In this document: positions 1 through 64,000 of the stretch, piece after piece | Position numbering within the stretch: position 1 is the stretch's first letter | How the letters are laid out: the number at the start of each line of letters is the position of its first letter | Assembly (NCBI RefSeq): GCF_036588685.1 | Contig: NC_086378.1 | Location: forward strand, 88,164,001-88,228,000 | Length of the DNA: 64,000 nucleotides | From: Mytilus trossulus | Taxonomy: Eukaryota | Reading direction: 5' to 3' | Notes under the pieces: model-generated | The model's database searches: none | What the model saw: only the letters and a program-made list of their open reading frames with translations | What the model was told of the DNA's origin: nothing | Position numbers and translations under genes: made by a program

Positions 1-397
1 ATACATTTTTAGAATGAAGTGTTTCCGCACATTATACAAAATGTACTTTGGTCAATGCTTTTTCGACCCAATGAATTTACTTAAAGAAGCAGTCAATTCT
101 TAATTAAGTTCCTGAATTTGGATCTATTAAATGTTTTTTTTTTCAATTAATTTTCACATTCCTTCCCTTCGTTCACAACTTATATGTTATTATTAGTTTC
201 AATGCATGAAAAAAGGATGTCATTTGCATGTTTTAATCTGCATTTAAAGTTTTATCTTCATTCATTTTGGGTTTTTAATTTACATACTTATCATTTCTGA
301 TTTTGCTAATTTTTTAACACTTTCGTATCAAATAAAAAATACGCAAAATAAACAACAAAGTATAAACTTATTTTGGTAAAACTGATATGTTTCTTAC

Positions 398-3300
398 ATT
401 GCCTGGTGCCGGTTTATTTTTACCAAAACCACCATCTTTTAATAAATCCTTTACGTTTTCTGTCATGACAGGTCCTGGCCATAAACTGACAAAAGCTACA
501 TTCATTTTTCTCAACTCTACAGCGCAGTCTGCTGCCATTCTATCACACTGAAGTAAATAAAACTATAGTTAATACATAGTAGTCACAAACAATCTTATCA
601 CTCAGTGACGGATACAGGGGAGGCTACGGGGGTTGAAACTCTCTTTTTTGGACGAGCAATGCATTTGAATGAGGACTTATAGTTCAAACCTCCCTTTTCT
701 CCTGGTATGGGAGTTTAAAAATGACTAAATTTCCTTTGTCATTTTGCAGTTAATAAAAATAAAAATAAAACCATAGTTAATACAGAGAAGTCACAAACAA
801 TCTTAAGTTTCAGCGTTTCAATGCATTATTAGTGTTTATTGTGTTGACACACTGATGTCAATATTATGGAATTTTATGTGACTACATACTACAAATAAGA
901 GGCTTAGCTACATATTAATCTAGGCTTAATCCACCATTTTCTTCACAAGTAAATCCTTGTACAAGTCAGGAATTTGATAGTTGTTTTCATTCGTTTGATA
1001 TGTTTGAGCTTTTGATTTTGCCATTTGATAAGGGACTTACTATCTTGAAATTTCGTAGATTGGTTATTTATTATTTAGCAGAGTGACAATGTCCAGTTTT
1101 GAATTACATATTATAGTTTCAGACTTTGATCAGAATTGTCTTTTAATCCAATTGCTGATTTATATCATGTAGGAACAATTGTCTAAACACTGACGGGTCG
1201 GGCTTATGGAATGACAGAACAATAGCTTTTCGAAATATTGAACATCTTGCATATATAATTGTGACGAAGAGCGCATTAAAACATTCGATTGATTTGAAAC
1301 TAAAATTGAGAAAGGAAATAGGGAATGTGTCAAAGCGACAACAACCCGACCATAGACCAGACAACTAATCTATAACAACATTGATTTTGCTGTTTAATTA
1401 TTGACTTACTGCTTCTTTACCAACGCCGTAAGGTACATTAAACAGGTACCTAAGACCACCAACTGACGATACATTAACAATTAAACCAGTTTTCCTTGCT
1501 GTCATCAATTTTGCTGCGTGCACAGAACACAGATAATGGTTTCTACAGAAAAAAATAATTGTTAACGTTTATTGTTAGTAATACAAAATTGCTCGTTATA
1601 TATAAATCTTGCTTGTAAAAAATGGTAGCAAACATCTTTATTGTAATAAATCCTTATATGGTCCTATTTTAATCAAATAAGACATGAAATACAGAAAAAA
1701 TATTGACAATTTATTCAAATCATTCTATGACAATTTACAGAAGATCAGATATGGAATTGAACATGTTAAGACTTATAAAACAGCTGAGATGCAATATGTT
1801 GTACAACATTGATGACACGATTACATATTTGATTGATGTTTTTTTTATCTATCCGTACACACCTATATTGCACTACTGTTAAGGTATCAAATGCCGAACT
1901 GTTCCTTCATATAAATAGATTGAGTTTACCCACCTTAGTCCTACATTTTAAACAGTATATATCCACGTTGTGATAGGCTGTTATGGAAATATTCTTTATA
2001 AAGCACAAAGGTGTCAGTATTCACCTCATAAACTTACAAAACCTTTGAATAGACTTATTAAGAAGGGATATAATTACGATACTGTTGTCAAGTCATTAAA
2101 GATTGCATATTTTGGCGTTAATATTGAGTCACTGATAAGGTCTTTGCGTCGGAACTAAACACATTTATTCTAAAAACAGTTGTTGGCATGACACGGGTTA
2201 TGTTCTTCTCATATATGTTATGATGGTATGATACTAAACCCCTTACGGGAAGGATTGTGCCTGATGTTCATATGATGAAATCATAATCTTTCAGTCAGTT
2301 TAATTGAAGTCTGGAGCTGGCATGTCAGTTAACTGCTAGTAGTCTGTTGTTATTTATGTATTATTGTCATTTTGTTTATTTTCTTTGGTTACATCTTCTG
2401 ACATCAGACTCGGACTTCTCTTGAACTGAATTTTAATGTGCGTATTGTTATGCTTTTACTTTTCTACACTGGTTAGAGGTATAGGGGGAGGGTTGAAATC
2501 TCACAAACATGTTTAACCCCGCCGCATTTTTGCGCCTGTCCCAAGTCAGGAGCCTCTGGCCTTTGTTAGTCTTGTATTATTTAAATTTTAGTTTCTTGTG
2601 TACAATTTGGAAATTAGTATGGCGTTCATTATCACTGAACTAGTATATATTTGTTTAGGGGCCAGCTGAAGGACGCCTCCGGGTGCGGGAATTTCTCGCT
2701 ACATTGAAGACCTGTTGGTGACCTTCTGCTGTTGTGTTTTTTATTTTGGTCGGGTTGTTGTCTCTTTGACACATTCCCCGTTTCCATTCTCAATTTTATG
2801 TTGCTAGAATGGCTTACCATAGTTATCAGAGATTACCTAGACTTTACACACCTTAGTCCTACATTGTTAACAGTATCCCACGTTGTGATAGGCTGTTGCC
2901 AGAATGGCTTACCATAGTTAACAGAAATTGCATAGACTTTACACACCTTAGTCCTACATTATTTACAGTATCCCACATTGTGATAGGCTGTTATAAACAG
3001 ATTGAATTTACCCATCTTAATCCTACATTATTAACAGTATCCCACGTTGTAATAGGCTGTTGCCAGAAAGGCTTACCATAGTTATCAGAGATTACCTAGA
3101 CTTTACAAACCTTAGTCCTACATTGTTAAAAGTATCCCACGTTGTGATTGGCTGTTACCAGAATGACTTACCATAGTTAACAGAAATTGCATAGACTTTA
3201 CCCACCTTAGTCCTGCATTATTAACAGTATCCCACGTTGTGATAGGCTGTTACCAGAATGGCTTACCATAGTTAAACAGAAATTGCATAGACTTTACCCA

Positions 3301-6300
3301 CCTTAGTCCTACATTATTAACAGTATCCCACGTTGTGATAGGCTGTTGCCAGAATGGCTTACCATAGTTATCAGAGATTGCCTAGAAAAATAAATTAAAT
3401 TGATGAAAATACATAATAATGAGATTAAATTAGCAGTCACACATGTTTTATTTGTCCATAGACCATAGCAACCTACTCAAATTTTACAGAAAAAAAACAT
3501 TATCCAAAAGCTTAATAATTATTGAGGTTATATGTACTGTATTTTGTGTTTTGTTTTTTGTCTTAGATTATGATTACCATTTTATTGCTTTTTAATAAAA
3601 TGGAGTTTTTTTAACGTTGCGTCGTTTGTTTTCTCTTATTTTTGAGTGTACATTCACATTGCAATAAGACGTGTCACGGTACTTGTCTATCCCAAATACA
3701 TGTATTTGGTTTTGATGTTATATTTTTTATTCTCGTGGGATTTTGTCTGATGCTTGGTCCGTTTCTGTGTGTGTTACATTTCAGTGTTGTGTCTTTGTTC
3801 TTCTCTTATATCTAATGCGTTTCCCTCGGTTTAAGTTTGTTACCTCAATTTCGTTTTTTGTCCATGGATTTATGAGTTTTGAACAGCGGTATACTACTGT
3901 TGCCTTTATTTATATTGATAGATATTATATTATATACGTAATTAATCGTTTCTTTAATGCGAGTTTTTCAGTCCATCATATCGCTCTTTTTGGAGTGGCT
4001 TTTTTATAGTTTGATTTGTTTAATATCAATATACAGTGTTTTATATCAAATGTTTCAATAAGGCGAGACTCTAATACAGTATTTTTCTTTCTTTTGATTG
4101 ATATGGGTGAAAAATTAATATAATAAATACAAATACTCAATTAATACCAACACAAAATATAAAGTATAACAAACCAAGACAACCCATTGTTTTGTGATAA
4201 ACAAAATGTATATGTATTACCTCTATAACAAAACAATAACACATTTAACATAACTTCTTAATGGTTTTATGTTTAAACAGCTTAAGTATTTTTGTGATTT
4301 TACTTTTTAATTGACTAGGATTGTCAGTGATATTGTTGGCTTTCTTCAAAACTACCTCTATCTACCCTTTTTGATTAGAAATATGCGCCATTTTTATCAA
4401 ATTTGGAAATTTATAATAAACTATGAAATTGACTGGAACTTCAATTTGCAGATCCTCTTTCAAGAGGTAAACCCTCATTTGGAATAAGACCCCTTATTGT
4501 CAGTGATAATACATAAATAGACCCTCAAGTGTGCAAATATAGTCATTTTAGGCATGACAAATGTTTAAATGAGTGTTTTTCAGTTTGTATTCATGCACAA
4601 TCACTAGTGAGACTACACTGTTTGGGGGGGGGGGGGAATTGTCTCTTTGGGAATAATTTTGAGCTATTTTTTCAAATTGGGATTTTATCTAGGGGAAAAG
4701 CCTTTATTCTCCAGTAATTTAAGGCAAACAATATCACTGATTGTCAGTTATCCTATCAAAGGTCTGTGGTTTTCTCCGGGCACTCCGGCTTCCTCTACCA
4801 ATAAAAACTGGCAGCCACGAAATAGCCCAAAAGTGGCGTTAAACACCAAAAAACAAAACCAAATGTTTATGCAGCCACCGTGTTTTTATTTTTGAGTTCT
4901 AATAGCATTAAATATACATGCCACATGGCAGCTTATTTACGTTATGCTCTTAATTTAAGGATACAGAACGTATCAGTTACATAATAAAAATAAAAACACA
5001 TAAAATAATATTACCTCTTGTCTTACAGAGTTAAAATGAAAGACAAATCACAAGTTATTTGCAGTGCCCATACCGGAACCAAACTATGTAGTAGCGGTCG
5101 CCATGTGTATTGCCTTAAAGGCGTCATCAATACCGTATTCAAACTTAAAAAGTTCATGCAAGCAAAAATTAAATAAGAAGCTAAAACAATATGTGAACGT
5201 ACTTTTACAGCAGCATATGCATTATTGACTAGAACATCTAATTGACCATTTTGTTCTTTAGACACGCGGTTAAACAGTTCCTCTATGTCACTGTCTTTGG
5301 AATGATCACATTGGACTGGAATACATTTCCCTCCTCTGCTCTCAATCTTAAAAATAGAAAAACCAAGAATATGGGTAATTCATTCATGACGCAAAACATG
5401 CACAGCTAAAAACACATACAGAGAGTTAAGGAATAATTAACGCGTTTAGTCTTAACCGTGTAGACCACAAATTGACTGATAGTTTTGACTGAATTGTAAA
5501 CTGAGGGCTTACATAAATTGCCTGTTTCACAGATATATGTGCTATCTGATTAAATTTCAGACCCATATTAACTCGTGTGAGTAATGGGAAATCCGAGAAA
5601 AATATCTAAATTGATTGGCATATATGAAGTTATTACTTGGTTTGGTTTATCTGTTCTGGATCATATGAGTATTTGGACCATACGCGTATCGTCATGACCA
5701 TATGGGTATATAATCATATGGTAGGGGTAATTAACACTCTGTTACAGTTTACTTAAAATACTTCTAAACTCTTTATATGGTATGACCGTTCATTAAAAAG
5801 ACGCTATCATAAAGGTAATTTTGCTGTTTTATTATAATAAAAAAGATCAGCTAAATAAAAGTTATAAGTTTCACAAAGTAAATTTTACTTACTTGTCAAT
5901 TTGACAAAACTTTAATAAACACATTTTTAAACGTATGGTCATTACCGATCGATTTGTTATTACCTCTATATCACTGTACACAGCTACAAAAAGGCTAGCT
6001 TTTCACTCGCAAACAAAAGGTGTAACTGAAAAGGATCGTGCACAACCAAGACTTGCAAATGCAAAATTAGCTATGATACCGTGTGGAAGGAAATATCATC
6101 TCAAACCTACATGCAAGAATGTAATTAGCGATGAAAACTAACTATGGCATCAATAGTTAATTTTTACGTATTATTTGAACTATAGAATAATACATTGTCA
6201 TTTAACCATCATTGTTTTTAGATACAGTTTTTGTATTATTGAAACTTAAATAATGTAATTTAAAAGAAAAAAACTATATGGTCTAAATACTCATATGGTC

Positions 6301-9300
6301 CGGCCCGTTTATAACCAAACGAGTATTATACTCATATGGTCGGACCGTACGCGTATGGTCGGACTATATGAGTATACGCATATGGTCCAAATACTCATAT
6401 GGTCCGACTCCGGCACATATCAAAAGTTCCCATAACCAGTACGGTCTGTCATACTTATATTACAGTGTTTAATTTATCAAATTTATTTTGTTGGAGTGTT
6501 TATTTGTTAGCTTTAAAAACAAAATATTTCCCCAATTTTGACATCTCTATTAGATTTGAATTCAAACTGATTTAATTAATTTCTATATATTGTAATAAAT
6601 GTGTCACTGTATGTAATATCGATTTTGTTTTCATGATTGCTATTTGAAATATATTATTATGATGTGAGCTAGGATTTATTAACATATATATCCGACCATA
6701 CTGACCATAACAGACTTTTTCACCATAAGCTACAGAAAAAAAAACTTACCTCGTTAGCCGTATCAGTTAACGAACCTCCGACCGGGTCGCCTTTAGGGGC
6801 TGTCAGTGTTCGTCCTGTGGGTTAAATATATAAAAATAATGATCACACCAATAAGGCAGCACTAGTCCGAATCCGAATAGTTTCGGCTACAGGAACGATG
6901 TTTTATGATTATTATCTTTTTCTTCTACTTCCAAGTGTAACGAAAATCGGTCCTAGTTTATTCATTTTGATGTGAAACACCAGTTGTCTTTCCCTATTAA
7001 TTGTGTTTCAATATGTTTATAAGTTTCTCCATAGTTGGAGCACCATGCATTACTTAAAACACCCCTAATTTTGGTAAAGTCTTGTTTTTCACCCCTTCAC
7101 GTATAATGGACCGTTCCATATCGTAGTATATAAGGCAGCTGAGGACAGAGAAACTTTGTCAAGCAGCCGTTGTGAAGAAGTAAAATCCAAAATAGTCAAC
7201 AAACCAAAAACAACTCACCAAAACCAAGATGGCGGCCTCCATTCGGCGTCCTTTGCTACCCGTTCCTGACCCACGGCACAAAATATTTAAATGCTCACCA
7301 ATCGTCTTCGGGCACCGAGCCGACCGTGCGAGGGCTGAAAAGCCAGTCAAGGTCGTTAAACACTTCCATATATATAAACTTTGTCAGTTTTATATGGACC
7401 GTTGAAGTGCTAACATCAGGATTAAATATTCCAACTGGTAAGTAGAGTGAATTAAGTGATTCCAAAGGATATATAAATAGTGTTCGGATTTATATGTGGA
7501 TAATGCAATAGTGATTGTGATACAATGTATAAAGTGAATCTGATATATATTGTGGACGTGTATTAGTGAGAATACATGGTGAAATTGTGGGTGTTGCAAG
7601 TTGTAATATTGTGGAAGTGTATTAGTGAAAGTGCACTGTGTTAAACCTTACCAGTTGGATAATATTCATTGTGAGGGAACTCAAAAGGATCGTTAGTGCG
7701 TGAGTTCAGCTGTGTTCATATGATTATATATTCCTTGTGAATTGAAACCTTGTGCAAGTGTAATTGTGTCATTGTGTTATTGTGGTTAGTTGCAGACTAA
7801 CAAGGTGATACTTCATATCGTTGGACGTTGTAAATAGAAGTTGTATATATATGATTTTGTGTTCATACGTTTTGTATGATACTTACTTGATGCATGTTGC
7901 ATAGTAATTTGTTGGTAACATGGTGTAATAAAGGGGCGTATGCATGTTGCATAATAATCTGTTAGTGACATTGTGAATAAATCGGTCTGATACATGTTGC
8001 ATAGTGATTGCATAGTGACATTGTGTATATATATTCTGTTATAAGGCATTGTGCTTATACATAGTGAATGAGGAACTTCACCTTGTGATTTAATTTTATA
8101 TGTGCATTGTGTAGCTTATATATTTGTAATAGTAATCATGGCATTTTTATGTGATCCTTGTAAACTCATCGAACCTTTAAACAAACTTATAAGTAAGGGT
8201 TATCGTACCAATATTGTAATTAGATCTTTGAATATAGTTCACATTGGCACTACTATTGATTTTGTCATTAGCAAATTAAAACATAACTAAATTTCATTAT
8301 CTTTTGAGGCGAGATGTATAGAGACACAGACACGTTAACTTTTATTTCTATAAAAGTCGCTCTTCACTATACTACTACCTGTCGATACATTTATTTTTGG
8401 CATTGGACAAGTCATGTCTTCTTTGACTATTAATGACGTTAAAATACTAAATCCCTGTGATGTGTTTTAGTCGATTTTAGTCTCTGATGCATGATTTTTT
8501 ACTATTAATTGGTTTTGGCTTTTAACTAGCTGTCAGTAACTGCGAGTACTCTCAAATCGTATTTTCTTGTTAATTCGACCTGTTGATACTGTTTATAATA
8601 CTTTTTTGTTTTTATTTATATGGATCTTGTCTGTACACCAGCTTTGATTATTTGTAATATCTTTAATTTTTCACTTATTCTTACAACATTTGTATAAACT
8701 TCAAGATTATAAAAAAACGGTTTTGTTCTAAAGTGAACATTGATTGGTTAAATATTTCTCAGTGTGTTTGAATTTGTTTGTTAGCTTTTTGGTCATGAAT
8801 GTTTGTCTCTAATATTTAATTAACTGTGCATTTGTATTCAGATATCGCAGATCAAATTTATTCGTTCATTGTGTAAGCATACGTTTTTTGATTGAGTTAA
8901 GTCTGCCAATTGATATTTTATCGTATGTTTTTCTATGTTGTGATGTTATGCTATTGTTTCAGAAAAAGGGAGAAGGTTTGGATCCATTAAAACGTTTAAT
9001 CCCGCTGCAAATGTTTGCACCTGTCCTAAGTCAGGAATCTGATGTACAGTAGTTGTCGTTTGTTTATGTAATATATACGTGTTTCTCGTTTCTCGTTTTG
9101 TTTATATAGATTAGACCGTTGGTTTTCCCGTTTGTATGGTTTTACACTAGTAATTTTGGGGCCCTTTATAGCTTGTTGTTCGGTGTGAGCCAAGGCTCCG
9201 TGTTGAAGGCCGTACTTTAACCTTAATGGTTTACTTTTTAAATTGTTATTTGGATGGAGAGTTGTCTCATTGGCACTCACACCACATCTTCCTATATCTA

Positions 9301-9768
9301 TTGACATTGTGAATTCATTTAAAGGTGTGTTAATTGTTTTGAATAGGACAACTGGTTGTGGTGAAAAATAGAGTTGAACACTTGAAATCCTGATTTATTC
9401 AGATACGGTTCCATTGATCGCCCGGTTACACGTTACACATGTTTAGATGAACACATCAGAGCTAGCGAAGTAATTTGGTGAAAATGTCTTAGGTAGTACC
9501 GTACAATTTGTTTAAAAATAGCATTTAAAGATTTTTTAATCTGATAACATATTTTCGTGCGATTTTTTTTCTTCCGAACTCTTGTACTTCCGGTAAATTC
9601 GTTCGATTTTTTTATGAATGGATCTTTCTTGTATCATAGTATTGTATTTTACAAACCTGTTATGTAGACAGTTGCTCCAGCTTGGCCAAGCTGTAATGCT
9701 ATACCTTTACCGATTCCTCGGGTGGCCCCGGTAACAATACACACTTTACCAGACATAGATCTAGTCAT
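398..9768 (-). CDS. DHRS1: Dehydrogenase/reductase SDR family member 1-like (spliced; 3' exons lie outside the window)
   Basis: Exons 9768-9657, 6814-6750, 5346-5203, 3381-3302, 1542-1410, 547-398, all GT-AG and phase-compatible (684 nt, 228 aa). Translation MTRSMSGKVCIVTGATRGIGKGIALQLGQAGATVYITGR...CIPVQCDH...LDVLVNNAY...IVNVSSVGGLRYLFNVPYGVGKEACDRMAADCAVEL...VSLWPGPVMTE contains the TGxxxGIG Rossmann motif, NNA, catalytic YxxxK and DHRS1-typical segments. Confidence 0.93.
1982..2799 (+). mobile_element. 5'-truncated Penelope-like retroelement (Naiad-type), ORF end plus 3' tail
   Basis: ORF tail YGNILYKAQR...KLTKPLNRLIKKGYNYDTVVKSLKI* (stop 2158) is homologous to the C-terminus of the RT at 31635-32430. 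It is followed by a SECIS-like hairpin and conserved tail boxes (CCTGTCCCAAGTCAGGA; GTTGTCTCTTTGACA). Confidence 0.75.
2210..2275 (+). promoter_or_regulatory. SECIS-like element (type II)
   Basis: Helix I AUAUG/CAUAU; core AUGAU (2220)...UGAU (2262); helix II GGUAUGAUAC/GGAUUGUGCC; unpaired AAA; mini-stem CCC-UUAC-GGG. Lies about 50 nt after the ORF stop. Confidence 0.75.
5652..6417. mobile_element. Non-autonomous DNA transposon (MITE-like) with terminal/subterminal inverted repeats
   Basis: Left CATATGAGTATTTGGACCATACGCGTAT is the reverse complement of right ATACGCATATGGTCCAAATACTCATATG (1-2 mismatches); the motif is reiterated at 6280-6410. Confidence 0.7.
8140..9301 (+). mobile_element. 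5'-truncated Penelope-like retroelement (Naiad-type), second family
   Basis: ORF tail CKLIEPLNKLISKGYRTNIVIRSLNIVHIGTTIDFVISKLKHN* (stop 8290) aligns with 31635-31800. SECIS-like hairpin present. The 3' end CATTGGCACTCACACCACATCTTCCTATATCTA recurs many times in the window. Confidence 0.75.
8425..8482 (+). promoter_or_regulatory. SECIS-like element
   Basis: Helix I GACUA/UAGUC; core AUGAC...CGAU; helix II GUUAAAAUAC/GUGUUUUAGU; apical AAA. Confidence 0.72.
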
Positions 9769-12700
9769 GACTGTCTACAACAAATAGTCAAGTTAATGAT
9801 ATTAAGCCGGTTTTCTTATTCATTTTAAAAAATAAAAAGATTTGTTATGATTGCCAAATTTGCAATGAGACAACTTTTCCAACAAAGACCAAAGGTTGAA
9901 GATTTTGTTTAAAAATGTCGGTCACCGTAAGGACTTCAAAAATGAGCAAAACAATGAATTATATGATCCCGACTTGGGAAAGGCACTTTTAAAAGAATGT
10001 GAGTTGCAACACTTAGTGGGGAAAAAAAACCGAAAGAGGGTTATAAATGTCTGTGTTATGCTCTTACAGGGAGGTACTAATGTGAAAGATACATTATAAT
10101 AATAGGATATGTTTTAGAGGAGAAGGAACTTTCCTGAGAATGTTATCTGTTTACTCAATGTGTCATTGTTTTACGGATTTATCTGTTGAGATCATTTGAA
10201 AATGAAGTACAAAACAAAGATTGTGTATGGAATGACAATTTGAACTTTGTCTGGTTTTGAATGATCTGTATAAAATCGTGTCTTCTTTCAAGTGAGCTAC
10301 CATTTGATTTTAAGGGGGGGGGGGGGGGGGCTATTTTCTAAGTTGTATTCTCTGTTCTGACTATCATTTTTGACTCTATTTAATCCTGTTTTTTTTATTA
10401 GTTTATCCTGTCTTTTTTCATATATAGTCATCCTGTCTCTTTTTTTTTGCCAAGTTGCTCATCCGGTCTTTTGCTAACTCAAAACTGCTGTCTTGCTGAT
10501 CCTACATTTAAAAAAACCTGCACTGTCCCCTGGCTACACAAACACATCAACACACACAATTGATGCCTCATGCAGAAGTTCTATTCTGCCATATTATCGA
10601 ACGAAATTTAAAAAAAATGCATTTCTTTAGATCATGTACTGCAAAATGCGTACCTGATTAGGCATTTGAATGATTACGGTTATTACACGCACATCTGATG
10701 TGTAATCGAAGTTACTGAACATTTTCTGATTGATTGATTGATTAACGTTCAGTGACAAATAGTTCATGCATGTTTTGGACAAAAATATACCATATAATAG
10801 TTACACACGTGAAGAAAATATGATATTCGTTTGGTAATTAGCTTTTACATTTCTGTAATTGTAGGAAAGATACATGATAGCAAATAATTTCAAATTTTGG
10901 TGAGCATCCTGCTAATGAGACAAGAATCTTAGATATAGAACAAAAATAGTTAACTTTGCAGGGCATGCAAATCTCTCATATATTTATTCTCTTAGCCGTT
11001 TGCAACCGCAAAGTATTAAATAAAGATAATTCAATTTCACTTTTTAAGTGTATGTCCTCGCAATTCCTTTTTTGGGGAATGGAACGAAGCTCAGTGATGT
11101 ACTATATGGTAGATTAGTTGAAAGATATTTTTAAGACAATATGGGACCGTCTATGTATTTTTCATATGTAGATGTTGAGTCAATTTTACTCATTCCTCCA
11201 CTGAGAAGTTTCCAAAATGAACTTAGTTGGGAAAGAGGTATGAGAAGTTCCCCACAGGTAATAATTGAAGTGACACGGACAATAGATGGAAATACTTTGC
11301 TAACAATATTTATACAGTGTATTTGAATTTATATATCTAGGAACAAGGGTAAGCTATGCCTTAAAACTTTGCCACATGCACAGAGTTGTCTATACTCAGA
11401 GTAAATGTTGAGATGTAAACACAGCCATTTCGCCATTTGAAGGGTCCACACGAACCAAAATATTTATTTAGATACAGATTGTTTTTTTTATAAATTATAC
11501 AGTGTGAGAGTACTAATGAAACACCAGTCACTCTATTATTTGCATCAATGTTATGTACAAAAGTACATTTTAAATGACTAAATATAAATAAAAACACAGT
11601 TGTGGTTAATAAACAACCAACCTGATCAAAGTTGAGAGATAAAAGACACACACGTCCTGAATTATGACATGTGTCTATTTTTATACAAACTTTTCTAAAT
11701 ACAAATCGAATGCCGACGGAAATGTATTTATTTGTTTCCCCCGTTAAATTAGGTAGGTTTGTTTAATATAACAACAGAAAAGTCACCCTTCTTTAATAGG
11801 TTCTTGTTGTTACAAAATCAAATGTTTGTTTTATATTACGTCGGTAAAAATGTTCAAGTTTTGAAACAACAAACGATATAAAAAATATCTTGAAGTTGTT
11901 TTATTTTAGAAATGTTCATCTTTTTTTTTTATATTTTGCTTATATGATCTTATATCTTTGTCGGAGTTGTTTTTAACATTTTTAACAATCAAGGATTTGT
12001 AATTTTTTTTCATCAGTTCGTATCACATACAATAACTAAAACTATTTCTGCATACTAGTTTCAATTTTCAGTATTTACGTAACCCTTTAAAAGCATGGTA
12101 CAGTTTCCCGAAATCTTTATTATAGTTTTCGAGTACATCATCGGCGTCGTTACGGGAAATTCAGTATATTGTGACTGAGTGAGTGTAAATTAATTTTCTT
12201 GACGTTTTCATATTTAATGTTTTAGTCAAACCAAAGTGTGGACTGCTTGAATTTTCATAGTAACTTGAAGTAAAAAATGTTTATGGCCGTACGGTGACCT
12301 ATAATTGTTAATGTTTGTGTCATTTTGGTCTTTTGTGGATAGTTGTCTCATTGGCAATCATACCACATCTTCTTTTTTATATTATGTTGGCTGTTATATA
12401 TCTGTATGTTGAATCCGTACTTTCCGGAAACGTTGTATTGTCTTAACCATGATTGTTGTGATGATTAGATGTATCAGCTCTTTTGGCGTTTGAATCCAAA
12501 GTAAAGGATCATAATATGAAAGTTCTTCTTTTTATTTGCAATATATATACTTCGTCTTTAGTCCCCCAAACCTAAGTCAGGTATATCACATGGCTGCAAA
12601 TCAATCGATTTTGCTGATAATTTTAGTCAAACCATCCTTGACTAGTTGCTGATATATACGGGACATTGTCATATTATATCAACGTTTGCATCCCGAGAAA

Positions 12701-12852
12701 CATCCAGTTTCTACAATGAATTGAAGTTGGTACGTAAGGAACGTATCCTTACAAAAAAGATTTCAAACATGATTTACATAGAACTCCTATAGCCTCCAGA
12801 CTTTATTGCTTACTTTCATATATGGAATTTTTTTTAATCATATGGCAATGGT

Positions 12853-13195
12853 GTTTTTATGCCCCACCTTTGAAAATACAGGGGCATTATGTTTTCTGGT
12901 CTGTGGCTCCGTTCGTTCGATCGTCCGTTCGTCCGTGCCTCGTATCGTCCCGCTTCAGGTTAAAGTTTTTGGTCAAGGTAGTTTTTGATGAATGTGAAGT
13001 CTAATCGAATTTAAACTAAGTACACTTGTTGCTTATGATATGATCTTTCTAATTTTAAAGCCAAATCATTTTATTTTGATCTCAATTTTGATCACGGTCC
13101 ACTGAACATATAAAATGAAAGGGAGAGCTTCAGGTTAACGTTTTTGGTCAAGGTAGTATTTGATGAAACTGAAGTCCAATCAATCAAGTGCAAAC
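12853..13195 (+). mobile_element. Helentron-associated (HINE/DINE-like) non-autonomous element
   Basis: TTTTTATGCCCC...GGGGCAT short inverted repeat, then a (GTCC/GTTC)n microsatellite, then a tandem core unit (GCTTCAGGTTAA..TTTTTGGTCAAGGTAGT.TTTGATGAA twice). An inverted copy lies at 20755-20960. Confidence 0.6.
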
Positions 13196-13197
13196 TT

Positions 13198-13668
13198 ATA
13201 GATATATGAAGATGTGGTGTGAGTGCCAATGAGACAAATCTCCATTCAAATAACAATTTATAAAAGTAATCCATTATAGGTCAACGTATGGCCTTCAACA
13301 CGGAGCCTTGGCTCACACCGAACAACAAGCTATAAAGGGCCCCAAAATCACTAGTGTAAAACCATTCAAACGGGAAAACCAACGGTCTAATCTATATATA
13401 AAAAACTAGAAACGAGAAACACGTATAAATTACACAAAAATAACCGACAACTACTGTACATCAGATTCCTGACTTAGGACAAGTGCAAACATTTGCAGCG
13501 GGATTAAACGTTTTAATGTTACCAAACCTTCTCCCTTTTTCCGAGACAATAGCACAACATTACAACAAAGAAAAACACACGATAAAATATCAATTGGCAG
13601 GCTTAACTCAATCAGAAAACGTAAATTAACACACTATGAACTAATAAAATTGATATGTGATATCTGAA
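13198..13668 (-). mobile_element. 3' tail fragment of the 8140-9301 Penelope-like family
   Basis: Reverse complement closely matches about 8830-9301. Confidence 0.75.
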
Positions 13669-14796
13669 GTATAGATTCTGGATACTGACGTTGTTTATAA
13701 CCTTGATAAATGTTATAGTATTCTATTATTTGTCATTATGAATATAAATATAACTTTTAAGTTTGCTTTTAGTGGTATCCATTTGGCGTGGCTCTGTATT
13801 TATTCATCACTGTTATTGTGTTATTGTTCTATGATTGTTTTTATGATCTTGTTGTTCATGTTTGCTGGTATGCTTTGTCTACTATTATATGCCTTTTGCG
13901 ATTCTTTGTTACATATGACGTGGCTCTGTACTTATACATACCGCCATTGTATTATCTTGCCATGGATAATGTTTGATGATATAGTTGTTTGCTTCTAGAG
14001 TGATTGAGATGATTACACAATTATTGACTGCTGTATCCTTATTGTTGTTATTTTTACCTATTGTTTACATGTCTCTTTGTTTTTTTTCACACAACGTTGT
14101 CAAAATAATTGAATTTTATGCGACTTTCATACAAGTGAGAGATTTAGCTAATTTTTTTTATGCCTGTACCAAGTCATGTATGTGACAGTTGTTATCCATT
14201 TGTTTGATGTGTTTGGGCTTTTGATTTTGCCATTTGATTACTTACTTTCGTTTTGAATTTTCCTTCGAGTTCAGTATTTTTGTGATTTTAATTCATACAG
14301 AAGCATAGGCAATATTAAGCATTTGCCAACTTTGTTCACAGAATAACACTAGACATAAAAGACAAATGCATCGTCACGGTGGAATGACCCAAACTCCTAT
14401 TGAAACACTATATCTATTTCTATTACAGATTATTTTTTTCTGAATCATCAATTTTTATTCAATTATTTCTCTTGTAACAAACTTCATTCTGTATTCAAAA
14501 AACAGAATTACTACTCAATGCCGTCTCATATACCATATACCACAAATACTTCGTATTGGTCTCATATACCATATACCACAAATACTTCGTATTGATGAAA
14601 TTGTAAATGACATATACTGCTAAACAGTATGAAGAAAACAATACACTCATAAATAAAGTGCAAAGCCACACGACAACGCCGCTGCTGAACCAAAGAAAGG
14701 GACAATATGTAAAAAAGGAGTAATAATTTAATTTTTGAAAAAATATACTAAAGACCCAAATTTTGTGAAACTAACATTCTGTCCGAAAACGAGTCC

Positions 14797-15756
14797 TTAA
14801 CGTAACCGTCTTTTGCTGTCTCCGACCTCCAACTTCCATGCCTTTTGAAAAAGTCTATCAGAAATACCAAAATTACAAGCTGCAGAAGCTCCACTAGACC
14901 TTAGACTGTGAAGGCCAAAAGATTTTATATTTGGCACAATCGGAAAAAATGTTTCTATAAATAGCTCTCGCATTCTTGTGTAAGAAAGAGGTTTGTTTTC
15001 TTTTCGGAACACATAATTTTCCTTGGTTTTTGTCAAATTCTGAAATACGAAAACATCAGTATCAAGTGGATTATTGCTCCATTCTAAAAAACTCTCCAAG
15101 TTCTTCACAGGACATAATTTATTCCCGGTTCTCGCAATGATTATTCGATCACCATCTCTGTAAATATCCGTTTTACTTTTCTGTATGAATACTGACATGT
15201 GACTTAGAAAAAATTGAATATCACAGGTTTTCAAATTCAGCAATTCAGAAACACGTAAAAAAACAGAATAAGATAACAAACAAGCAGAAATAGTACGCTG
15301 GTTGTAAAGGTTATTTTCACAATATAACCTGTCGAACATCTGTGAAAGCATATCTGGAGTGATCGGTTCTTTCTTTTTAATCGGAACAGATAGACGTCTC
15401 TTAGCTCCTTCAAGAATATTTTTCACTAAATCAGAATCTGTAGGAGAAATAACGCTAATAATTTTATGTGCCCATCTAATACTATAAAACGCTTGATTGA
15501 TAGGACTGGGCGTACGATTTTGTTGCACTAAACATGCTAAATATATAGCCACATGTATTGGTTTGGCCGGTAAAATAAATTCACTAGATATTCCATTAGA
15601 TAAAGCCCATTTTTTCCATCTCAAAAAAACATAATAATAATTTTGAACGGTGTTGTTAGATTTACTTTCGGTTAACAGATCAGGAAGTAAATGGGTTTTC
15701 TCAATCAAAGTATCAGGTAATTCCAACAGATCGCTTTGGAAAGCCCGCAAAAACAT
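14797..15756 (-). CDS. DIRS tyrosine recombinase (C-terminal frameshift)
   Basis: FLRVSEL (catalytic R), KSKTD and HSLRSSGAS (HxxR). The ORF diverges before the expected HGRW...Y segment. Confidence 0.85.
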   Translation of the reverse strand: MFLRAFQSDLLELPDTLIEKTHLLPDLLTESKSNNTVQNYYYVFLRWKKWALSNGISSEFILPAKPIHVAIYLACLVQQNRTPSPINQAFYSIRWAHKIISVISPTDSDLVKNILEGAKRRLSVPIKKKEPITPDMLSQMFDRLYCENNLYNQRTISACLLSYSVFLRVSELLNLKTCDIQFFLSHMSVFIQKSKTDIYRDGDRIIIARTGNKLCPVKNLESFLEWSNNPLDTDVFVFQNLTKTKENYVFRKENKPLSYTRMRELFIETFFPIVPNIKSFGLHSLRSSGASAACNFGISDRLFQKAWKLEVGDSKRRLR

Positions 15757-15941
15757 ATGTAAAAATAAAAATCACATTAAAACATAATGTACAAAGCACA
15801 TACAATTTGTATATAAACAATTTCACAATCTAATGTTCACATAACTCGTCTCGCATTTCACTTAAGATTAAACCACCACCACAGCCCCTCAGGCCTACTG
15901 TAACATTACCGCCACCAACTCAAGAACTGTTATATCAGTTG

Positions 15942-17960
15942 TTAAAAAGGTTCAAAATCAAGTCTCAAAGCCAACACCCTGAAGGGTAAATCAATATTTC
16001 CAAATACTGATATATTCCCTTTACCAGAAGTATAGAATTTCTTGTTAGTAGGTACATCTATACAGCCTTTCACCTCTTTAATGAACCCTTCCCGACTTCC
16101 ATAAAGGTAAAACAAGTGTCCCATGAGCAAAACATTGCCTCATGTAACTTATTACTTTAGACACTAAACATACAGGTGGTACAAACCAACCATTGGCACC
16201 TTGTCAGTTAATAGTGAATGCATCGATACCAATCGAGTTCACCGTCCAATAACGGGAATAAAATACCGTTAACTTATGATTGTCATCATTTGCAAACCAG
16301 TCTATCTCATGAGGTCCCCATAGGGAATCTACATACATAAATAACTGTTCGTCAATACCCCAATCGTCATAATCAATAATACGACTGATGAAGTCCGCTT
16401 TCTCATTCAAGGTTCTAGGAACCCAAACTACATCGATAGATATATTATGTATCAAACAATTCTCAAAAATGCACATAGTAATATCCTGTAACTCAGGTTT
16501 CATACTACCTTTTTCCACAATAGTTACTACATTCTGGTTATCACTGAAACATTAAATTCGTTTATCTTTTAATACATTGATCATAGATAATAGAATATTT
16601 CTAACAGCATTTAGCTCTTTCCACGTAGAACTCTTTGAAGCCTCACATTCGGACCACATACCATGTGCTATTTTAAAAGGTGTTTCTACAACATAGCCAC
16701 CATATCCTGTATTGCTTGCATCACTATAAACTACAGATTGACATGACACATCTGAAGAAAACTTTTTAACATTTACGTGTTCTAAATTTTCTCTCCAAAA
16801 TTTAATTTGTATCAAGCTTTCTGTTGATAAAACAATACAACTATTCCACGATGTTTAGACATGATATAAGCAACGTTACCAATGACGTATGACATGGACA
16901 CTATTTGTCCCACTAAAGAGGCAACCAATCGTGCATGGACTTTGCCATGTTTAGATACATAATATTCAACGTCAGCAATAGTTTTTAAAACCTTTTGAAC
17001 TCTTTCGTTCGGAATGGTTATAGTGCCACGGTTTGTGTCAATTGAATAACCCAAAAATACCAAAAGTTTCATAGGTGACCATTTAGATTTTTCATTTTTA
17101 GGAACAAATCCACTCTGAATTAAATCTGGTCTCACTTGATTGGACATAGTTTTGCAAGTTTCTTCGTCCGTATGAGTGCCTAAACCATCATCTAGGTACA
17201 TTAAAACTTGTTTACCTTCACCCCTCCACTTTTTTATAAGTGGTCTTGTGATCTTAGTAAATATATAACATGCTGACGAAAGTCCAAAAGGGAGAACCAA
17301 AAACTTATACCATTTTTCGGTGTTTTCATGCCTCCAGGAAAATCCTAAAAATTCTGTATGTGGCATAAAAATATTAACATGGTGATATGCCGACACAATA
17401 TCAAACTGGAAACAAAAAGAATTGTTTGTGATAAACTGCATGGCTATATCGAACATCTTCAAATTTTACACTTGATTTCCAAAGATGTTTGTTAACATGA
17501 CGGAGGTCTAAAATAAGGCGTTTTTTCCTACCGTCCGACGCTGAAACTGTAAGAGGATTTACAACACGAGGTTGAAATTCACATTCCTCAATCAAACCCC
17601 TTATAAGAAGATCATGTATAGCTTCGGTAACAAACTCGCTATGGATGATTGCCGATCGATTGTTTTTTAAGCATATAGAAGGAGGGGTACTGTAAAAAGG
17701 AATTTTGTAACCATTCAAAATAGTATCTAAAATATAATCATAACAACCAATATTTTTCCAAAAAGAATAGTGACTTTGAAGCCTGTCCTTCACAATAATA
17801 TGTGCCTGTCCCTGTTTATACTCGTAGTAATCATTAGTGAGATTATCCGAGTCACTTATCGAAGATACTTTAGTTGTATTATTTTCAATTAAATAATCTA
17901 TGCTACAATTATACTCATCTTTTATAAAGTCTGTACTATTTCGATTTTGGCTGGATAGGT
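15942..17960 (-). pseudogene. DIRS pol: RT-RNase H-methyltransferase, disrupted
   Basis: NPLTVS..GRKKRLILDLRHVN, FDIVSAYHHV, LPFGLSSA, YLDDG, VYSDAS, STWKEL, WVPRTLNEKADFISR, WGPHEIDWFA...GIDAFTIN*QGANGWFVPPV, spread over several broken ORFs. Confidence 0.88.
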
Positions 17961-18688
17961 CTGGGATTGAAGGGACACTGGCTTCTCCAGTGCTGGAACG
18001 ATCCACAACCATAACATGCACCTTGTCTATTTTGTCGTTGAAATCCGCTCGTGCTGGGTTGATTTTGATACAAGGCTTGACCATTGTACCATGACTGGGG
18101 TTCACGAAAGGGCTGATATTTTGTGTGGAAAGTATCAACAAATTGAGAAGGAGTACTAGGAGCAGAATAATTAGCCTTCTTAGAAGCAGACTTTTTTCCT
18201 TTTGCATTACGTTTACGTATCGCCCTACTCTCAGCTTTATTAATTTTGTTCTCATCGTCGGAGTTACTGGCCACTGGATTACTTTCATATTGCCTAACAG
18301 TCTCCCAACCCCCTACACTACTATCGGCAATCTTAACAAGTTTATTTCGTCTTTTAATCTTGTCAATTACTTCAGTAATAGTTTCCCGTGCGTAGTCGGT
18401 CTTTGAATTATCAATGGCCCAAATAGCTTGTGTCAGGTCTTCTGAAAATTCAGTATTTAGTAGAAATTGAACCTTATTTCCCTCATATTTCCAAATATAT
18501 TGAGATTCAGTTTTTAACTTTTTAACCTGGGAAGCAACTGCAACAGTAGACCCGTGAACTTCGTGTCTTAATTCGGAAATGTCTTTCCTAAGTTTTTCGT
18601 TAAAATCACCCTGGGTTTTAACAGCTTTCATAACGTCTCTAAGAGACACCTTCTGTTCTGGGGTTTCCCTCTCTTCAGGGTCCGACAT
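17936..18688 (-). CDS. DIRS gag-like protein with CCHC zinc knuckle
   Basis: 250-aa ORF with a coiled-coil N-terminus, KIADSSVGGWETVRQY and CYGCGSFQHWRSQC; overlaps the start of pol. Confidence 0.85.
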   Translation of the reverse strand: MSDPEERETPEQKVSLRDVMKAVKTQGDFNEKLRKDISELRHEVHGSTVAVASQVKKLKTESQYIWKYEGNKVQFLLNTEFSEDLTQAIWAIDNSKTDYARETITEVIDKIKRRNKLVKIADSSVGGWETVRQYESNPVASNSDDENKINKAESRAIRKRNAKGKKSASKKANYSAPSTPSQFVDTFHTKYQPFREPQSWYNGQALYQNQPSTSGFQRQNRQGACYGCGSFQHWRSQCPFNPRPIQPKSK

Positions 18689-19247
18689 TACAAAAAATTT
18701 ACCAACTTACTTAAGAATTAAACTTTAGATAAATGTGTGTTGACGGTTCGGCGCTGTCGTGCTGAATGACCAAAACCCCCGTTTTGGCGGGAAAAATGAC
18801 CGTGCGATAAGCACGACACCTACATACATCATGAACAAACAAGAGAAAATAATTTCACTCTTATTCACTACGTTCAAACGAAAGAAATTATATATATATT
18901 TAATTGATATGACATGCACATTACAAATAAAAAAAAAACAAAAAAAAACCAAACACATGCATGTGCTCTGCAAATAAATCAAAACATTCATATACGAGTA
19001 GTATAGAGTTTACAATATTTAGTTTTCAATACAAGTCACAACAATCGATGTATATATGTAATGCATATGTAATGTATACGTATACATTGTATCTCATTGG
19101 CAATCGTACCAATAAATTATTTATTGTTTTCTAACTACAAAACTGAGATAATGTCAATTCTTTTCTGGAAGAATTATCAAAAGCAAGTATACATCGTGAT
19201 ATGTTTTTAGTTATTTGTTTTGTTGGTGCTGACCGGTGTTGAAGTAT

Positions 19248-22200
19248 TCAGTTGTCACTCATTTTTCGGCCGGATGAACGTCTTCTTCTATGCTGTAATT
19301 GATTTTGCTGAACCTCAAGTTGATGTCCAAACTTCTCAGTTTTGGTCACGACTTCAGATCTGCGACGATTCATCTTTACTCCGTTGTCTGAATGTCTGAA
19401 AGAAAACAAAAGATCAATATAAGTTGGTCTTATTCGTTTGATCTTGACCAGTTGGCACATACTCAAAAATCCCTTGTGAAAATAAACCTGAATCAGCAGG
19501 AGGATAGTTCCCATATCTTGTTGGACATTTGATATATTGCCTTTCCTCGTTTATGACTATCATCTTGCTGAATTCGTAAAAATACTTTCCGAATGTTGGT
19601 TCCCCAATGCTCTTAGCTTCATTCTATATTTTTAACTCTGATTTGAGCATCACTAATGAGTCTTTTTAAGAAGAAACGCGCTTCTGGTATATACAATTAC
19701 AAGCCTGCTAAATCTTTGAGTTTTTTAAACTATACTTCAACTTGGAGTCATGAGTGAGCACGATATCTCTATATTAATTATTAAATACCGCACATCACTC
19801 TATTTTAGATGAATGTTTGAATCTTCTAGTGGATCAGGAACTGCTCCAAGTGAGTTCACGTGTAACAAGAGGGTTTGGGTTTCTCAGTAATATGTTTCGG
19901 TATAATGTGTATTGCGGACTGTTCGCTCTTCGTCACATTTTGGTGGACATTTTTCAGATGTATAATTTTAAATGCCTCGTCTAAGAATTAGTTCACAGTC
20001 GTATTGAGTCTTCCATTCGTTTATTTAATTCAGTCTTTCCCTCCTTTTGAGCAGTTCGTTTTAAGCATATTACTTTTATGATGAGATTAAACGTGTATAA
20101 TGAATGCGTAATGTTAAAATGCAGAAAAACAAAGGTGAATGGAGGTAGCAATGTATAGTGTCTCATTATGACGAAAGTTGGCAGGGACTCAAATGCAATA
20201 AATGCTCCAACAGGAAACGTAATTCTGGTCTGTGTAATTACCCAATGACTCCATCCGAAAAATGAACCACTTTGCATACAAAGACCGGGCTGAAATAGAT
20301 ATGGTTTGGTTGCAGTAAAGGGTTTTTATTAAATAAATTGATCACACCTTTGAAAAACAGATGTGTAGATATTATGATATCTAATGAATAATTTGTGTAT
20401 TAAGTACCTCAATTCAATATCATATTACACTGTCATAAATTTAGGATTAAGTGTTCAGTGACACTTATTTAAAATACATTGTAATTCATCAGTGGTCAAA
20501 ACGCGTAAGTATACATTGCTTTTTCCATTTGAATTTTGTTTTTCTGCATTGTGACATTGAGGGTTGTTTGTCAAATTTTAATTAAGGTAAGTACCAATGT
20601 GAATGGAATTTGTCTTTAAAAGAAAAAAAATAGTCTCTAAAAATATTAAACGATGATTTGATGAGGGTGGCCATGAAGGCACACATGGACTGTCGCTTTA
20701 AGAAAAGGGATTGTGAAGTGGATTATAAACGAATTCATACTCAAGAACAACAAGTGTACTAAGTTTTAAGTTGATTGGACTTCAGCTTCATCAAAAACTA
20801 CCTTGACTAAAAACTTTAACCTGAAGTGGGGCGAACGGACGCACAGAAGAACGAACGGGCGGACAGATGGACGAACGAAAGAACGAACGAACGAACGGAC
20901 GAACGGAGGCACAGACCAGAAAAGATAATGCCCCTCTACCATCATAGGAGGGGCATAAACATAAAATAACTTAAAAAACGATTAAGGGAACATTGACTCA
21001 ATAAGATATATATAAAGTAAGAATGTTAAATAAAGAAGATGAATAAAAAGGGTTAAGCAATATGTGAGTTTACGATAGAATGTCAAGTGAAAAGCAAAGC
21101 AATGTGCGAGTAAGTTGAAAATCAAAAGCTCAAACATATCAACTGTCATATTCCTGACTTGTTACAGACACTTTTTGATGTATAAAATGAGTGATTAAAC
21201 CTGGTTTTACAGCAAGCTAAACCTATCACATGCATGAAAGTCTCATTACATTCCATTATATTGAAAACAAAGTGTGAGCAAAGCAAACAGATATAAAGGG
21301 TAAAAATATCAAGAATATGGAGAACATCATTTTTCTTTTGATAATGATATAAACTTAATCACTATAAAAACACAAAAATATGACAACAACGAATTAAAAA
21401 ACATATAGAAAAAAGCACACAAGCAAAACCGAAAGACAAAAAGACAAAATTTACCTTACCACAATAACGCAATGACTGGATGTGAATGTACCGAGCAACA
21501 TCAAATGGATATTACAGAAACAAAAGACTAAACAGTAAAATTAATAATTCAAAAACACCAATAAATGAATACTACAACACGTAATTGAGAAGATAAACAA
21601 CGTCAGTACCCATAATCCATACTTCAAGACAATTGTGCATTATTTCTGAAGTTGAAGTATCAATAAGGTCTTGGTATCTTCCGATGAACTTTTATTTTTA
21701 GAAAGAGGAGGAGATGTTCTTTGTTATAACCCTGGTACATCAAATTTTTACTCAGACACTACTTGATGACGCTTTATAATAGATATAGGAAGATGTGGTG
21801 TGAGTGCCAATGATACAACTCTCCATCCAAATAACAATTTAAAAAGTAAACCTGAGTTTCTGAGTAGCAGCTACAAGCTATTGAATACTGAATTAGTTGG
21901 CGTGTTCAGATTGATTTTAGGTAGCCGAAAACAATTGTTAGAATTTTGCCTTTAAAAGCTTAAACACTAATAGTGTAAAAATAAATGAATCATAACTCCC
22001 TCGCTTTATTTCATTCTGTTTTGAAGTTTCCCTGGAGTTCGGTAATTTTGTACTTTTTTCCCAAACTATCTGATATTCTTTTAACTTTTGATTATGAAGA
22101 TCTAAACATGTACCAGGAAAATCTTGTATAGAAATAGAATACGATATTAAGATATTTTTTTTTTATAGAAATATATTCCCCCCCCAAAAAAAAAAGATAC

Positions 22201-25200
22201 AGCCAACTAATCTATACTAACACTACATACCTACCCGGAGGATGGATGGTCTAGTCGTGAATGGTTTCTTTCACTGTGTTCAAATACATTAGATGTCCTT
22301 GTGTAATCCTCGCTGTAATCTACAGACACGGATGCGTCAGGGTCACGCGGTTTCATCTTCACGCATAGAACTTTCCTTACTTGATTGTTAGTAAGAACAT
22401 GACAGAAGAAAAGTAGCATTCCCTGTAAGGAAGATTCATAAGAAAAATAAAAATTACCGCCATATTAATAAATTTCAGAAGACAACACAGTACAATTTCA
22501 ATCAAAACTTTGTGAGAATTTCTATATAAAACATTTCGTCGAAATTATTAAATTCATTTCAATTGTTTCTCCAAATCTGCGAATAAAAGTGCTAGTTATA
22601 AATATTCTAAAGCAATCTATAATAAAGGTGACATAGACTTCAAAACCATCTAACAGGATGGAACTATAGATACATATAGTTGAAATGTTTCTTAAATGAA
22701 GGATCATTTTTATAAATCTATCTAGAAGTCATCTTATATAAAGATATGTCAGACATGAAATATATTCCTACCTGTGTTGATGCCAGGAATACGAATACAT
22801 AGGCCATGACCTTAGGAGAACCAAAGGTCACGATGAAACCAAGAGTCCATGTTAGTCCTAAAACACTCAACAACGACACTCCAGTTAAACACTGCTGCCT
22901 ATGAATAATATACACACTCATTATCTCCAAAAGATACACATGTACAAAAAGAGGGACGAAAGATACCAAAGGGACAGTCAAACTCATAAATCTCTTTATA
23001 TCAGTATATTAGTGTAATCAATAATATATTAAAATATACAATTCATTGATATAATTGATTCAGAGATTTTTGTTTAAAATATACGCAACTTAAGTTGTTA
23101 GCTAGTAACATTAACACTATTTAATTTAGATTTTCACTTTTCTGACTATTCGTTAAGGGAATCATTACACAGATCTTTACAACCCATTCAATTCTTCTTT
23201 TGTTTTGCATATAAGAAATATGTGATAAACAAAACCACAATCCTTAATTAAATTCTATTGATAGACACTGTCTTTAACGCAGCTATAGCATCAATAATTC
23301 CAATAAAGTTATCCTCCTTTTAAAAAATATGCATACGCCACCATGATTTAGTTGACTATTATAGAACATCAGTGTTACATGCAGATGTCAACATATATGT
23401 TCTACTTGTAAAGTTACCAAATCCCATCTATTTTCGCCGAATGTGACATTTCAAAATGTAATGTATCACCGAATTTGTACCTGCTGAGCAATATTGTTGA
23501 TAGTAGTTAGTTATCAAAGGTACCAGGATTATGATTTAGTATGCCATACCCGCTTTTAGTCTACACAATACTCATTAGTGACGCTCATATCAAAATAGTT
23601 ATGAAGCCAAATAAGTACAAAGTTGAAGCGAAGTTGAACAGTTCCACAATTTACCCAGGTTTTTAATGAGGTTCATTTATTGTGCGCAATATTTTGTTTT
23701 GGTTGTTTGCGTTTTCGTCGTGTTTATGCCATTGAATTGATTAATAGACTGATTGGTGTTAAATGCCACTTTCAACACTCTTATATCAGGTCTATAAACA
23801 GGAAATCTCTGTTTAACAAAAAACAGCTAGGACATATTAATCTCAGGTCTATAAATAGTAAAATCACAGAAAAACTCCGAAGAAAATTCAAAACGGAAAT
23901 TCCCTAATCAAATGGCAAAATTAAAAGCTCAATCATGTCAAACGAATGGACATCAACTGTCATATTCATAACTTGGTACAGCCATTTTCTTATGTAAAAA
24001 ATATTGGATTGAACCTGGTTTTTATTATATGGACATAGATGCATGAACAAAACAAGACATACTAGGCAAAAATGTCCAAACTACAGCAGCCAACATTATG
24101 TTTTAATCTTAATCACTGACAAAACAAAACGAATATGTAACAAAGAAGCACAAAATGGCATATAGACCGAGCACGGAATATCTGAACTATGTATAAGAAA
24201 TAGCTTTGGCATATTTATCTCAACTTCACCAGCGGAAATAAACCTTACTATATAAGAAACGAAGCGCATTTGTTATGAATGTTAAATAGATATTTCACTC
24301 ATACTCACTTTATTATATTAGGGAGACTTTCTCCCCGTTTAATGTCAAGTGAGAAACGTGTAGCCATCATTAGCAGAAAAACACACCAATTGATCTAAAT
24401 GTAAAAAGAAGAATTACAATTAAATAGTTGAATAAGTTATGTAGAATACATTGTATATTAATCTGAGATCTTTTTTTTTACGTTAAAGAGTCTATACAAA
24501 AATACTAGTGGCAAAAAAGAAATGCTTTTTAGTTAACTTTATTGAATTCACAAGCACCTATGACGAAATTTTCAGTACATACAGAGCATTATATTTTACA
24601 TTTTATTCATAATCTAAAATATTTTGTCAAAATTAAAATGTTGTCATCTACGTTTAAAGTTTTACTTTTCATTTTACTTTTAAAATGTTTAACCCAGCTA
24701 TTCACATTGGCCTGACCCAGTCATAAAGGGGTTCCAACCATTTGCCCACATTCTAACATAAAAAGGAGCGTTCCTACCCCCGGAACCAACACCCCTGGAT
24801 CCCCCACTGGGACACTAACATTTACATCATTTATATACCATAGTTTTTTAACGTCCGTTATTGTCAACGTATGATTGAATTAGTGAATAGATTCCAAAAG
24901 CTTAGAATGTAATTGACTGGTTACTCCATATATTAATATTCTACTACTTCTCTGCCAATCAAGCAAATTTACTAAGGATTTAGAGGAGACTTGCCGGTTA
25001 TGCCCCTAAATAGGATTCGATGCCTCTCTTGAATATAACATGCAAGTGTTTTGAACGAAAAAGGCCTCATAAATTGTACTGATGTACGGAGGAACTCGAA
25101 AGTGGTCTATTGTCAGTACAGTTCTGGCATGATTCATAACATGTTCTTTCCAGTAAATTCTCTGTTGGTAAATTGTTGAATTATTTAACAAACTTAAGTT

Positions 25201-28200
25201 CCATCTCCCTCAGTAAATGACGACCTAAGACGAGTTGGGCATTATTTAGGTTTCTTTTTAGTAATAATACTCCTCACGTTTACAGGTCTCATACATCCTA
25301 GTCTTTCAAATTTTGAAGGTTGGATCATTCCCAGTGGAGGTGAATCCACTTAATTTTTTAGTTTTTCATATTATTTGTGTGTTGTGTAAATGACCTGTGT
25401 AATTCTATGTAATTGTGACTGTATATATTTTGTTTTATAATAAAAGATTTAGTACTTACAATTTGTATCATCATCACCGGACCAAGAAAAGCCCATCTGG
25501 TTCCGTGCTCCGTAGGTAACCAGCATCTACAAACAACCGAAACATACTGTTAAATATAAAACTTATCTATAATTTATAGAATTAAAACAAATGATAACCC
25601 GGAAGAACTGTATTATGATTAACTTAAATCAAGGTGTAAGTTAAAGGATAACTGAACATCTGAAGTACACTAAAAAATTTAAAATGTTACCTTTTTTCTA
25701 ATCATCACTTGATTCAAAGCAAAAGTCCGGGTACTTTTGATAATACACCGGTTGTCGAGGTTATTCACAGGCCCAGCCTATTTGGACAAACATATCCGAA
25801 TTAATTCACACCATGTGATAGTTTATTAGCCAATAGATTAATGCAATTATACTATGAAGTATAAACAAAAATTAACTTACAAAGAACCTTTTCCAAAGTC
25901 TCCTCCTCGCAGCGAGACTGTCAATAAAGATATTATTAATGGCGCTCCCCAGCACATAAAAACAATCACTGGGCGTTTCTTCTTGATATCTCCAAAATTT
26001 TTCAACTGAAAACAATAATTTGTAAGTATATGAATGTAGGTTGAAAACAAACTTTTTACTTGTTTTTTTATATAGATTAGACCGTTGGTTTTTCCGTTTG
26101 AATGGTTTTACACTAGTAATTTTTGGGCTCTTTATAACTTGCTGTTCGGTGTGAGCCAAGGCTCCGTGTTTAAGGCCGTACATTGACCTATAATAATTTA
26201 CTTTTATAAATTGTTCTTTGGATGGAGAGTTGTCTCATTGGCACTCACACCACATCTTCCTATATCTATATGATTACAAAACTCCAATGTTTCAGTGTTA
26301 TCTGTCATTGGATAAATCAGCAATATGTTGGAAATAGAAGTAGTAGCTTGGTTTTGAATGTTATGCTGATATTATTTCTAATGATTAGCTTTGCTTGTTT
26401 TAAAAGTTTCGATCTATCTATCATCGTTTTCAAGGTAAAGTACTCAAAACTGCCAATAGTAAAAATCGTGATTACGAGTAAATAATTGATATACTGACGA
26501 TTCGGCAGTGGTGAATTATTTGAATATATTATTTTATTGTATAGCAATATAATATTTCCCACAGAACGTAACCAAAAATTAGCATGCAATAAATTATAAT
26601 ATTGCCCTAGTGCAATAAATCTTCAAAATTCATGACGTCATCAACGTTAAAATCTTAGTTTAAACCAATTTTTGCTTTCAAATAGCATTTTGCTATACAA
26701 TAAAAGGGTTATTGCATGAATATTGGGGAATATTGTCCCTCGTAGAACATATATTGCACTCACAAGCTCGTGCAATATAAAATTCTACTCGGGACAATAT
26801 TCCCCAATATTCATGCAATAACCCTATATTATTGATACGTTTAGCTCTTCACTTCAAAATCTATGCATTTTCATATAGATAAAACCGTTGGTTTTCCCGT
26901 TTGAATGGTTTTACAATAAGTATGTTTGGGGGCCTTTATAGCTTGCTGTTCGGTGTAAGACAAGGCTTTGTGTTGAAGGCCGGTCCTTGACCTAAAATGG
27001 TTTACTTTTAGAAATTGTTACTTGGATGGAGCGTTGTCTCATTGGCACTCATGTCACATCTTCATATATCTATTGTTTATCTATTTTCATGGAAGTTTAT
27101 AATTGTATTACCTTAGAGCATAGATGAATCCCATATGAGAAAGAACAGAAGTGGACAACAAGAAACAAATACTGTATAACAACTGTGGCGGATGTACACA
27201 TCCCCTAAAAATAGAAAATATAAAATGTCAATTTGATAAATCATATATAAGCAAACTAAAGCAACAACACAAAACGCTTATCTAGTAAACGGGAGCCAGC
27301 TGAAGCCCGCCTCTGCGTAATATTCTCGTTATGTTGAAAACATATCGGTGGGTTTCTGCTGTTTTCTGCTCTTTGGTTTGATTGTTGTCTCTTTTACACA
27401 TCCGAATTGCCATTCTCAATTTTAATAACACTTTGCTTTAAATCATATATTTTTTTATAAACCTAACTTTTATTGTAAAATATATTGCAATCGAATAACA
27501 TTTATAAAACTCAGATTTCAATATTAACGTTACAAAATATGAGAAAGACAGACATTTACATATTTTGTTAACATTTTACCTTTTCGGGATATGCATTTTC
27601 TGCTGCTATGAACGCCAGTTGTGATGTCACCAAACTGATGCAAAGATTTGTTAATATGAACGTGCTGTCATTTCCTACACTACAATTATAAACACAGATT
27701 ATCAAGGCCTCAATTTGACTTTAAGATTGTAAACAGCAATAAAAACATTGCTACTGCTAATGCATACAACAGTTATCAAAGGTACATATAAAAGGTTGAT
27801 GTCTAAAATTATTTCTCAACATGCTTTTCGTTGTCATCATATTTGCGATAAGATAACTTAACCCAAATATTTTTCGCAAGCATTACGAGTAGAAAAATAA
27901 CGTGAATATAAAAAGCCGAGTTTGTGTTGCCCAGTCTATAAGTTTGTTTGTGTTTTTTTGTACTGCTGTTTGTGTTTTGCACAAACTGGTCGTTTCTTGA
28001 AAGAAATATCATCAACGTGAGACTCAGAAAATCGTGATAATAAATCGTTGCAGACTAGAAAGTAAAAAATGATTAAAACTACCCGGATTATAAGTTGGTA
28101 TACAGCAAAAATATCTGTTTTTTCTAGTGTTTTACTTTGACCATTTGATGCATTATGTTTATGTCTCACTTAGAATTGATTTTCAAAGTTTTTTCGTAGG

Positions 28201-29125
28201 AAACATACTTTGGAAAACATTTACTACTTATGAAATCGAATGTGTTTGGAAACTGAATTATTATTATATTTTTATGTCTTTTGACAATAAGAGTTTTTTG
28301 TCACGAAAACAACTGTTATCATTTCTCTTCCTAATGTTTCATAGTTTTAGTTTTCAACGTCTGTTTTCCGTGGAAGTACTGGATATTTTGTACCCATTCA
28401 AGAATGATTATGTAATCAACTTGTAATTCATAACTTTAAGCATGCAACCTGGAGTAACACTTTGAATGAACTTCAATTGAATTTGAATTTCTAACTACTT
28501 ACGGAAGAAAGCATATCAAGCATAACGACAGCATAGTACCAACGAATGAAAATCCACACCCGGTTACTGTTAACTTTATTAGATTAGCATTGTCACCATC
28601 AGTCACCTAGATGGATTACAAACATTTAATTACTTTGTTTTTTGATAATAATGGAAATACAATACTTTTACTGACAAAAATGCTTCAAAAATAATTTTGG
28701 CTAAGTCTTTGACTGAACATAGATCAGATTTACAAGAAAGATACGTTATTTGTACAAACACAATTATATTGATAGAAACTAGTCGGTGCATATTCACCCT
28801 GTGGATTTTTTGTTATACTTTTCTGTTATTATTTAGATATAGGAAGATGTGGTGTGAGTGCCAATGAGACAACGCTCCATCCAAATAACAATTTCAAAAA
28901 AAAAGTAAATCATTATAGGTCAATGTATACAAATTATTTTACACATTTTTACACATTTTTAGGTATAATAAAGTGAGTGAAATGTTATATGCAATAAAAG
29001 GCAAAAGCAAAGTCTGGAAACAGGCAGAGATTATTCTCAGTCGGAGTTATTTAAAACAAACTTGAATTGAATTATATACTCACTGTTTTATTCCCCAGTT
29101 CCATCAAAAATAAGTAGTTTGCCAT
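19248..29125 (-). CDS. Adhesion-class (family B2) 7TM GPCR lacking an N-terminal ectodomain, about 375 aa
   Basis: Exons 29125-29084, 28606-28503, 27679-27580, 27204-27112, 26005-25881, 25526-25460, 24394-24309, 22898-22772, 22422-22235, 20289-20242, 19395-19248 sum to 1128 nt in frame. Motifs LTVTGCGFS (TM1), NLCISL (TM2), C..ATVVIQYLFL (TM3), CWGAP (TM4), CWL (ECL2), WAFLGP (TM5), LLSVLGLTWTLG (TM6), YVFVFLASTQGMLLFFCH (TM7). The last three exons are less certain. Confidence 0.85.
19645..19690 (+). repeat. Degenerate hammerhead-retrozyme fragment
   Basis: GAGCATCACTAATGAGTCTTTTTAAGAAGAAACGCGCTTCTGG is homologous to 38330-38373 with a mutated core. A similar degenerate copy lies at about 23510-23640 on the minus strand. 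Confidence 0.55.
20755..20960 (-). mobile_element. HINE-like element, inverted partial copy of 12853-13195
   Basis: (GAAC/GGAC)n microsatellite, ATGCCCCTC...GAGGGGCAT palindrome and the core unit. Confidence 0.6.
26706..26824. repeat. Near-perfect 119-bp palindrome within a MITE-like insert in a GPCR intron
   Basis: 33-bp exact inverted arms GGGTTATTGCATGAATATTGGGGAATATTGTCC, with further inner pairing (GTAGAA/TTCTAC, TATATTGCAC/GTGCAATATA). Confidence 0.9.
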
Positions 29126-30957
29126 CTTTGCTAATGAAAAGAGAAAAATGTCATTTGAAATTTTGAATAAACAGAAAATCATATTCAATAATGGAAAGAA
29201 GATAAACATCAAACTTTAAACTTGCTAAGAAACAGAAAACACAAAGAAAGAGAAAATATTTAAAAAAGAAAGGAATACAAAACCATTTAAGGTACACAAT
29301 CGACATTAAGTCTAAATAAAACAGACATCACCGTGGCCAATAGAAAAACGACAAGAAGACAAACAACGATAACAAAACACTTCACAGAAAAACAATGCTT
29401 GAGCAACACGAACCCCAACAAAAACCAGCGTCAACTCAGGTGCTCCAGAATGGTAAACCATTACTTTATCATATTTAACTCCCAAATGTTATATACTTAT
29501 ATTTTGATTCATCTTTTTTGGCATGCTATTTGTTTTCGAATTAAATGAAAGAGAAACATAATAGTAAATAAGTCCGCTAATAATATAAAAGCTCAATGTT
29601 TCTAAAAAATACAATAAACGAGTAAATGAATAAAAACTGATAAAACTTTTTTTATGTCGCAATATGAAAAAATCCACATACCTTCTTTTACTTCTCCTGT
29701 TCGTTTTAGATGCAAATACGAACTGCCATCCAGGAAAACATGAGTATGATGGAAAAGAAGTAAAACGCATTATTTTTTATCCTATTACTTGGGTGCGGAA
29801 AATTCTCTATTAAATCGTATTATTTCTAAGTAATTACCAACAGATATGTATTAAATCGTAAAGAAATTTTAATTAATATTTGACATGCGAGGTATCTATT
29901 GCAAAAGAAGCTCAGTATGACTTTTTGATTGTGTACTGCCGTAGTACGTTGATCTGGTGTTGTTTTCTTCCTTGTCCAATTTTCAAATCGTGGAATTTTG
30001 TTTTCATTGCAGTCATATCAAAGCTTCTTACTTTCCTACTATATTTCAAAGATAACAACATGGATTCTTATTTGAACAGCCTGCAGAGCAAAATGAAAAT
30101 CCTCTTAGATAGTTTTGCTCTATGAAGGAAGTCTCTATGGTTAAAAAAAAGCTTTTAGGAAGCGATGTATTCATGATATGCACCTACCAGCTTAAATCGA
30201 AGCACATAATCTATAGTGAAGAAAAGAGAGAAAAAAAATTTAGAATGGTTCACCCATCCTTTCATTATGTAAACTTAAAAAAAGTTAATATAGGCATACA
30301 TCTCTTTTAATCTTAACCCTTGTCGTGCGGGGGCCGTAATATTACGGCTGTACCCAGAATACCGTTATTTTGGCATCAATGGCGCTCCATACATGTAGAG
30401 GTCATCGTAATACCATTTAATTCGTAGTGATCCGTAGTGTATGCACGTTTCCTCAATCTGAAACTATTCATGTCATGTTTCTCACTTTAAATATTCAGTT
30501 TGAGCTTAAATACGAACTTCAAAATTTGATATCGGACAAAATTGTTTTTTTTTTTTAGGGGTGGGCTTACCTTCAAGGTCTTAATCACGGCATAGAGTTC
30601 AGAGGACTGAAACCTTGACAAATACCGTTAACATAAAGGCAAATAACGACTGGTCGTGTTTATTATCAAAATACGCCGAGGAAACGACTACTTCCGGTTG
30701 CAAGTCCAGTTAAAGTTCAAAATTGGAAAAATCCCGAATTTTGTGAATTTTGGTGCAAATGACCTTCTTTACACTGATAAACCCAGATCAGTTTCACTCC
30801 GACCTAACAACTGTTCTGATAAAAGTGTTCACTGGTGTCCATTCTACATGTAAACTACAGATGGATGCATCTTTTAGCATCTCTCGGACTTACAGGTCGA
30901 GAAAAAGAACGAAAAAACGTCAAAATTGACGCTTTTTGTACCTGAGGACCAACTTTG

Positions 30958-32430
30958 ATTGCCAATGAGACAACTATCCACAAAAGACCAAAACGACACA
31001 AACATTAACATTTATAGGTCACCGTACGGCCTTCAACAATGAGCAAAGCCCATACCGCATAGTCAGCTATAAAAGGCCCCGATAAGACAATGTAAAAAAA
31101 TTCAAACGAGAAAACTAAGGCCTTATTTATGTAAAAAAAATGAACGAAAAACAAATATGTAACACATAAACAAACGACAACCACTGAATTACAGACTCCT
31201 GACTTGGGACAGGCACATACATAAATAATGTGGCGGGGTTAAACATGTTAGCGGAATCCCAACCCTCCCCCTAACCTGGGACAGTGGTATAACAGTACAA
31301 CATAAGAACGAACTATAAAAATCAGTTGAAAAAGGCTTAACTCATTAGATAGACAAAAAATACAAGTGGACGTGGCCGGGTACTTATACACCCCGACACA
31401 AAAAGACACAATGAGCAGATCTGAGAGTACTCGCAGTTATCTAACAGCTAGTTCAAAGCCACTAACAACTAATAAAAAAAGTCATGCCTCTAAGACTACA
31501 AACTCAATCCGTACACATCCAACATACAATGGATTTAGTGTAAAGACGTCATAAACAGCCGGAGAAAAACATGACCTTGTACAATGCCAAGTAACAGGTA
31601 TCGACAGATTGTAGATCCATGAAAATGTATATGTATATAACATACTAGTAATATTTAGTTAGCTTTTAATCTACTAACAACAAAATCAATATTTTTACCA
31701 ATAAAAACAATATTTAATGATCTTATTACAGTGTTGAATAGGTAACCTTTTAGAATACGTTTAATTAAAGAAGCAACAAGTTTACATTGATAATTTCTAA
31801 ATTTCCGGGCACGGTTAACAACATTTCCGTAAAAATGAGGATGTGCTATCCCGTTTGAAATAAGTTTTCTACAGGTACAACCAAACTTCAAAACCAAATC
31901 TTTATATCTATGGATAAATTTAGTAAAGGTTTTAAGTAATTTATGGTAACGATATTCCTGGTTTAATAATTTACCAGTAATACATAGGTTGCGTTCGTTA
32001 AAATCAAAAACGTCACAACAGACACGGCCATAGCGAACAAGTTGTGAAATACAAACACCGTAAGATGGAACATGACCATCTAAAAATGGAAAATTAACAA
32101 TAGGGAACGAAAAATCGTCTCTTTTCTCGTAAATTTTAGTGTGTAGTTTCCCTTTAAAACCGAAATATCTAAATCCAGGAAAGGACAGTTATTACTGAAT
32201 ACATTTGATTTATTTAAAGTATAAGTTCCTTGAGACAAATTTCAGCAGTATGTTGAGAAAATTCTTGATTATTTAACGAAAAATATCATCAAGATAACGG
32301 TAAGTGTTGTTGAATTTATCAATTAAATGCAATTTTGACGGGTCTTTACTGAGTTTAGTCATAAACTGTGATTCGTAACAGTACAAAAACAAGTCTGCTA
32401 TTAAAGGGGCACACTTAGTGCCCATGGGGG
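30958..32430 (-). mobile_element. Penelope-like retroelement (Naiad-type): RT core and thumb plus 3' tail, 5'-truncated and frameshifted
   Basis: PMGTKCAPLIADLFLYCYE, RYLDDI, PFLDLDI, YEKRDDFSFPIVNFPFL, YGVCISQLVRY...KLLNQ. The ORF ends without a C-terminal GIY-YIG domain and is followed by a SECIS-like hairpin. Confidence 0.85.
31494..31560 (-). promoter_or_regulatory. SECIS-like element (type II)
   Basis: Minus strand: helix I GGCUG/UAGUC; core AUGAC...UGAG; helix II GUCUUUACAC/GUGUACGGAU; AAA; mini-stem UCCA/UGGA. Confidence 0.72.
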
Positions 32431-33544
32431 AGTCCATTTATAGCTGCATATCAGTTATGAGTTGTGCTCAGTTGGAAGAATAAAGGCAACAGTAGTATAC
32501 GGCTGTTCAAAACTCGTAAATCTAGGGACAAAAAAGAAAATCGGGGTATACAAACTGAAACTGAGGGAAACGCATCAAATATAAGAGGAGAACAACGACA
32601 CAACATTAAAATGTAGCACACATAGAAACGGACTAAGCATTAGACAAAATCCGATGAGAATAAGAAATATAACATCAAAACTAAATACACGAATTTGGAA
32701 GGCCGAACGGCGACCGATAGATGATAATTTCCCTGTCATTTTTGTCTCTTATAAAGAGTTGTCTCGTTGAAAATTATACCCCATCTTCTTATTTTATGTA
32801 TAATATCTGAGCGATGAACCAAATATCTTTATTGTTTGTGACGATATGGTGACCTCTTACTATATGCCTTTAACATATATGGTTACTGGGACATTTCACC
32901 AAACACTACATCATCTCCCCCTCCCCATAGTTTCCCCGACGATTAACAGTTGTGGGAGGTTTTATTATACGTATTCGTATAGTATATCATGTTTAACCTT
33001 TTCCGTTATCTACTCTTTTTCTTTGAAACGTAATGCAATTTGTAAATATCCCTGATTAATTTAAATACGGATAATTGACTCGTGTTGTGTACATAGAGTA
33101 TTGATTCCTGATAGATCAGACTGAAAGTTAATTTATGATGTTAAATCTTTTGAGGGTTTCATTGATCAATATGTATTATATAGCTTTTAATAATTTTGAA
33201 AGGTATTACTTATGTGACATGTGTCAATATCTTGTTAGACCAGTATTTTATAAATGTGCTTTTCCTGGGTTTAATAACATGTTTTGTTATCGCTTAGGTT
33301 CAGTTTTTCATTGGTAAAAATTTATTAATGTCATCAAATTTTCGCGAAAAAGTCTAAATTAAATAAATAACAAAGCATGAGCTCAATCTATCCAAGGCTA
33401 TGTAATGGTTATCTTTCTGATAATGTTTTACATCTCACCTCCTTTTAAAAAAAATAGCTGATTCATAGATCAAATTTATTCATTCACTGTATGTTCACTA
33501 GTTACACTATTGTTTCAGGTAAGAAGGAAGTTTGGCGCCTATTA

Positions 33545-33950
33545 AATAAAGGCAACAATAGTATACCGATGTTCAAAACTCATAAAACCATGGACAAAAA
33601 ACAAAATCGGGGTTACAAACTAAAACCGAGGGAAACGCATTAAATATAAGAGGAGAACAAAGACATAACACTAAAATGTAACACACAAAGAAACGGACCG
33701 AGCATCAGACAAATTCCCACGAGATATAACAAATATAACATCAAAACCAAATACATCAATTTGGGATAGACAAGTACCGTGACACGTCTTATCGCAATGT
33801 GAATTTACACATTAAAAAAAAAAGAGAAAACAAACGACACAACTTTAAAATGTAATACACACAGAAACGAACAATAATATAGCAATGGTCATATTCCTGA
33901 CTGGGTACAGGGCATTTTTAAAGCAAAAAATGGTGGGTTGAACCTGGTTT
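33545..33950 (-). repeat. Interspersed repeat family (copies at about 3614-3910, 32483-32700, 35575-35625, 63388-63600)
   Basis: Shared terminus ATAAAGGCAACAGTAGTATACCGCTGTTC and collinear downstream sequence. Confidence 0.7.
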
Positions 33951-35302
33951 TAAAACGTTTAAACCAGTTGCATATGGTTGCAGATGTCGTTTCTCAGGAA
34001 CCTGATGTTCAATGGTTGTCGTTTGTTGATTTGATTCATAAGTGTTTTTGAGATAAATAGCTCAGTTGTTTTTTCTGTTTGTATGATTTTACACTAGTCA
34101 TTTTTGGGCCCGTTAGGCCCGTAATAGCTTGCTGTTCGGAGTGAGCAATGACTCCGTGGTGAATTTGTTCTTACTTTTGCAATTGTGACTGGGATGTAGA
34201 GTTATCTCATTGGCACTCATACCACATCTTTTGATACCTATTTGCTCTATAATAAATACATTCATTTCGTGTATATTTTTGTCTGGACGTCAGATAGTTC
34301 AGCATCAAGATTACCTTCGATAGTCATATAAGCCGATTAAATCAAAAATATAAATAGATAGCGACCACGTGTAATTGGAATTTATTTTCTAGGTCTGCTT
34401 GATTCATGAATTATTTGTAAAAAGTTTATAATTATAGGTCAAACTTTAACTTTTCAACACGCAACCTTGGCTCCTACCGAACAGCAAAAATTCAAACGGC
34501 AAAATCAAAAGCTCAAACACATAAAACGAATGGACAACAAATGTCATATTCCTGAAATGAACAGTGCCAACCCTAAACAAGATTACGTTAATAAAACATC
34601 AATCACAGGTAAATTTGAATATTTTAATTTTGTAGTTGGAAGCACGAAATTAAACATGTTTTACAAAATTGATAAATTTGTTGTTCATAGTACGAGTAAA
34701 GTGGTGAAAATTTATCGTCATACTAATTTATAAAATACATATCAAAGGTGGTACATTAAAAATAGTGAGACGAGAAATAACACAAAACAAATACAGATTG
34801 AGTTACAGTAATGCAATAAAAATTGTATCAACTGGTCAAATTAACATGAAAGTACAATTTAAGAGTACTCATTGTTTCTTAAAAATTAAAAAAAAAAAAT
34901 AACAACAAAAAATCATGAATCAGAGAAAAAAATCTAACCTTATGATAAATGTGTATTATATACAGATAAAGCAATCTCTAAAAGGAAAATAAACGGGGAT
35001 GTGTCCTTATACAGTGTACATCCCTAAAATCATTCGAAAAGAATGCAAATTCAATTATGTTTTCAATTTGTCGATGACATAATAGATGTGTATACCCATG
35101 CAAACGATACTCAAAGATCTTATTTCAACAATTTAATTCATTTCAATTCAAATTGAAGTGATGATATAGCATTTAAAAAATCTCCAAATCAGTCTAAAAA
35201 GAACATATGTTTAAGACAGTTACTCAATTTTCATACGTTAAAATGATTTTTTTTCAAACAAAAGATCAATCTGTTAACTATTAATTGGTATTCCTCAATT
35301 AA

Positions 35303-38300
35303 TTATGAAAGTGTTACTGTGTCGGCTTCACATATAAATGGGGCTTCCACATTGCAATCGTCATCATCCCATTGATAGCTTTGATCTGGTACTACTTTAA
35401 TACAGTTCTGATACTGCACTACATTTGAAGGCTCTCTGGGAGACCAGTTAGTCCATATGAGAGATGCTCCTACGCTTGTAGTAAATGTTCCATTGTGTCC
35501 CAGATCTATACCATCCATCCAAAAAGGAGCTGGGATCACAAATGACAAAGAAAATTAAATGTTTATTGCACATCAAGACAACAGTAGTATACCGCTGTTC
35601 GAAACTCATAAATCGATTGAGAGAAAAAAACATATCTGTAGATAAATCTACAAGTTAAACAGATGACTACTATAAAAGTTTGTATGTTGTCATTCTAATA
35701 TGCAATCTTAAATAAATCTTACATTGTGAAAAGTGTATCTTTTACCCTTTAAACAGATATTAGTTTATATAAATAATGTTAATACGGTATCTTTTTAAGT
35801 ACACATTGATACATAATCATTTTACATGTAAGGAACCTGAACCAGTGGTTGTCGTTTGTTGATGTGGTTCATAAATGTTTCTTGTTTCTTATATTTTTTT
35901 TATAGATTATACCGTTGGTTTTTAACATTTGAATGGTTTTACACTACTCGTTTTGGGAGATATTTATAGCTTACTGTTCGGTGTGAGACAAGACTCCGCG
36001 TTGAAGACCGTACTTTGACCTATACATGCTATAATGGTTTACTTTTACAAATTGTGTCTTCAATTGAGAGTAACTGTTGTCTCATTGGCACTTATACAAC
36101 ATTTGCTGATATCTACTTATTATGTATCTTTATTAATCATATGATTACCTGTATCAGTGGTTTCATTTATAATTGTCTTAAGAGCATTTGATGTCAAGTC
36201 ACTGTCAATCAGAATCAATATATGACCATCAGTTTTACATGTATCCAGTGCATTTTGCCAGCTGTTTCCGACACGGTAGTATTTGAAGCACTTTCCGGAT
36301 GCCGATGTGAAACCCCGGGGACAATTTACTGAAATGAAAATGAAATAATATCAGTTTGTTTTATATCACCACCATTCCTTTTTCAAAAATAATGTCTTCT
36401 CTGAAAAAAAAGCATTAGCATCACACAGCTTTAATAAATATATAAAAAGTAAAAACACAAAAATACTGAACTTCGAGGAAAATTCAAAATTAACTATAAA
36501 CACGTCTTTGATCTTATCTTTTTTTTTGTAAGTTAATGTTTTTGTGAATAAAGAAAAAAAAACATAAACTATTATATATATATTGAACCAAATGTCTTTT
36601 GGATTTATTGTTTGCAATATGGATGCAAAATTTGACAAAACAATTCTTGTATAATACTATAATCTTGTATCATAGTCATGATCGATTCGGAAATCAAAAC
36701 CTACATAGCAAAATCTTAAATAACTCGATAATAGTCCTATACGTTTACTCCATTAAGATATTTAAACGATAAATATTATTAGATTTTATTAATTTTAGAT
36801 ACCTTGACATTCGTCCAATGTGCATGTTTGTTGTTCCATGCTCTCTCCTTGACAGTCACTTCCGGTCGAGTTTGTACAATTCCGTGTTCTAGTTTGATTC
36901 CCTTGTCCACATTGGACGCTGCACTGAGACCAAATTGTCCACTCGCTCCAGTTACCGCTTACTCCTGAAAAAAATAGTTCAATTAAATGTATCGTTAAGC
37001 AGTTTTATTTTGTACTTCACAAAAAGTAAATAATGATTCCACATGTCACCCATAACGGCGTTATTGGCAAGTGAAATTAAGCTGGTACGCCAAATTCCTT
37101 ATGTCATCACCATGTAAAGGAGGGTAATATCACATACAGTTCAATGAAACTTGACCCACTGTAAAATTTCCACATTACCATACGAACCATTGATCCAATT
37201 CTTTGTTTAAAAGCAGCAACTCATAGTGTCTGTCTCCTATTTTCCTTTGTCTTGCATAATCCTTTTAAGAATGCATTCGAGTTTTAAAGTCATTAGAACT
37301 AAATCACTAAATCCATATGGATATATCAAACTAATAAAATCACAATAATTAAAATAGGAAAACCCTTAAGCAATTAAAAAACAAACCATGACAACTTCCT
37401 TGGCAAGGTACGTCTTCTTGGCTCCAACGTTCACAGTCAGCACCACCTTGATGTGGAATAGGTTCTATACACGTTCTTCTCCTTGATGAGTTGCCGGTCT
37501 TTCCACAGTCGGCACTACAGTCACTCCATTCTGTCCAAACTGTCCATCCATCACCATCTGGAAATAATTGGAATGTATATAAACAGGTATTTTCAAAACT
37601 TAAAATTGAAGTATTGAATTAAGAGCTTAGCCTATTGTTTGTCTTCGACTGCATTATCAACTATGTACATTGTTTATAATATAATAATGATATGTGCATG
37701 ACAACGTGTTTCTATTGATACATTGACACTTGTATTTATCTCGAGATTTAATTTAATTTCAAGATTTTATAAATTTAATTTTTTTATATACTTTCATATT
37801 TTTTTCAATTAAATTGTACGATTAATTTTTATAAACTGAAGAACAAATAGTGGACGATATTAGCAAGCGAAATCAAGGGCATTGTGCAAATGATAATACA
37901 AGCATGAAAATTAGCTCAAAGCATCATTATTATATACTGTTTAAGAAAAACTGCTGGATAATATTTTCAAAATAGCCACGGCCATTTTCTAAAATGGCTG
38001 AGTGTTTTTCAGTTGAAAAATGTTGATTTTTCTGGAAACTTTTCTTTGACGTTCTTTCTGTCGATGCCACTGCTGGCGGAGATTTATTTCCCCGAGGGTA
38101 TCACAGGCCCAGTAGTCAGAACTATTTGTGCTATTTGTGCTGACATGAATTATCATTGATATTGTTAGATTTATAAATTAACTGTTTACAAAATATTGAT
38201 TTTTTTCAAATACTCCGGCTTTTATAGATTACCTTAGCTGAATTTGGCAACACTTTTAGGAATTTTGGATCTCAATGCTCTTCAATTTCGTACTTTATTT

Positions 38301-41300
38301 GACTTTTTTTTTAAACCTTTTTGATTCGAGCGTCACTGAAGAGTCTTGTGTAGACGAAACGTGCATCTGGCGTATATAAAAAATTTAGTCCTGGTATCTA
38401 TGATTGAGTTTATTTAGTATAAAAACAATTATCAGGTTTGGTGACTACCTTCCTCACTAGTGACATATATACTAAAATGAATATTTGACAAGGGTTTCCG
38501 CATGTGCGACAATGTAAATAATCAATCAAAACCATTTGAACTATTTAATATTATTTAGTGGTTTTGGATTTTTAATGATTTTATGAAGAGGTTTCATAAC
38601 ATTTTTAAAGGTTATGATATACGTGCGTTTAACAATTTTACGCTGCGATACGCATACTATTCATAGACATTAAGAGCAATCTGCATGCAATACCAGGGCA
38701 CACTGGTATAAATCGTAGTTTATCTCATTACTCGTAAAAATCGAGGCCATTCTAGAGCTGTACAAGTGAGTGTAACTTCTATATGATTCCACTGTTTTAA
38801 AACACGCCCATTCAGTTGCAATGATCAGGTATTCGATGGATAAGGCGAAAAAAAGTGGTTAATCCCGGAGAAACATCAATTGCAACCACAGTTCAGCCAC
38901 TTTTGGTAATGGCTAAGCAAATTCAGTGGAAATGGCCTAATTTGTACTGAGAAGATAAGTTTATCGTCATATTTGGTGGATTTCACATTGAAATGATTTA
39001 TTATAACACTCTGGGTGATATATTGCCTAATAGTGGATGAACATGTGCCCTCACTGAAGCCGATATTGCAACACTTAGGTGGGGTTCGTGTTGTTTATTC
39101 TTTAGTTTTCTATGTTGTGTCATGTGTACTATTGTTTTTCTGTTTGTCTTTATCATTTTTAGCCATGGCGTTGTCAGTTTGTTTTAGATTTACGAGTTTG
39201 ACTGTCCCTTTGGTATCTTTGGTCCCTCTTTTAGAACGGCAGATTGTTTTCGTGTATGCTCCAAAGAACATATTACTAGACACGCGCATAGGATAACTGC
39301 ATGTGTTTTACTTGAATTTTTTCATAACTGTGAAGTTCAATGATTTGATAGACTAGTGTAAGGAAATAGACTCATCTCAACCACAGTTTAATTCATGGCA
39401 TTCAATTATAGATTATGAACTTCTTGTGCTTTTGTTAGTATGCTCATTTCATTAGTCATATTTCGTACTTTACAAACAGTCCATTTAAAGCATGATATCG
39501 TATTTTTGAAGGTCTTTATCGTGTAAATTATGCTAGATCTTTAACGATCTATCGCCGATATATGGCGTCCCTTCCCGAACATCACCCACAGGTGACAATG
39601 GAATTTGAAAATGAAAATTTCATTGAACGTAGGACCATCATTTTTTTCTTATAGCACAATTGATCAGGCACAAAAAGAGAAAAATGCAATTGTGAAGGGC
39701 GATGTTGATATCATAGGTGAAACCGAAGATCCCCTTCAGACAAATGGATGTTAGCTGAACACGAAGTCAGTAGACTAAAAGATGAATTGGAAAGACTTAT
39801 TGGTTTGAGTCATTCTACATCAGATAACAAAGACTCTACGAAAACACATAAGGATTTCTTTAAAAAATCTTCAAAGGCATTGTAAAGCGATGAACGGGTT
39901 AGGAAATCAATTTCTAGATGAGTCGTCAGATTTGTAAAAATGAATTACTGTATAAAAGAAATTGTTGATTGGGAAGCATGTAAGATTTTTATATACACTC
40001 CAAGATATTGGTCCAAACAATACGAAGATCTTTTGAAGCAAATGCAAAACGAAGGAGAACTTTCTTTTTATCACTAGATCTAAAAGAACAACTTCCTATT
40101 ATGGCCGTAAAATGAAACTGGAAATGTTTTGTCAAAACCAAAGCTAGAGAACCTTAACAGTGATTGCGATATATTTGCTAGACTTTTCATTTCTTGTCAC
40201 GGTAGACAGTTTAACTTGGGATATTCCTTTATTCATAACAACCAAACTGCTCCTCCGTCTTTGTCTGAGGACGTCAGTTATATTAAATTGCTGCAAATGG
40301 GTATAATTGAATCATTCTGCGATTTGCTGATCGAAATTCTGAAGCATGTATCGTTGGTTGGACAGCAATGTTTAATTCCAGGCCACCAAGTTTGGCAAAA
40401 ATGTTTGATGATCATGCAAATGGTGTCATAATGCCTTACATAAAATCTTGCATCGATACGTATTCAAGAGTAGACCCTGTATTTGATGTTTACTAAATGA
40501 ATAATTTATAGGCTGTGACAAGACAAAGGCAAGGTGCTTGTGCTAAACGGAAAGGTGTTGGTTCTGGTAGAACACCAAGGTTTTGGTTTTTCAAGTTTCT
40601 TGCCGACAGAATAGCTTCTTTAGAGACTAATAAAATGTGTATGTTACTCATGGTGAAAATATTCTTTGCAATATCAATAAGAATACTTCTCGGCTATCCC
40701 TTATAACCACGAAGAAGCAGATACATGAATGTTTGTCCATGTTCAGCATGATTATGAAAATTGTTGTAAAACGTAATTTGAGGTAGTACTGACACTGATG
40801 TAGTAGTATTAACAATTGCAGAACTTGCAAAATTAGATGGAACAAATTGTGGATAAGATATGGAAGGAGTAAAGACTGTTGATGGCCTCCTATACGTGAC
40901 ATATCAAATGCGTTTGGTCCTAAAGTTGCTGCTCTTCTTTTCTTCTATGCATTCATTGGCTGTGACACTTTGTCGAATTTTCGTGGAAAAGGGAAGAGGT
41001 CAGCTTGGTTGACATAGGAGGTATTTCCAGATGTAACAGAAGTTTTATTTTGCTTAAGAATGAAGAAAGACATGGACAGCATAAAAGCATTTGTTTGCAA
41101 CATGTTTGACAGAGCAACATCAACATGTGCTGTTAACGAGGCGCGATCTAAATGGTTTGTCATAAAGCAGTGGCATTATGATGTAAAGGTTCTTTTCCGA
41201 AGCTCATCAAAAGAGAAGCATATCAAGGAGGACATGTTTGGGCTAAGCCTGATTCATGTATTGGACGGGGTTGGATAAAGGAAAAATCAATGACTGTTGA

Positions 41301-44000
41301 AAACCAAAATGGACTTCTTTGGCTGCCTTGCACCCTCGTGTAATGAACGTTTTAAATGAGAAGGCAAGAAATTCAGCTGTGTTGGTAACTGTAAATGATA
41401 CCGCTCTGGCCTGCCTTGCACGGTCTCTTGTATTTAAAACTGTCAGATAATTATAAGATAAGCAACCTGTATTTCTAACCAAACTAGACATTCAAACTTA
41501 ACAAAGAAAGTTATATCGCTTGTCAAGTTGATGGAAATTATGACACAATTACATTTTCAACGTTTTGCCGCCATTTTGGTACCGGAAGTAACCATATTTT
41601 TCGTCATTTATGTATTGTTTTGTTGTAGTTTAGGAGCTGTTATTTACGCTTCATCAAAACTTACATTATACCATACCTATAACATATAATTCAAGGATTT
41701 GCGAAATGTTGCCAATTGGATATAACACCATATGCAAAATGAGCGGTGGCCATCTTAAAAAAATGGAAATTTTTAATGGCCAGCAGCTGATGTTTTTTAA
41801 TTACCTTTATACCTAATTTTAGGCTTGTATCACGATGTGCACAATTATTTCCATAATATCTAAAAAAAAGTCAAAAGGTTTAATATTGTGACTCATTTCG
41901 TAATGTTCTTCGATTTATCGATCTAAATCATATAAAAATTACGCAAGTATACGATAAAGACCGAACTAACTTAAAAACATAGGGATAGTCACTGTTCCAT
42001 AAAATGACAAGTAAAAGATACAAGCTATAGAAACAAGTATGACAAGTAGCTTCCAGTAGTATGTCATCATATATCTGAAGGTGTCCTAAGATCTATTAGT
42101 AGTGTATGAAGAAATAATTACCCGAACACAATTTAGCTTCTGTACATATTTGATATTCTTCTTTCTTTCCAATACATTTAGCCCCGACACCTGACGGAGG
42201 AGGATTAGCGCATGTCCGGAATCTGGTCTCAAACTGGTTAGTGGTTTCACATGTTTGTGTGCAGTTTCCCCAACTTCCCCATTGAGACCATTCACCATCA
42301 ACTAAAAACAAAAGATATCATAAATGTTTGTCATAGCTAATCACTGTATGTAAGTATACATAACGAGGTTCATATCGTCATTTTTTAGTTTGCCGCAAAA
42401 TATCGAGTTCGCTTCGTCTGTTTTCGTTCATTTTGTACACGTTTCTTGCTTCAAGTTTGATATTCTTCTCATTCTTGTATAGTTATTAAGATACCAGATT
42501 AACACGAAGTTTTATTAATCAAAATCTATAATTAAGGCGTAAAAAGTAAAAAAAAAAAAAATACTGAAATTAGAGGAAAATCAATTCGAAAAGTCCATAG
42601 TCACATGACAAAATTAAATAACAAAACGCATCAACAACGAATGGACAAGAACTGTCATATTCCTGACTTGGTACAGGCATTTTAAAATGTAGGAAATGGT
42701 GGATTAAATCTGGTTTTATAGCGCTCACCCTCTCACTTTAATCACAGTCTCAACAAATTCCGTTTTATTTACATTGATGCGTTAACTAAACAGACACAAT
42801 AAATATAATAGTCAAAATAAGAGTATATAAGTCATTATCTTGTAACAATTTTAAAAGGAGCAATTTAACAGAAAACAAAAATATCTACTATCTACAAACA
42901 CATTCATTGATTTGAGTGTCTGACGTCAGAAAATTGTATACGTCACATAAAATATTCATACTTTATGAGCATCTTTTATTTAGGGAAAACACATCGAAGT
43001 TTTATATTAAGCAAACAGGTATAATATTAAGAAACAAGCAAGTTTTTTGGAAAAGCTTAAAATATTTCGTAACATCCAAACAATTATCAAAATTTATGTA
43101 AATTTTCCATGTGTTACGGGTATATAATCCTAGTTAATACGATACTCCACAGATTTTGCTTTTTATCATTATTTCCTTGATAGAGGATTGCTGCTCACAA
43201 GAAAGCTATTAAACTAAGATTTTAAAGTGGTGAAATTGAAATCATCGCTTTGTAAATTTTACAGACGCCATCACGATCTGGTTATCCTTCGGGAGCATCT
43301 GAGATCACCCTCAGCTTTTGATAGAGTATTGCCCAGACTTTAGTTTTCTATGTTGTCTTTTGTTTTGTGTATTGTTGTTCGTAGGTTTGTCTTTTTCCTT
43401 TTAAGCCATGGAGTTGTTAGGTCATTTTCGACTCATGCGTTTGAATGTTCCTTTGGTATCTTTTGCCTTTTTTTATATAAATTATCAAAATATTATTGAA
43501 ATTATAAAGTATGGGTTAAATAAACTGGTATTAACAAATGATATCCAACGAGAGACTATATCGCACGTGCTTTAAGTGCATTAGTATTTCCCGACCTAAG
43601 ATATCTCTATTTTGCATATTTATACTATGTTAAAAACTATATAACTCAGCGTTTACTTACTGAAAATCGTCATTTCTGTGACGATGCAATTCATACAAAT
43701 TCCGGAGAAATATTGAACTTTTTTTCAAATCTACGAATTTTCTACAAGGAATGTGACGTTTGTTCAACAATAAAACATATGAAATTGGAGAAGCAATTTC
43801 AACTTGCGATATATGTACAAACCTGGAGGAATACAACTGTCTTCTGCTCTTGGTACCAAATAAGCATAGGCCACTACGCACACCGTTAAACCTCCAATAG
43901 ATAACCCGCTGAAAAAGGCAAAACATGAACAAAATCTGTTCTGCGGTGGTTTAGTTATAACTTGGATGGTGTGATGAGGAGCGACTTTCTTAGATGTCAT
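35303..44000 (-). CDS. Type II membrane protein with 3 thrombospondin type-1 repeats and a C-terminal C-type lectin domain, about 365 aa
   Basis: Exons 44000-43823 (cytosolic tail + TM), 42301-42122, 37557-37387, 36964-36803 (each WxxWxxWxxCxxxC...RxRxC), 36328-36149, 35529-35303 (CPRGF..CFKY..W..A...C; WMDG; WTNWSPREPS; WDDDDC; FICE). All introns are phase 1; total 1098 nt. Confidence 0.82.
38060..38415 (+). mobile_element. About 350-bp hammerhead retrozyme-like repeat nested in the Academ element
   Basis: Homologous, in inverted orientation, to 48163-48556; hammerhead at 38330-38373. Confidence 0.7.
38330..38373 (+). ncRNA. Type I minimal hammerhead ribozyme (stem III mismatch)
   Basis: GCGUCA-CUGAAGA-GUCU(UGUGU)AGAC-GAAA-CGUGCA-UC-UGGCGU. 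Confidence 0.65.
39075..39232 (+). repeat. Young interspersed repeat, probable retroelement 3' tail (near-identical copies 60931-61085 and 63772-64000 minus)
   Basis: Near-identical sequence gives the recurring spurious ORF VRVVYSLVFYVVSCVLLFF. A diverged copy follows a Penelope-like RT fragment at 43160-43470. Confidence 0.8.
43160..43470 (+). mobile_element. Penelope-like RT thumb fragment with 3' tail
   Basis: FLDRGLLLTRKLLN*DFKVVKLKSSLCKFYRRHHDLV resembles FNERNLCITGKLLNQEYRYHKLLKTFTKFIHRYKDLV of the 31-32 kb element. Confidence 0.6.
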
Positions 44001-45351
44001 CTCTGAACATGAATAGCTCCTGACAAATGGAGCTTAGTTATCGTTATAATCTAAATGTATGCAGATTTAAGACACTGTTTTGGACCTTTTAAGGTCTTCT
44101 TTAAATGTATTGATCAGCCCAAAGATCATGAGAACGATTCAGATTCAACATAAACATAATCATCTAGGTGTACAAAATAAAATAAAGTTGTGATTCAAAT
44201 ACTGTATGGTGCTTATGTAATTATATTTTATGAGATATGTAATTAAATTTTATGAGATATGTAATTATATTTCATGAGATATAGTTTAACAAGGTGCTAT
44301 AAGGAACATCATAACGCGATTCTGAACATTATCTTTTTTTTTTTTTTAAATTAAATGAATAAATAAACACATATTTTTATTGGATATTGATTTTGAAGAT
44401 TTTAAGAACCTTTTTATAAACCAGCTATTGTAGGTATTTATTTCGAAGAACATTCAAAGTCGTCGCCGCCAATTTTTTTCTTTAAATATTATTAATATTC
44501 TGTGATTTGGGTTTTTGAACCTAAAGCTTTATATGTTCGTAGATATAGGAAGATGTTGTGTGAGTGCCAATGAGACAACTCTCCATCCAAATTATTTAAA
44601 AAGTAAACCATTATAGGTTAATGTGTTTTCGTGTTTTCGTGTTTTCGTGTTTTCGTGTTTGTTATAACGGCGTCACTACCTTGAGTGTTTTTAATAAATG
44701 ATTAAGCATAGATGACCTTAGATGAATTATACTATTCACATCAGATCACTCTTGTTCTAAGCTACCTGGGTATCAAAGTATTCATACTTAGCTTCCAAAG
44801 AGATGAGATCAATTTCTTCTCAATTTGTGTCATTCAAAAGGCAAAATATTACCTTTCCTTTTGGTATTTGAATAACATAGAGCTTATAGAGATTTTCAAA
44901 AACATCGAAGTAGAATTCAACTGGACTGTTGAAGCTTTTTTGAAACATAATTGCTTTCACACGTTTCGGTAATCTTAGATTAATTTTCAACATAATTTTT
45001 GGTAAATGTTTTGAATCTGTCTGTTTTTGATCTAGGCTTTTATAATTTGAGCGTATCTTTAAATATGAGCCATAATACTGTTGGAACCTCAAATAAAATC
45101 AAATTAAGAAATGAATGGGAACGGGTAGTGTCAAACAGACAATAACATGACTATAGTACACACAAGAAATAATGTGAATGTTAGAAAGAAAAACCGGAAG
45201 ATAGTAATTCGTTTTTAAAACTTTCTTATTTAGAACAAGTTGTGGGAAAATTTCTCAATCTTTTGATGGGTTGGGAACTAGCTTATAAAGACTAATTCAG
45301 CAAAATGCTGCGGGCGAAATGAATTAAAATCTTCTAGTTTAGGTTCATTCG

Positions 45352-46899
45352 CATTTATCCAACTTTTTAAAATTTAAGGTAGTAAAGGTAAAAAAAAAGT
45401 TAGATAGATGAGATCAAAGGTAATCAAGAACAAAGTTTTTTTTTTGACAGGTGAAAAATAAGACTGAAAATTAGGCTACCCGGATTAAATTTTCTGTAGT
45501 ATTATTTAGCATAGCATGTTAAAATGTGCAACTGACATTAAGTTGAATAGATGTAATTTTAATCATTTAAAGTATTTTAAAGTTTTTTAACCGTTAATTC
45601 AAACGTGAACTGGATAGAAAATTGTCAATGAGATGGAGCTGGTTTGTGTAATAGATTCTCTTCATTCGTTTTTTTTTTCTGTTCTTCTGACCAAATGATC
45701 CAAATTGGACAAAATATAAGTTGAATACGTTTAAGGTAGATCACAAGTATATATTTTTTGAGACAGATTTTTTTTATAATTTGCCAAAATGAAGATTTGA
45801 CTAAGCTCTTTTCAAAAGTTTAAATAAAAAGTATGGGTCACCGTGCTATTTTTCAAGCAATGAGTCATTGAAAATTGCCAAAATTTGGTTAGTTTGTTCA
45901 TGAAAAAACACATTAGTGTACATAAAAAAAAATCTATGAGATAGAATTTTGAAATAAATTGTGAGAAGAAAGGTTTCATAATATGTTTTGTGAAAATAAG
46001 AAGAAACATGGTGTCAGCGAACTTGTTTTCTTGCTACAAGTAAAAATAAAAAAATTCCCTATTAGTCCAGTATAAATTTTGTACTCTTATGATTATTCCA
46101 TTTGTGTTATTTTGGGAGAAAAACGAAAATGAAGGCGTCCGGATATAAAATAACAAGTTTAATTATAAATTACAAACATTTCCAAACCATTTTGCTAGCT
46201 TCCCTTCGCCAGAGGTCAATAAAATTTCTGCAGCAGTATCTAAAGTGTTGTTGTTATCAGACTTTCTACATTATAAGTTTTATTTATTGTAATGAATGTT
46301 CATAATATACAGATAAACGCTTACATTTTTGAAATTAATAGAAAAAAAATAAGATTTTTTGGGGGGAAAGCAGGAGCAGGGCTTGAAATTGATTAGAGAA
46401 CTACATGTAAGAATTGATAGTAAAAAGCAAATACACTTTATTTTCGGAGTTTTAAACGATTTCACGGGTGTGTTCTAATACATATATGTAAATATACAAA
46501 CAAAATCAATAGCAATTTAAGCACATTAGTAATAAAATACTGGCACAGAAATATCAATAGCACACCGTGACTAAATGAATGTTCGGTAGATTCATTTATT
46601 TAAATGTTGATATAAACATATTACTGATTTGTGGGTTTCTTCTGTATAATTGATGAAACATTTATTCATTATTGACATTATTCGATATATACTGAATTTT
46701 GTTTTAAAATAAAATGTAACAAGTTTACTATCGCCTATTTTTATATCATATTTTGTAGATAATATACAAACATACAGGAACAAATTTACTGTCAAATTTT
46801 AAAAAGACACCTTATTGTTCCCAAACAAACAACCCAATAATTAACAAAAATAAAAGTTGGCTAAATGATAATACCTTATTTTAAAAAGTTGGATAAATG
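45352..46899. mobile_element. Segment bounded by about 28-bp inverted repeats (possible non-autonomous DNA transposon)
   Basis: CATTTATCCAACTTTTTAAAAT(T)TAAGGTA at 45352 vs TACCTTATTTTAAAAAGTTGGATAAATG at 46872. Confidence 0.5.
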
Positions 46900-46982
46900 A
46901 GAAGACACCTCTATTTTCATTTTTTGTTGCTAAGGTATCATCAGTTCAGGTGCATGTGCTTTTGGAATGCCATGGTTTACCA

Positions 46983-47290
46983 TATACTTTTCTGAATTGA
47001 TTCTTTTCTTTATTTATAATAATAATTTATAATATTTAATAATTTATAATATAATTTTTTAATACTTTTCTGAATTTATATTTTCAAAATTGATATAACT
47101 TCTCTGAATTTATACTTTTCTGATTTTCTACTTTTATTAATTATAATACTTTTATAAATTTATAATACCTTTCTGAATTTATACTTTCACAAAATAATAT
47201 AACTTTTCTGAATTTATAATTCTTTTATAAATTTTTGATACTTTTCTCAGTTTATATTCTGTTATAAATTTTTAATACTTTTCTAAAAGA
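46983..47290. repeat. Degenerate AT-rich tandem repeat (ATACTTTTCTGAATTT-like)
   Basis: Many imperfect reiterations are visible directly. Confidence 0.75.
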
Positions 47291-48162
47291 TAAATTCTAG
47301 TATTCTTTTAATTTGTGTGGCGTTTCGTATTCATATATATTCATATTATTATTTTACGCGTCTGGATTTTCCATTGAAACTAAACATCACTACAAATATT
47401 ATAACACATCATTTATGATTCATTTTGGAAAAACTTTATGAATAACAACTTAAACCAGGAAGTCAATGTTCACACATCTTGTTATGTGTCACCCGGATCC
47501 TGAACTATTTACTGTTAAAGGAATTTCTCAATTTTGTCTTTTTGAAACATTGCATACACATTATTATCACCTTAGTTTTAATATTTGTTTATTAATAGTC
47601 CTTAGAACATGAGAACGATCAGTTGGGAAGGAAACATCTATATTAACTATAATTAAAATCGTCTCCATTAACACCAGAAAGAGTACTGGATCATGAAATC
47701 TGCAGTACCACAGACTAATAATAACATACGGGCATTGAAAAGATTACATTGAGAAAACATTGAGAAATTTCCATTTCTATTTAGCAATATTTCAGCGCCA
47801 TCTTCATATTAAGTATAAAGCTCTTCGTTGATACAATATCCCAGAGCTTAGATTTCCAATCATGATTTTCTTTATAGAAAGTTGTTGCTTACTTGAAGCT
47901 ATTGGACTTAGAGTTCCAAGCGGCAGCATTAAAAATGCGTTCTCTTTTTGAGCCCGATTGTAATTCATTGAATCTAATTTTCATTTTATATCATCAATTT
48001 TATGGTCAGTGTGTATACTCCGGATTTCTGTGTTCATTGTATAAATGTTGTATATGACTGATGTACAATCGATCCCATGTTAGTGCATTTTCCCTGTTAT
48101 TCACGAGTTTTATTGGCGTATATCGGAAGGCAATGTATATATATTGAAAAGTTGTAAAAAAT

Positions 48163-48556
48163 TATCAAAGGTACCAGGATTATAATTTAATACGCCAGAC
48201 GCGCGTTACGTCTACATAAGACTCATCAGTGACGCTCATATCAAAATAGTTATAAAGCCAAACAAGTACAACGTTAAAGAGCATTGAGAACCAAAAATTT
48301 CAAAAAGTTGTTCCAAATATATCTAAGGTAATCTATTCCTGGGATAAGAAAATCCTTAGTTTTTCGAAAACTTAACGTTTTATAACAGGAAATTTATAAA
48401 AATGACCATATAATTTATATTCATGTCAACACCGAAGTGCTGACTACAGGGCTGGTGATATCCTCGGAAACGAAGCGTCCACCAGCAGTGGCGTCGACCA
48501 AGTGGTTTAAATAGTTAACAAAGGTACAAGGATAATAATTTAAAACACCAGACGTA
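48163..48556 (-). mobile_element. Hammerhead retrozyme-like monomer (353 bp) with partial second copy
   Basis: AAAGGTAC.AGGAT.ATAATTTAA repeats at 353-bp spacing (48170/48523). Hammerhead at 48192-48235 has GAAA mutated to GUAA. Confidence 0.75.
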
Positions 48557-49025
48557 TGTAACAACTGAAATACGAAAGTCAAACGGGCAATATATTTTTT
48601 TAGAAATATGCATATATGATATACAAAAAAATTGGTCAACCGACATGATAAACACCATCAAAATTCTTTTTACACAAACTTTATTCTATGGACTTCAACG
48701 AATCAATACACTATAGTAACACAATTGTTTTGAACTTGTTATGACCTCTCAACTACAATATAAACCTTGACGAGGTTTAAGAACTTTTTGACCACATCAC
48801 TTTTTAGTACATAATTGACAGACATATAAATCACCATCCTCGTGTACACTGTAACTCTAGGCATGCATGAATGTACAAATAAGAACGAATGGTGTTTAAA
48901 TCTTGTTTTACTACAAAGTCAATTATTGTACACAGTCATGTATATATAGATCTTACTGATTTAATATAGTCTTTCATTTTGAGGAAGTCCGGTTCTTGGT
49001 GACAGCTACTAAACAAAATTACAAA

Positions 49026-52000
49026 ATGTTACAATTCATAATTATTTACACTTTCACTACTTGTTTGTGTGTATTTTCCTCACCGATATTTAAGGATAAA
49101 GTTACTTTGGAAAAGTTATCTACATTATATTTGCCGTATAGTTATGACACAGATGGAACTCCGTTATACAAGTATTCTAGTGGAGCCATTGAACAAACAA
49201 CATATGATCCTGAAAATTATATAGTATATGCTGTAGGTAAGTATAAATGCGTTTTCAAGATTGTTTTTATTTATCTTTTTATCTATTCGTTTATTAACTA
49301 AATTCCTTTTAATATCAAAAAAGGAAAAATAGTTTTACTATGACGACATTTAATGATTTTAGGGTAGCATTTCGAGAACACATACGGATTGTATACAGTA
49401 GTTACAAATATAGCAAAACAACAGGGAATTAATCTTATTGAAAGACACGATGAACCCACGATTTATTATATTTTCCTGTTAATTAACTCTTTTGTTGCCG
49501 ACATGGTTACAAGTTTTTGATTTGTCACCCAAAATCTGCTCCGAAAAACATCCGAACTTGTTCTTGTATGTACAGAAGATCACAGATATTTTTCTAATGT
49601 CGAAACTACAACCTGTACCCTTTTCTCGACAGTGAGCTTCCAAATTACTTGTTACCGGGTTTATAATAACACCAGTAACACGACGGATGCCACACGTTGG
49701 AGCAGGATTTGCTTCCCAATTTGGAGAACATGAAATCACCCATAGTTTTTGGTGGTTTCGTTTTATTCAGTCTTTAGTATTCTATGAATTTAAATTAACG
49801 GTACCAATTTTCTTGCACCAGATGCGCATTTCGACAATACATGTCTCTTCAGTGATGCTCGTGGCCAAAATATTTGAAAATCCAAAGCTTATATAAAAGA
49901 TGAAGAGCTATAATCCAAAAGGTCAAAAAAGTATAGCCAAATCCGTGAAAGGAATCGGAGCTTTGCATGAGGGAGATACATTCCTTAATTTATAATAATT
50001 TATAATATTTTGTAACAGCAAATTTTAATAACACAAAAAAATCCGTATTTTTCATGCCAGTACCGAAGTACTGGCTACTGGGGTGGTGATACCCTCGAGA
50101 GTGTTTTGTATACTGAGAGTTTGATTTAGAAAATAAAAGAGGTCAGGTTCGATAATAACGAGTTTCGCTCTTGTCGTGTAGGAACAATAGTATGGGCCCT
50201 TTATTGATTTGATAAATATGCTTCGCGTCGATTCCGATCCATATTTTTAGGTCGCTTGGTCCAAAGTCTTCTTTTTTTTTTCTTTTTTTTATCTTTACAC
50301 AATTTTCACATTTTGTTTTCTCGTTATAAAACAGAGGATTGTCACTTGAATAATGATCCTTCATTTGTTTGAAAATGACACTCTACATCGATTTCATACA
50401 TTATTTGAAGACGCTGAATTGTTATAAACGTGTTACATGGTGTTTTGTCAATTTAAAGCCCTATTTTATCCATGTTTTGTCCTGTATCGTACTACCTGAA
50501 ATCAATCTGTATTTACATACAATACAGTTCTTAAAAATATTTAAACCAAATTTTCATCGTTTACAAAATGGGTTATTGGTTCAGAGTTTAAAATACACAA
50601 CGATTTTTTTTTAAAATAAACCGGGAAAACAGGGCGTTGCTTTACTTCCACATCAAAATGATGCTGTTGAAAGCAAATCATATTAACAGATAATGATTTA
50701 AAAAATACTTATGAAAAATAAATAAATATTCAAATGTTCAATGATGATTTGTCATTTATGGTTAATTTGAACTCAGGTTACATAACATGTCGGTGCACTG
50801 ATTGTATTACAAGATATGTAAATAATATTGTGAGAAGATGTTTTTTCCATCATACATCATACTTGTAGCCAAATAAGTAATTCTACATTACTTTATTGAT
50901 GATGATAGAAATATGAAAGGTAAACGGCACCATGTAAGGAATGTTTTGATTTCTGTAAACTATATATGCCAAAATTGGGCCTAAGTGTCCGTTCTTCTTT
51001 ACACCCCTTAACCAATCGATGCTGTTAGCTATGATACATGGAAAATTTTAAAATTCCCTTTTTCCTTTAATTTTATTAAATCCGTATCTAAAAAGGAAAG
51101 AAACTGAGAATTGGGTTGGTAGGTACCACTTTAATATGACAATCTTGATAAACACAAATATTGTATTAGTATTAGTCTCGGAAGTTTACAGAATTCAGTC
51201 AGAACAATTTCAGTTGTGATTCAGAGGGGGAAAAGAACCGTTTAATCTGAAAAAAAATAATCCTTTTTTTGCACAAAATTGACCTTTCATATCTATTTTT
51301 ATATAGAATTACATCCACTCTTATTTATCAGATTTCAGGATTTACAGATTTGAAGATTACTTAAAGGTGACAAAATGTATTTATTCCCAAAATGAAAATA
51401 ACATATATATGTAATTCTTTTAGGTGGAAATATTCTGCATGTTATTGATGTAAAAAACGTCACATCTCCGAAGATCCTTCATCATATGGAGATTGATCAT
51501 GTTGATCTAACAGACATTGAATATTGTGGTGGATACATTTTCGTTTCAATGGATAATATTTTGTTTAAAGAGGAGGGGCGTGTTGTTGTATACAGAAATT
51601 TCTCCACATCAGAGCTTATGGTCGAAAAATATAACATAACAGGTAAATATTGTTCAATCGTGTTATTTGTTTGTTTTAACGATTAAAATATATGTACTTG
51701 TGGTAAGTATGGCACAGCAATAATATCAGAAAATTAGTTTGAATTAACATTATAACTTTAAAAAAGACCAGACATTTTTTTTTAAAGCAAACGCACACGT
51801 GTTTTGTTTCTTCCTTCTATTTCGATGCATTATTGTTTACAAATGTGTATACTCAGCAACAATAGAAACGCACCGTGCAGCTCTTATAATTTCTTTGGAA
51901 ACAAATTCAATTGCATATCATTTTTGAAAAAGATTGAAATTATTCAAAATGTTGTAACAACGTTTCAGAAGTCATTTATAATACAAAGTCTGTAAAAATG

Positions 52001-55000
52001 AGAATTTTTAAAATCCTTTTATTTGAAATTAAACAACATAAAAAAATATGGAATTGTATGTGACAATCATTCAAGTGGGAGGCTTAGCTAGTTGTAAAAC
52101 AGGATTAATCCACCATTTCTAAATAAGTCAAGTCTGTACCAAATGTGTGTGAAATTTGCCTGTGTAAGTTAGAAACATTTTCATATTCTAGGCTGAACTA
52201 TGATAAACGTACATTATTTTTAACGCACACTATATTTTTGCTTGTTTATTTACGTTTTAGTTGGGTCTTTACCCGATATGGTCTACCCTTCAAAAGACTG
52301 CAAAACAATACTGGTTGCTGTAGAGGCGGAGGCCTATCAAGATAATGGTAGAATTGTAGATCCAGAAGGTGGAGTCGGGATAATCAAAATTAAAAATGAC
52401 AAAGCAACGTATAAAAAGTTGGACTTCAAAGAATTCAATTCAAAGTAATTATGCAAAGTAATTTTCTATTTGTGTGCATTCTATTATTATTATTAGTGCT
52501 AGATAATACATCCTTAAACAATAATTGGTGGAAATAAATTTAAATTGAGTGTTTATTCAAGATAATTATAAATTGATTTATCGTTAATTGCTTTACGACC
52601 ATTTGCAAATAATTCATGCATATTTAGGACGATATTCCCTGTATCAAAGAATGGGGAAAACCTATATTTAGTGTGAATACAAGATAAAACTCAATTAAAC
52701 TAAAATTATTCTAAATTTAAGAAAAAATCTCGGCAAAAATAGCATGTCTTTGATGTTAATATATGATGACTGTTTTACAGATGGTCAGATTTAGAATCCA
52801 AGGGATTACGTTTTATACATAGAGTTAATAACAACAACTTCTCCAATGATGTGGAACCAGAATATATAGCATATAACAAAGATTATTCCAAAGCTTACGT
52901 TTGTCTTCAGGTAAACAGAATATTTAGCATATAACAAAGATTATACCAAAAACTTACATTTGTCTTCAGGTAACCAAAATATATAGCATATAACAAAGAC
53001 AATTCCAAAGCTTACGTTTGTCTTCATGTAACCAGAATATAAAGCATATAACAAAAAATATTTCAAAAGCTAACATGTGTCTTCAGAAAACCAGAATATA
53101 TAGATTATAACAAAGAATATTCCAAAGCTTACATCTGGCTTCAGGTAACCAGAATATATAGCACATAACAAAGATTATTCCATAGCTTACATCTGTCTTC
53201 AGGTAACCAGAATATATAGCATCAAACAAAGATTATTCCAAAGCTTACATCTGTCTTCAGGTAACCAGAATATATAGCATCAAACAAAGATTATTCCATA
53301 GCTTACATGTGTCTTCAGGTAACCAGAATATATAGCATATAACAAAGATTATTCCATAGCTTACATCTGTCTTCAGGAAACCAGAATATATAGCATATAA
53401 CAAAGATTATTCCAAAGCTTACATCTAACTTCAGGTAACCAGAATATATAGCATCAAACAAAGATTATTCCAAAGCTTACATCTGTCTTCAGGTAACCAG
53501 AATATATAGCATATAACAAAGATTATTCCATAGCTTACATGTGTCTTCAGGTAACCAGAATATATAGCATATAACAAAGATTATTCCATAGCTTACATCT
53601 GTCTTCAGGAAACCAGAATATATAGCATCAAACAAAGATTATTCCATAGCTTACATCTGTCTTCAGGTAACCAGAATATATAGCATATAACAAAGATTAT
53701 TCCAAAGCTTACATGTGTCTTCAGGTAACCAGAATATATAGCATATAACAAAGATTATTCCAAAGCTTACATGTGTTTTCAGGTAACCAGAATATATAGC
53801 ATATAACAAAGATTATTCCAAAGCTTACATCTGTCTTCAGGTAACCAGAATATATAGCATATAACAAAGATTATACCATAGCTTACATGTGTCTTCAGGT
53901 AACCAGAATATATAGCATATAACAAAGATTATTCCATAGCTTACATCTGTCTTCAGGTAACCAGAATATTTAGCATATAACAAAGATTATTCCATAGCTT
54001 ACATGTGTCTTCAGGTAACCAGAATATATAGCATATAACAAAGATTATTCCATAGCTTACATCTGTCTTCAGGTAACCAGAATATATAGCATATAACAAA
54101 GATTATTCTAAAGCTTACATCTGTCTTCAGGTAACCAGAATATATAGCATCAAACAAAGATTATTCCAAAGCTTACATGTGTCTTCAGGTAACCAGAATA
54201 TATAGCATATAACAAAGATTATTCCAAAGCTTACATCTGTCTTCAGGTAACCAGAATATATAGCATCAAACAAAGATTATTCCAAAGCTTACATGTGTTT
54301 TCAGGTAACCAGAATATATAGCACATAACAAAGATTATTCCAAAGCTTACATCTGTCTTCAGGTAACCAGAATATATAGCATATAACAAAGATTATTCCA
54401 TAGCTTACATCTGTCTTCAGGTAACCAGAATATATAGCATCAAACAAAGATTATTCCATAGCTTACATGTGTCTTCAGGTAACCAGAATATATAGCATAT
54501 AACAAAAATTATTCCATAGCTAATGTGTGTCTTCAGGTAACCAGAATATATAGCACATAACAAAGATTATTCCATAGCTTACATCTGTCTTCAGGTAACC
54601 AGAATATATAGCATATAACAAAGATTATTCCATAGCTTACATCTGTCTTCAGGTAACCAGAATATATAGCATCAAACAAAGATTATTCCATAGCTTACAT
54701 GTGTCTTCAGGTAACCAGAATATATAGCATATAACAAAAATTATTCCATAGCTAATGTGTGTCTTCAGGTAACCAGAATATATAGCACATAACAAAGATT
54801 ATTCCAAAGCTTACATCTGTCTTCAGGTAACCAGAATATATAGCATATAACAAAGATTATTCCATAGCTTACATCTGTCTTCAGGTAACCAGAATATATA
54901 GCATCAAACAAAGATTATTCCATAGCTTACATGTGTCTTCAGGTAACCAGAATATATAGCATATAACAAAAATTATTCCATAGCTAATGTGTGTCTTCAG

Positions 55001-58000
55001 GTAACCAGAATATATAGCACATAACAAAGATTATTCCATAGCTTACATCTGTCTTCAGGTAACCAGAATATATAGCATCAAACAAAGATTATTCTAAAGC
55101 TTACATCTGTCTTCAGGTAACCAGAATATATAGCACATAACAAAGATTATTCCATAGCTTACATCTGTCTTCAGGTAACCAGAATATATAGCATCAAACA
55201 AAGATTATTCCATAGCTTACATCTGTCTTCAGGTAACCAGAATATATAGCATATAACAAAGATTATTCCAAAGCTTACATCTGTCTTCAGGTAACCAGAA
55301 TATATAGCACATAACAAAGATTATTCCATAGCTTACATCTGTCTTCAGGTAACCAGAATATATAGCATCAAACAAAGATTATTCCATAGCTTACATCTGT
55401 CTTCAGGTAACCAGAATATATAGCATATAACAAAGATTATTCCAAAGCTTACATCTGTCTTCAGGTAACCAGAATATATAGCATATGACAAAGATTATTC
55501 CATAGCTTACATCTGTCTTCAGGTAACCAGAATATATAGCATATAACAAAGATTATTCCATAGCTTACATCTGTCTTCAGGAAACCAGAATATATAGCAT
55601 CAAACAAAGAATATTCCAAAGCTTACATCTGTCTTCAGGTAACCAGAATATATAGCATCAAACAAAGATTATTCCATAGCTTACATCTGTCTTCAGGTAA
55701 CCAGAATATATAGCATATAACAAAAATTATTCCATAGCTTACATCTGTCTTCAGGTAACCAGAATATATAGCATCAAACAAAGATTATTCCATAGCTTAC
55801 ATGTGTCTTCAGGTAACCAGAATATATAGCATCAAACAAAGATTATTCCAAAGCTTACATCTGTCTTCAGGTAACCAGAATATATAGCATCAAACAAAGA
55901 TTATTCCAAAGCTTACATCTGTCTTCAGGTAACCAGAATATATAGCATATGACAAAGATTATTCCATAGCTTACATCTGTCTTCAGGTAACCAGAATATA
56001 TAGCATCAAACAAAGATTATTCCAAAGCTTACATCTGTCTTCAGGTAACCAGAATATATAGCATATGACAAAGATTATTCCATAGCTTACATCTGTCTTC
56101 AGGTAACCAGAATATATAGCACATAACAAAGATTATTCCATAGCTTACATGTGTCTTCAGGTAACCAGAATATATAGCATATAACAAAGATTATTCCATA
56201 GCTTACATCTGTCTTCAGGTAACCAGAATATATAGCATATAACAAAGATTATTCTAAAGCTTACATCTGTCTTCAGGTAACCAAAATATATAGCATCAAA
56301 CAAAGATTATTCCATAGCTAATGTGTGTATTCAGGTAACCAGAAGATATAGCATATAATAAAAATTATTCCATAGCTTACATCTGTCTTCAGGTAACCAG
56401 AATATATAGCATCAAACAAAGATTATTCCATAGCTTACATCTGTCTTCAGGTAACCAGAATATATAGCATATAACAAAAATTATTCCATAGCTTACATCT
56501 GTCTTCAGGTAACCAGAATATATAGCATCAAACAAAGATTATTCCATAGCTTACATGTGTCTTCAGGTAACCAGAATATATAGCATCAAACAAAGATTAT
56601 TCCAAAGCTTACATCTGTCTTCAGGTAACCAGAATATATAGCATCAAACAAAGATTATTCCAAAGCTTACATCTGTCTTCAGGTAACCAGAATATATAGC
56701 ATATGACAAAGATTATTCCATAGCTTACATCTGTCTTCAGGTAACCAGAATATATAGCATCAAACAAAGATTATTCCAAAGCTTACATCTGTCTTCAGGT
56801 AACCAGAATATATAGCATATGACAAAGATTATTCCATAGCTTACATCTGTCTTCAGGTAACCAGAATATATAGCATCAAACAAAGATTATTCCAAAGCTT
56901 ACATCTGTCTTCAGGTAACCAGAATATATAGCATATGACAAAGATTATTCCATAGCTTACATCTGTCTTCAGGTAACCAGAATATATAGCACATAACAAA
57001 GATTATTCCATAGCTTACATGTGTCTTCAGGTAACCAGAATATATAGCATATAACAAAGATTATTCCATAGCTTACATCTGTCTTCAGGTAACCAGAATA
57101 TATAGCATATAACAAAGATTATTCTAAAGCTTACATCTGTCTTCAGGTAACCAAAATATATAGCATATAACAAAGATTATTCCAAAGCTAATGTGTGTCT
57201 TCAGGTAACCAGAATATATAGCATATAACAAAGATTATTCCAAAGCTAATGTGTGTATTCAGGTAACCAGAAGATATAGCATATAATAAAAATTATTCCA
57301 AAGCTAACATTTGTCTTCAGGTAACCAGAATATATAGCATATAACAAAGATTATTCCAAAGCTTACATTTGTTTTCAGGTTATTATTTTAATTGATTTTA
57401 TATTATACTAGTCTTATATTTACATCCCAGAATGAAAAAAGAATGTTTGCCCATTTTGATTCCTTTAAAAATGTGGGATCTAGAATAAAAAAGGGCATCG
57501 TGTCGTCATCAAACTACGACATCAACATCGAAGAGAAAACATCGAACATGGTCCAAGACATGCGTTCAATGTTGATCCAAGACATGCGTTCAATGTTGGT
57601 CCAAGACATGCGTTCAATGTTGGTCCAAGACATGCGTTCACTGTTGGTCCAAGACATGCGTTCAATGTTGGTCCAAGACATGTGTGTTCAATGTTGGTCC
57701 AAGACATGTGTTCAATGTTGGTCCAAGACATGTGTTCAATGTTGGTCCAAGACATGTGTTCAATGTTGGTCCAAGACATGCGTTAAATGTTGGTCCAAGA
57801 CATGTGTTCAATGTTGGTCTAATACTGAACGTGGTTATAAAACATGGAATTCAATGCCGGATACAAACAAAGACATAAACAGACAGAGAAAAACACTGAC
57901 AACATGTATTGCTTCAGACAGTCCCGTTAAAAAATATAAAACTGTTCAACCGTCCTTGTATTACTCAATAGAAAAACCAGATAAAAACCATAAAAAGGAA

Positions 58001-61000
58001 CAACGCACAGGAATTAAAAACCAAACACAGAAACTTTTATCAGTCATATCGGCTTTACACTTGACCTAATTTTTATCCATTGAAGTGAGCAATTTTTGAA
58101 AAGCAACTGAATATTGAATTTATTGTATTTATCAGCAATTGATTGGTGTCTGAAAATAACACAGTTTGTGAGTCAGGATTTATGCGATCTGTTTTAAGGC
58201 TTGAGCTTTCCATTGCTTCAATAAAGATTTGTAACGTTTGTTTTATGCAGGAGAATAATGCAATAGCTGTCGTGGACATTGCTACAGAAACCATAGAAGA
58301 TATATTACCATTAGGTTACAAGTCATGGGAAAAACTTATGATAGACCCAAGTGACAAAGATGGTATGTTATTGAAATTTCGTGAGGCTCTTTTCGTAAAA
58401 ACTGTAAAGCTGTTTAATTTTTTTTAAAATGTATCTTGCACACATTTTCGAATCTTTATGCACGAGTAAGTTAGTACTCAGTTTTGTGAAATATATTTTC
58501 TAACGACAAGATAAAGGATCTGCTTACCCTTCCGGATCACATGAAATCACTCCCGGTTTTGGTAAGGGTTCTTGTTGTAATTGTTCCCCTATTTATGACA
58601 TTTTGTTCACGCATTGTTGTCAATATAATGGAATTTGATGCGACTGTCGTTCAAGTGAGAGGTTTTGCGCTAAAAAAAACAGGTTCAATTCATCATTTTT
58701 TACGTTTGAAATGTCTGTTCCAAGTCAGGAATTTGTCAGTTGTTGTCCATTCATCATTTGATGAGTTGTATTATTTGATTTTGCCATTTGATTAGGGAAT
58801 TTCCACTTTGAATTTTCTTTGGAGTTAGTATTTTTGTGATTTTACATTTTGTAGAACATACAAACAAATAAAAGGCAGTCAAATTATCAAATAATGTATC
58901 ATACACTTTGTGAATTTTGAAATCTAGTTCCGAACTTAAAGATTCAATTATCGGTATTCTTCATGCGGATTTTTTTCTCAATGATTAATTTTACACGGAT
59001 TTCTAATCTCTTCATTCTTGTAAAACGTCTTCAAGTTTTGATAAAACATGTCAAATCTTCGATTTTTAAATTTGAAACGAAACTTAGTAAAGATTTTTGT
59101 ATTCTTTAGGAGGTATAAATATGAGATCCTGGCCAATCTATGGCATGTACCAACCTGATACTATCCACGTGATATATGTTGCGGGAAAAGGTTACCTAGT
59201 GACCTCTAATGAAGGTGATTTTAAGGATTACTCAGACTTGGGAGGATTTAATGAAGAAGAACGTGTTCGAGATGTCATCTTATCAGGTATTAAACAATTA
59301 AAAAATCACTTTATCATGCGTTTGAAGCCTATCCCGGAGATACCTCTATCAGAAACATTCGAAGTCGAACAATTAAATGCAAAGGGACTTCAAGAATCAA
59401 AACAGTTGAAGGGTTATCAGAACAAAAAGGACACACATGATCAACTTTACCGTACCGATTATTATTATAAACACTGATGATTAGAATTTAGTTAATAAGA
59501 AATTATGAGGAGTTAGTGGTTTTATTTTATATCATGTTCAAGAATATTGGACATTTCCAAGCGAGATAACCCAATTTGTTTAAGAAGTTTTTATAAAAAC
59601 TCTGATAGTTTTAAATTGCCTACCGAGATATAATATTATTATGGCACATAGTATCTCATATGTGTATTTAAATTAAGTCTTTATAATTTTGGTAAATTGA
59701 CATAACCTCGGTTTTGAATGTATCTATGTTAATGTTCTTAACATGCTTTGTTTAAGGGCCATGAATATTAACTATTTAATTGTTCTATCTTTTTTCAGAA
59801 AATTCTTCAATTGTCAAATGGGCTGCTGACAACAACCTTTCTACGACTATCCAAGATGATAACATGCTTGGTAAAATGTTTTAACTTATAAAGGAATAAA
59901 GGAATGGTTTGCATGAAACATACATTAGCTTGTGACAAGTCACGTTCGCTTATGCTCCAATCGTGGAAAAGAGAACTGGAAAGTGGCTGTGACGAGTGTT
60001 ACATATCTGTTGTAGTCTATGACACGTACGTTTGTTCATGATGGCATTGGTCAAAATTTAGAAATAACTTTGCAATATATTTCCCTTGGTTGAGAAGCCT
60101 CGAGCTCTGTGTTGACAGTAATAAATGTTCAGAGAAATCATGATAGGAGGTGTAATCTGAAATATCGTATCGATCGGGAGATTTAAAGGTTTTTTTTTAA
60201 TTTTAGGTCGGTTAAAAATAACCAATATGAATGGTAGAAATAAAAATGGAACATATGACGAACTATATGCGTTTGGGGGAAGAGGTTTCTCCATACGCAA
60301 ACTAGAAACAATGGAGCTCGTGTTCGATAGTGGAGACCAGTTTGAAAAGCTTCACCAACAATACATACCTCTGTTGTTTAACAATAATGGCGGGAAGGAA
60401 AGTAAAACAGTCAAACAGACATTTGACACTAGGTCAGACGATAAGGTATATATAGAATAACCTTTCATTTTCTCGCAATATAAATGTTATTTGTACAAGG
60501 CTAAGAAACTGGCAGAAAGCGAGGCTGTGTATTCCGTAGATATCATGAAAGACATTTGTTTTAACAATTTTATAGAAGCTACTTTTACCATAAGCCACCA
60601 CCCAGATGTTCGGTCTTACAACAATTTTACACATGATTCATAGTTATCGGACGTTTTATTCATAAGGTATTCGGGCATGGGCAATATGTTACGTGGTCCA
60701 AATCAGAATGTCTCCCGTTTGATGGAAATCGCTAAGATGAAAAACATTTTAACAACGCATTATAAAATATTAAAACACCACCTCAAGCGTCCAACGTGCT
60801 TTTCTCAAAGTAAAAGCAAAGGATTATGCAAACCCTTATATTATCAAAAGGGACCAAAAATATTAGCAAAATCCATCAAAAGTCAACTTTTTCTTAGGAT
60901 GTTGAAACATTTAAAACAAATTTGTATTTTTGATGGGGTTCGTGTTGTTTATTCTTTAGTTTTCTATGTTGTGTCATGTGTACTATTGTTTTTCTGTTTG

Positions 61001-62837
61001 TCTTTTTCATTTTTAGCCATGGCGTTGTCAGTTTGTTTTAGATTTACGAGTTTGACTGTCCCTTTGGTATCTTTCGTCCCTCTTTTTGTATTCATAGACG
61101 GACAATTTTGAAAATGTCTGTTTTGAAGCACTAACTACTGAGCTTACGATACCATTGATAGACCACCAGCGGCGGTATCGACTTAGTGCTGTAAACAATG
61201 AACATGATTAGTATTGATATATTTCAGATACTTTAGTGAAATAAAAGCAGATATCAACTACAATGGACCTCCGAACGTATCTATTTCCAAATAATTTAAA
61301 AAAAAAATCATTTATAATACAAGTAACGCTTTGGTCTTAACTCCTCGAGTACTTATACACGCTTAGCGTTATCGATTCAAGCGATTCTTATATATTGCAA
61401 CGTTCGTCTCAAAATACCTGTACCAATTTCATCTGACAACGAAAAAAAATTTACTTGTTTTATATATGATATACTTTACTGACATTATTTTGAAGGGTCT
61501 CGAGAGTGAAAGTCTAGCAGTTGCTCATATTGGGAATACAGTTTTATTATTCATTGGAAACGAACGACCTGGTACTATATGTATTTATAAGATAACAGGA
61601 GATGCCTCTAGGCCAGAATTTCAAAGTATATGGAACGGTGTTGGAGAAACCGATAACAAATGGGAAGAGCTTTATGAGAGAAGGATGTTAAGTGGAATAG
61701 ATCCCGAGGACTTAAGGTTGGTATTAAAACGAGACTGATATAGCAACAACAAAAAAACTAGTAAAGCGAGCTACTGTTTTGTTTTAGAAATGAACCAAAC
61801 TAATTCTTGTAGAAAATTGGCTCCAAAAAGCGTTCTTGATTTACTTAGTAGAACGGTCGTTCTCCACTAAAAAGCCCACTAGAATTCATAAATTTCTTAT
61901 AAAACTATTTAAAAACAACTTAAAGAAAAGAATTTTCACTATCCAATCTATCCCCTTGGTCTGGATGTCTTTCATCTTACAGAAGTTTTTTTTTTTTTTT
62001 AAAGTTTCGGAATATAGTTTCGAATTCATTCTGTAGCATGAAAACGTTTTGTTTTTTAATTTATTCGTTAATTTTAGATAATTGTTTGGAAACAAAGATT
62101 ACAACTCCTCCAGACAAAAGGTAGACATTAGGGTAATTCGGCTATGCTTTCGATGGTCTATTCTGGTCATACAGCTCCTCCCGTGTTCGGGAATTTACAC
62201 ATTCTATGTTTAGGTTATAATATTGTTCTAAATGAATAATGATACTATTTCAGATACATTCCCGCTGAACAAAGTCCAAATAAGCAGCATATATTAACAG
62301 CTGCTGGCACTGTTAGTGGAACCTTTTCCATGTTTACAATAAAAGGTATTAATGGTGAGTATTTATAAAGACTACGTATATCACATGAAATTTAAGGTTA
62401 AATAGACAGATAGCAATCAAACGACACAAAAAATACGTAAGACATCAACACACAGTCACCAACACTCGAAAAGAGTGTACTTTAAATATGTCGATCATTT
62501 CCCGATTTTAATTTTAAAATTGTCGAAGAAGTACTGAAGATAACCAATGAGTAAATATCTTTCATAGATATGAATGGCTAATTAGCCCACCTGATCTAAT
62601 TCTTTATTTTTTGTTGAAAAAGACAGGATGATAGTTCATCTGTATTTATGTTTTCAACTATTCCAGCGTCAAAACATACAAGAGCATAGAAGATATATTA
62701 ATTACTAGTATCAAACTCAATTCAAACACGTATCCTCTACATTTGATAATAGATAAATTAATTATATGGATATTTATTGTTTGTAGAACACAATTCGGGA
62801 GTGGCGCCCACGGATAAGGCAGGCAGCTTAAATATAG
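49026..62837 (+). CDS. msp130-like mesenchyme-specific cell-surface glycoprotein (bacterial alkaline phosphatase / choice-of-anchor-I related); 3' end probably beyond the window
   Basis: Exons 49026-49236 (signal peptide), 51424-51642, 52261-52444, 52781-52910, 58251-58362, 59110-59286, 59799-59870, 60207-60445, 61496-61716, 62254-62354 and probably 62787-62837, all phase-compatible. Motifs GSLPDM, DPEGGV, EPEYI, LQENNAIAVVD, DPSDKDGG, GMYQPD, TSNEGD, AFGGRGFSI, FDSGD, FDTRSDDKGLESE, GNERPG, DPEDL. Confidence 0.88.
49815..49858 (-). ncRNA. Intact type I minimal hammerhead ribozyme (second retrozyme-like family, about 49792-50098)
   Basis: GCAUCA-CUGAAGA-GACA(UGUAU)UGUC-GAAA-UGCGCA-UC-UGGUGC: full catalytic core, three stems, palindromic stem III. 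Confidence 0.8.
52853..57380 (+). repeat. 58-bp minisatellite (about 77 intronic copies) derived from the 3' end of msp130-like exon 4 plus its GT donor
   Basis: Unit GTAACCAGAATATATAGCATATAACAAAGATTATTCCA(A/T)AGCTTACATCTGTCTTCAG. Span 52911-57378 is 4468 nt, about 77 units. The unit matches exon codons EPEYIAYNKDYSKAYVCLQ. Confidence 0.96.
57548..57820 (+). repeat. 24-bp minisatellite (about 11 copies)
   Basis: GGTCCAAGACATG(C/T)GTTCAATGTT in tandem, with one 2-nt insertion mid-array. Confidence 0.92.
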
Positions 62838-64000
62838 GTAGGTTTGCCGTTTTTGAAAAAATATTCAATTTGCAGCTTTGGCATGTAAACCTATAAATCT
62901 TTATGTAATATCATATTTGTATAAGAGGTGGAGAGAAAAATATTGAACAAAAATAACGAACTCCAATGTAAATTCAAAATTAAAGAGGGAAGTCCATAAA
63001 AGCCGACAAAATCTAACATTAAGCTTTATTAATAATTGTTTAAAAAGTAAAATCACAAAAATGCTGAACTTAGAGGAAAATCTATTCGGAAAGTCCATAA
63101 TCACATGCCAAAATCAAATAACAAAACGCATCAAAAACAAATGGACAAGAACTTAAATACTTTGCAAACTGCATTAGATGATCATGTTCTGATAAGTTTA
63201 TGAAGCTTATATTTTGTAAAAACTGTGTCCAATATTATTTCAAAATAGAACACACGATTGGTAGTGACAAAACATTGACCAAATGCTGTTTGACACAGTT
63301 GAAATTTTGGAAAATGGATAGTTTAACACAATGTGAAGCGGTAATATCTATGACAAAACAGATTGATTAATTATTATGTTTTACACAATAAAGGCAACAG
63401 TAGTACACCGCTGTTCTAAAACCATAAATCGATTGATAGAAAGCAAACCCGGGTTACAAACTAGAACCGAATGCAACACATCAACCAAAAGAATAAACAA
63501 CAGAACAACACAAACACTGAAGTACAACAAAACAAACGCCAACAAAATACATAGAGACGAAGTATTTGATAACAAATGCAATATTTTTGACCTGGTACAG
63601 GGACCTAACATAATTGTTTGATTCGAATATAAAAAAAAATAGTCTAGAAATATGAAGAATTGTAAATACAATTGAGAACGGAAATTATGAATGTGCCAAA
63701 GCGACAACAACCCGACCATAGAGCAGACAACAGCCGAAGGCCTCCAATGGGTCTATATGTCAGTATAACACAAGAGGGACGAAAGATACCAAAGGGACAG
63801 TCAAACTCATAAATCTAAAACAAACTGACAACGCCAGTGCTAAAAATGAAAAAGACAAACAGAAAAACAATAGTACACATGACACAACATAGAAAACTAA
63901 AGAATAAACAACACGAACCCCATCAAAAACTAGGGGTGATCTCAGGTGCTCCGGAAGGGTAAGCAGATCCTGCTCCACATGCGGCACCCGTCGTGTTGCT

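Follow-up and report, generated by a model that had tools for sequence, protein, structure and literature searches.

A polymorphic minisatellite that includes exon 4 and its splice donor in a DHRS1-like gene of the mussel Mytilus trossulus

Described exon-boundary repeats and the mussel array

The closest described systems are repeats that start across an exon-intron boundary. In intron 7 of human F7, a 37-bp VNTR consists of units of 4 nt of exon and 33 nt of intron with identical donors; the F7 report describes use of the most upstream donor, and pseudo-sites shown by mutation to be functional (PMC1557585). Besides F7 the same report lists human 6-16, CBS, LAMIN B2 (100-bp unit) and PDGF (81-bp unit), and in two of these five human genes, 6-16 and CBS, two pseudo-sites are described as used as well (PMC1557585). 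In lancelets, the globins BflGb6/BflGb9 and Adh3 carry "mirages", reported as minisatellite-like duplications of an exon-intron boundary with 81–100% unit identity, unit numbers that differ between haplotypes, splice signals kept in many but not all units, and undisturbed regular splicing (PMC3087553). According to that report, BflGb6 repeats the acceptor side in units of 150–160 bp (10–72 bp in Adh3), and Adh3 is somatically unstable. The published human and lancelet cases mostly splice normally. We found no literature on mirages in mussels.

The window analysed here is a stretch of 64,000 nucleotides of the M. trossulus genome (contig NC_086378.1, positions 88,164,001 to 88,228,000). Its array resembles that of F7 in that the first unit lies across the exon-intron boundary, copies of the donor follow in the intron, the length is polymorphic and splicing uses the most upstream donor (in the mussel, in the contigs seen). 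It differs in that all 80 nt of the exon belong to the mussel unit, along with the acceptor AG and 15 nt of intron; the copies are 91–96% like the exon, and the array also has a second-order duplication and a mobile element. With the mirages it shares the minisatellite-like boundary duplication in an invertebrate, the haplotype differences, the splice signals kept in many but not all units and the undisturbed regular splicing, but it repeats the donor side, in units of 95 bp. The array is likely an ordinary member of a repeat type that human and lancelet genes also have and that is common in this genome.

The gene and the layout of the array

The motifs of classical short-chain dehydrogenases/reductases (SDR) are TGxxxGxG, NNA and YxxxK. 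The gene that holds the array (gene A) contains TGATRGIG, NNAY and YGVGK in one open frame of 228 aa over six exons. Matches to adh_short were obtained for exons 1, 3 and 5, each exon alone being below the Pfam whole-protein cut-off. Human DHRS1 (PDB 2QQ5) was the best solved-structure match for 3/3 exons searched (exon 3, E 4e-14; exon 4, E 0.003; exon 6, E 9e-8), bearing out the DHRS1 identity given in the original prediction. Unlike human DHRS1, gene A is one of four tandem paralogues (76–86% amino-acid identity over five exon cores) and is DHRS1-like by sequence. The features are as follows, in window positions.

9657..9768, minus strand: exon 1, coding part, with the TGATRGIG motif; no echo, unlike three paralogues
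6750..6814, minus strand: exon 2, 65 nt, a model based on the splice signals and the open frame
5203..5346, minus strand: exon 3, 144 nt; two RNA contigs join it to 3381
3382..3400, minus strand: real exon-4 acceptor, T-rich tract and AG; just its last 5 nt are copied into the unit
3302..3381, minus strand: real exon 4, 80 nt, array unit 1; the donor seen in use is its AAG|GTGGGT at 3302
3206..3301, minus strand: echo 1, 96 nt (15 nt of intron start and exon copy with an extra T); its AG is lost, a TAA lies at 3252, and its donor equals the real one
3111..3205, minus strand: echo 2, 95 nt; its AG is lost, and GTTTGT makes a weakened donor
3016..3110, minus strand: echo 3, 95 nt; its AG is retained, and GT>AT has left its donor dead; the ancestral intron start, copied, comes next
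2947..3015, minus strand: echo 4, 69 nt; ancestral intron start and the exon's last ~46 nt, at the junction of the 259-bp duplication, also found in DNA runs X1 and X2
2852..2946, minus strand: echo 5, 95 nt; AG lost, donor GTGTGT
2799..2851, minus strand: echo 6, 5' half, with its AG and a nonsense change (TGG>TAG)
1983..2798, plus strand: 816-bp dispersed repeat within echo 6, with a 4-nt target duplication (1979-1982 / 2799-2802)
1934..1982, minus strand: echo 6, 3' half; donor equal to the real donor, then ancestral unique intron from 1933 downwards
1410..1542, minus strand: exon 5, 133 nt, with the predicted catalytic motif YGVGK; joined to 3302 in RNA contigs
398..547, minus strand: exon 6, 150 nt; exons 7 and 8 fall outside the window, immediately to its left

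The repeat unit comprises the whole of exon 4 with the acceptor's last 5 nt, AG included, and 15 nt of the next intron. Chance does not account for the copies, whose individual blastn E values range from 1e-15 to 1e-41 and which differ from the exon at 3–7 of 80 letters. The original prediction had a whole 80-nt exon echoed six times with a 95-bp period. The exon was placed correctly, at 3381-3302 on the minus strand, and TRF gave a period of 95 at 3007-3386 and 2799-2992; the first spacing (3302 to 3206) is 96, owing to the extra T in echo 1. Six extra donor positions do lie past 3302 (3206, 3111, 3016, 2947, 2852 and 1934), of which four belong to whole echoes, echo 4 being partial and echo 6 split by the dispersed repeat. 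Echo 4 stems from a 259-bp second-order duplication within the array, with 183/194 letters identical. No phage match for the repeat unit was found.

The echoes had further been described as keeping their donors while their acceptors were disabled. GT is retained in 5/6 echo donors and the complete real 9-mer in 2/6; the donors at 3206 and 1934 match the real one over 11 letters. The lack of a polypyrimidine tract was confirmed (6–8/17 pyrimidines before the echoes vs 11–14 at five real acceptors). Disablement, on the other hand, did not stand: AG>AT is a single change common to three copies, the copies described as AG|GT have an intact AG, and since the unit begins 5 nt before the exon and never contains the T-rich tract, the acceptors were not selectively disabled. 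The proposed TCTA microhomology proved circular, as the junction TCTAG is the copied acceptor itself. The 816-bp insert, whose copies have a fixed right end and ragged left ends, may be a 5'-truncated retroelement; its 57-aa frame matched no Pfam family over the cut-off.

Donor use, variation and decay of the echoes

Donor choice was read in two RNA-like runs from two studies, X14 and X16, and concerns the major form only. They yielded four contigs, three from gene A and one from paralogue D. In 3/3 gene A contigs exon 4 was joined to exon 5 letters at 3302/3305, the most upstream donor thus being the regular splice site, and unit 1 spans a true exon-intron boundary, spliced at 3381 and 3302. 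The original prediction had called for junctions to be mapped to all donors; the assembled contigs showed use of 3302, with rare forms invisible in them. Entry into the array was seen in 0/4 contigs, which drop rare variants, and none covered 3287-3296. Nine runs shared 0.09 of words, about the exon-only share; of these, X14 and X16 alone inform on donor choice, and the other seven count as no evidence. The array alleles of the RNA donor animals may differ from that of the window.

Use of a distal donor had been predicted to shift the frame and expose the RNA to NMD. A premature stop would indeed result, since all six distal-donor extensions end at one TAA, at 3252; frameshift is the wrong reason, as three of the six donors, 3206 (+96), 2852 (+450) and 1934 (+1368), are in frame with exon 4. 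Stops in the copies were found as predicted, for example this TAA and the TGG>TAG of echo 6. No stop-bearing junction from a distal donor was seen in the four RNA contigs, from which rare forms drop out.

Back-joints (95 and 93 letters) were present in two DNA runs, X1 and X2, from different studies and with different organism labels, and so was the second-order junction. X1 showed a junction type and unit order absent from the window; in X2 the last copy was uninterrupted, the 816-bp insert being missing. AG-intact junctions were present in both. Since both runs, whose unit orders differ from that of the window, contain its junctions, the array is polymorphic and not an assembly artefact; an artefact had been named as an outcome that would refute the prediction. 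An interpretation of the X1 contig depths as a three-echo/six-echo heterozygote was dropped, the X1 joint types being different from those of the window and depth not being copy number.

The echo donors are no better conserved than the echo bodies, and both decay alike: 5/54 letters of the donor 9-mers differed, vs 18/320 in the exon bodies of whole copies (Fisher p 0.35; this array only). Nonsense changes made up 2/16 of the distinct echo substitutions, next to two small insertions and the mobile element. Synonymous changes accounted for 7/16, vs 27% expected (p 0.11); part of the substitutions may date from changes in the real exon. The window and X1 each show a different loss of the AG, a pattern that could point to selection against a spliceable copy and not to pure drift. 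This double loss, the synonymous lean and the two echo donors identical to the real one were counted against the best explanation, set out next, as were the small number of RNA contigs (three) and the additional pseudo-site use in human 6-16 and CBS.

In our view the array is a polymorphic minisatellite that begins with the real exon 4 of a DHRS1-like gene and its splice donor as unit 1. In the transcripts seen, splicing takes place at the first donor and removes all six echoes, and these are likely intron DNA that decays neutrally; we put the probability of this reading at roughly 0.85. The array would have started as a tandem duplication from the acceptor's last 5 nt to ~11–15 nt into the intron, with further units added by unequal crossover or slippage. 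The 259-bp block was probably duplicated later, and last, the mobile element would have split the final unit. The second-order duplication and the haplotype differences back the slippage or unequal crossover origin suggested originally. Because the T-rich acceptor is found only in the first unit, the echo donors would be silent, with exon definition or first-donor scanning (scanning being shown for human F7) picking 3302. Any rare read-through transcript would run into a stop within echo 1, with degradation the likely result, and the array may therefore cost little and persist.

Donor arrays elsewhere in the genome and rival readings

Paralogues B, C and D carry an unrelated 95-bp donor array at exon 1. 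Over the four-gene cluster, 4/32 exon cores have echoes, from two events, one of them shared by three paralogues. GOSR1 has two donor arrays. A triple-donor pattern gave 2733 matches vs 611 for the reversed control (matches, not arrays); of the first eight such arrays inspected, 7/8 begin in an exon-like stretch. End-points mostly lie 10–27 nt past the donor, and the periods of the other donor arrays are 27–101. The acceptor-pattern control (738 vs 320) was uninformative, the first 100 of the 738 matches being one array. A random 600-kb sample, which was without annotation, showed no array tied to an exon; 0/69 of its arrays (period 40–300) had a period of 95, and two had 93–97. The exon-4 unit and the exon-1 unit of paralogue D are unrelated (219/300 shuffles score as high), and a preferred 95-bp period was rejected as a likely coincidence. 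A genome search with adh_short scored 18 of 334 candidates, the DHRS1 cluster not being among them, and could therefore not survey echoes.

The original prediction saw in the array a decoy-donor field affecting DHRS1 output, in which the echo donors compete with 3302 and send transcripts to a premature stop and NMD, echo number tuning the output. The GT of five echoes and the full donor of two fit this, as do the stop that every extension meets far upstream of the later junctions, the arrangements that differ between samples, the donor arrays of all four paralogues and the description of splicing-linked tandem repeats as common in humans (PMC10078293). However, the RNA contigs use 3302 alone and stay out of the array, the donors show no conservation beyond background, F7 pseudo-sites with the same sequence as the real donor are reported not to compete (PMC1557585), the four arrays go back to two events at different exons, and the layout is common; tuning by decoys is thus improbable. 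Even less should be expected of the echoes as present or coming alternative forms of exon 4. Echo 5 differs from exon 4 at 3/80 letters with its frame open, there are AG-intact junctions in X1 and X2, and unit recruitment has been proposed for mirages (PMC3087553). Mutually exclusive exons, however, have an acceptor, donor and spliceable intron for each copy, and here no echo follows a T-rich tract, just 15 nt separate one echo's donor from the next unit, no whole echo within the window has both AG and GT, and the exon-4 pieces in the RNA contigs show 0–1 letter differences from the real exon. That the array was created by assembly has a probability close to nil: no listed contig spans all of it and one DNA run could be related to the assembled sample, but against this stand the differences between copies, the second-order structure, the insertion and the junctions in two DNA runs.

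A further reading, compatible with neutrality and unlikely although less so than the others, makes donors in this genome mutational hotspots, at which tandem duplications would terminate shortly after the donor through a process coupled to transcription or splicing, this array being one product. The intron share of the unit was 11–27 nt in 7/7 exon-linked arrays that came from a donor-motif search ignoring exon share, the mean fraction being 0.35 (simulated p 0.02), and 9–15 nt in the DHRS1 and GOSR1 arrays; the exon/intron split was read from sequence for L120, L121, the second array of L122, L123, and DHRS1 A and B. In 600 kb the single donor motif is not commoner than its reverse (17 vs 28), whereas the triple pattern described above is (2733 vs 611). 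The test, however, was post hoc with n=7, a further L122 array has ~41 nt of intron, long arrays drive the match counts, the exons in those arrays are without RNA confirmation, and selection alone favours the survival of donor-spanning duplications. It is accordingly a tentative suggestion that hundreds of mussel genes have exon-plus-donor arrays with breakpoints ~10–27 nt into the intron, made by transcription- or splicing-coupled duplication, and that the DHRS1 cluster was hit twice with 95-bp units. If so, the cluster would be a natural panel of donor-number alleles for studying first-donor selection outside mammals.

For the neutral minisatellite that we favour, the single locus matters little, its layout being known and the main transcript seemingly unchanged. 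Such an array can mislead gene prediction and read mapping. As the arrays look common and vary between individuals, they may provide natural alleles for first-donor selection in molluscs and for donor-attracted duplication.

The DHRS1-like gene and its exon-4 array

A six-frame motif scan of the window, which belongs to a genome of 1.30 Gb, placed six coding exons of the DHRS1-like gene A on the minus strand. Joined at GT-AG borders, these exons encode 228 residues in a single open frame, and two additional exons lie immediately left of the window. Human DHRS1 (2QQ5) was the best match for all three exons searched, and three of the four exons scanned matched adh_short, each below the whole-protein cut-off. 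The tandem paralogues B, C and D lie within 50 kb leftward; protein identity among the four genes is 76–86% (five exon cores). Further into the window, at about 37500–37600 on the minus strand, an exon of another gene shows a W/C pattern, from which we take it to be thrombospondin-type-1-like.

Exon 4 plus 15 nt of intron is repeated into intron 4, and TRF reported a period of 95 at 3007–3386 and 2799–2992.

Features of gene A and its exon-4 array (window positions)
9768-9657, 6814-6750, 5346-5203, 3381-3302, 1542-1410, 547-398, minus: coding exons
3381-3302, minus: unit 1, the real exon 4, first in transcript order
donor 3206, minus: echo (intronic copy) 1, 96 nt, one T extra
donor 3111, minus: echo 2
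donor 3016, minus: echo 3, GT changed to AT
donor 2947, minus: echo 4, final ~46 exon nt only
donor 2852, minus: echo 5
2851-2799 and 1982-1934, minus: echo 6, in two halves
between the halves of echo 6: dispersed repeat, 816 bp, 4-nt target duplication
3363, 3267, 3172, 3077, 2913, 2818, minus: internal ATG/GTAAG sites

The original prediction of six whole-exon echoes was right as to the six positions; only four are whole copies, with 4, 7, 4 and 3 mismatches to the exon per 80 letters. The ancestral intron start stands both after echo 3 and after echo 6, and 3251–2993 aligns to 2992–2799 with 183/194 letters identical, indicating that the array already existed when a 259-bp block in it was duplicated. 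The 816-bp repeat has 47 other matches in 734 kb, whose right ends are fixed and whose left ends are ragged, and we infer that it is a 5'-truncated retroelement. A donor-like ATG/GTAAG is present 19 nt into the real exon 4 and in five echoes, which raises the number of donor-like sites in the array above the original count.

The copies had been thought to carry disabled acceptors. They do lack a polypyrimidine tract (6–8 of 17 letters are pyrimidines, against 11–14 before five real acceptors), but the unit starts 5 nt upstream of the exon and never included the T-rich tract. AG to AT is a single change passed to three copies, and in the remaining two AG is intact, the change lying instead at the second base of the exon. 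The proposed TCTA microhomology between acceptor and unit junction is a circular match. The original junction should instead be set against the ancestral intron start; there, a 2-nt TC overlap with one substitution would give exactly 95, whereas a TCTA overlap would give 99 and require a later deletion.

Polymorphism, donor use and decay of the copies

The array is genuine and polymorphic. An assembly artefact is contradicted by its junctions in X1 and X2, two DNA runs from different studies with different organism labels (sampled word share of the stretch 0.75 and 0.55), although either might be kin to the assembled sample; gill and mollusc metagenomes are among the runs that share the stretch. 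Some junctions are shared and others variable: aligned to one unit, both runs contain the 95-letter back-joints and an identical second-order junction, and X1 has a junction type not present in the window. One X1 contig runs from an exon-identical unit directly into a copy bearing the ancestral intron start, and in an X2 contig, which lacks the 816-bp insertion, the last copy is uninterrupted and runs on into the ancestral intron. Contigs of this kind show junctions and unit order rather than exact copy number.

Donor use was read from four contigs of two RNA-like runs (X14 and X16, two studies); RNA is the tool's guess, yet the joins are spliced. The fourth contig is from paralogue D. In the three from gene A splicing occurs at 3381 and 3302: exon-5 letters stand immediately past 3302, the sole donor seen, in all three (one with an allelic difference at 3304), and exon-3 letters past 3381 in two. 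Exon-4 pieces have 0–1 mismatches to the real exon, below every echo. None of the four covers 3287–3296. Contigs lose rare variants, so they reveal the main spliced form only; the array alleles of the animals sampled may differ from the window. The X14 contig carries 15 loose letters past the exon-4 acceptor (window 3383), with no match to exon 3 or in the 134 kb searched, perhaps adapter or chimera.

Use of distal donors had been expected to shift the frame and give NMD-prone RNA. Three of the six extensions are in frame, while the premature stop stands, since all six reach TAA at 3252. A 95-nt unit without the additional T likewise stops within the first echo, so the predicted stop would be valid for other alleles too.

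The echoes have decayed, and the idea of a decoy-donor field affecting DHRS1 output finds no sign of selection for decoys in their sequence: donor 9-mers differ from the real donor at 5/54 letters and whole-echo bodies at 18/320 (p 0.35). The 16 distinct body substitutions comprise 7 synonymous, 7 missense and 2 nonsense, a synonymous share above the 27% expected (p 0.11). AG was lost by one route in the window and by another in X1, and none of the window's whole echoes retains AG together with GT. Both points speak against pure drift and could mean that spliceable copies were selected against.

Since unit 1 alone presumably has a working acceptor, exon definition or first-donor scanning would pick 3302; rare read-through transcripts would be degraded, and unequal crossover would alter unit number. 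PMC1557585 demonstrates through mutation that identical downstream donors in human F7 are functional but non-competing; it lists LAMIN B2 and PDGF as genes where the first donor is the sole one used, and 6-16 and CBS as genes where two further donors are also used. Such structures in lancelets are named 'mirages', with regular splicing (PMC3087553). In humans tandem repeats can associate with splicing variation (PMC10078293), and the decoy idea therefore stays open at low odds. Our literature search returned no paper describing this locus or mussel arrays of this kind. The exon-4 array is real, ordinary and of an already known type.

Exon-plus-donor arrays elsewhere

Exon-plus-donor arrays appear common in this genome. 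Echoes at most 3.5 kb away accompany 4 of the cluster's 32 exon cores, namely A's exon 4 and the first exons of B, C and D (2, 2 and 16 echo matches for these three).

Exon-plus-donor arrays at other loci (C6, NC_086378.1; L, locus examined)
C6:88121721-88123127 (L012): exon 1 of paralogue D, ~15 units, insertion within
C6:88137978-88138206 (L014): exon 1 of paralogue C
C6:88152173-88152438 (L015): exon 1 of paralogue B
C8:19108794-19111529 (L084): GOSR1-like gene, array 1, period 98 x 27.9
C8:19112906-19113256 (L084): GOSR1-like gene, array 2, period 89 x 3.9

The exon-1 arrays have one common breakpoint (~10 nt intron plus 85 nt exon, period 95); gene A is without one. D's echoes match D's own exon at 75–79 of 85 letters and the other genes' exons at 60–69, suggesting that turnover draws on the functional unit, and B's echoes resemble C's exon more closely than that of B itself, which hints at gene conversion. 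Kinship of the exon-4 and exon-1 units was rejected, the units being unrelated, as was 95 as a favoured period among the sampled arrays. In paralogue B a 15-nt duplication directly past the exon-4 donor (C6:88149081-88149112, L015) creates a second donor-like GTAAGT. The GOSR1-like arrays lie in neighbouring exons, their copies 98% alike; the gene has a V-SNARE_C match, which together with its sequence suggests the GOSR1 label.

Three AGGTRAGT at 83–108 nt spacing gave 2733 matches genome-wide against 611 with a reversed control, these being matches and not arrays. The first 100 of the 2733 represent 8 arrays (L117–L124; C1, 2.46–54.1 Mb) with periods of 27–101 and up to 111 units. Read from sequence alone, 7 of the 8 begin exon-like: AG stands upstream, usually past a T-rich tract, and the reading frame stays open as far as the first donor. 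In L122 the following exon bears another array. A 53-bp array at C1:7631831-7638571, with >100 units and an acceptor-like TTTTCAG/R in each, is possibly an acceptor-side counterpart. The window itself also contains a 58-bp array (52855–57380, 78 copies, 93% alike) adjoined by a 24-bp array (57549–57819, 11 copies).

In all seven motif-found exon-linked arrays the unit reaches 11–27 nt into the intron (intron makes up a mean fraction of 0.35; p 0.02 by simulation, in a post hoc test); in the DHRS1 and GOSR1 arrays it ends 9–15 nt past the donor, and in one further array at ~41 nt. This clustering may come from a mutational bias at donors, or from small numbers plus selection, and is a general lead, not peculiar to the DHRS1 locus.

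Follow-up and report, generated by a model that had tools for sequence, protein, structure and literature searches.

The window analysed, a 64,000-nucleotide stretch of Mytilus trossulus DNA, carries on its minus strand a ten-exon gene that opens at CAAAG-ATG-G (29130-29122) and spans 29125-19248 (Table 1). All ten coding exons match RefSeq XP_063442810.1 (Mytilus trossulus, 359 aa) at 100%, a protein labelled 'adhesion G-protein coupled receptor D1-like'. The start proposed by an earlier sequence-only reading, ATG 29125-29123 with A at -3 and G at +4, agrees exactly with this record, and the stop codon finishes at 19248, as that reading had claimed. On the minus strand, exon 1 and its surroundings read ...ttttctcttttcattag/CAAAG ATG GCA AAC TAC TTA TTT TTG ATG GAA CTG GGG AAT AAA ACA/gtgagt, which gives the peptide M-ANYLFLM-ELGNKT; the donor follows 29084, and the next exon, from 28606, reads VTDGDNANLIKLTVTGCGFSF.... 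Read-through of the exon-9 donor leads to a TAG stop; the resulting 311-aa isoform is part of the M. edulis and M. galloprovincialis annotations. Exon-wise searches of the genome found no paralogue closer than E 2e-5, leaving none for comparison of exon structure. The locus is an intact, transcribed, single-copy gene.

Table 1. Features of the receptor gene and its 5' region, in the direction of transcription.
Feature	Position	Strand	Evidence and remarks
TATA-like TTTAAATA	29257..29264	-	~35-40 nt upstream of the expected RNA contig end (~29221, contig-length arithmetic)
Transcribed 5' leader	29126..29218	-	Sequence and frames; RNA contig covers at least to 29202
Polypyrimidine tract + AG, 5 nt before ATG	29131..29148	-	Resembles a 3' splice site; RNA contig reads through
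Coding exon 1, M1-T14 (MANYLFLMELGNKT)	29084..29125	-	ATG 29125-29123, context gcaaagATGg; RefSeq 100%; donor seen in RNA joints
Stachel-like heptapeptide A2-N-Y-L-F-L-M8 = P1'-P7' (T-N-F-A-V-L-M) of cleaved adhesion GPCRs	29102..29122	-	phmmer, MAFFT, orthologues
N-x-S/T sequon N12-K13-T14 in stalk	29084..29092	-	N12 and S/T14 invariant in all orthologues
Intron 1, GT..AG	28607..29083	-	RNA joint 28602->29080 (cut +4), CT..AC ends on + strand, runs X2 and X3
Exon 2, stalk end + TM1 (VTDGDNANLIKLTVTGCGFSFVGTMLSLCLICFLP)	28503..28606	-	RefSeq match; exon-2 donor use shown by an RNA contig piece whose start is exactly 28503
Exon 3, TM2	27580..27679	-	RefSeq match; weak 7tm_2 match
Exon 4, TM3	27112..27204	-	RefSeq match
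Exon 5, TM4	25881..26005	-	RefSeq match
Exon 6, ECL2 C-W motif + TM5 start	25460..25526	-	RefSeq match; C156, W157 invariant in alignment
Exon 7, TM5 + ICL3	24309..24394	-	RefSeq match
Exon 8, TM6 with L-G-L-T-W + TM7 start	22772..22898	-	RefSeq match; W223 nearly invariant
Exon 9, TM7 (Q-G-M-L-L-F-F) + proximal tail	22235..22422	-	RefSeq match
Exon 10, distal tail + TGA stop (19250-19248)	19248..19395	-	RefSeq match

The product is a secretin/adhesion-type 7TM protein. Exons of the window were searched singly and never joined; full-length steps used the database proteins P0026, which equals the exons, and P0003. Pfam recognised 7tm_2 (PF00002) alone in the Mytilus protein (1.5e-22). In a phmmer search of the PDB with the scallop orthologue, the nearest solved relatives were ADGRL3 (1.6e-29) and ADGRD1 (4e-28), and the top matches were adhesion GPCRs (aGPCRs) throughout, with class B1 receptors behind; the 7tm_2 domain is thus closest to adhesion-type receptors, as befits class B2, at an identity of the bivalve proteins to ADGRD1/ADGRL3 of only ~25%. 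The W and E of TM3 that are typical of adhesion GPCRs are absent from the bivalve family in both phmmer and MAFFT alignments, so coupling of these receptors may be atypical.

RNA evidence comes from three small runs containing the locus, and consists of the intron-1 joint and one near-full-length contig. Spliced RNA contigs support intron 1 and the exon-2 donor, with no upstream coding exon attached; the sequence-only reading had named an untranscribed gene as an objection to itself, and the gene is transcribed. One contig (X3 record 17) follows the genome without a break over 29080-29202, crossing the AG at 29131, and in that one transcript the polypyrimidine-AG before the ATG is unused as an acceptor. 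The same reading had considered a 5' exon (donor 29681) spliced onto 29130, but the long contig continues past the AG to at least 29202. That exon has no read support, and the X3 contig ending at 29638 has a loose end unlike exon 1. Within the leader, an in-frame TAA (29218-29216) is followed by in-frame ATGs at 29209-29207 and 29182-29180, with no stop between them and M1. These ATGs would yield a leader of 19-28 aa, and the one at 29182-29180, which has A at its -3, puts MIFCLFKISNDIFLFSLAK ahead of M1. A uORF of 7 codons, in a different frame, runs from the ATG at 29154 to TAG 29133-29131. The TATA-like TTTAAATA is a candidate core promoter.

We compared the N-terminus with the Stachel of cleaved adhesion GPCRs (arrows mark cleavage sites). 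M1-A2-N3-Y4-L5-F6-L7-M8 aligns, gapless to TM1, with ADGRD1 L↓T-N-F-A-I-L-M. The position-for-position match noticed by eye was recovered by two independent aligners: phmmer placed Y4-M-F-L-M-E of the scallop orthologue on F-A-I-L-M-Q of ADGRD1 (8x9s_R), with no gaps through TM1, and MAFFT placed M1 under L and A2 under T/S of the vertebrate GPS C-x-C-x-H-L↓T/S-x-F-A-V-L. The Stachel core (Y4-L5-F6-L7-M8 against F-A-I-L-M of ADGRD1) therefore lies at its fixed distance from TM1, with a stalk of the same length as in ADGRD1 and an N-tail of ~25 residues. The core consensus is F/Y, A/G, V/I, L, M/L/A, in which L contacts W45.51 and the TM6 Trp; in canonical Stachels P2' is a variable hydrophilic site and P4' a normally conserved A/G (PMC13470171). 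In the bivalve family, the positions that depart from consensus are P4' (L/M/T/A) and P5' (F). Both Trp partners of the Stachel Leu are present: the MAFFT alignment shows no variation at C156 or W157 and almost none at W223, and phmmer aligns C156-W157 and W223 with C-W and L-G-L-T-W of ADGRL3. The autoproteolytic triad H-L↓T/S/C is absent, since the aligned residues are M and A, which leaves no P1' nucleophile. No residue occupies the catalytic-His position because the protein begins at the P1 Met; the codon preceding the ATG would give K. Self-cleavage of the Mytilus receptor is neither possible nor needed. The sequon in the stalk would fit an extracellular N-terminus.

Searches for an upstream GAIN/GPS gave the absence that the sequence-only reading had reported. 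Whole-genome Pfam scans gave no match to GPS (PF01825) or GAIN (PF16489) within the window, and Pfam found neither domain in any orthologue tested. The patterns C-x-C-x-H and W..GC...C-x-C are absent from the three minus-strand frames of 29131-64000 (regex), tblastn of three GPS-bearing ectodomains against the whole window returned noise alone, and the 16 ORFs in the 29492-35124 gap gave no relevant Pfam match. Because the Pfam GAIN model is weak on single exons, where even true loci fall below cut-off, most of the weight of this negative is carried by the GPS scan and regex, together with the RNA contig and orthologue models. The gap upstream of the gene is filled with high-copy sequence, plus a weak RVT_1 fragment.

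The receptor belongs to a GAIN-less adhesion-type 7TM family found across bivalves. We compared gene models (RefSeq or other) from 16 species in 10 bivalve genera (four Mytilus, four scallops, seven oysters and Mercenaria); every model begins M-A-x-Y-x-F-L-M, the form in which the proposed conserved start, Met-x-N-F/Y-x-x-L-M, holds in these genera, and all are 300-375 aa with 7tm_2 alone. A2, Y4, F6, L7 and M8 are invariant in bivalves and a limpet (10 mollusc genera), and the variable Stachel positions are P2' and P4'. In Crassostrea, transcript contigs (1.3-1.6 kb) contain this protein as a 353-aa ORF that opens with M-A-S-Y. Two RefSeq isoforms of Ostrea edulis (X1, X3) carry a 17-aa leader, M-I-F-L-F-S-F..., before M-A-S-Y, and the Lottia model has V at position 1 instead of M and a 38-aa extension, with M-I-F-S-N-F... 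upstream. The GAIN domain was apparently lost before the sampled bivalve lineages split.

An AF2 model of the Mytilus protein, built from 18 input sequences, had a mean pLDDT of 70.7 (an earlier 8-sequence run gave pLDDT 50 and was not usable). It superposed on 7EPT, a Stachel-bound, active structure, with Z 30.8 and an rmsd of 2.7 A over 263 residues, and its fold matched aGPCR structures at Z 26-31 versus ~25 for class B1. Against structures containing a tethered agonist the superposition starts at model residues 2-4, whereas against most of the listed small-molecule-agonist or ligand-free structures (8x9u, 9iv1, 8x9t, 7xkd, 7yp7) it starts at 19-25. The structure prediction called for by the sequence-only reading agrees with Stachel-bound active structures over the fold, but residues 1-10 have a mean pLDDT of 49, so a pocket-bound pose of the N-terminal peptide is only suggested; its register in the model is off by 0-2 residues relative to solved Stachels.

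Taken together, we favour, at a probability of about 0.55, a conserved, GAIN-less, CTF-only adhesion GPCR encoded as such by the whole locus, the natural equivalent of laboratory Met-CTF constructs and probably self-activated. An ancestor would have lost its entire extracellular region, GAIN/GPS included, and retained the final strand of GAIN, which is the Stachel or tethered agonist, with Leu at P1 of the former cleavage site becoming today's initiator Met. Methionine aminopeptidase (MetAP) would take off Met1 ahead of Ala2, TM1 would act as a reverse signal anchor that moves the 25-residue N-tail outward, the conserved N-x-T sequon would be glycosylated outside, and the free A-N-Y-L-F-L-M may fold into the pocket of the 7TM, the arrangement that cryo-EM shows for cleaved receptors. 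In that case the protein would be on from synthesis, and controlled by the amount made or by another binder rather than by NTF shedding. N-terminal Ala is a usual N-acetylation substrate, and acetylation of Ala2 would be a counterpoint to the free-agonist reading. We infer constitutive activity of the Mytilus receptor solely from its analogy to engineered constructs of the Met-CTF type, among which ADGRL3 made as Met+CTF signals constitutively; MetAP is thought to remove the Met more readily where P1' is small (PMC11849108).

Exon 1 might instead be an internal exon of a longer, classical receptor, in which exons for three TSP1 domains and a C-type lectin, on the same strand 6-13 kb upstream (42317-35306), and undetected GAIN exons are spliced in phase 1 onto 29130. 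The position of those exons and the canonical polypyrimidine-AG 5 nt ahead of the ATG are what such a gene would show; yet the lectin exon runs into a TAA (35305-35303), the 35 kb upstream hold no GPS/GAIN by Pfam, regex or tblastn, the RNA contig continues across the AG, and the models of 16 bivalve species are short and hold 7tm_2 only. No long ectodomain with adhesion modules was found, the TSP1/lectin exons being unjoined in the RNA contig and in all gene models, and we regard this structure as extremely improbable. The sequence-only reading had also raised capping in trans, which here would mean that a secreted product of the TSP1/lectin neighbour silences the receptor by binding to the exposed peptide, until it is pulled away. 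Mouse aGPCR genes with separately transcribed NTF and CTF parts are known (PMC6667449), and the locus itself offers only the tandem same-strand arrangement; the neighbour likewise lacks GAIN, or any GAIN-like sequence able to hold the strand, and the claim is unsupported and very unlikely. That the heptapeptide is a GAIN leftover and no longer an agonist, the receptor being driven by an external ligand, a partner protein or nothing, is a reading we consider unlikely. Human ADGRA1, itself GAIN-less, still signals when its short N-terminus is missing (PMC12324398), BAI3 signalling is reported to be possible independently of tethered agonist and GAIN domain (PMC13322242), and the TM3 motifs of the bivalve family are atypical. 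However, five of seven Stachel positions are still invariant across bivalves and a limpet though no GAIN is left as a constraint, the Stachel Leu keeps both Trp partners, and the stalk length to TM1 is unchanged.

A start further upstream is possible, if doubtful: Mytilus and some other molluscs might initiate at an in-frame ATG (29182 or 29209), placing a hydrophobic leader of 19-28 residues before K-M-A-N-Y. Retained, this leader would cap or weaken the agonist; alternatively, signal peptidase might remove it (e.g. after S-L-A), replacing GAIN autoproteolysis. The RNA contig, colinear to at least 29202, includes ATG 29182, whose context and stop-free frame to M1 would permit its use, and Ostrea isoforms X1 and X3 begin 17 residues ahead of M-A-S-Y, as the Lottia model, lacking the P1 Met, also has its M-I-F-S-N-F... 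upstream. Against this, the four Mytilus RefSeq models and models in seven further bivalve genera begin M-A-x-Y, as does the ORF of the Crassostrea transcript contigs, and among the ATGs it is the main one that lies in the best context. Being short and broken by charged residues, the leaders make poor signal peptides, and their similarity among Mytilus, Ostrea and Lottia is borderline against composition-preserving shuffles (p ~0.05-0.06 per pair); T-rich DNA by itself gives F/L/S/I-rich peptides. Both starts could also serve one exon, giving two proteoforms, an uncapped Met-Stachel receptor on from birth and a capped one from the upstream M-I-F... ATG, a combination that we hold to be quite unlikely. 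Its 17-19 residue leader would either mask the agonist or need removal by signal peptidase, and the choice of transcription start, AG 29131 or start codon would set receptor activity. If true, translational or 5'-end control would stand in place of GAIN-mediated mechanical control of the tethered agonist.

In the current view, the GAIN domain holds adhesion GPCRs off, and freeing of the Stachel turns them on. If the locus encodes a CTF-only receptor, as we favour, the bivalve family is a natural experiment on how far the Stachel is conserved as GAIN strand or as agonist: P1', P3', P5', P6', P7' and the two Trp partners are kept without a GAIN, a sign that selection acts solely on the interaction of the peptide with the 7TM. 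The share of Stachel conservation due to its GAIN beta-strand role versus its agonist role is an open question (PMC13470171). CTF-only aGPCR isoforms and transcripts and the GAIN-less ADGRA1 are already known, and the idea is only partly new. The gene models likewise pre-exist in RefSeq; the present contribution is an interpretation of their N-terminus, and practical value is otherwise modest.

ADGRD1 (GPR133) and ADGRL3 (latrophilin-3) are the closest solved relatives in sequence and fold. Both differ from the bivalve family in carrying a large ectodomain, with GAIN/GPS and a site for cleavage at H-L↓T; the bivalve proteins also lack the TM3 W...E-G motif. ADGRA1 (GPR123), the sole GAIN-less human adhesion GPCR, is also a stand-alone GAIN-less class B2 7TM gene, but its 22-residue N-terminus is non-Stachel-like and dispensable for basal G-protein activation (PMC12324398), whereas the bivalve family retains the full Stachel core. 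Mammalian aGPCR genes can likewise produce a receptor half without NTF or autoproteolysis, through CTF-only transcripts driven by internal promoters (Knierim et al. 2019, PMC6667449); PMC13197933 cites the ADGRB1 intron-17 promoter as a further source. Such transcripts yield isoforms alongside the full receptor from the same gene, and their starts do not lie at P1 (the start of the tested ADGRD1-6 ORF falls 7 residues into the Stachel, and basal activity was not raised; PMC6667449), whereas the mussel locus encodes the CTF only and starts exactly at P1. The same design is found in the engineered Met-CTF constructs used for signalling assays and cryo-EM (e.g. ADGRL3-CTF, ADGRG1/GPR56 7TM, ADGRD1 CTF), which share with the mussel protein an initiator Met, a Stachel from P1', a ~20-residue stalk and the 7TM, and on whose structures the AF2 model superposes at Z 26-31. 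These constructs are constitutively active, with Met thought to be removed by MetAP (PMC11849108). The mussel gene differs in being natural and conserved across bivalves, with activity that would follow by analogy, and in having Ala at P1' (not Thr/Ser), Tyr at P3' (not Phe) and Phe at P5' (not Val/Ile); with Ala at P1', the protein can do without a nucleophile and should lose its Met efficiently. The family would be a natural counterpart to the Met-CTF constructs that underlie most of the tethered-agonist model, and its 340-360 aa proteins offer a clonable handle on whether cells tolerate and use a receptor active from synthesis.

The minus strand from 29148 to 29078 reads as a pyrimidine tract, AG, CAAAG, the codons ATG GCA AAC TAC TTA TTT TTG ATG GAA CTG GGG AAT AAA ACA, and gtgagt, so the sequence-only reading was right about the N-terminal peptide, its coordinates and the strong context of its start codon (A at -3, G at +4). 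Other 7TM pieces lie downstream of this exon in stop-to-stop ORFs on the same strand. We searched the last large exon against protein representatives and recovered one protein from Mytilus coruscus and one, 342 aa long, from a scallop. Cluster look-ups and word searches yielded RefSeq models from four Mytilus species, including M. trossulus XP_063442810.1 (359 aa), which is 100% identical to ten exons of the window (see table). This match identifies the gene rebuilt from raw sequence as the RefSeq "adhesion G-protein coupled receptor D1-like". A genome search found no close paralogue in the mussel.

Minus-strand exons of the receptor gene and of its upstream neighbour, in window positions
Feature	Position	Strand	Basis
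Receptor exon 1	29125-29084	minus	XP_063442810.1 mapping
Receptor exon 2	28606-28503	minus	XP_063442810.1 mapping
Receptor exon 3	27679-27580	minus	XP_063442810.1 mapping
Receptor exon 4	27204-27112	minus	XP_063442810.1 mapping
Receptor exon 5	26005-25881	minus	XP_063442810.1 mapping
Receptor exon 6	25526-25460	minus	XP_063442810.1 mapping
Receptor exon 7	24394-24309	minus	XP_063442810.1 mapping
Receptor exon 8	22898-22772	minus	XP_063442810.1 mapping
Receptor exon 9	22422-22235	minus	XP_063442810.1 mapping
Receptor exon 10	19395-19251, stop to 19248	minus	XP_063442810.1 mapping
Thrombospondin type-1 exon	42317-42099	minus	Pfam
Thrombospondin type-1 exon	37618-37352	minus	Pfam
Thrombospondin type-1 exon	37004-36798	minus	Pfam
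C-type lectin domain, two exons	36350-36123, 35554-35306	minus	Pfam; TAA 35305-35303

The exon 9 donor overlaps a TAG (22233-22236); the 311-aa isoforms annotated in M. edulis and M. galloprovincialis result from reading through this donor, the 359-aa form from splicing. M. galloprovincialis X1 (375 aa) carries an additional 16-residue insert ahead of the last exon. Just downstream of exon 10, on the minus strand at 15945-18706, is a run of long ORFs (256, 303, 217, 100 and 115 aa), the first with a C-x2-C-x4-H-x4-C zinc-knuckle motif; they apparently belong to a retrotransposon. A large tandem array at 52853-57380 shows up on the minus strand as dozens of 49-aa ORFs, almost identical to one another.

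The N-terminus is conserved among bivalves. Proteins of the four Mytilus species begin M-A-N-Y-L-F-L-M-E, those of Pecten, Mizuhopecten, Argopecten and Ylistrum M-A-N-Y-M-F-L-M-E, those of Crassostrea gigas/angulata, C. virginica, Saccostrea echinata/cucullata and Ostrea edulis (isoform X2) M-A-S-Y-T-F-L-M-D, and that of Mercenaria M-A-F-Y-A-F-L-M-Q; models from Pinctada and Tegillarca and one from M. coruscus are partial or mispredicted at this end. In Crassostrea, transcript contigs (1.3-1.6 kb) carry the same 353-aa protein, again starting at M-A-S-Y. Numbered from the ATG in exon 1, A2, Y4, F6, L7, M8, N12 and S/T14 are invariant across ten genera, position 9 is limited to E, D or Q, and positions 3, 5, 10, 11 and 13 vary. 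Between orthologue isoforms the C-terminus varies, as does the presence of a single Gln where exons 1 and 2 meet, which indicates that the intron position is common to them. The listed bivalve models thus begin M-A-x-Y-x-F-L-M, a positive outcome for the proposed check on a conserved Met-x-N-[FY]-x-x-L-M start in orthologues, and in these aligned sequences a conserved Met immediately precedes a full Stachel-like core (the Stachel being the tethered agonist peptide of adhesion GPCRs).

We looked for the GAIN domain and GPS motif, where adhesion GPCRs autocleave, in several ways. A Pfam scan of the whole genome placed GPS at 60 sites, most with model positions ~11-45 in one exon, and none of the 60 is inside the window; a GAIN scan, which is weak on single exons, gave no window match. 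The patterns C-x-C-x-H-[LMIVF] and W-x(2-5)-G-C...C-x-C are absent from all minus-strand frames of 29131-64000, and tblastn of three GPS-bearing ectodomains against the window returned only noise. No domain of relevance turned up in sixteen ORFs of the 29.5-35.1 kb gap; one of them weakly matches a reverse transcriptase, and several stretches of this region occur at very high copy number in the runs. In all orthologues 7tm_2 is the sole Pfam domain. The earlier failure to find a GAIN/GPS exon upstream therefore held under profile scans, motif patterns, tblastn and gap ORFs, and the gene encodes a GAIN-less 7TM protein.

The thrombospondin type-1 and lectin exons lie directly upstream on the same strand, and the lectin exon ends in a TAA. 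They probably form a separate secreted-protein gene, an arrangement that recalls the "split gene" idea for N- and C-terminal fragments (NTF/CTF) of Knierim et al. 2019 (PMC6667449). Between the two genes, a minus-strand retroelement remnant at 31658-32437 comprises two ORFs, one of 54 aa that weakly matches RVT_1 and, directly downstream of it, one of 177 aa, and is flanked by high-copy segments at 30880-31279, 32480-32679, 33480-33879 and 34080-34279.

Sequence words from the locus are present in only three small public runs, which we aligned over 28480-34479. Contigs of two RNA runs (X2 and X3) join across 28607-29083. The piece removed is bounded by GT and AG when read on the minus strand and is exactly intron 1; the receptor gene is transcribed and spliced. 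Intron 1 also holds, at 28806-28928, a ~100-nt element found at 87-98% identity at dozens of sites spread over many chromosomes and very deep in the RNA/DNA runs, probably a MITE/SINE-like repeat. One X3 contig (record 17, 1246 nt) is most simply a fully spliced mRNA, since its exon-2 piece starts exactly at the exon-2 donor and the 1004 letters before that piece match in length exons 3-10 (934 nt) plus ~70 nt. At its other end the contig stays colinear with the genome over 29084-29202, with 19 letters left unaligned, so the AG at 29131 did not serve as a splice acceptor for this transcript. The candidate 5' exon proposed earlier (donor 29681, spliced to 29130) thus finds no support in the RNA contigs, and no upstream exon, coding or non-coding, is joined to exon 1 in record 17. 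The sequence TTTAAATA at 29264-29257 lies ~35-40 nt upstream of ~29221, the contig end if colinearity continues; it is a candidate promoter only, as the contig cannot fix the true start site.

This transcribed leader raises the chief alternative to a product that is strictly "born-cleaved", namely that Mytilus makes a real leader-bearing protein. Downstream of an in-frame TAA (29218-29216) are two ATGs in frame with M1, at 29209 in poor context and at 29182 with A at -3, and no stop separates them from M1. A 7-codon uORF begins at the out-of-frame ATG at 29154 and ends at 29131. A start at 29182 would prepend M-I-F-C-L-F-K-I-S-N-D-I-F-L-F-S-L-A-K. In Ostrea edulis RefSeq isoforms X1 and X3, M-I-F-L-F-S-F-E-S-S-I-L-T-K-S-T-K precedes M-A-S-Y, and an old JGI Lottia model has ...M-I-F-S-N-F-L-L-S-S-I-W... 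upstream and V, not M, before A-N-Y-M-F-L-M. An M-I-F start is common to the in-frame leaders of mussel (29126-29218, minus), flat oyster and limpet. However, local alignments of the leaders against composition-preserving shuffles are borderline (p ~0.05-0.06 per pair), and T-rich DNA alone also yields such peptides.

In a MAFFT alignment with three GPS-bearing vertebrate receptors, M1 falls at the Leu of H-L and A2 at T/S. Against PDB sequences (phmmer), the top-ranked matches of the scallop protein were ADGRL3 (1.6e-29) and ADGRD1 (4e-28), with Y4-M-F-L-M-E on ADGRD1 F-A-I-L-M-Q, gapless to TM1. The Stachel consensus is a hydrophilic P2', then F/Y, A/G, V/I, L and M/L/A, and its Leu is clasped between ECL2 W45.51 and a TM6 Trp (PMC13470171). 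The bivalve family has N/S/F at P2', Y at P3', L at P6' and M at P7', and departs from this consensus at P4' and P5'. Conservation in the family extends to the C-W of ECL2 and to the W in L-G-L-x-W; as judged from the alignments, the 7TM has kept the partner residues of the Stachel.

An AlphaFold2 model (18 sequences; mean pLDDT 70.7) superposes on the tethered-agonist-bound structures 7EPT (Z 30.8), 7WU2 (29.8), CD97 (29.7) and ADGRF1 (29.5) from model residues 2-4, whereas superpositions on most of the listed small-molecule-agonist or ligand-free structures start only at residues 19-25. This difference lends weak support to the suggested insertion of the peptide into the 7TM pocket: the model puts it roughly at the Stachel site, but with low confidence (pLDDT only 49 for residues 1-10) and in a register that differs by 0-2 residues between target structures.

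Methionine aminopeptidase removes Met before Ala, and the mature protein would then start A-N-Y-L-F-L-M. Most GPCRs do without a signal peptide when inserting a short N-tail; here the tail would be translocated and glycosylated at N12, and the peptide would fill the pocket, with the receptor signalling from synthesis on. As no GAIN constrains the peptide any longer, its invariance points to selection on the contact between peptide and 7TM. Sequence alignments show that the whole bivalve family has lost W and E of TM3, a warning that coupling may be unusual. ADGRL3 and other Met+CTF constructs are constitutively active (PMC11849108).

CTF-only transcripts from internal promoters are frequent in mouse adhesion GPCR genes; the one tested, ADGRD1-6, begins 7 residues into the Stachel and did not raise basal activity (PMC6667449). 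In ADGRB1, an intron-17 promoter gives CTF-like isoforms (PMC13197933). A literature search of limited scope brought up no account of a gene family that stands alone and begins at P1 with a complete Stachel. The human gene ADGRA1 likewise lacks a GAIN, but the N-terminus it encodes is unlike a Stachel and is dispensable for basal activity (PMC12324398), in contrast to the full Stachel-like core of the bivalve family. Set against the hallmarks of adhesion GPCRs, the bivalve proteins lack the GAIN and have the 7TM and the Stachel, and we file them, by sequence, as a GAIN-less derivative of the class rather than a classical member.

What the first reader, a model, noticed from the sequence alone, without database searches (positions are those of the whole stretch)
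52853..57380. 4.5-kb array of about 77 back-to-back potential mini-introns made from an exon end
Seen: the last 56 nt of coding exon 4 plus GT are amplified, so nearly every junction reads ...CTTACATCTGTCTTCAG|GTAACC. Each 58-nt unit starts with GT, has a branch-like CTTAC/CTAAT and a pyrimidine-rich tract, and ends in CAG abutting the next GT. That is the geometry of recursive splice sites and of the tandem-duplication model of intron gain. Only a few junctions are mutated. Reading through any unit hits TAA within 8 codons. The unique intron resumes at CAG|GTTATT (57379), probably the ancestral donor, so the working donor (52911, GTAAAC) may have been created by the duplication. Inference: the cell must pick 1 of more than 70 donors or remove units stepwise. 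Caveat: the branch-to-AG distance (about 14 nt) is short.
Basis: partly seen in the sequence, partly recalled or inferred. Interest (0 to 1): 0.85.

Follow-up and report, generated by a model that had tools for sequence, protein, structure and literature searches.

The report
Splice-donor minisatellite in a mussel gene intron
The last 56 bases of an exon plus the GT of its splice signal have been copied 77 times, head to tail, into the following intron of a Mytilus trossulus shell-protein-like gene; the repeat is real and large, but it is the same kind as the one in human F7 intron 7, and nothing found here shows that the extra copies are used or kept by selection.

Summary
A 58-bp repeat (78 copies, 93% matches) runs from the tail of coding exon 4 (52855) to 57378/57380. 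It gives 77 intronic units, of which 72 are intact GT...AG.

The gene is a Mytilus trossulus choice-of-anchor-I / MSP130-like gene (XP_063441781/2). Both annotated isoforms, Pfam and eight homologues join 52910 directly to 58251.

A tandem paralogue 27 kb downstream has one copy only. Its 380-bp intron sits at the same position and starts almost like the sequence after the array. So the array came from a junction-spanning duplication of this gene's own exon end. 57379 is the ancestral donor, and the working donor at 52911 was made by the duplication. No intron was gained.

The array is unique in the 1.3-Gb genome. It has higher-order repeats and diverged edges, as expected from unequal exchange. 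The CAG|GT columns are no better conserved than other columns (p = 1).

The closest known case is the human F7 IVS7 minisatellite, where only the most upstream donor is used.

The scan has noted this kind before in at least eight other genes of this genome. I verified two arrays in symplekin.

The parts
52781..52910 (+). Coding exon 4 of the choice-of-anchor-I / MSP130-like gene. It encodes ...WSDLESKGLRFIHRVNNNNFSNDVEPEYIAYNKDYSKAYVCLQ.
   Evidence: Exact match to residues 206-248 of XP_063441782.1 (P0121), with acceptor ttttacag|A. Pfam PF22494 profile positions 170-207.
52855..52912 (+). Progenitor copy of the repeat: the last 56 nt of exon 4 plus the GT of the donor.
   Evidence: It differs from the array consensus at only 3 of 58 positions. 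It shares 3 diagnostic bases with the array against the paralogue.
52911..52916 (+). Working 5' splice site, CAG|GTAAAC. Bases +3..+6 derive from the start of the duplicated exon segment.
   Evidence: Both RefSeq isoforms read ...AYVCLQ|ENNAIAVV.... Homologues end here.
52911..57378 (+). 77 intronic repeat units (4468 bp). Each is GTAACC...CTTAC...TCTGTCTTCAG, and 72 are intact GT...AG. The array holds 33 sequence types, a 4-unit higher-order repeat repeated three times (about 54305-55000), and duplicated blocks of 8 and 7 units (55639/56393 and 55871/56741).
57379..58250 (+). Unique remainder of intron 4 (872 bp). It begins with the ancestral donor GTTATT and ends with the acceptor ttgttttatgcag.
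   Evidence: The first about 19 nt match the start of the paralogue's 380-bp intron. The stretch is single-copy in the genome.
57549..57819 (+). A separate 24-bp x 11 minisatellite in the same intron. It is unrelated to the 58-bp unit.
58251..58361 (+). Coding exon 5 (ENNAIAVVDIATETIEDILPLGYKSWEKLMIDPSDKD).
   Evidence: Pfam PF22494 profile positions 208-233, directly continuing from exon 4.

Best explanation
This is a locus-specific intronic minisatellite of the splice-junction type.

Origin. A 58-bp tandem duplication spanned the exon 4 / intron 4 boundary of a Mytilus trossulus MSP130-like gene, covering 56 nt of exon plus GT. That placed a new donor, CAG|GTAACC (now GTAAAC), directly after the exon and pushed the ancestral donor, CAG|GTTATT, downstream.

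Why it was tolerated. The most upstream donor is the one paired with the acceptor at 58250, so the mRNA did not change and the duplication was neutral. The copies then multiplied by unequal exchange or replication slippage to 77 units. The intron grew from a few hundred bases to 5.3 kb.

Present state. The other 72 donors are silent pseudo-sites that leave with the intron. Any transcript that used one would carry a TAA eight codons after exon 4 and would be expected to be degraded.

Shown: the array, its origin from the exon, the ancestral donor, the annotated 52910->58251 junction, and the lack of extra conservation at the junctions. Inferred: that downstream donors are silent (by analogy with human F7) and that the array is neutral.
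For: - Structure of the array.
Both isoforms join exon 4 to exon 5 at 52910|58251 and differ only by one Gly at the exon 5/6 acceptor.
- Pfam profile positions 207|208 fall exactly on that junction, and eight full-length homologues align across it without a gap.
- The paralogue 27 kb downstream has one copy, a 380-bp intron at the same position, and an intron start like the post-array sequence.
- The array shares 3 diagnostic bases with its own exon, not with the paralogue.
- It is unique in the genome, so it is not a transposon or a dispersed satellite.
- Higher-order repeats are present, and edge units carry 6-7 mismatches against a core mean of 2.1. This is the usual mark of unequal exchange.
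- Junction columns are not conserved above background.
- The other donors of this gene are GTAAAT, GTAATT, GTATTA, GTAAAA, GTATAT and so on, so GTAACC is of ordinary local strength and position must decide the choice.
- Symplekin in the same genome tolerates at least 19 perfect CAG|GTAAGT copies downstream of its authentic donor.
Against: - No RNA reads could be examined.
- The F7 result comes from mammalian cells with 5-9 copies, not from a mollusc with 73 donors.
- With equal-strength sites, some in-vitro work favours the site nearest the acceptor (own knowledge). That rule would predict trouble here.
- Neutrality is assumed, not shown. Copy-number polymorphism and orthologous alleles could not be inspected.
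Confidence: 0.7

Rival explanations
1. Stepwise or recursive removal. Each ...TCTTCAG|GTAACC junction would act as a zero-length-exon ratchet point. Blocks of units would be spliced out one after another, each step regenerating CAG|GTAACC, until the acceptor at 58250 is reached.
For: The geometry is right: 71 of 76 internal junctions read AG|GT, with a pyrimidine-rich tail and a CTTAC 13 nt upstream. All routes give the same mRNA, so nothing selects against it. The RNA has no structure that would hide the sites (z = +1.06).
Against: Junction bases are no more conserved than other columns, and GT is lost in 4 units. A single unit is only 58 nt, with branch-to-AG of 13 nt, against 335-872+ nt for the gene's other introns. 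The intron is 5.3 kb, far shorter than the introns where recursive splicing is known (own knowledge). No RNA evidence is available. Within a perfect repeat, short-read deletions of 58n nt cannot be told from reverse-transcriptase template switching or from array-length alleles.
Confidence: 0.12
2. The array is kept because it does something. It might be a cluster of about 73 U1-binding sites that protects an AT-rich intron from premature cleavage and polyadenylation. It might instead be a length-variable dial on expression, through leakage to decoy donors and nonsense-mediated decay.
For: Donor-anchored arrays recur in this genome (earlier notes; two verified in symplekin), and they are among the largest arrays in those regions. 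Every decoy donor leads to a premature stop.
Against: There is no excess conservation of the splice-signal columns: mean variant types are 2.09 against 1.97, p = 0.93. The paralogue works with a 380-bp intron and no array. Recurrence is also explained by a tolerance filter, in which only duplications that leave the first donor in charge survive in genes.
Confidence: 0.08
3. Assembly artefact: the copy number or the whole array was produced by mis-assembly of a short repeat.
For: No reads could be laid on the region. Long near-identical arrays are hard to assemble.
Against: There are 33 distinct unit types in an ordered higher-order pattern, with diverged edges and clean unique flanks. The contig is 91 Mb, chromosome scale. 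The same architecture is seen in other genes.
Confidence: 0.03

Closest known systems
Human F7 intron 7 (IVS7) 37-bp VNTR minisatellite (Borensztajn et al. 2006, PMC1557585)
   Same: Both are tandem arrays whose first monomer spans the exon-intron boundary, so the authentic donor is followed by a row of (near-)identical pseudo-donors. Use of most later donors gives a premature stop. The productive mRNA uses the most upstream site.
   Different: There are 77 units of 58 bp here, against 5-9 of 37 bp in F7. Here the unit takes only GT from the intron, so the working donor's +3..+6 is exon sequence and each junction is a full AG|GT composite. The silence of the downstream donors was shown by 50 constructs for F7 and is only inferred here. 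This case is a mollusc, not a mammal.
Intron creation by tandem duplication of an AGGT-containing segment (Rogers model; Hellsten et al. 2011, PMC3265369; potato RdRp, PMC4974935)
   Same: A duplicated segment carrying AG|GT supplies a donor in the first copy and an acceptor-like AG in the second. The original mRNA can be restored by splicing.
   Different: The intron already existed here, since the paralogue has it at the same position. The duplication enlarged an intron and multiplied its donor; it did not create a new intron. Splicing between adjacent copies is not shown.
Recursive (ratchet-point) splice sites of long Drosophila and vertebrate introns
   Same: Both have a juxtaposed 3' and 5' splice-site motif, (Y)nCAG|GTAA.., that would regenerate a donor after the first step.
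   Different: Known sites are single, conserved and lie in very long introns. Here there are 71 unconserved copies in a 5.3-kb intron, and no intermediate has been observed.
Other splice-donor minisatellites of the same genome (symplekin, checked here; others noted by the scan: LRR receptors, DROSHA, SUPT3H, MON2, survivin, RBMX2)
   Same: Each amplifies the end of an exon plus its 5' splice site into the next intron. The symplekin arrays are 49 bp x 24 and 93 bp x at least 86.
   Different: The symplekin units include 31 and 18 nt of intron, against 2 nt here, so the right-hand breakpoint is not fixed relative to the splice site.

Membership tests
Splice-junction (F7 IVS7-type) minisatellite | Intronic tandem array whose first monomer spans the exon-intron boundary | tested here: met
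   The array starts at 52855 inside exon 4 and runs across the donor at 52911.
Splice-junction (F7 IVS7-type) minisatellite | The authentic donor is followed by repeated pseudo-donors of (near-)identical sequence | tested here: met
   There are 72 copies of CAG|GTAACC after CAG|GTAAAC.
Splice-junction (F7 IVS7-type) minisatellite | Only the most upstream donor is used; the pseudo-sites are silent | not testable with these tools
   The RefSeq isoforms and homology agree with 52910|58251.
Splice-junction (F7 IVS7-type) minisatellite | Copy number varies between alleles (VNTR) | not testable with these tools
Recursive splice sites | Juxtaposed acceptor and donor motif, AG|GT, with a pyrimidine tract | tested here: met
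   71 of 76 internal junctions.
Recursive splice sites | The motif is conserved above the neighbouring intron sequence | tested here: not met
   Non-consensus counts in the junction columns are 0, 0, 1 | 1, 4 out of 77. Fisher p = 1 and Mann-Whitney p = 1 against the other columns.
Recursive splice sites | Intermediates observed (lariats, sawtooth nascent coverage, junction reads) | not testable with these tools
Intron gain by tandem duplication | Duplicated segment contains AGGT | tested here: met
   The unit ends in CAG|GT.
Intron gain by tandem duplication | The intron is absent at that position in relatives that lack the duplication | tested here: not met
   The array-free paralogue has a 380-bp intron at the identical codon position.
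Dispersed satellite or transposon-borne repeat | The same unit occurs at other loci of the genome | tested here: not met
   All matches lie in this array, apart from the single exon copy of the paralogue.

The most novel reading that the evidence does not exclude
Donor-anchored minisatellites may be systematically favoured in Mytilus genes, either by a mutational process tied to 5' splice sites or by selection for U1-binding arrays. Arrays like this one, with 71 intact AG|GT junctions, may also be taken out in several recursive steps rather than in one. Either result would make mussels a natural system for studying 5' splice-site choice among dozens of identical sites.
Probability: 0.12. Interest if true: 0.7.

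Novelty: new member of a known kind. Interest (0 to 1): 0.38.

Why it matters
As a single locus it is an ordinary, probably neutral by-product of tandem duplication, and the gene's product is unaffected. Its value is as a natural experiment. Seventy-three near-equal donors stand in a row in front of one acceptor, in an expressed gene, with an array-free paralogue next door as an internal control. Together with the other donor-anchored arrays in this genome, it could test whether the rule that the most upstream donor wins, established on human F7 constructs, holds across animals. It could also show why junction-spanning duplications on the donor side are tolerated and can grow to kilobases.

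Tried and rejected
Only the orthologues' proteins were seen; they read AYICLQ|ENN.
- The 48-aa minus-strand ORF of the array, searched against the protein collection as a proxy for the array in other assemblies: no candidate. This says nothing either way.
- Known RNA families in 52000-58600: none.
- RNA structure that could mask the pseudo-donors: none; four units fold worse than shuffles (z = +1.06).
- The idea that the authentic donor is always stronger than its copies. It looked promising: GTAAAC against GTAACC here, GTACGT against GTACAT and GTAAGT against GTAAAT in symplekin. I rejected it because 19 of 75 copies in the symplekin 93-bp array keep the perfect GTAAGT.
- Transposon origin: rejected, because the unit and the rest of the intron are single-locus.
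- Zhuo et al. 2007 (PNAS, introns from tandem arrays) is not held in the library. It is cited only by title, through PMC3488318.
- The spliced coding sequence was never joined.
- The first global MAFFT alignment of the two introns was uninformative and was replaced by BLAST and direct comparison.
Full report
**1. Is it there?** Yes. Tandem Repeats Finder gives one array at 52855-57380 with period 58, 78.0 copies, 93% matches and no indels. Cutting at the junctions gives the exon copy (52855-52910) followed by 77 intronic units at 52911-57378. Seventy-five units are 58 nt and two near the 5' edge are 59 nt. Of the 77 units, 73 begin with GT, 76 end with AG and 72 have both. Seventy-one of the 76 internal junctions read AG|GT. 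The donor hexamer is GTAACC 72 times and GTAAAC once, in the first unit. Reading on from exon 4 meets TAA at the eighth codon. After the last unit the sequence continues GTTATTATTTTAATTG....

**2. The gene.** The + strand carries a choice-of-anchor-I (PF22494) gene of the MSP130 / gigasin-3a type.
- Exon 4 matches profile positions 170-207 and exon 5 matches positions 208-233, so the two exons are contiguous in the domain.
- Eight full-length homologues from other molluscs align exon by exon and cross from 52910 to 58251 without a gap.
- The protein collection holds the product of this very gene: XP_063441782.1 and XP_063441781.1, 'mesenchyme-specific cell surface glycoprotein-like' isoforms X2 and X1 of Mytilus trossulus. 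They lie on a contig of 91,445,414 bases, the length of the window's own contig.
- Residues 1-572 match the window exactly, exon by exon.
- Both isoforms read ...AYVCLQ|ENNAIAVV... and differ only by one glycine at the acceptor of the next intron.

The productive splice is therefore 52910 to 58251, across a 5340-bp intron of which 4468 bp are array.

**3. Where the array came from.** The unit occurs nowhere else in the 1.3-Gb assembly, except as a single copy in the same exon of a tandem paralogue 27 kb downstream. The paralogue is collinear with this gene, exon for exon. Its intron at the same codon position is only 380 bp and starts GTATTTATTTTAATTGATT. The sequence after the array in the window starts GTTATTATTTTAATTGATT. 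The array consensus agrees with the window's own exon at three positions where the paralogue differs.

So the history is as follows. A 58-bp duplication took 56 nt of exon plus the GT of the old donor. It occurred in this gene after the paralogues diverged. It set a new donor directly behind the exon and moved the old donor (57379) downstream.

The new donor's bases +3 to +6 are the first bases of the duplicated exon piece (AACC, now AAAC in the first unit). By the known U1 pairing scheme, CAG|GTAA.. gives seven contiguous pairs, more than the old CAG|GTTATT. That comparison is inference from established knowledge, not a measurement.

At one position the exon now has G (Val codon GTT), while the array, the paralogue and the M. 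edulis and M. galloprovincialis orthologues (Ile) point to A. This suggests the array is older than that substitution. A recurrent CpG change cannot be excluded.

**4. How it grew.** The 77 units fall into 33 sequence types. A four-unit pattern is repeated three times, and blocks of 8 and 7 units recur 13 and 15 units further on. The first four and last four units carry 6-7 (3 in the last unit) differences from the consensus, against a mean of 2.1 in the core. Higher-order periodicity with old edges is the usual signature of unequal exchange or slippage within an array. This reading is inference.

**5.
- The five junction columns C, A, G | G, T carry 0, 0, 1 | 1, 4 non-consensus units out of 77.
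- Three of these five columns vary, against 26 of the other 53 columns (Fisher p = 1).
- Counting distinct unit types gives Mann-Whitney p = 1.
- A wider set of columns (donor +1..+6, branch, tract, AG) gives p = 0.93.

There is no sign of purifying selection on the internal sites. Variants spread by duplication, so the counts are not independent events and the test is weak. It still gives no support for function.

**6. Could the units be spliced?** By local standards the sites look usable. The gene's other donors include GTAAAT, GTAATT, GTATTA, GTAAAA and GTATAT, and the unit tail TCTGTCTTCAG is a fair pyrimidine tract. On the other hand, a single unit is 58 nt with the CTTAC adenosine 13 nt from the AG, while the gene's other introns are hundreds of bases long. 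The array RNA has no stable fold (z = +1.06) and matches no Rfam family. Stepwise removal is therefore possible on paper but has no positive evidence. Within a perfect repeat, short reads could not distinguish it from template switching or from length alleles.

**7. What is known.** The closest precedent is the human F7 gene. [quoted passage not shown] Fifty constructs showed that the pseudo-sites are functional but never compete. [quoted passage not shown]

This explains why a junction-spanning duplication on the donor side is harmless at birth and can then expand. The tandem-duplication model of intron gain (PMC3265369, PMC4974935) shares the AG|GT geometry. It does not apply here, because the intron was already present.

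**8. Recurrence in this genome.** Earlier notes of this scan list the same architecture in a leucine-rich-repeat receptor cluster, symplekin, DROSHA, SUPT3H, MON2, survivin and RBMX2 of the same genome. One follow-up named the F7 precedent. I checked symplekin myself.
- The gene lies on contig 3.
- One exon ending ...RLITKQ is followed by 24 copies of a 49-bp unit, made of its last 18 nt plus 31 nt of intron.
- The next exon, ending ...NTFTAHQ, is followed by at least 86 copies of a 93-bp unit (75 nt of exon plus 18 nt of intron). This array runs off the fetched piece after 8 kb.
- Nineteen of the 75 copies I could score keep the perfect CAG|GTAAGT of the authentic site. Position, not strength, must therefore decide the choice in that gene too.

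The right-hand breakpoints lie at +2, +18 and +31, so they are not fixed relative to the splice site. This argues for ordinary duplications filtered by tolerance rather than a mechanism tied to the cleavage site. Whether such arrays are truly enriched needs a genome-wide count against the annotation, which I could not run.

**9. What could not be done.** A protein-level proxy search for the array found nothing and is uninformative.

**10. Verdict.** The origin story, including the ancestral donor at 57379 and the duplication-made working donor, is well supported. The readings as intron gain and as recursive mini-introns are not supported, though recursion is not excluded. The most likely account is a neutral F7-type splice-donor minisatellite, large for its kind, in which the first donor is used and the rest are silent (confidence about 0.7). 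It is a new member of a known kind. Its interest is moderate, and comes mainly from the copy number, the neighbouring array-free control and the recurrence of the type in this mussel genome.

Noticed in passing
G000:C3:91878454-91879630 and 91879987 to beyond 91888000 (L032:454-1630 and L032:1987-10000): Two consecutive symplekin exons are each followed by an array of their own end plus donor: 49 bp x 24 and 93 bp x at least 86 (more than 8 kb, running off the fetched piece). 19 of 75 scored copies of the second array keep a perfect CAG|GTAAGT.
   Followed up: partly
window 57549-57819: A second, unrelated minisatellite (24 bp x 11, 94% matches) lies in the same intron. The whole 872-bp post-array part of the intron is single-copy in the genome and more than twice as long as the paralogue's entire intron.
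   Followed up: partly
G000:C6:88234500-88250500 (L023/L025/L024): A collinear tandem paralogue of the MSP130-like gene lies 27 kb downstream. Most exons are 79-87% identical at DNA level, but exon 4 is 91.5% and exon 5 97.9% identical. This could be a strongly constrained segment or local gene conversion.
   Followed up: no
window 59100-59115: A tandem acceptor (ctttag|gag) at the start of exon 6 accounts for RefSeq isoforms X1 and X2, which differ by one glycine.
   Followed up: partly
window 60677-61111 (+) and 63760-63987 (-); also L024: ORF fragments with a shared hydrophobic stretch (...DGVRVVYSLVFYVVSCVLLFFCLSFSFLA...) recur in introns of both paralogues; 63772-64000 is 97.8% identical to a stretch near the paralogue. 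This is probably a dispersed repeat element.
   Followed up: no
window 2799-3386: A 95-bp tandem array (about 6 copies in two overlapping Tandem Repeats Finder rows) lies far upstream of the gene. I did not examine it for any relation to an exon.
   Followed up: no
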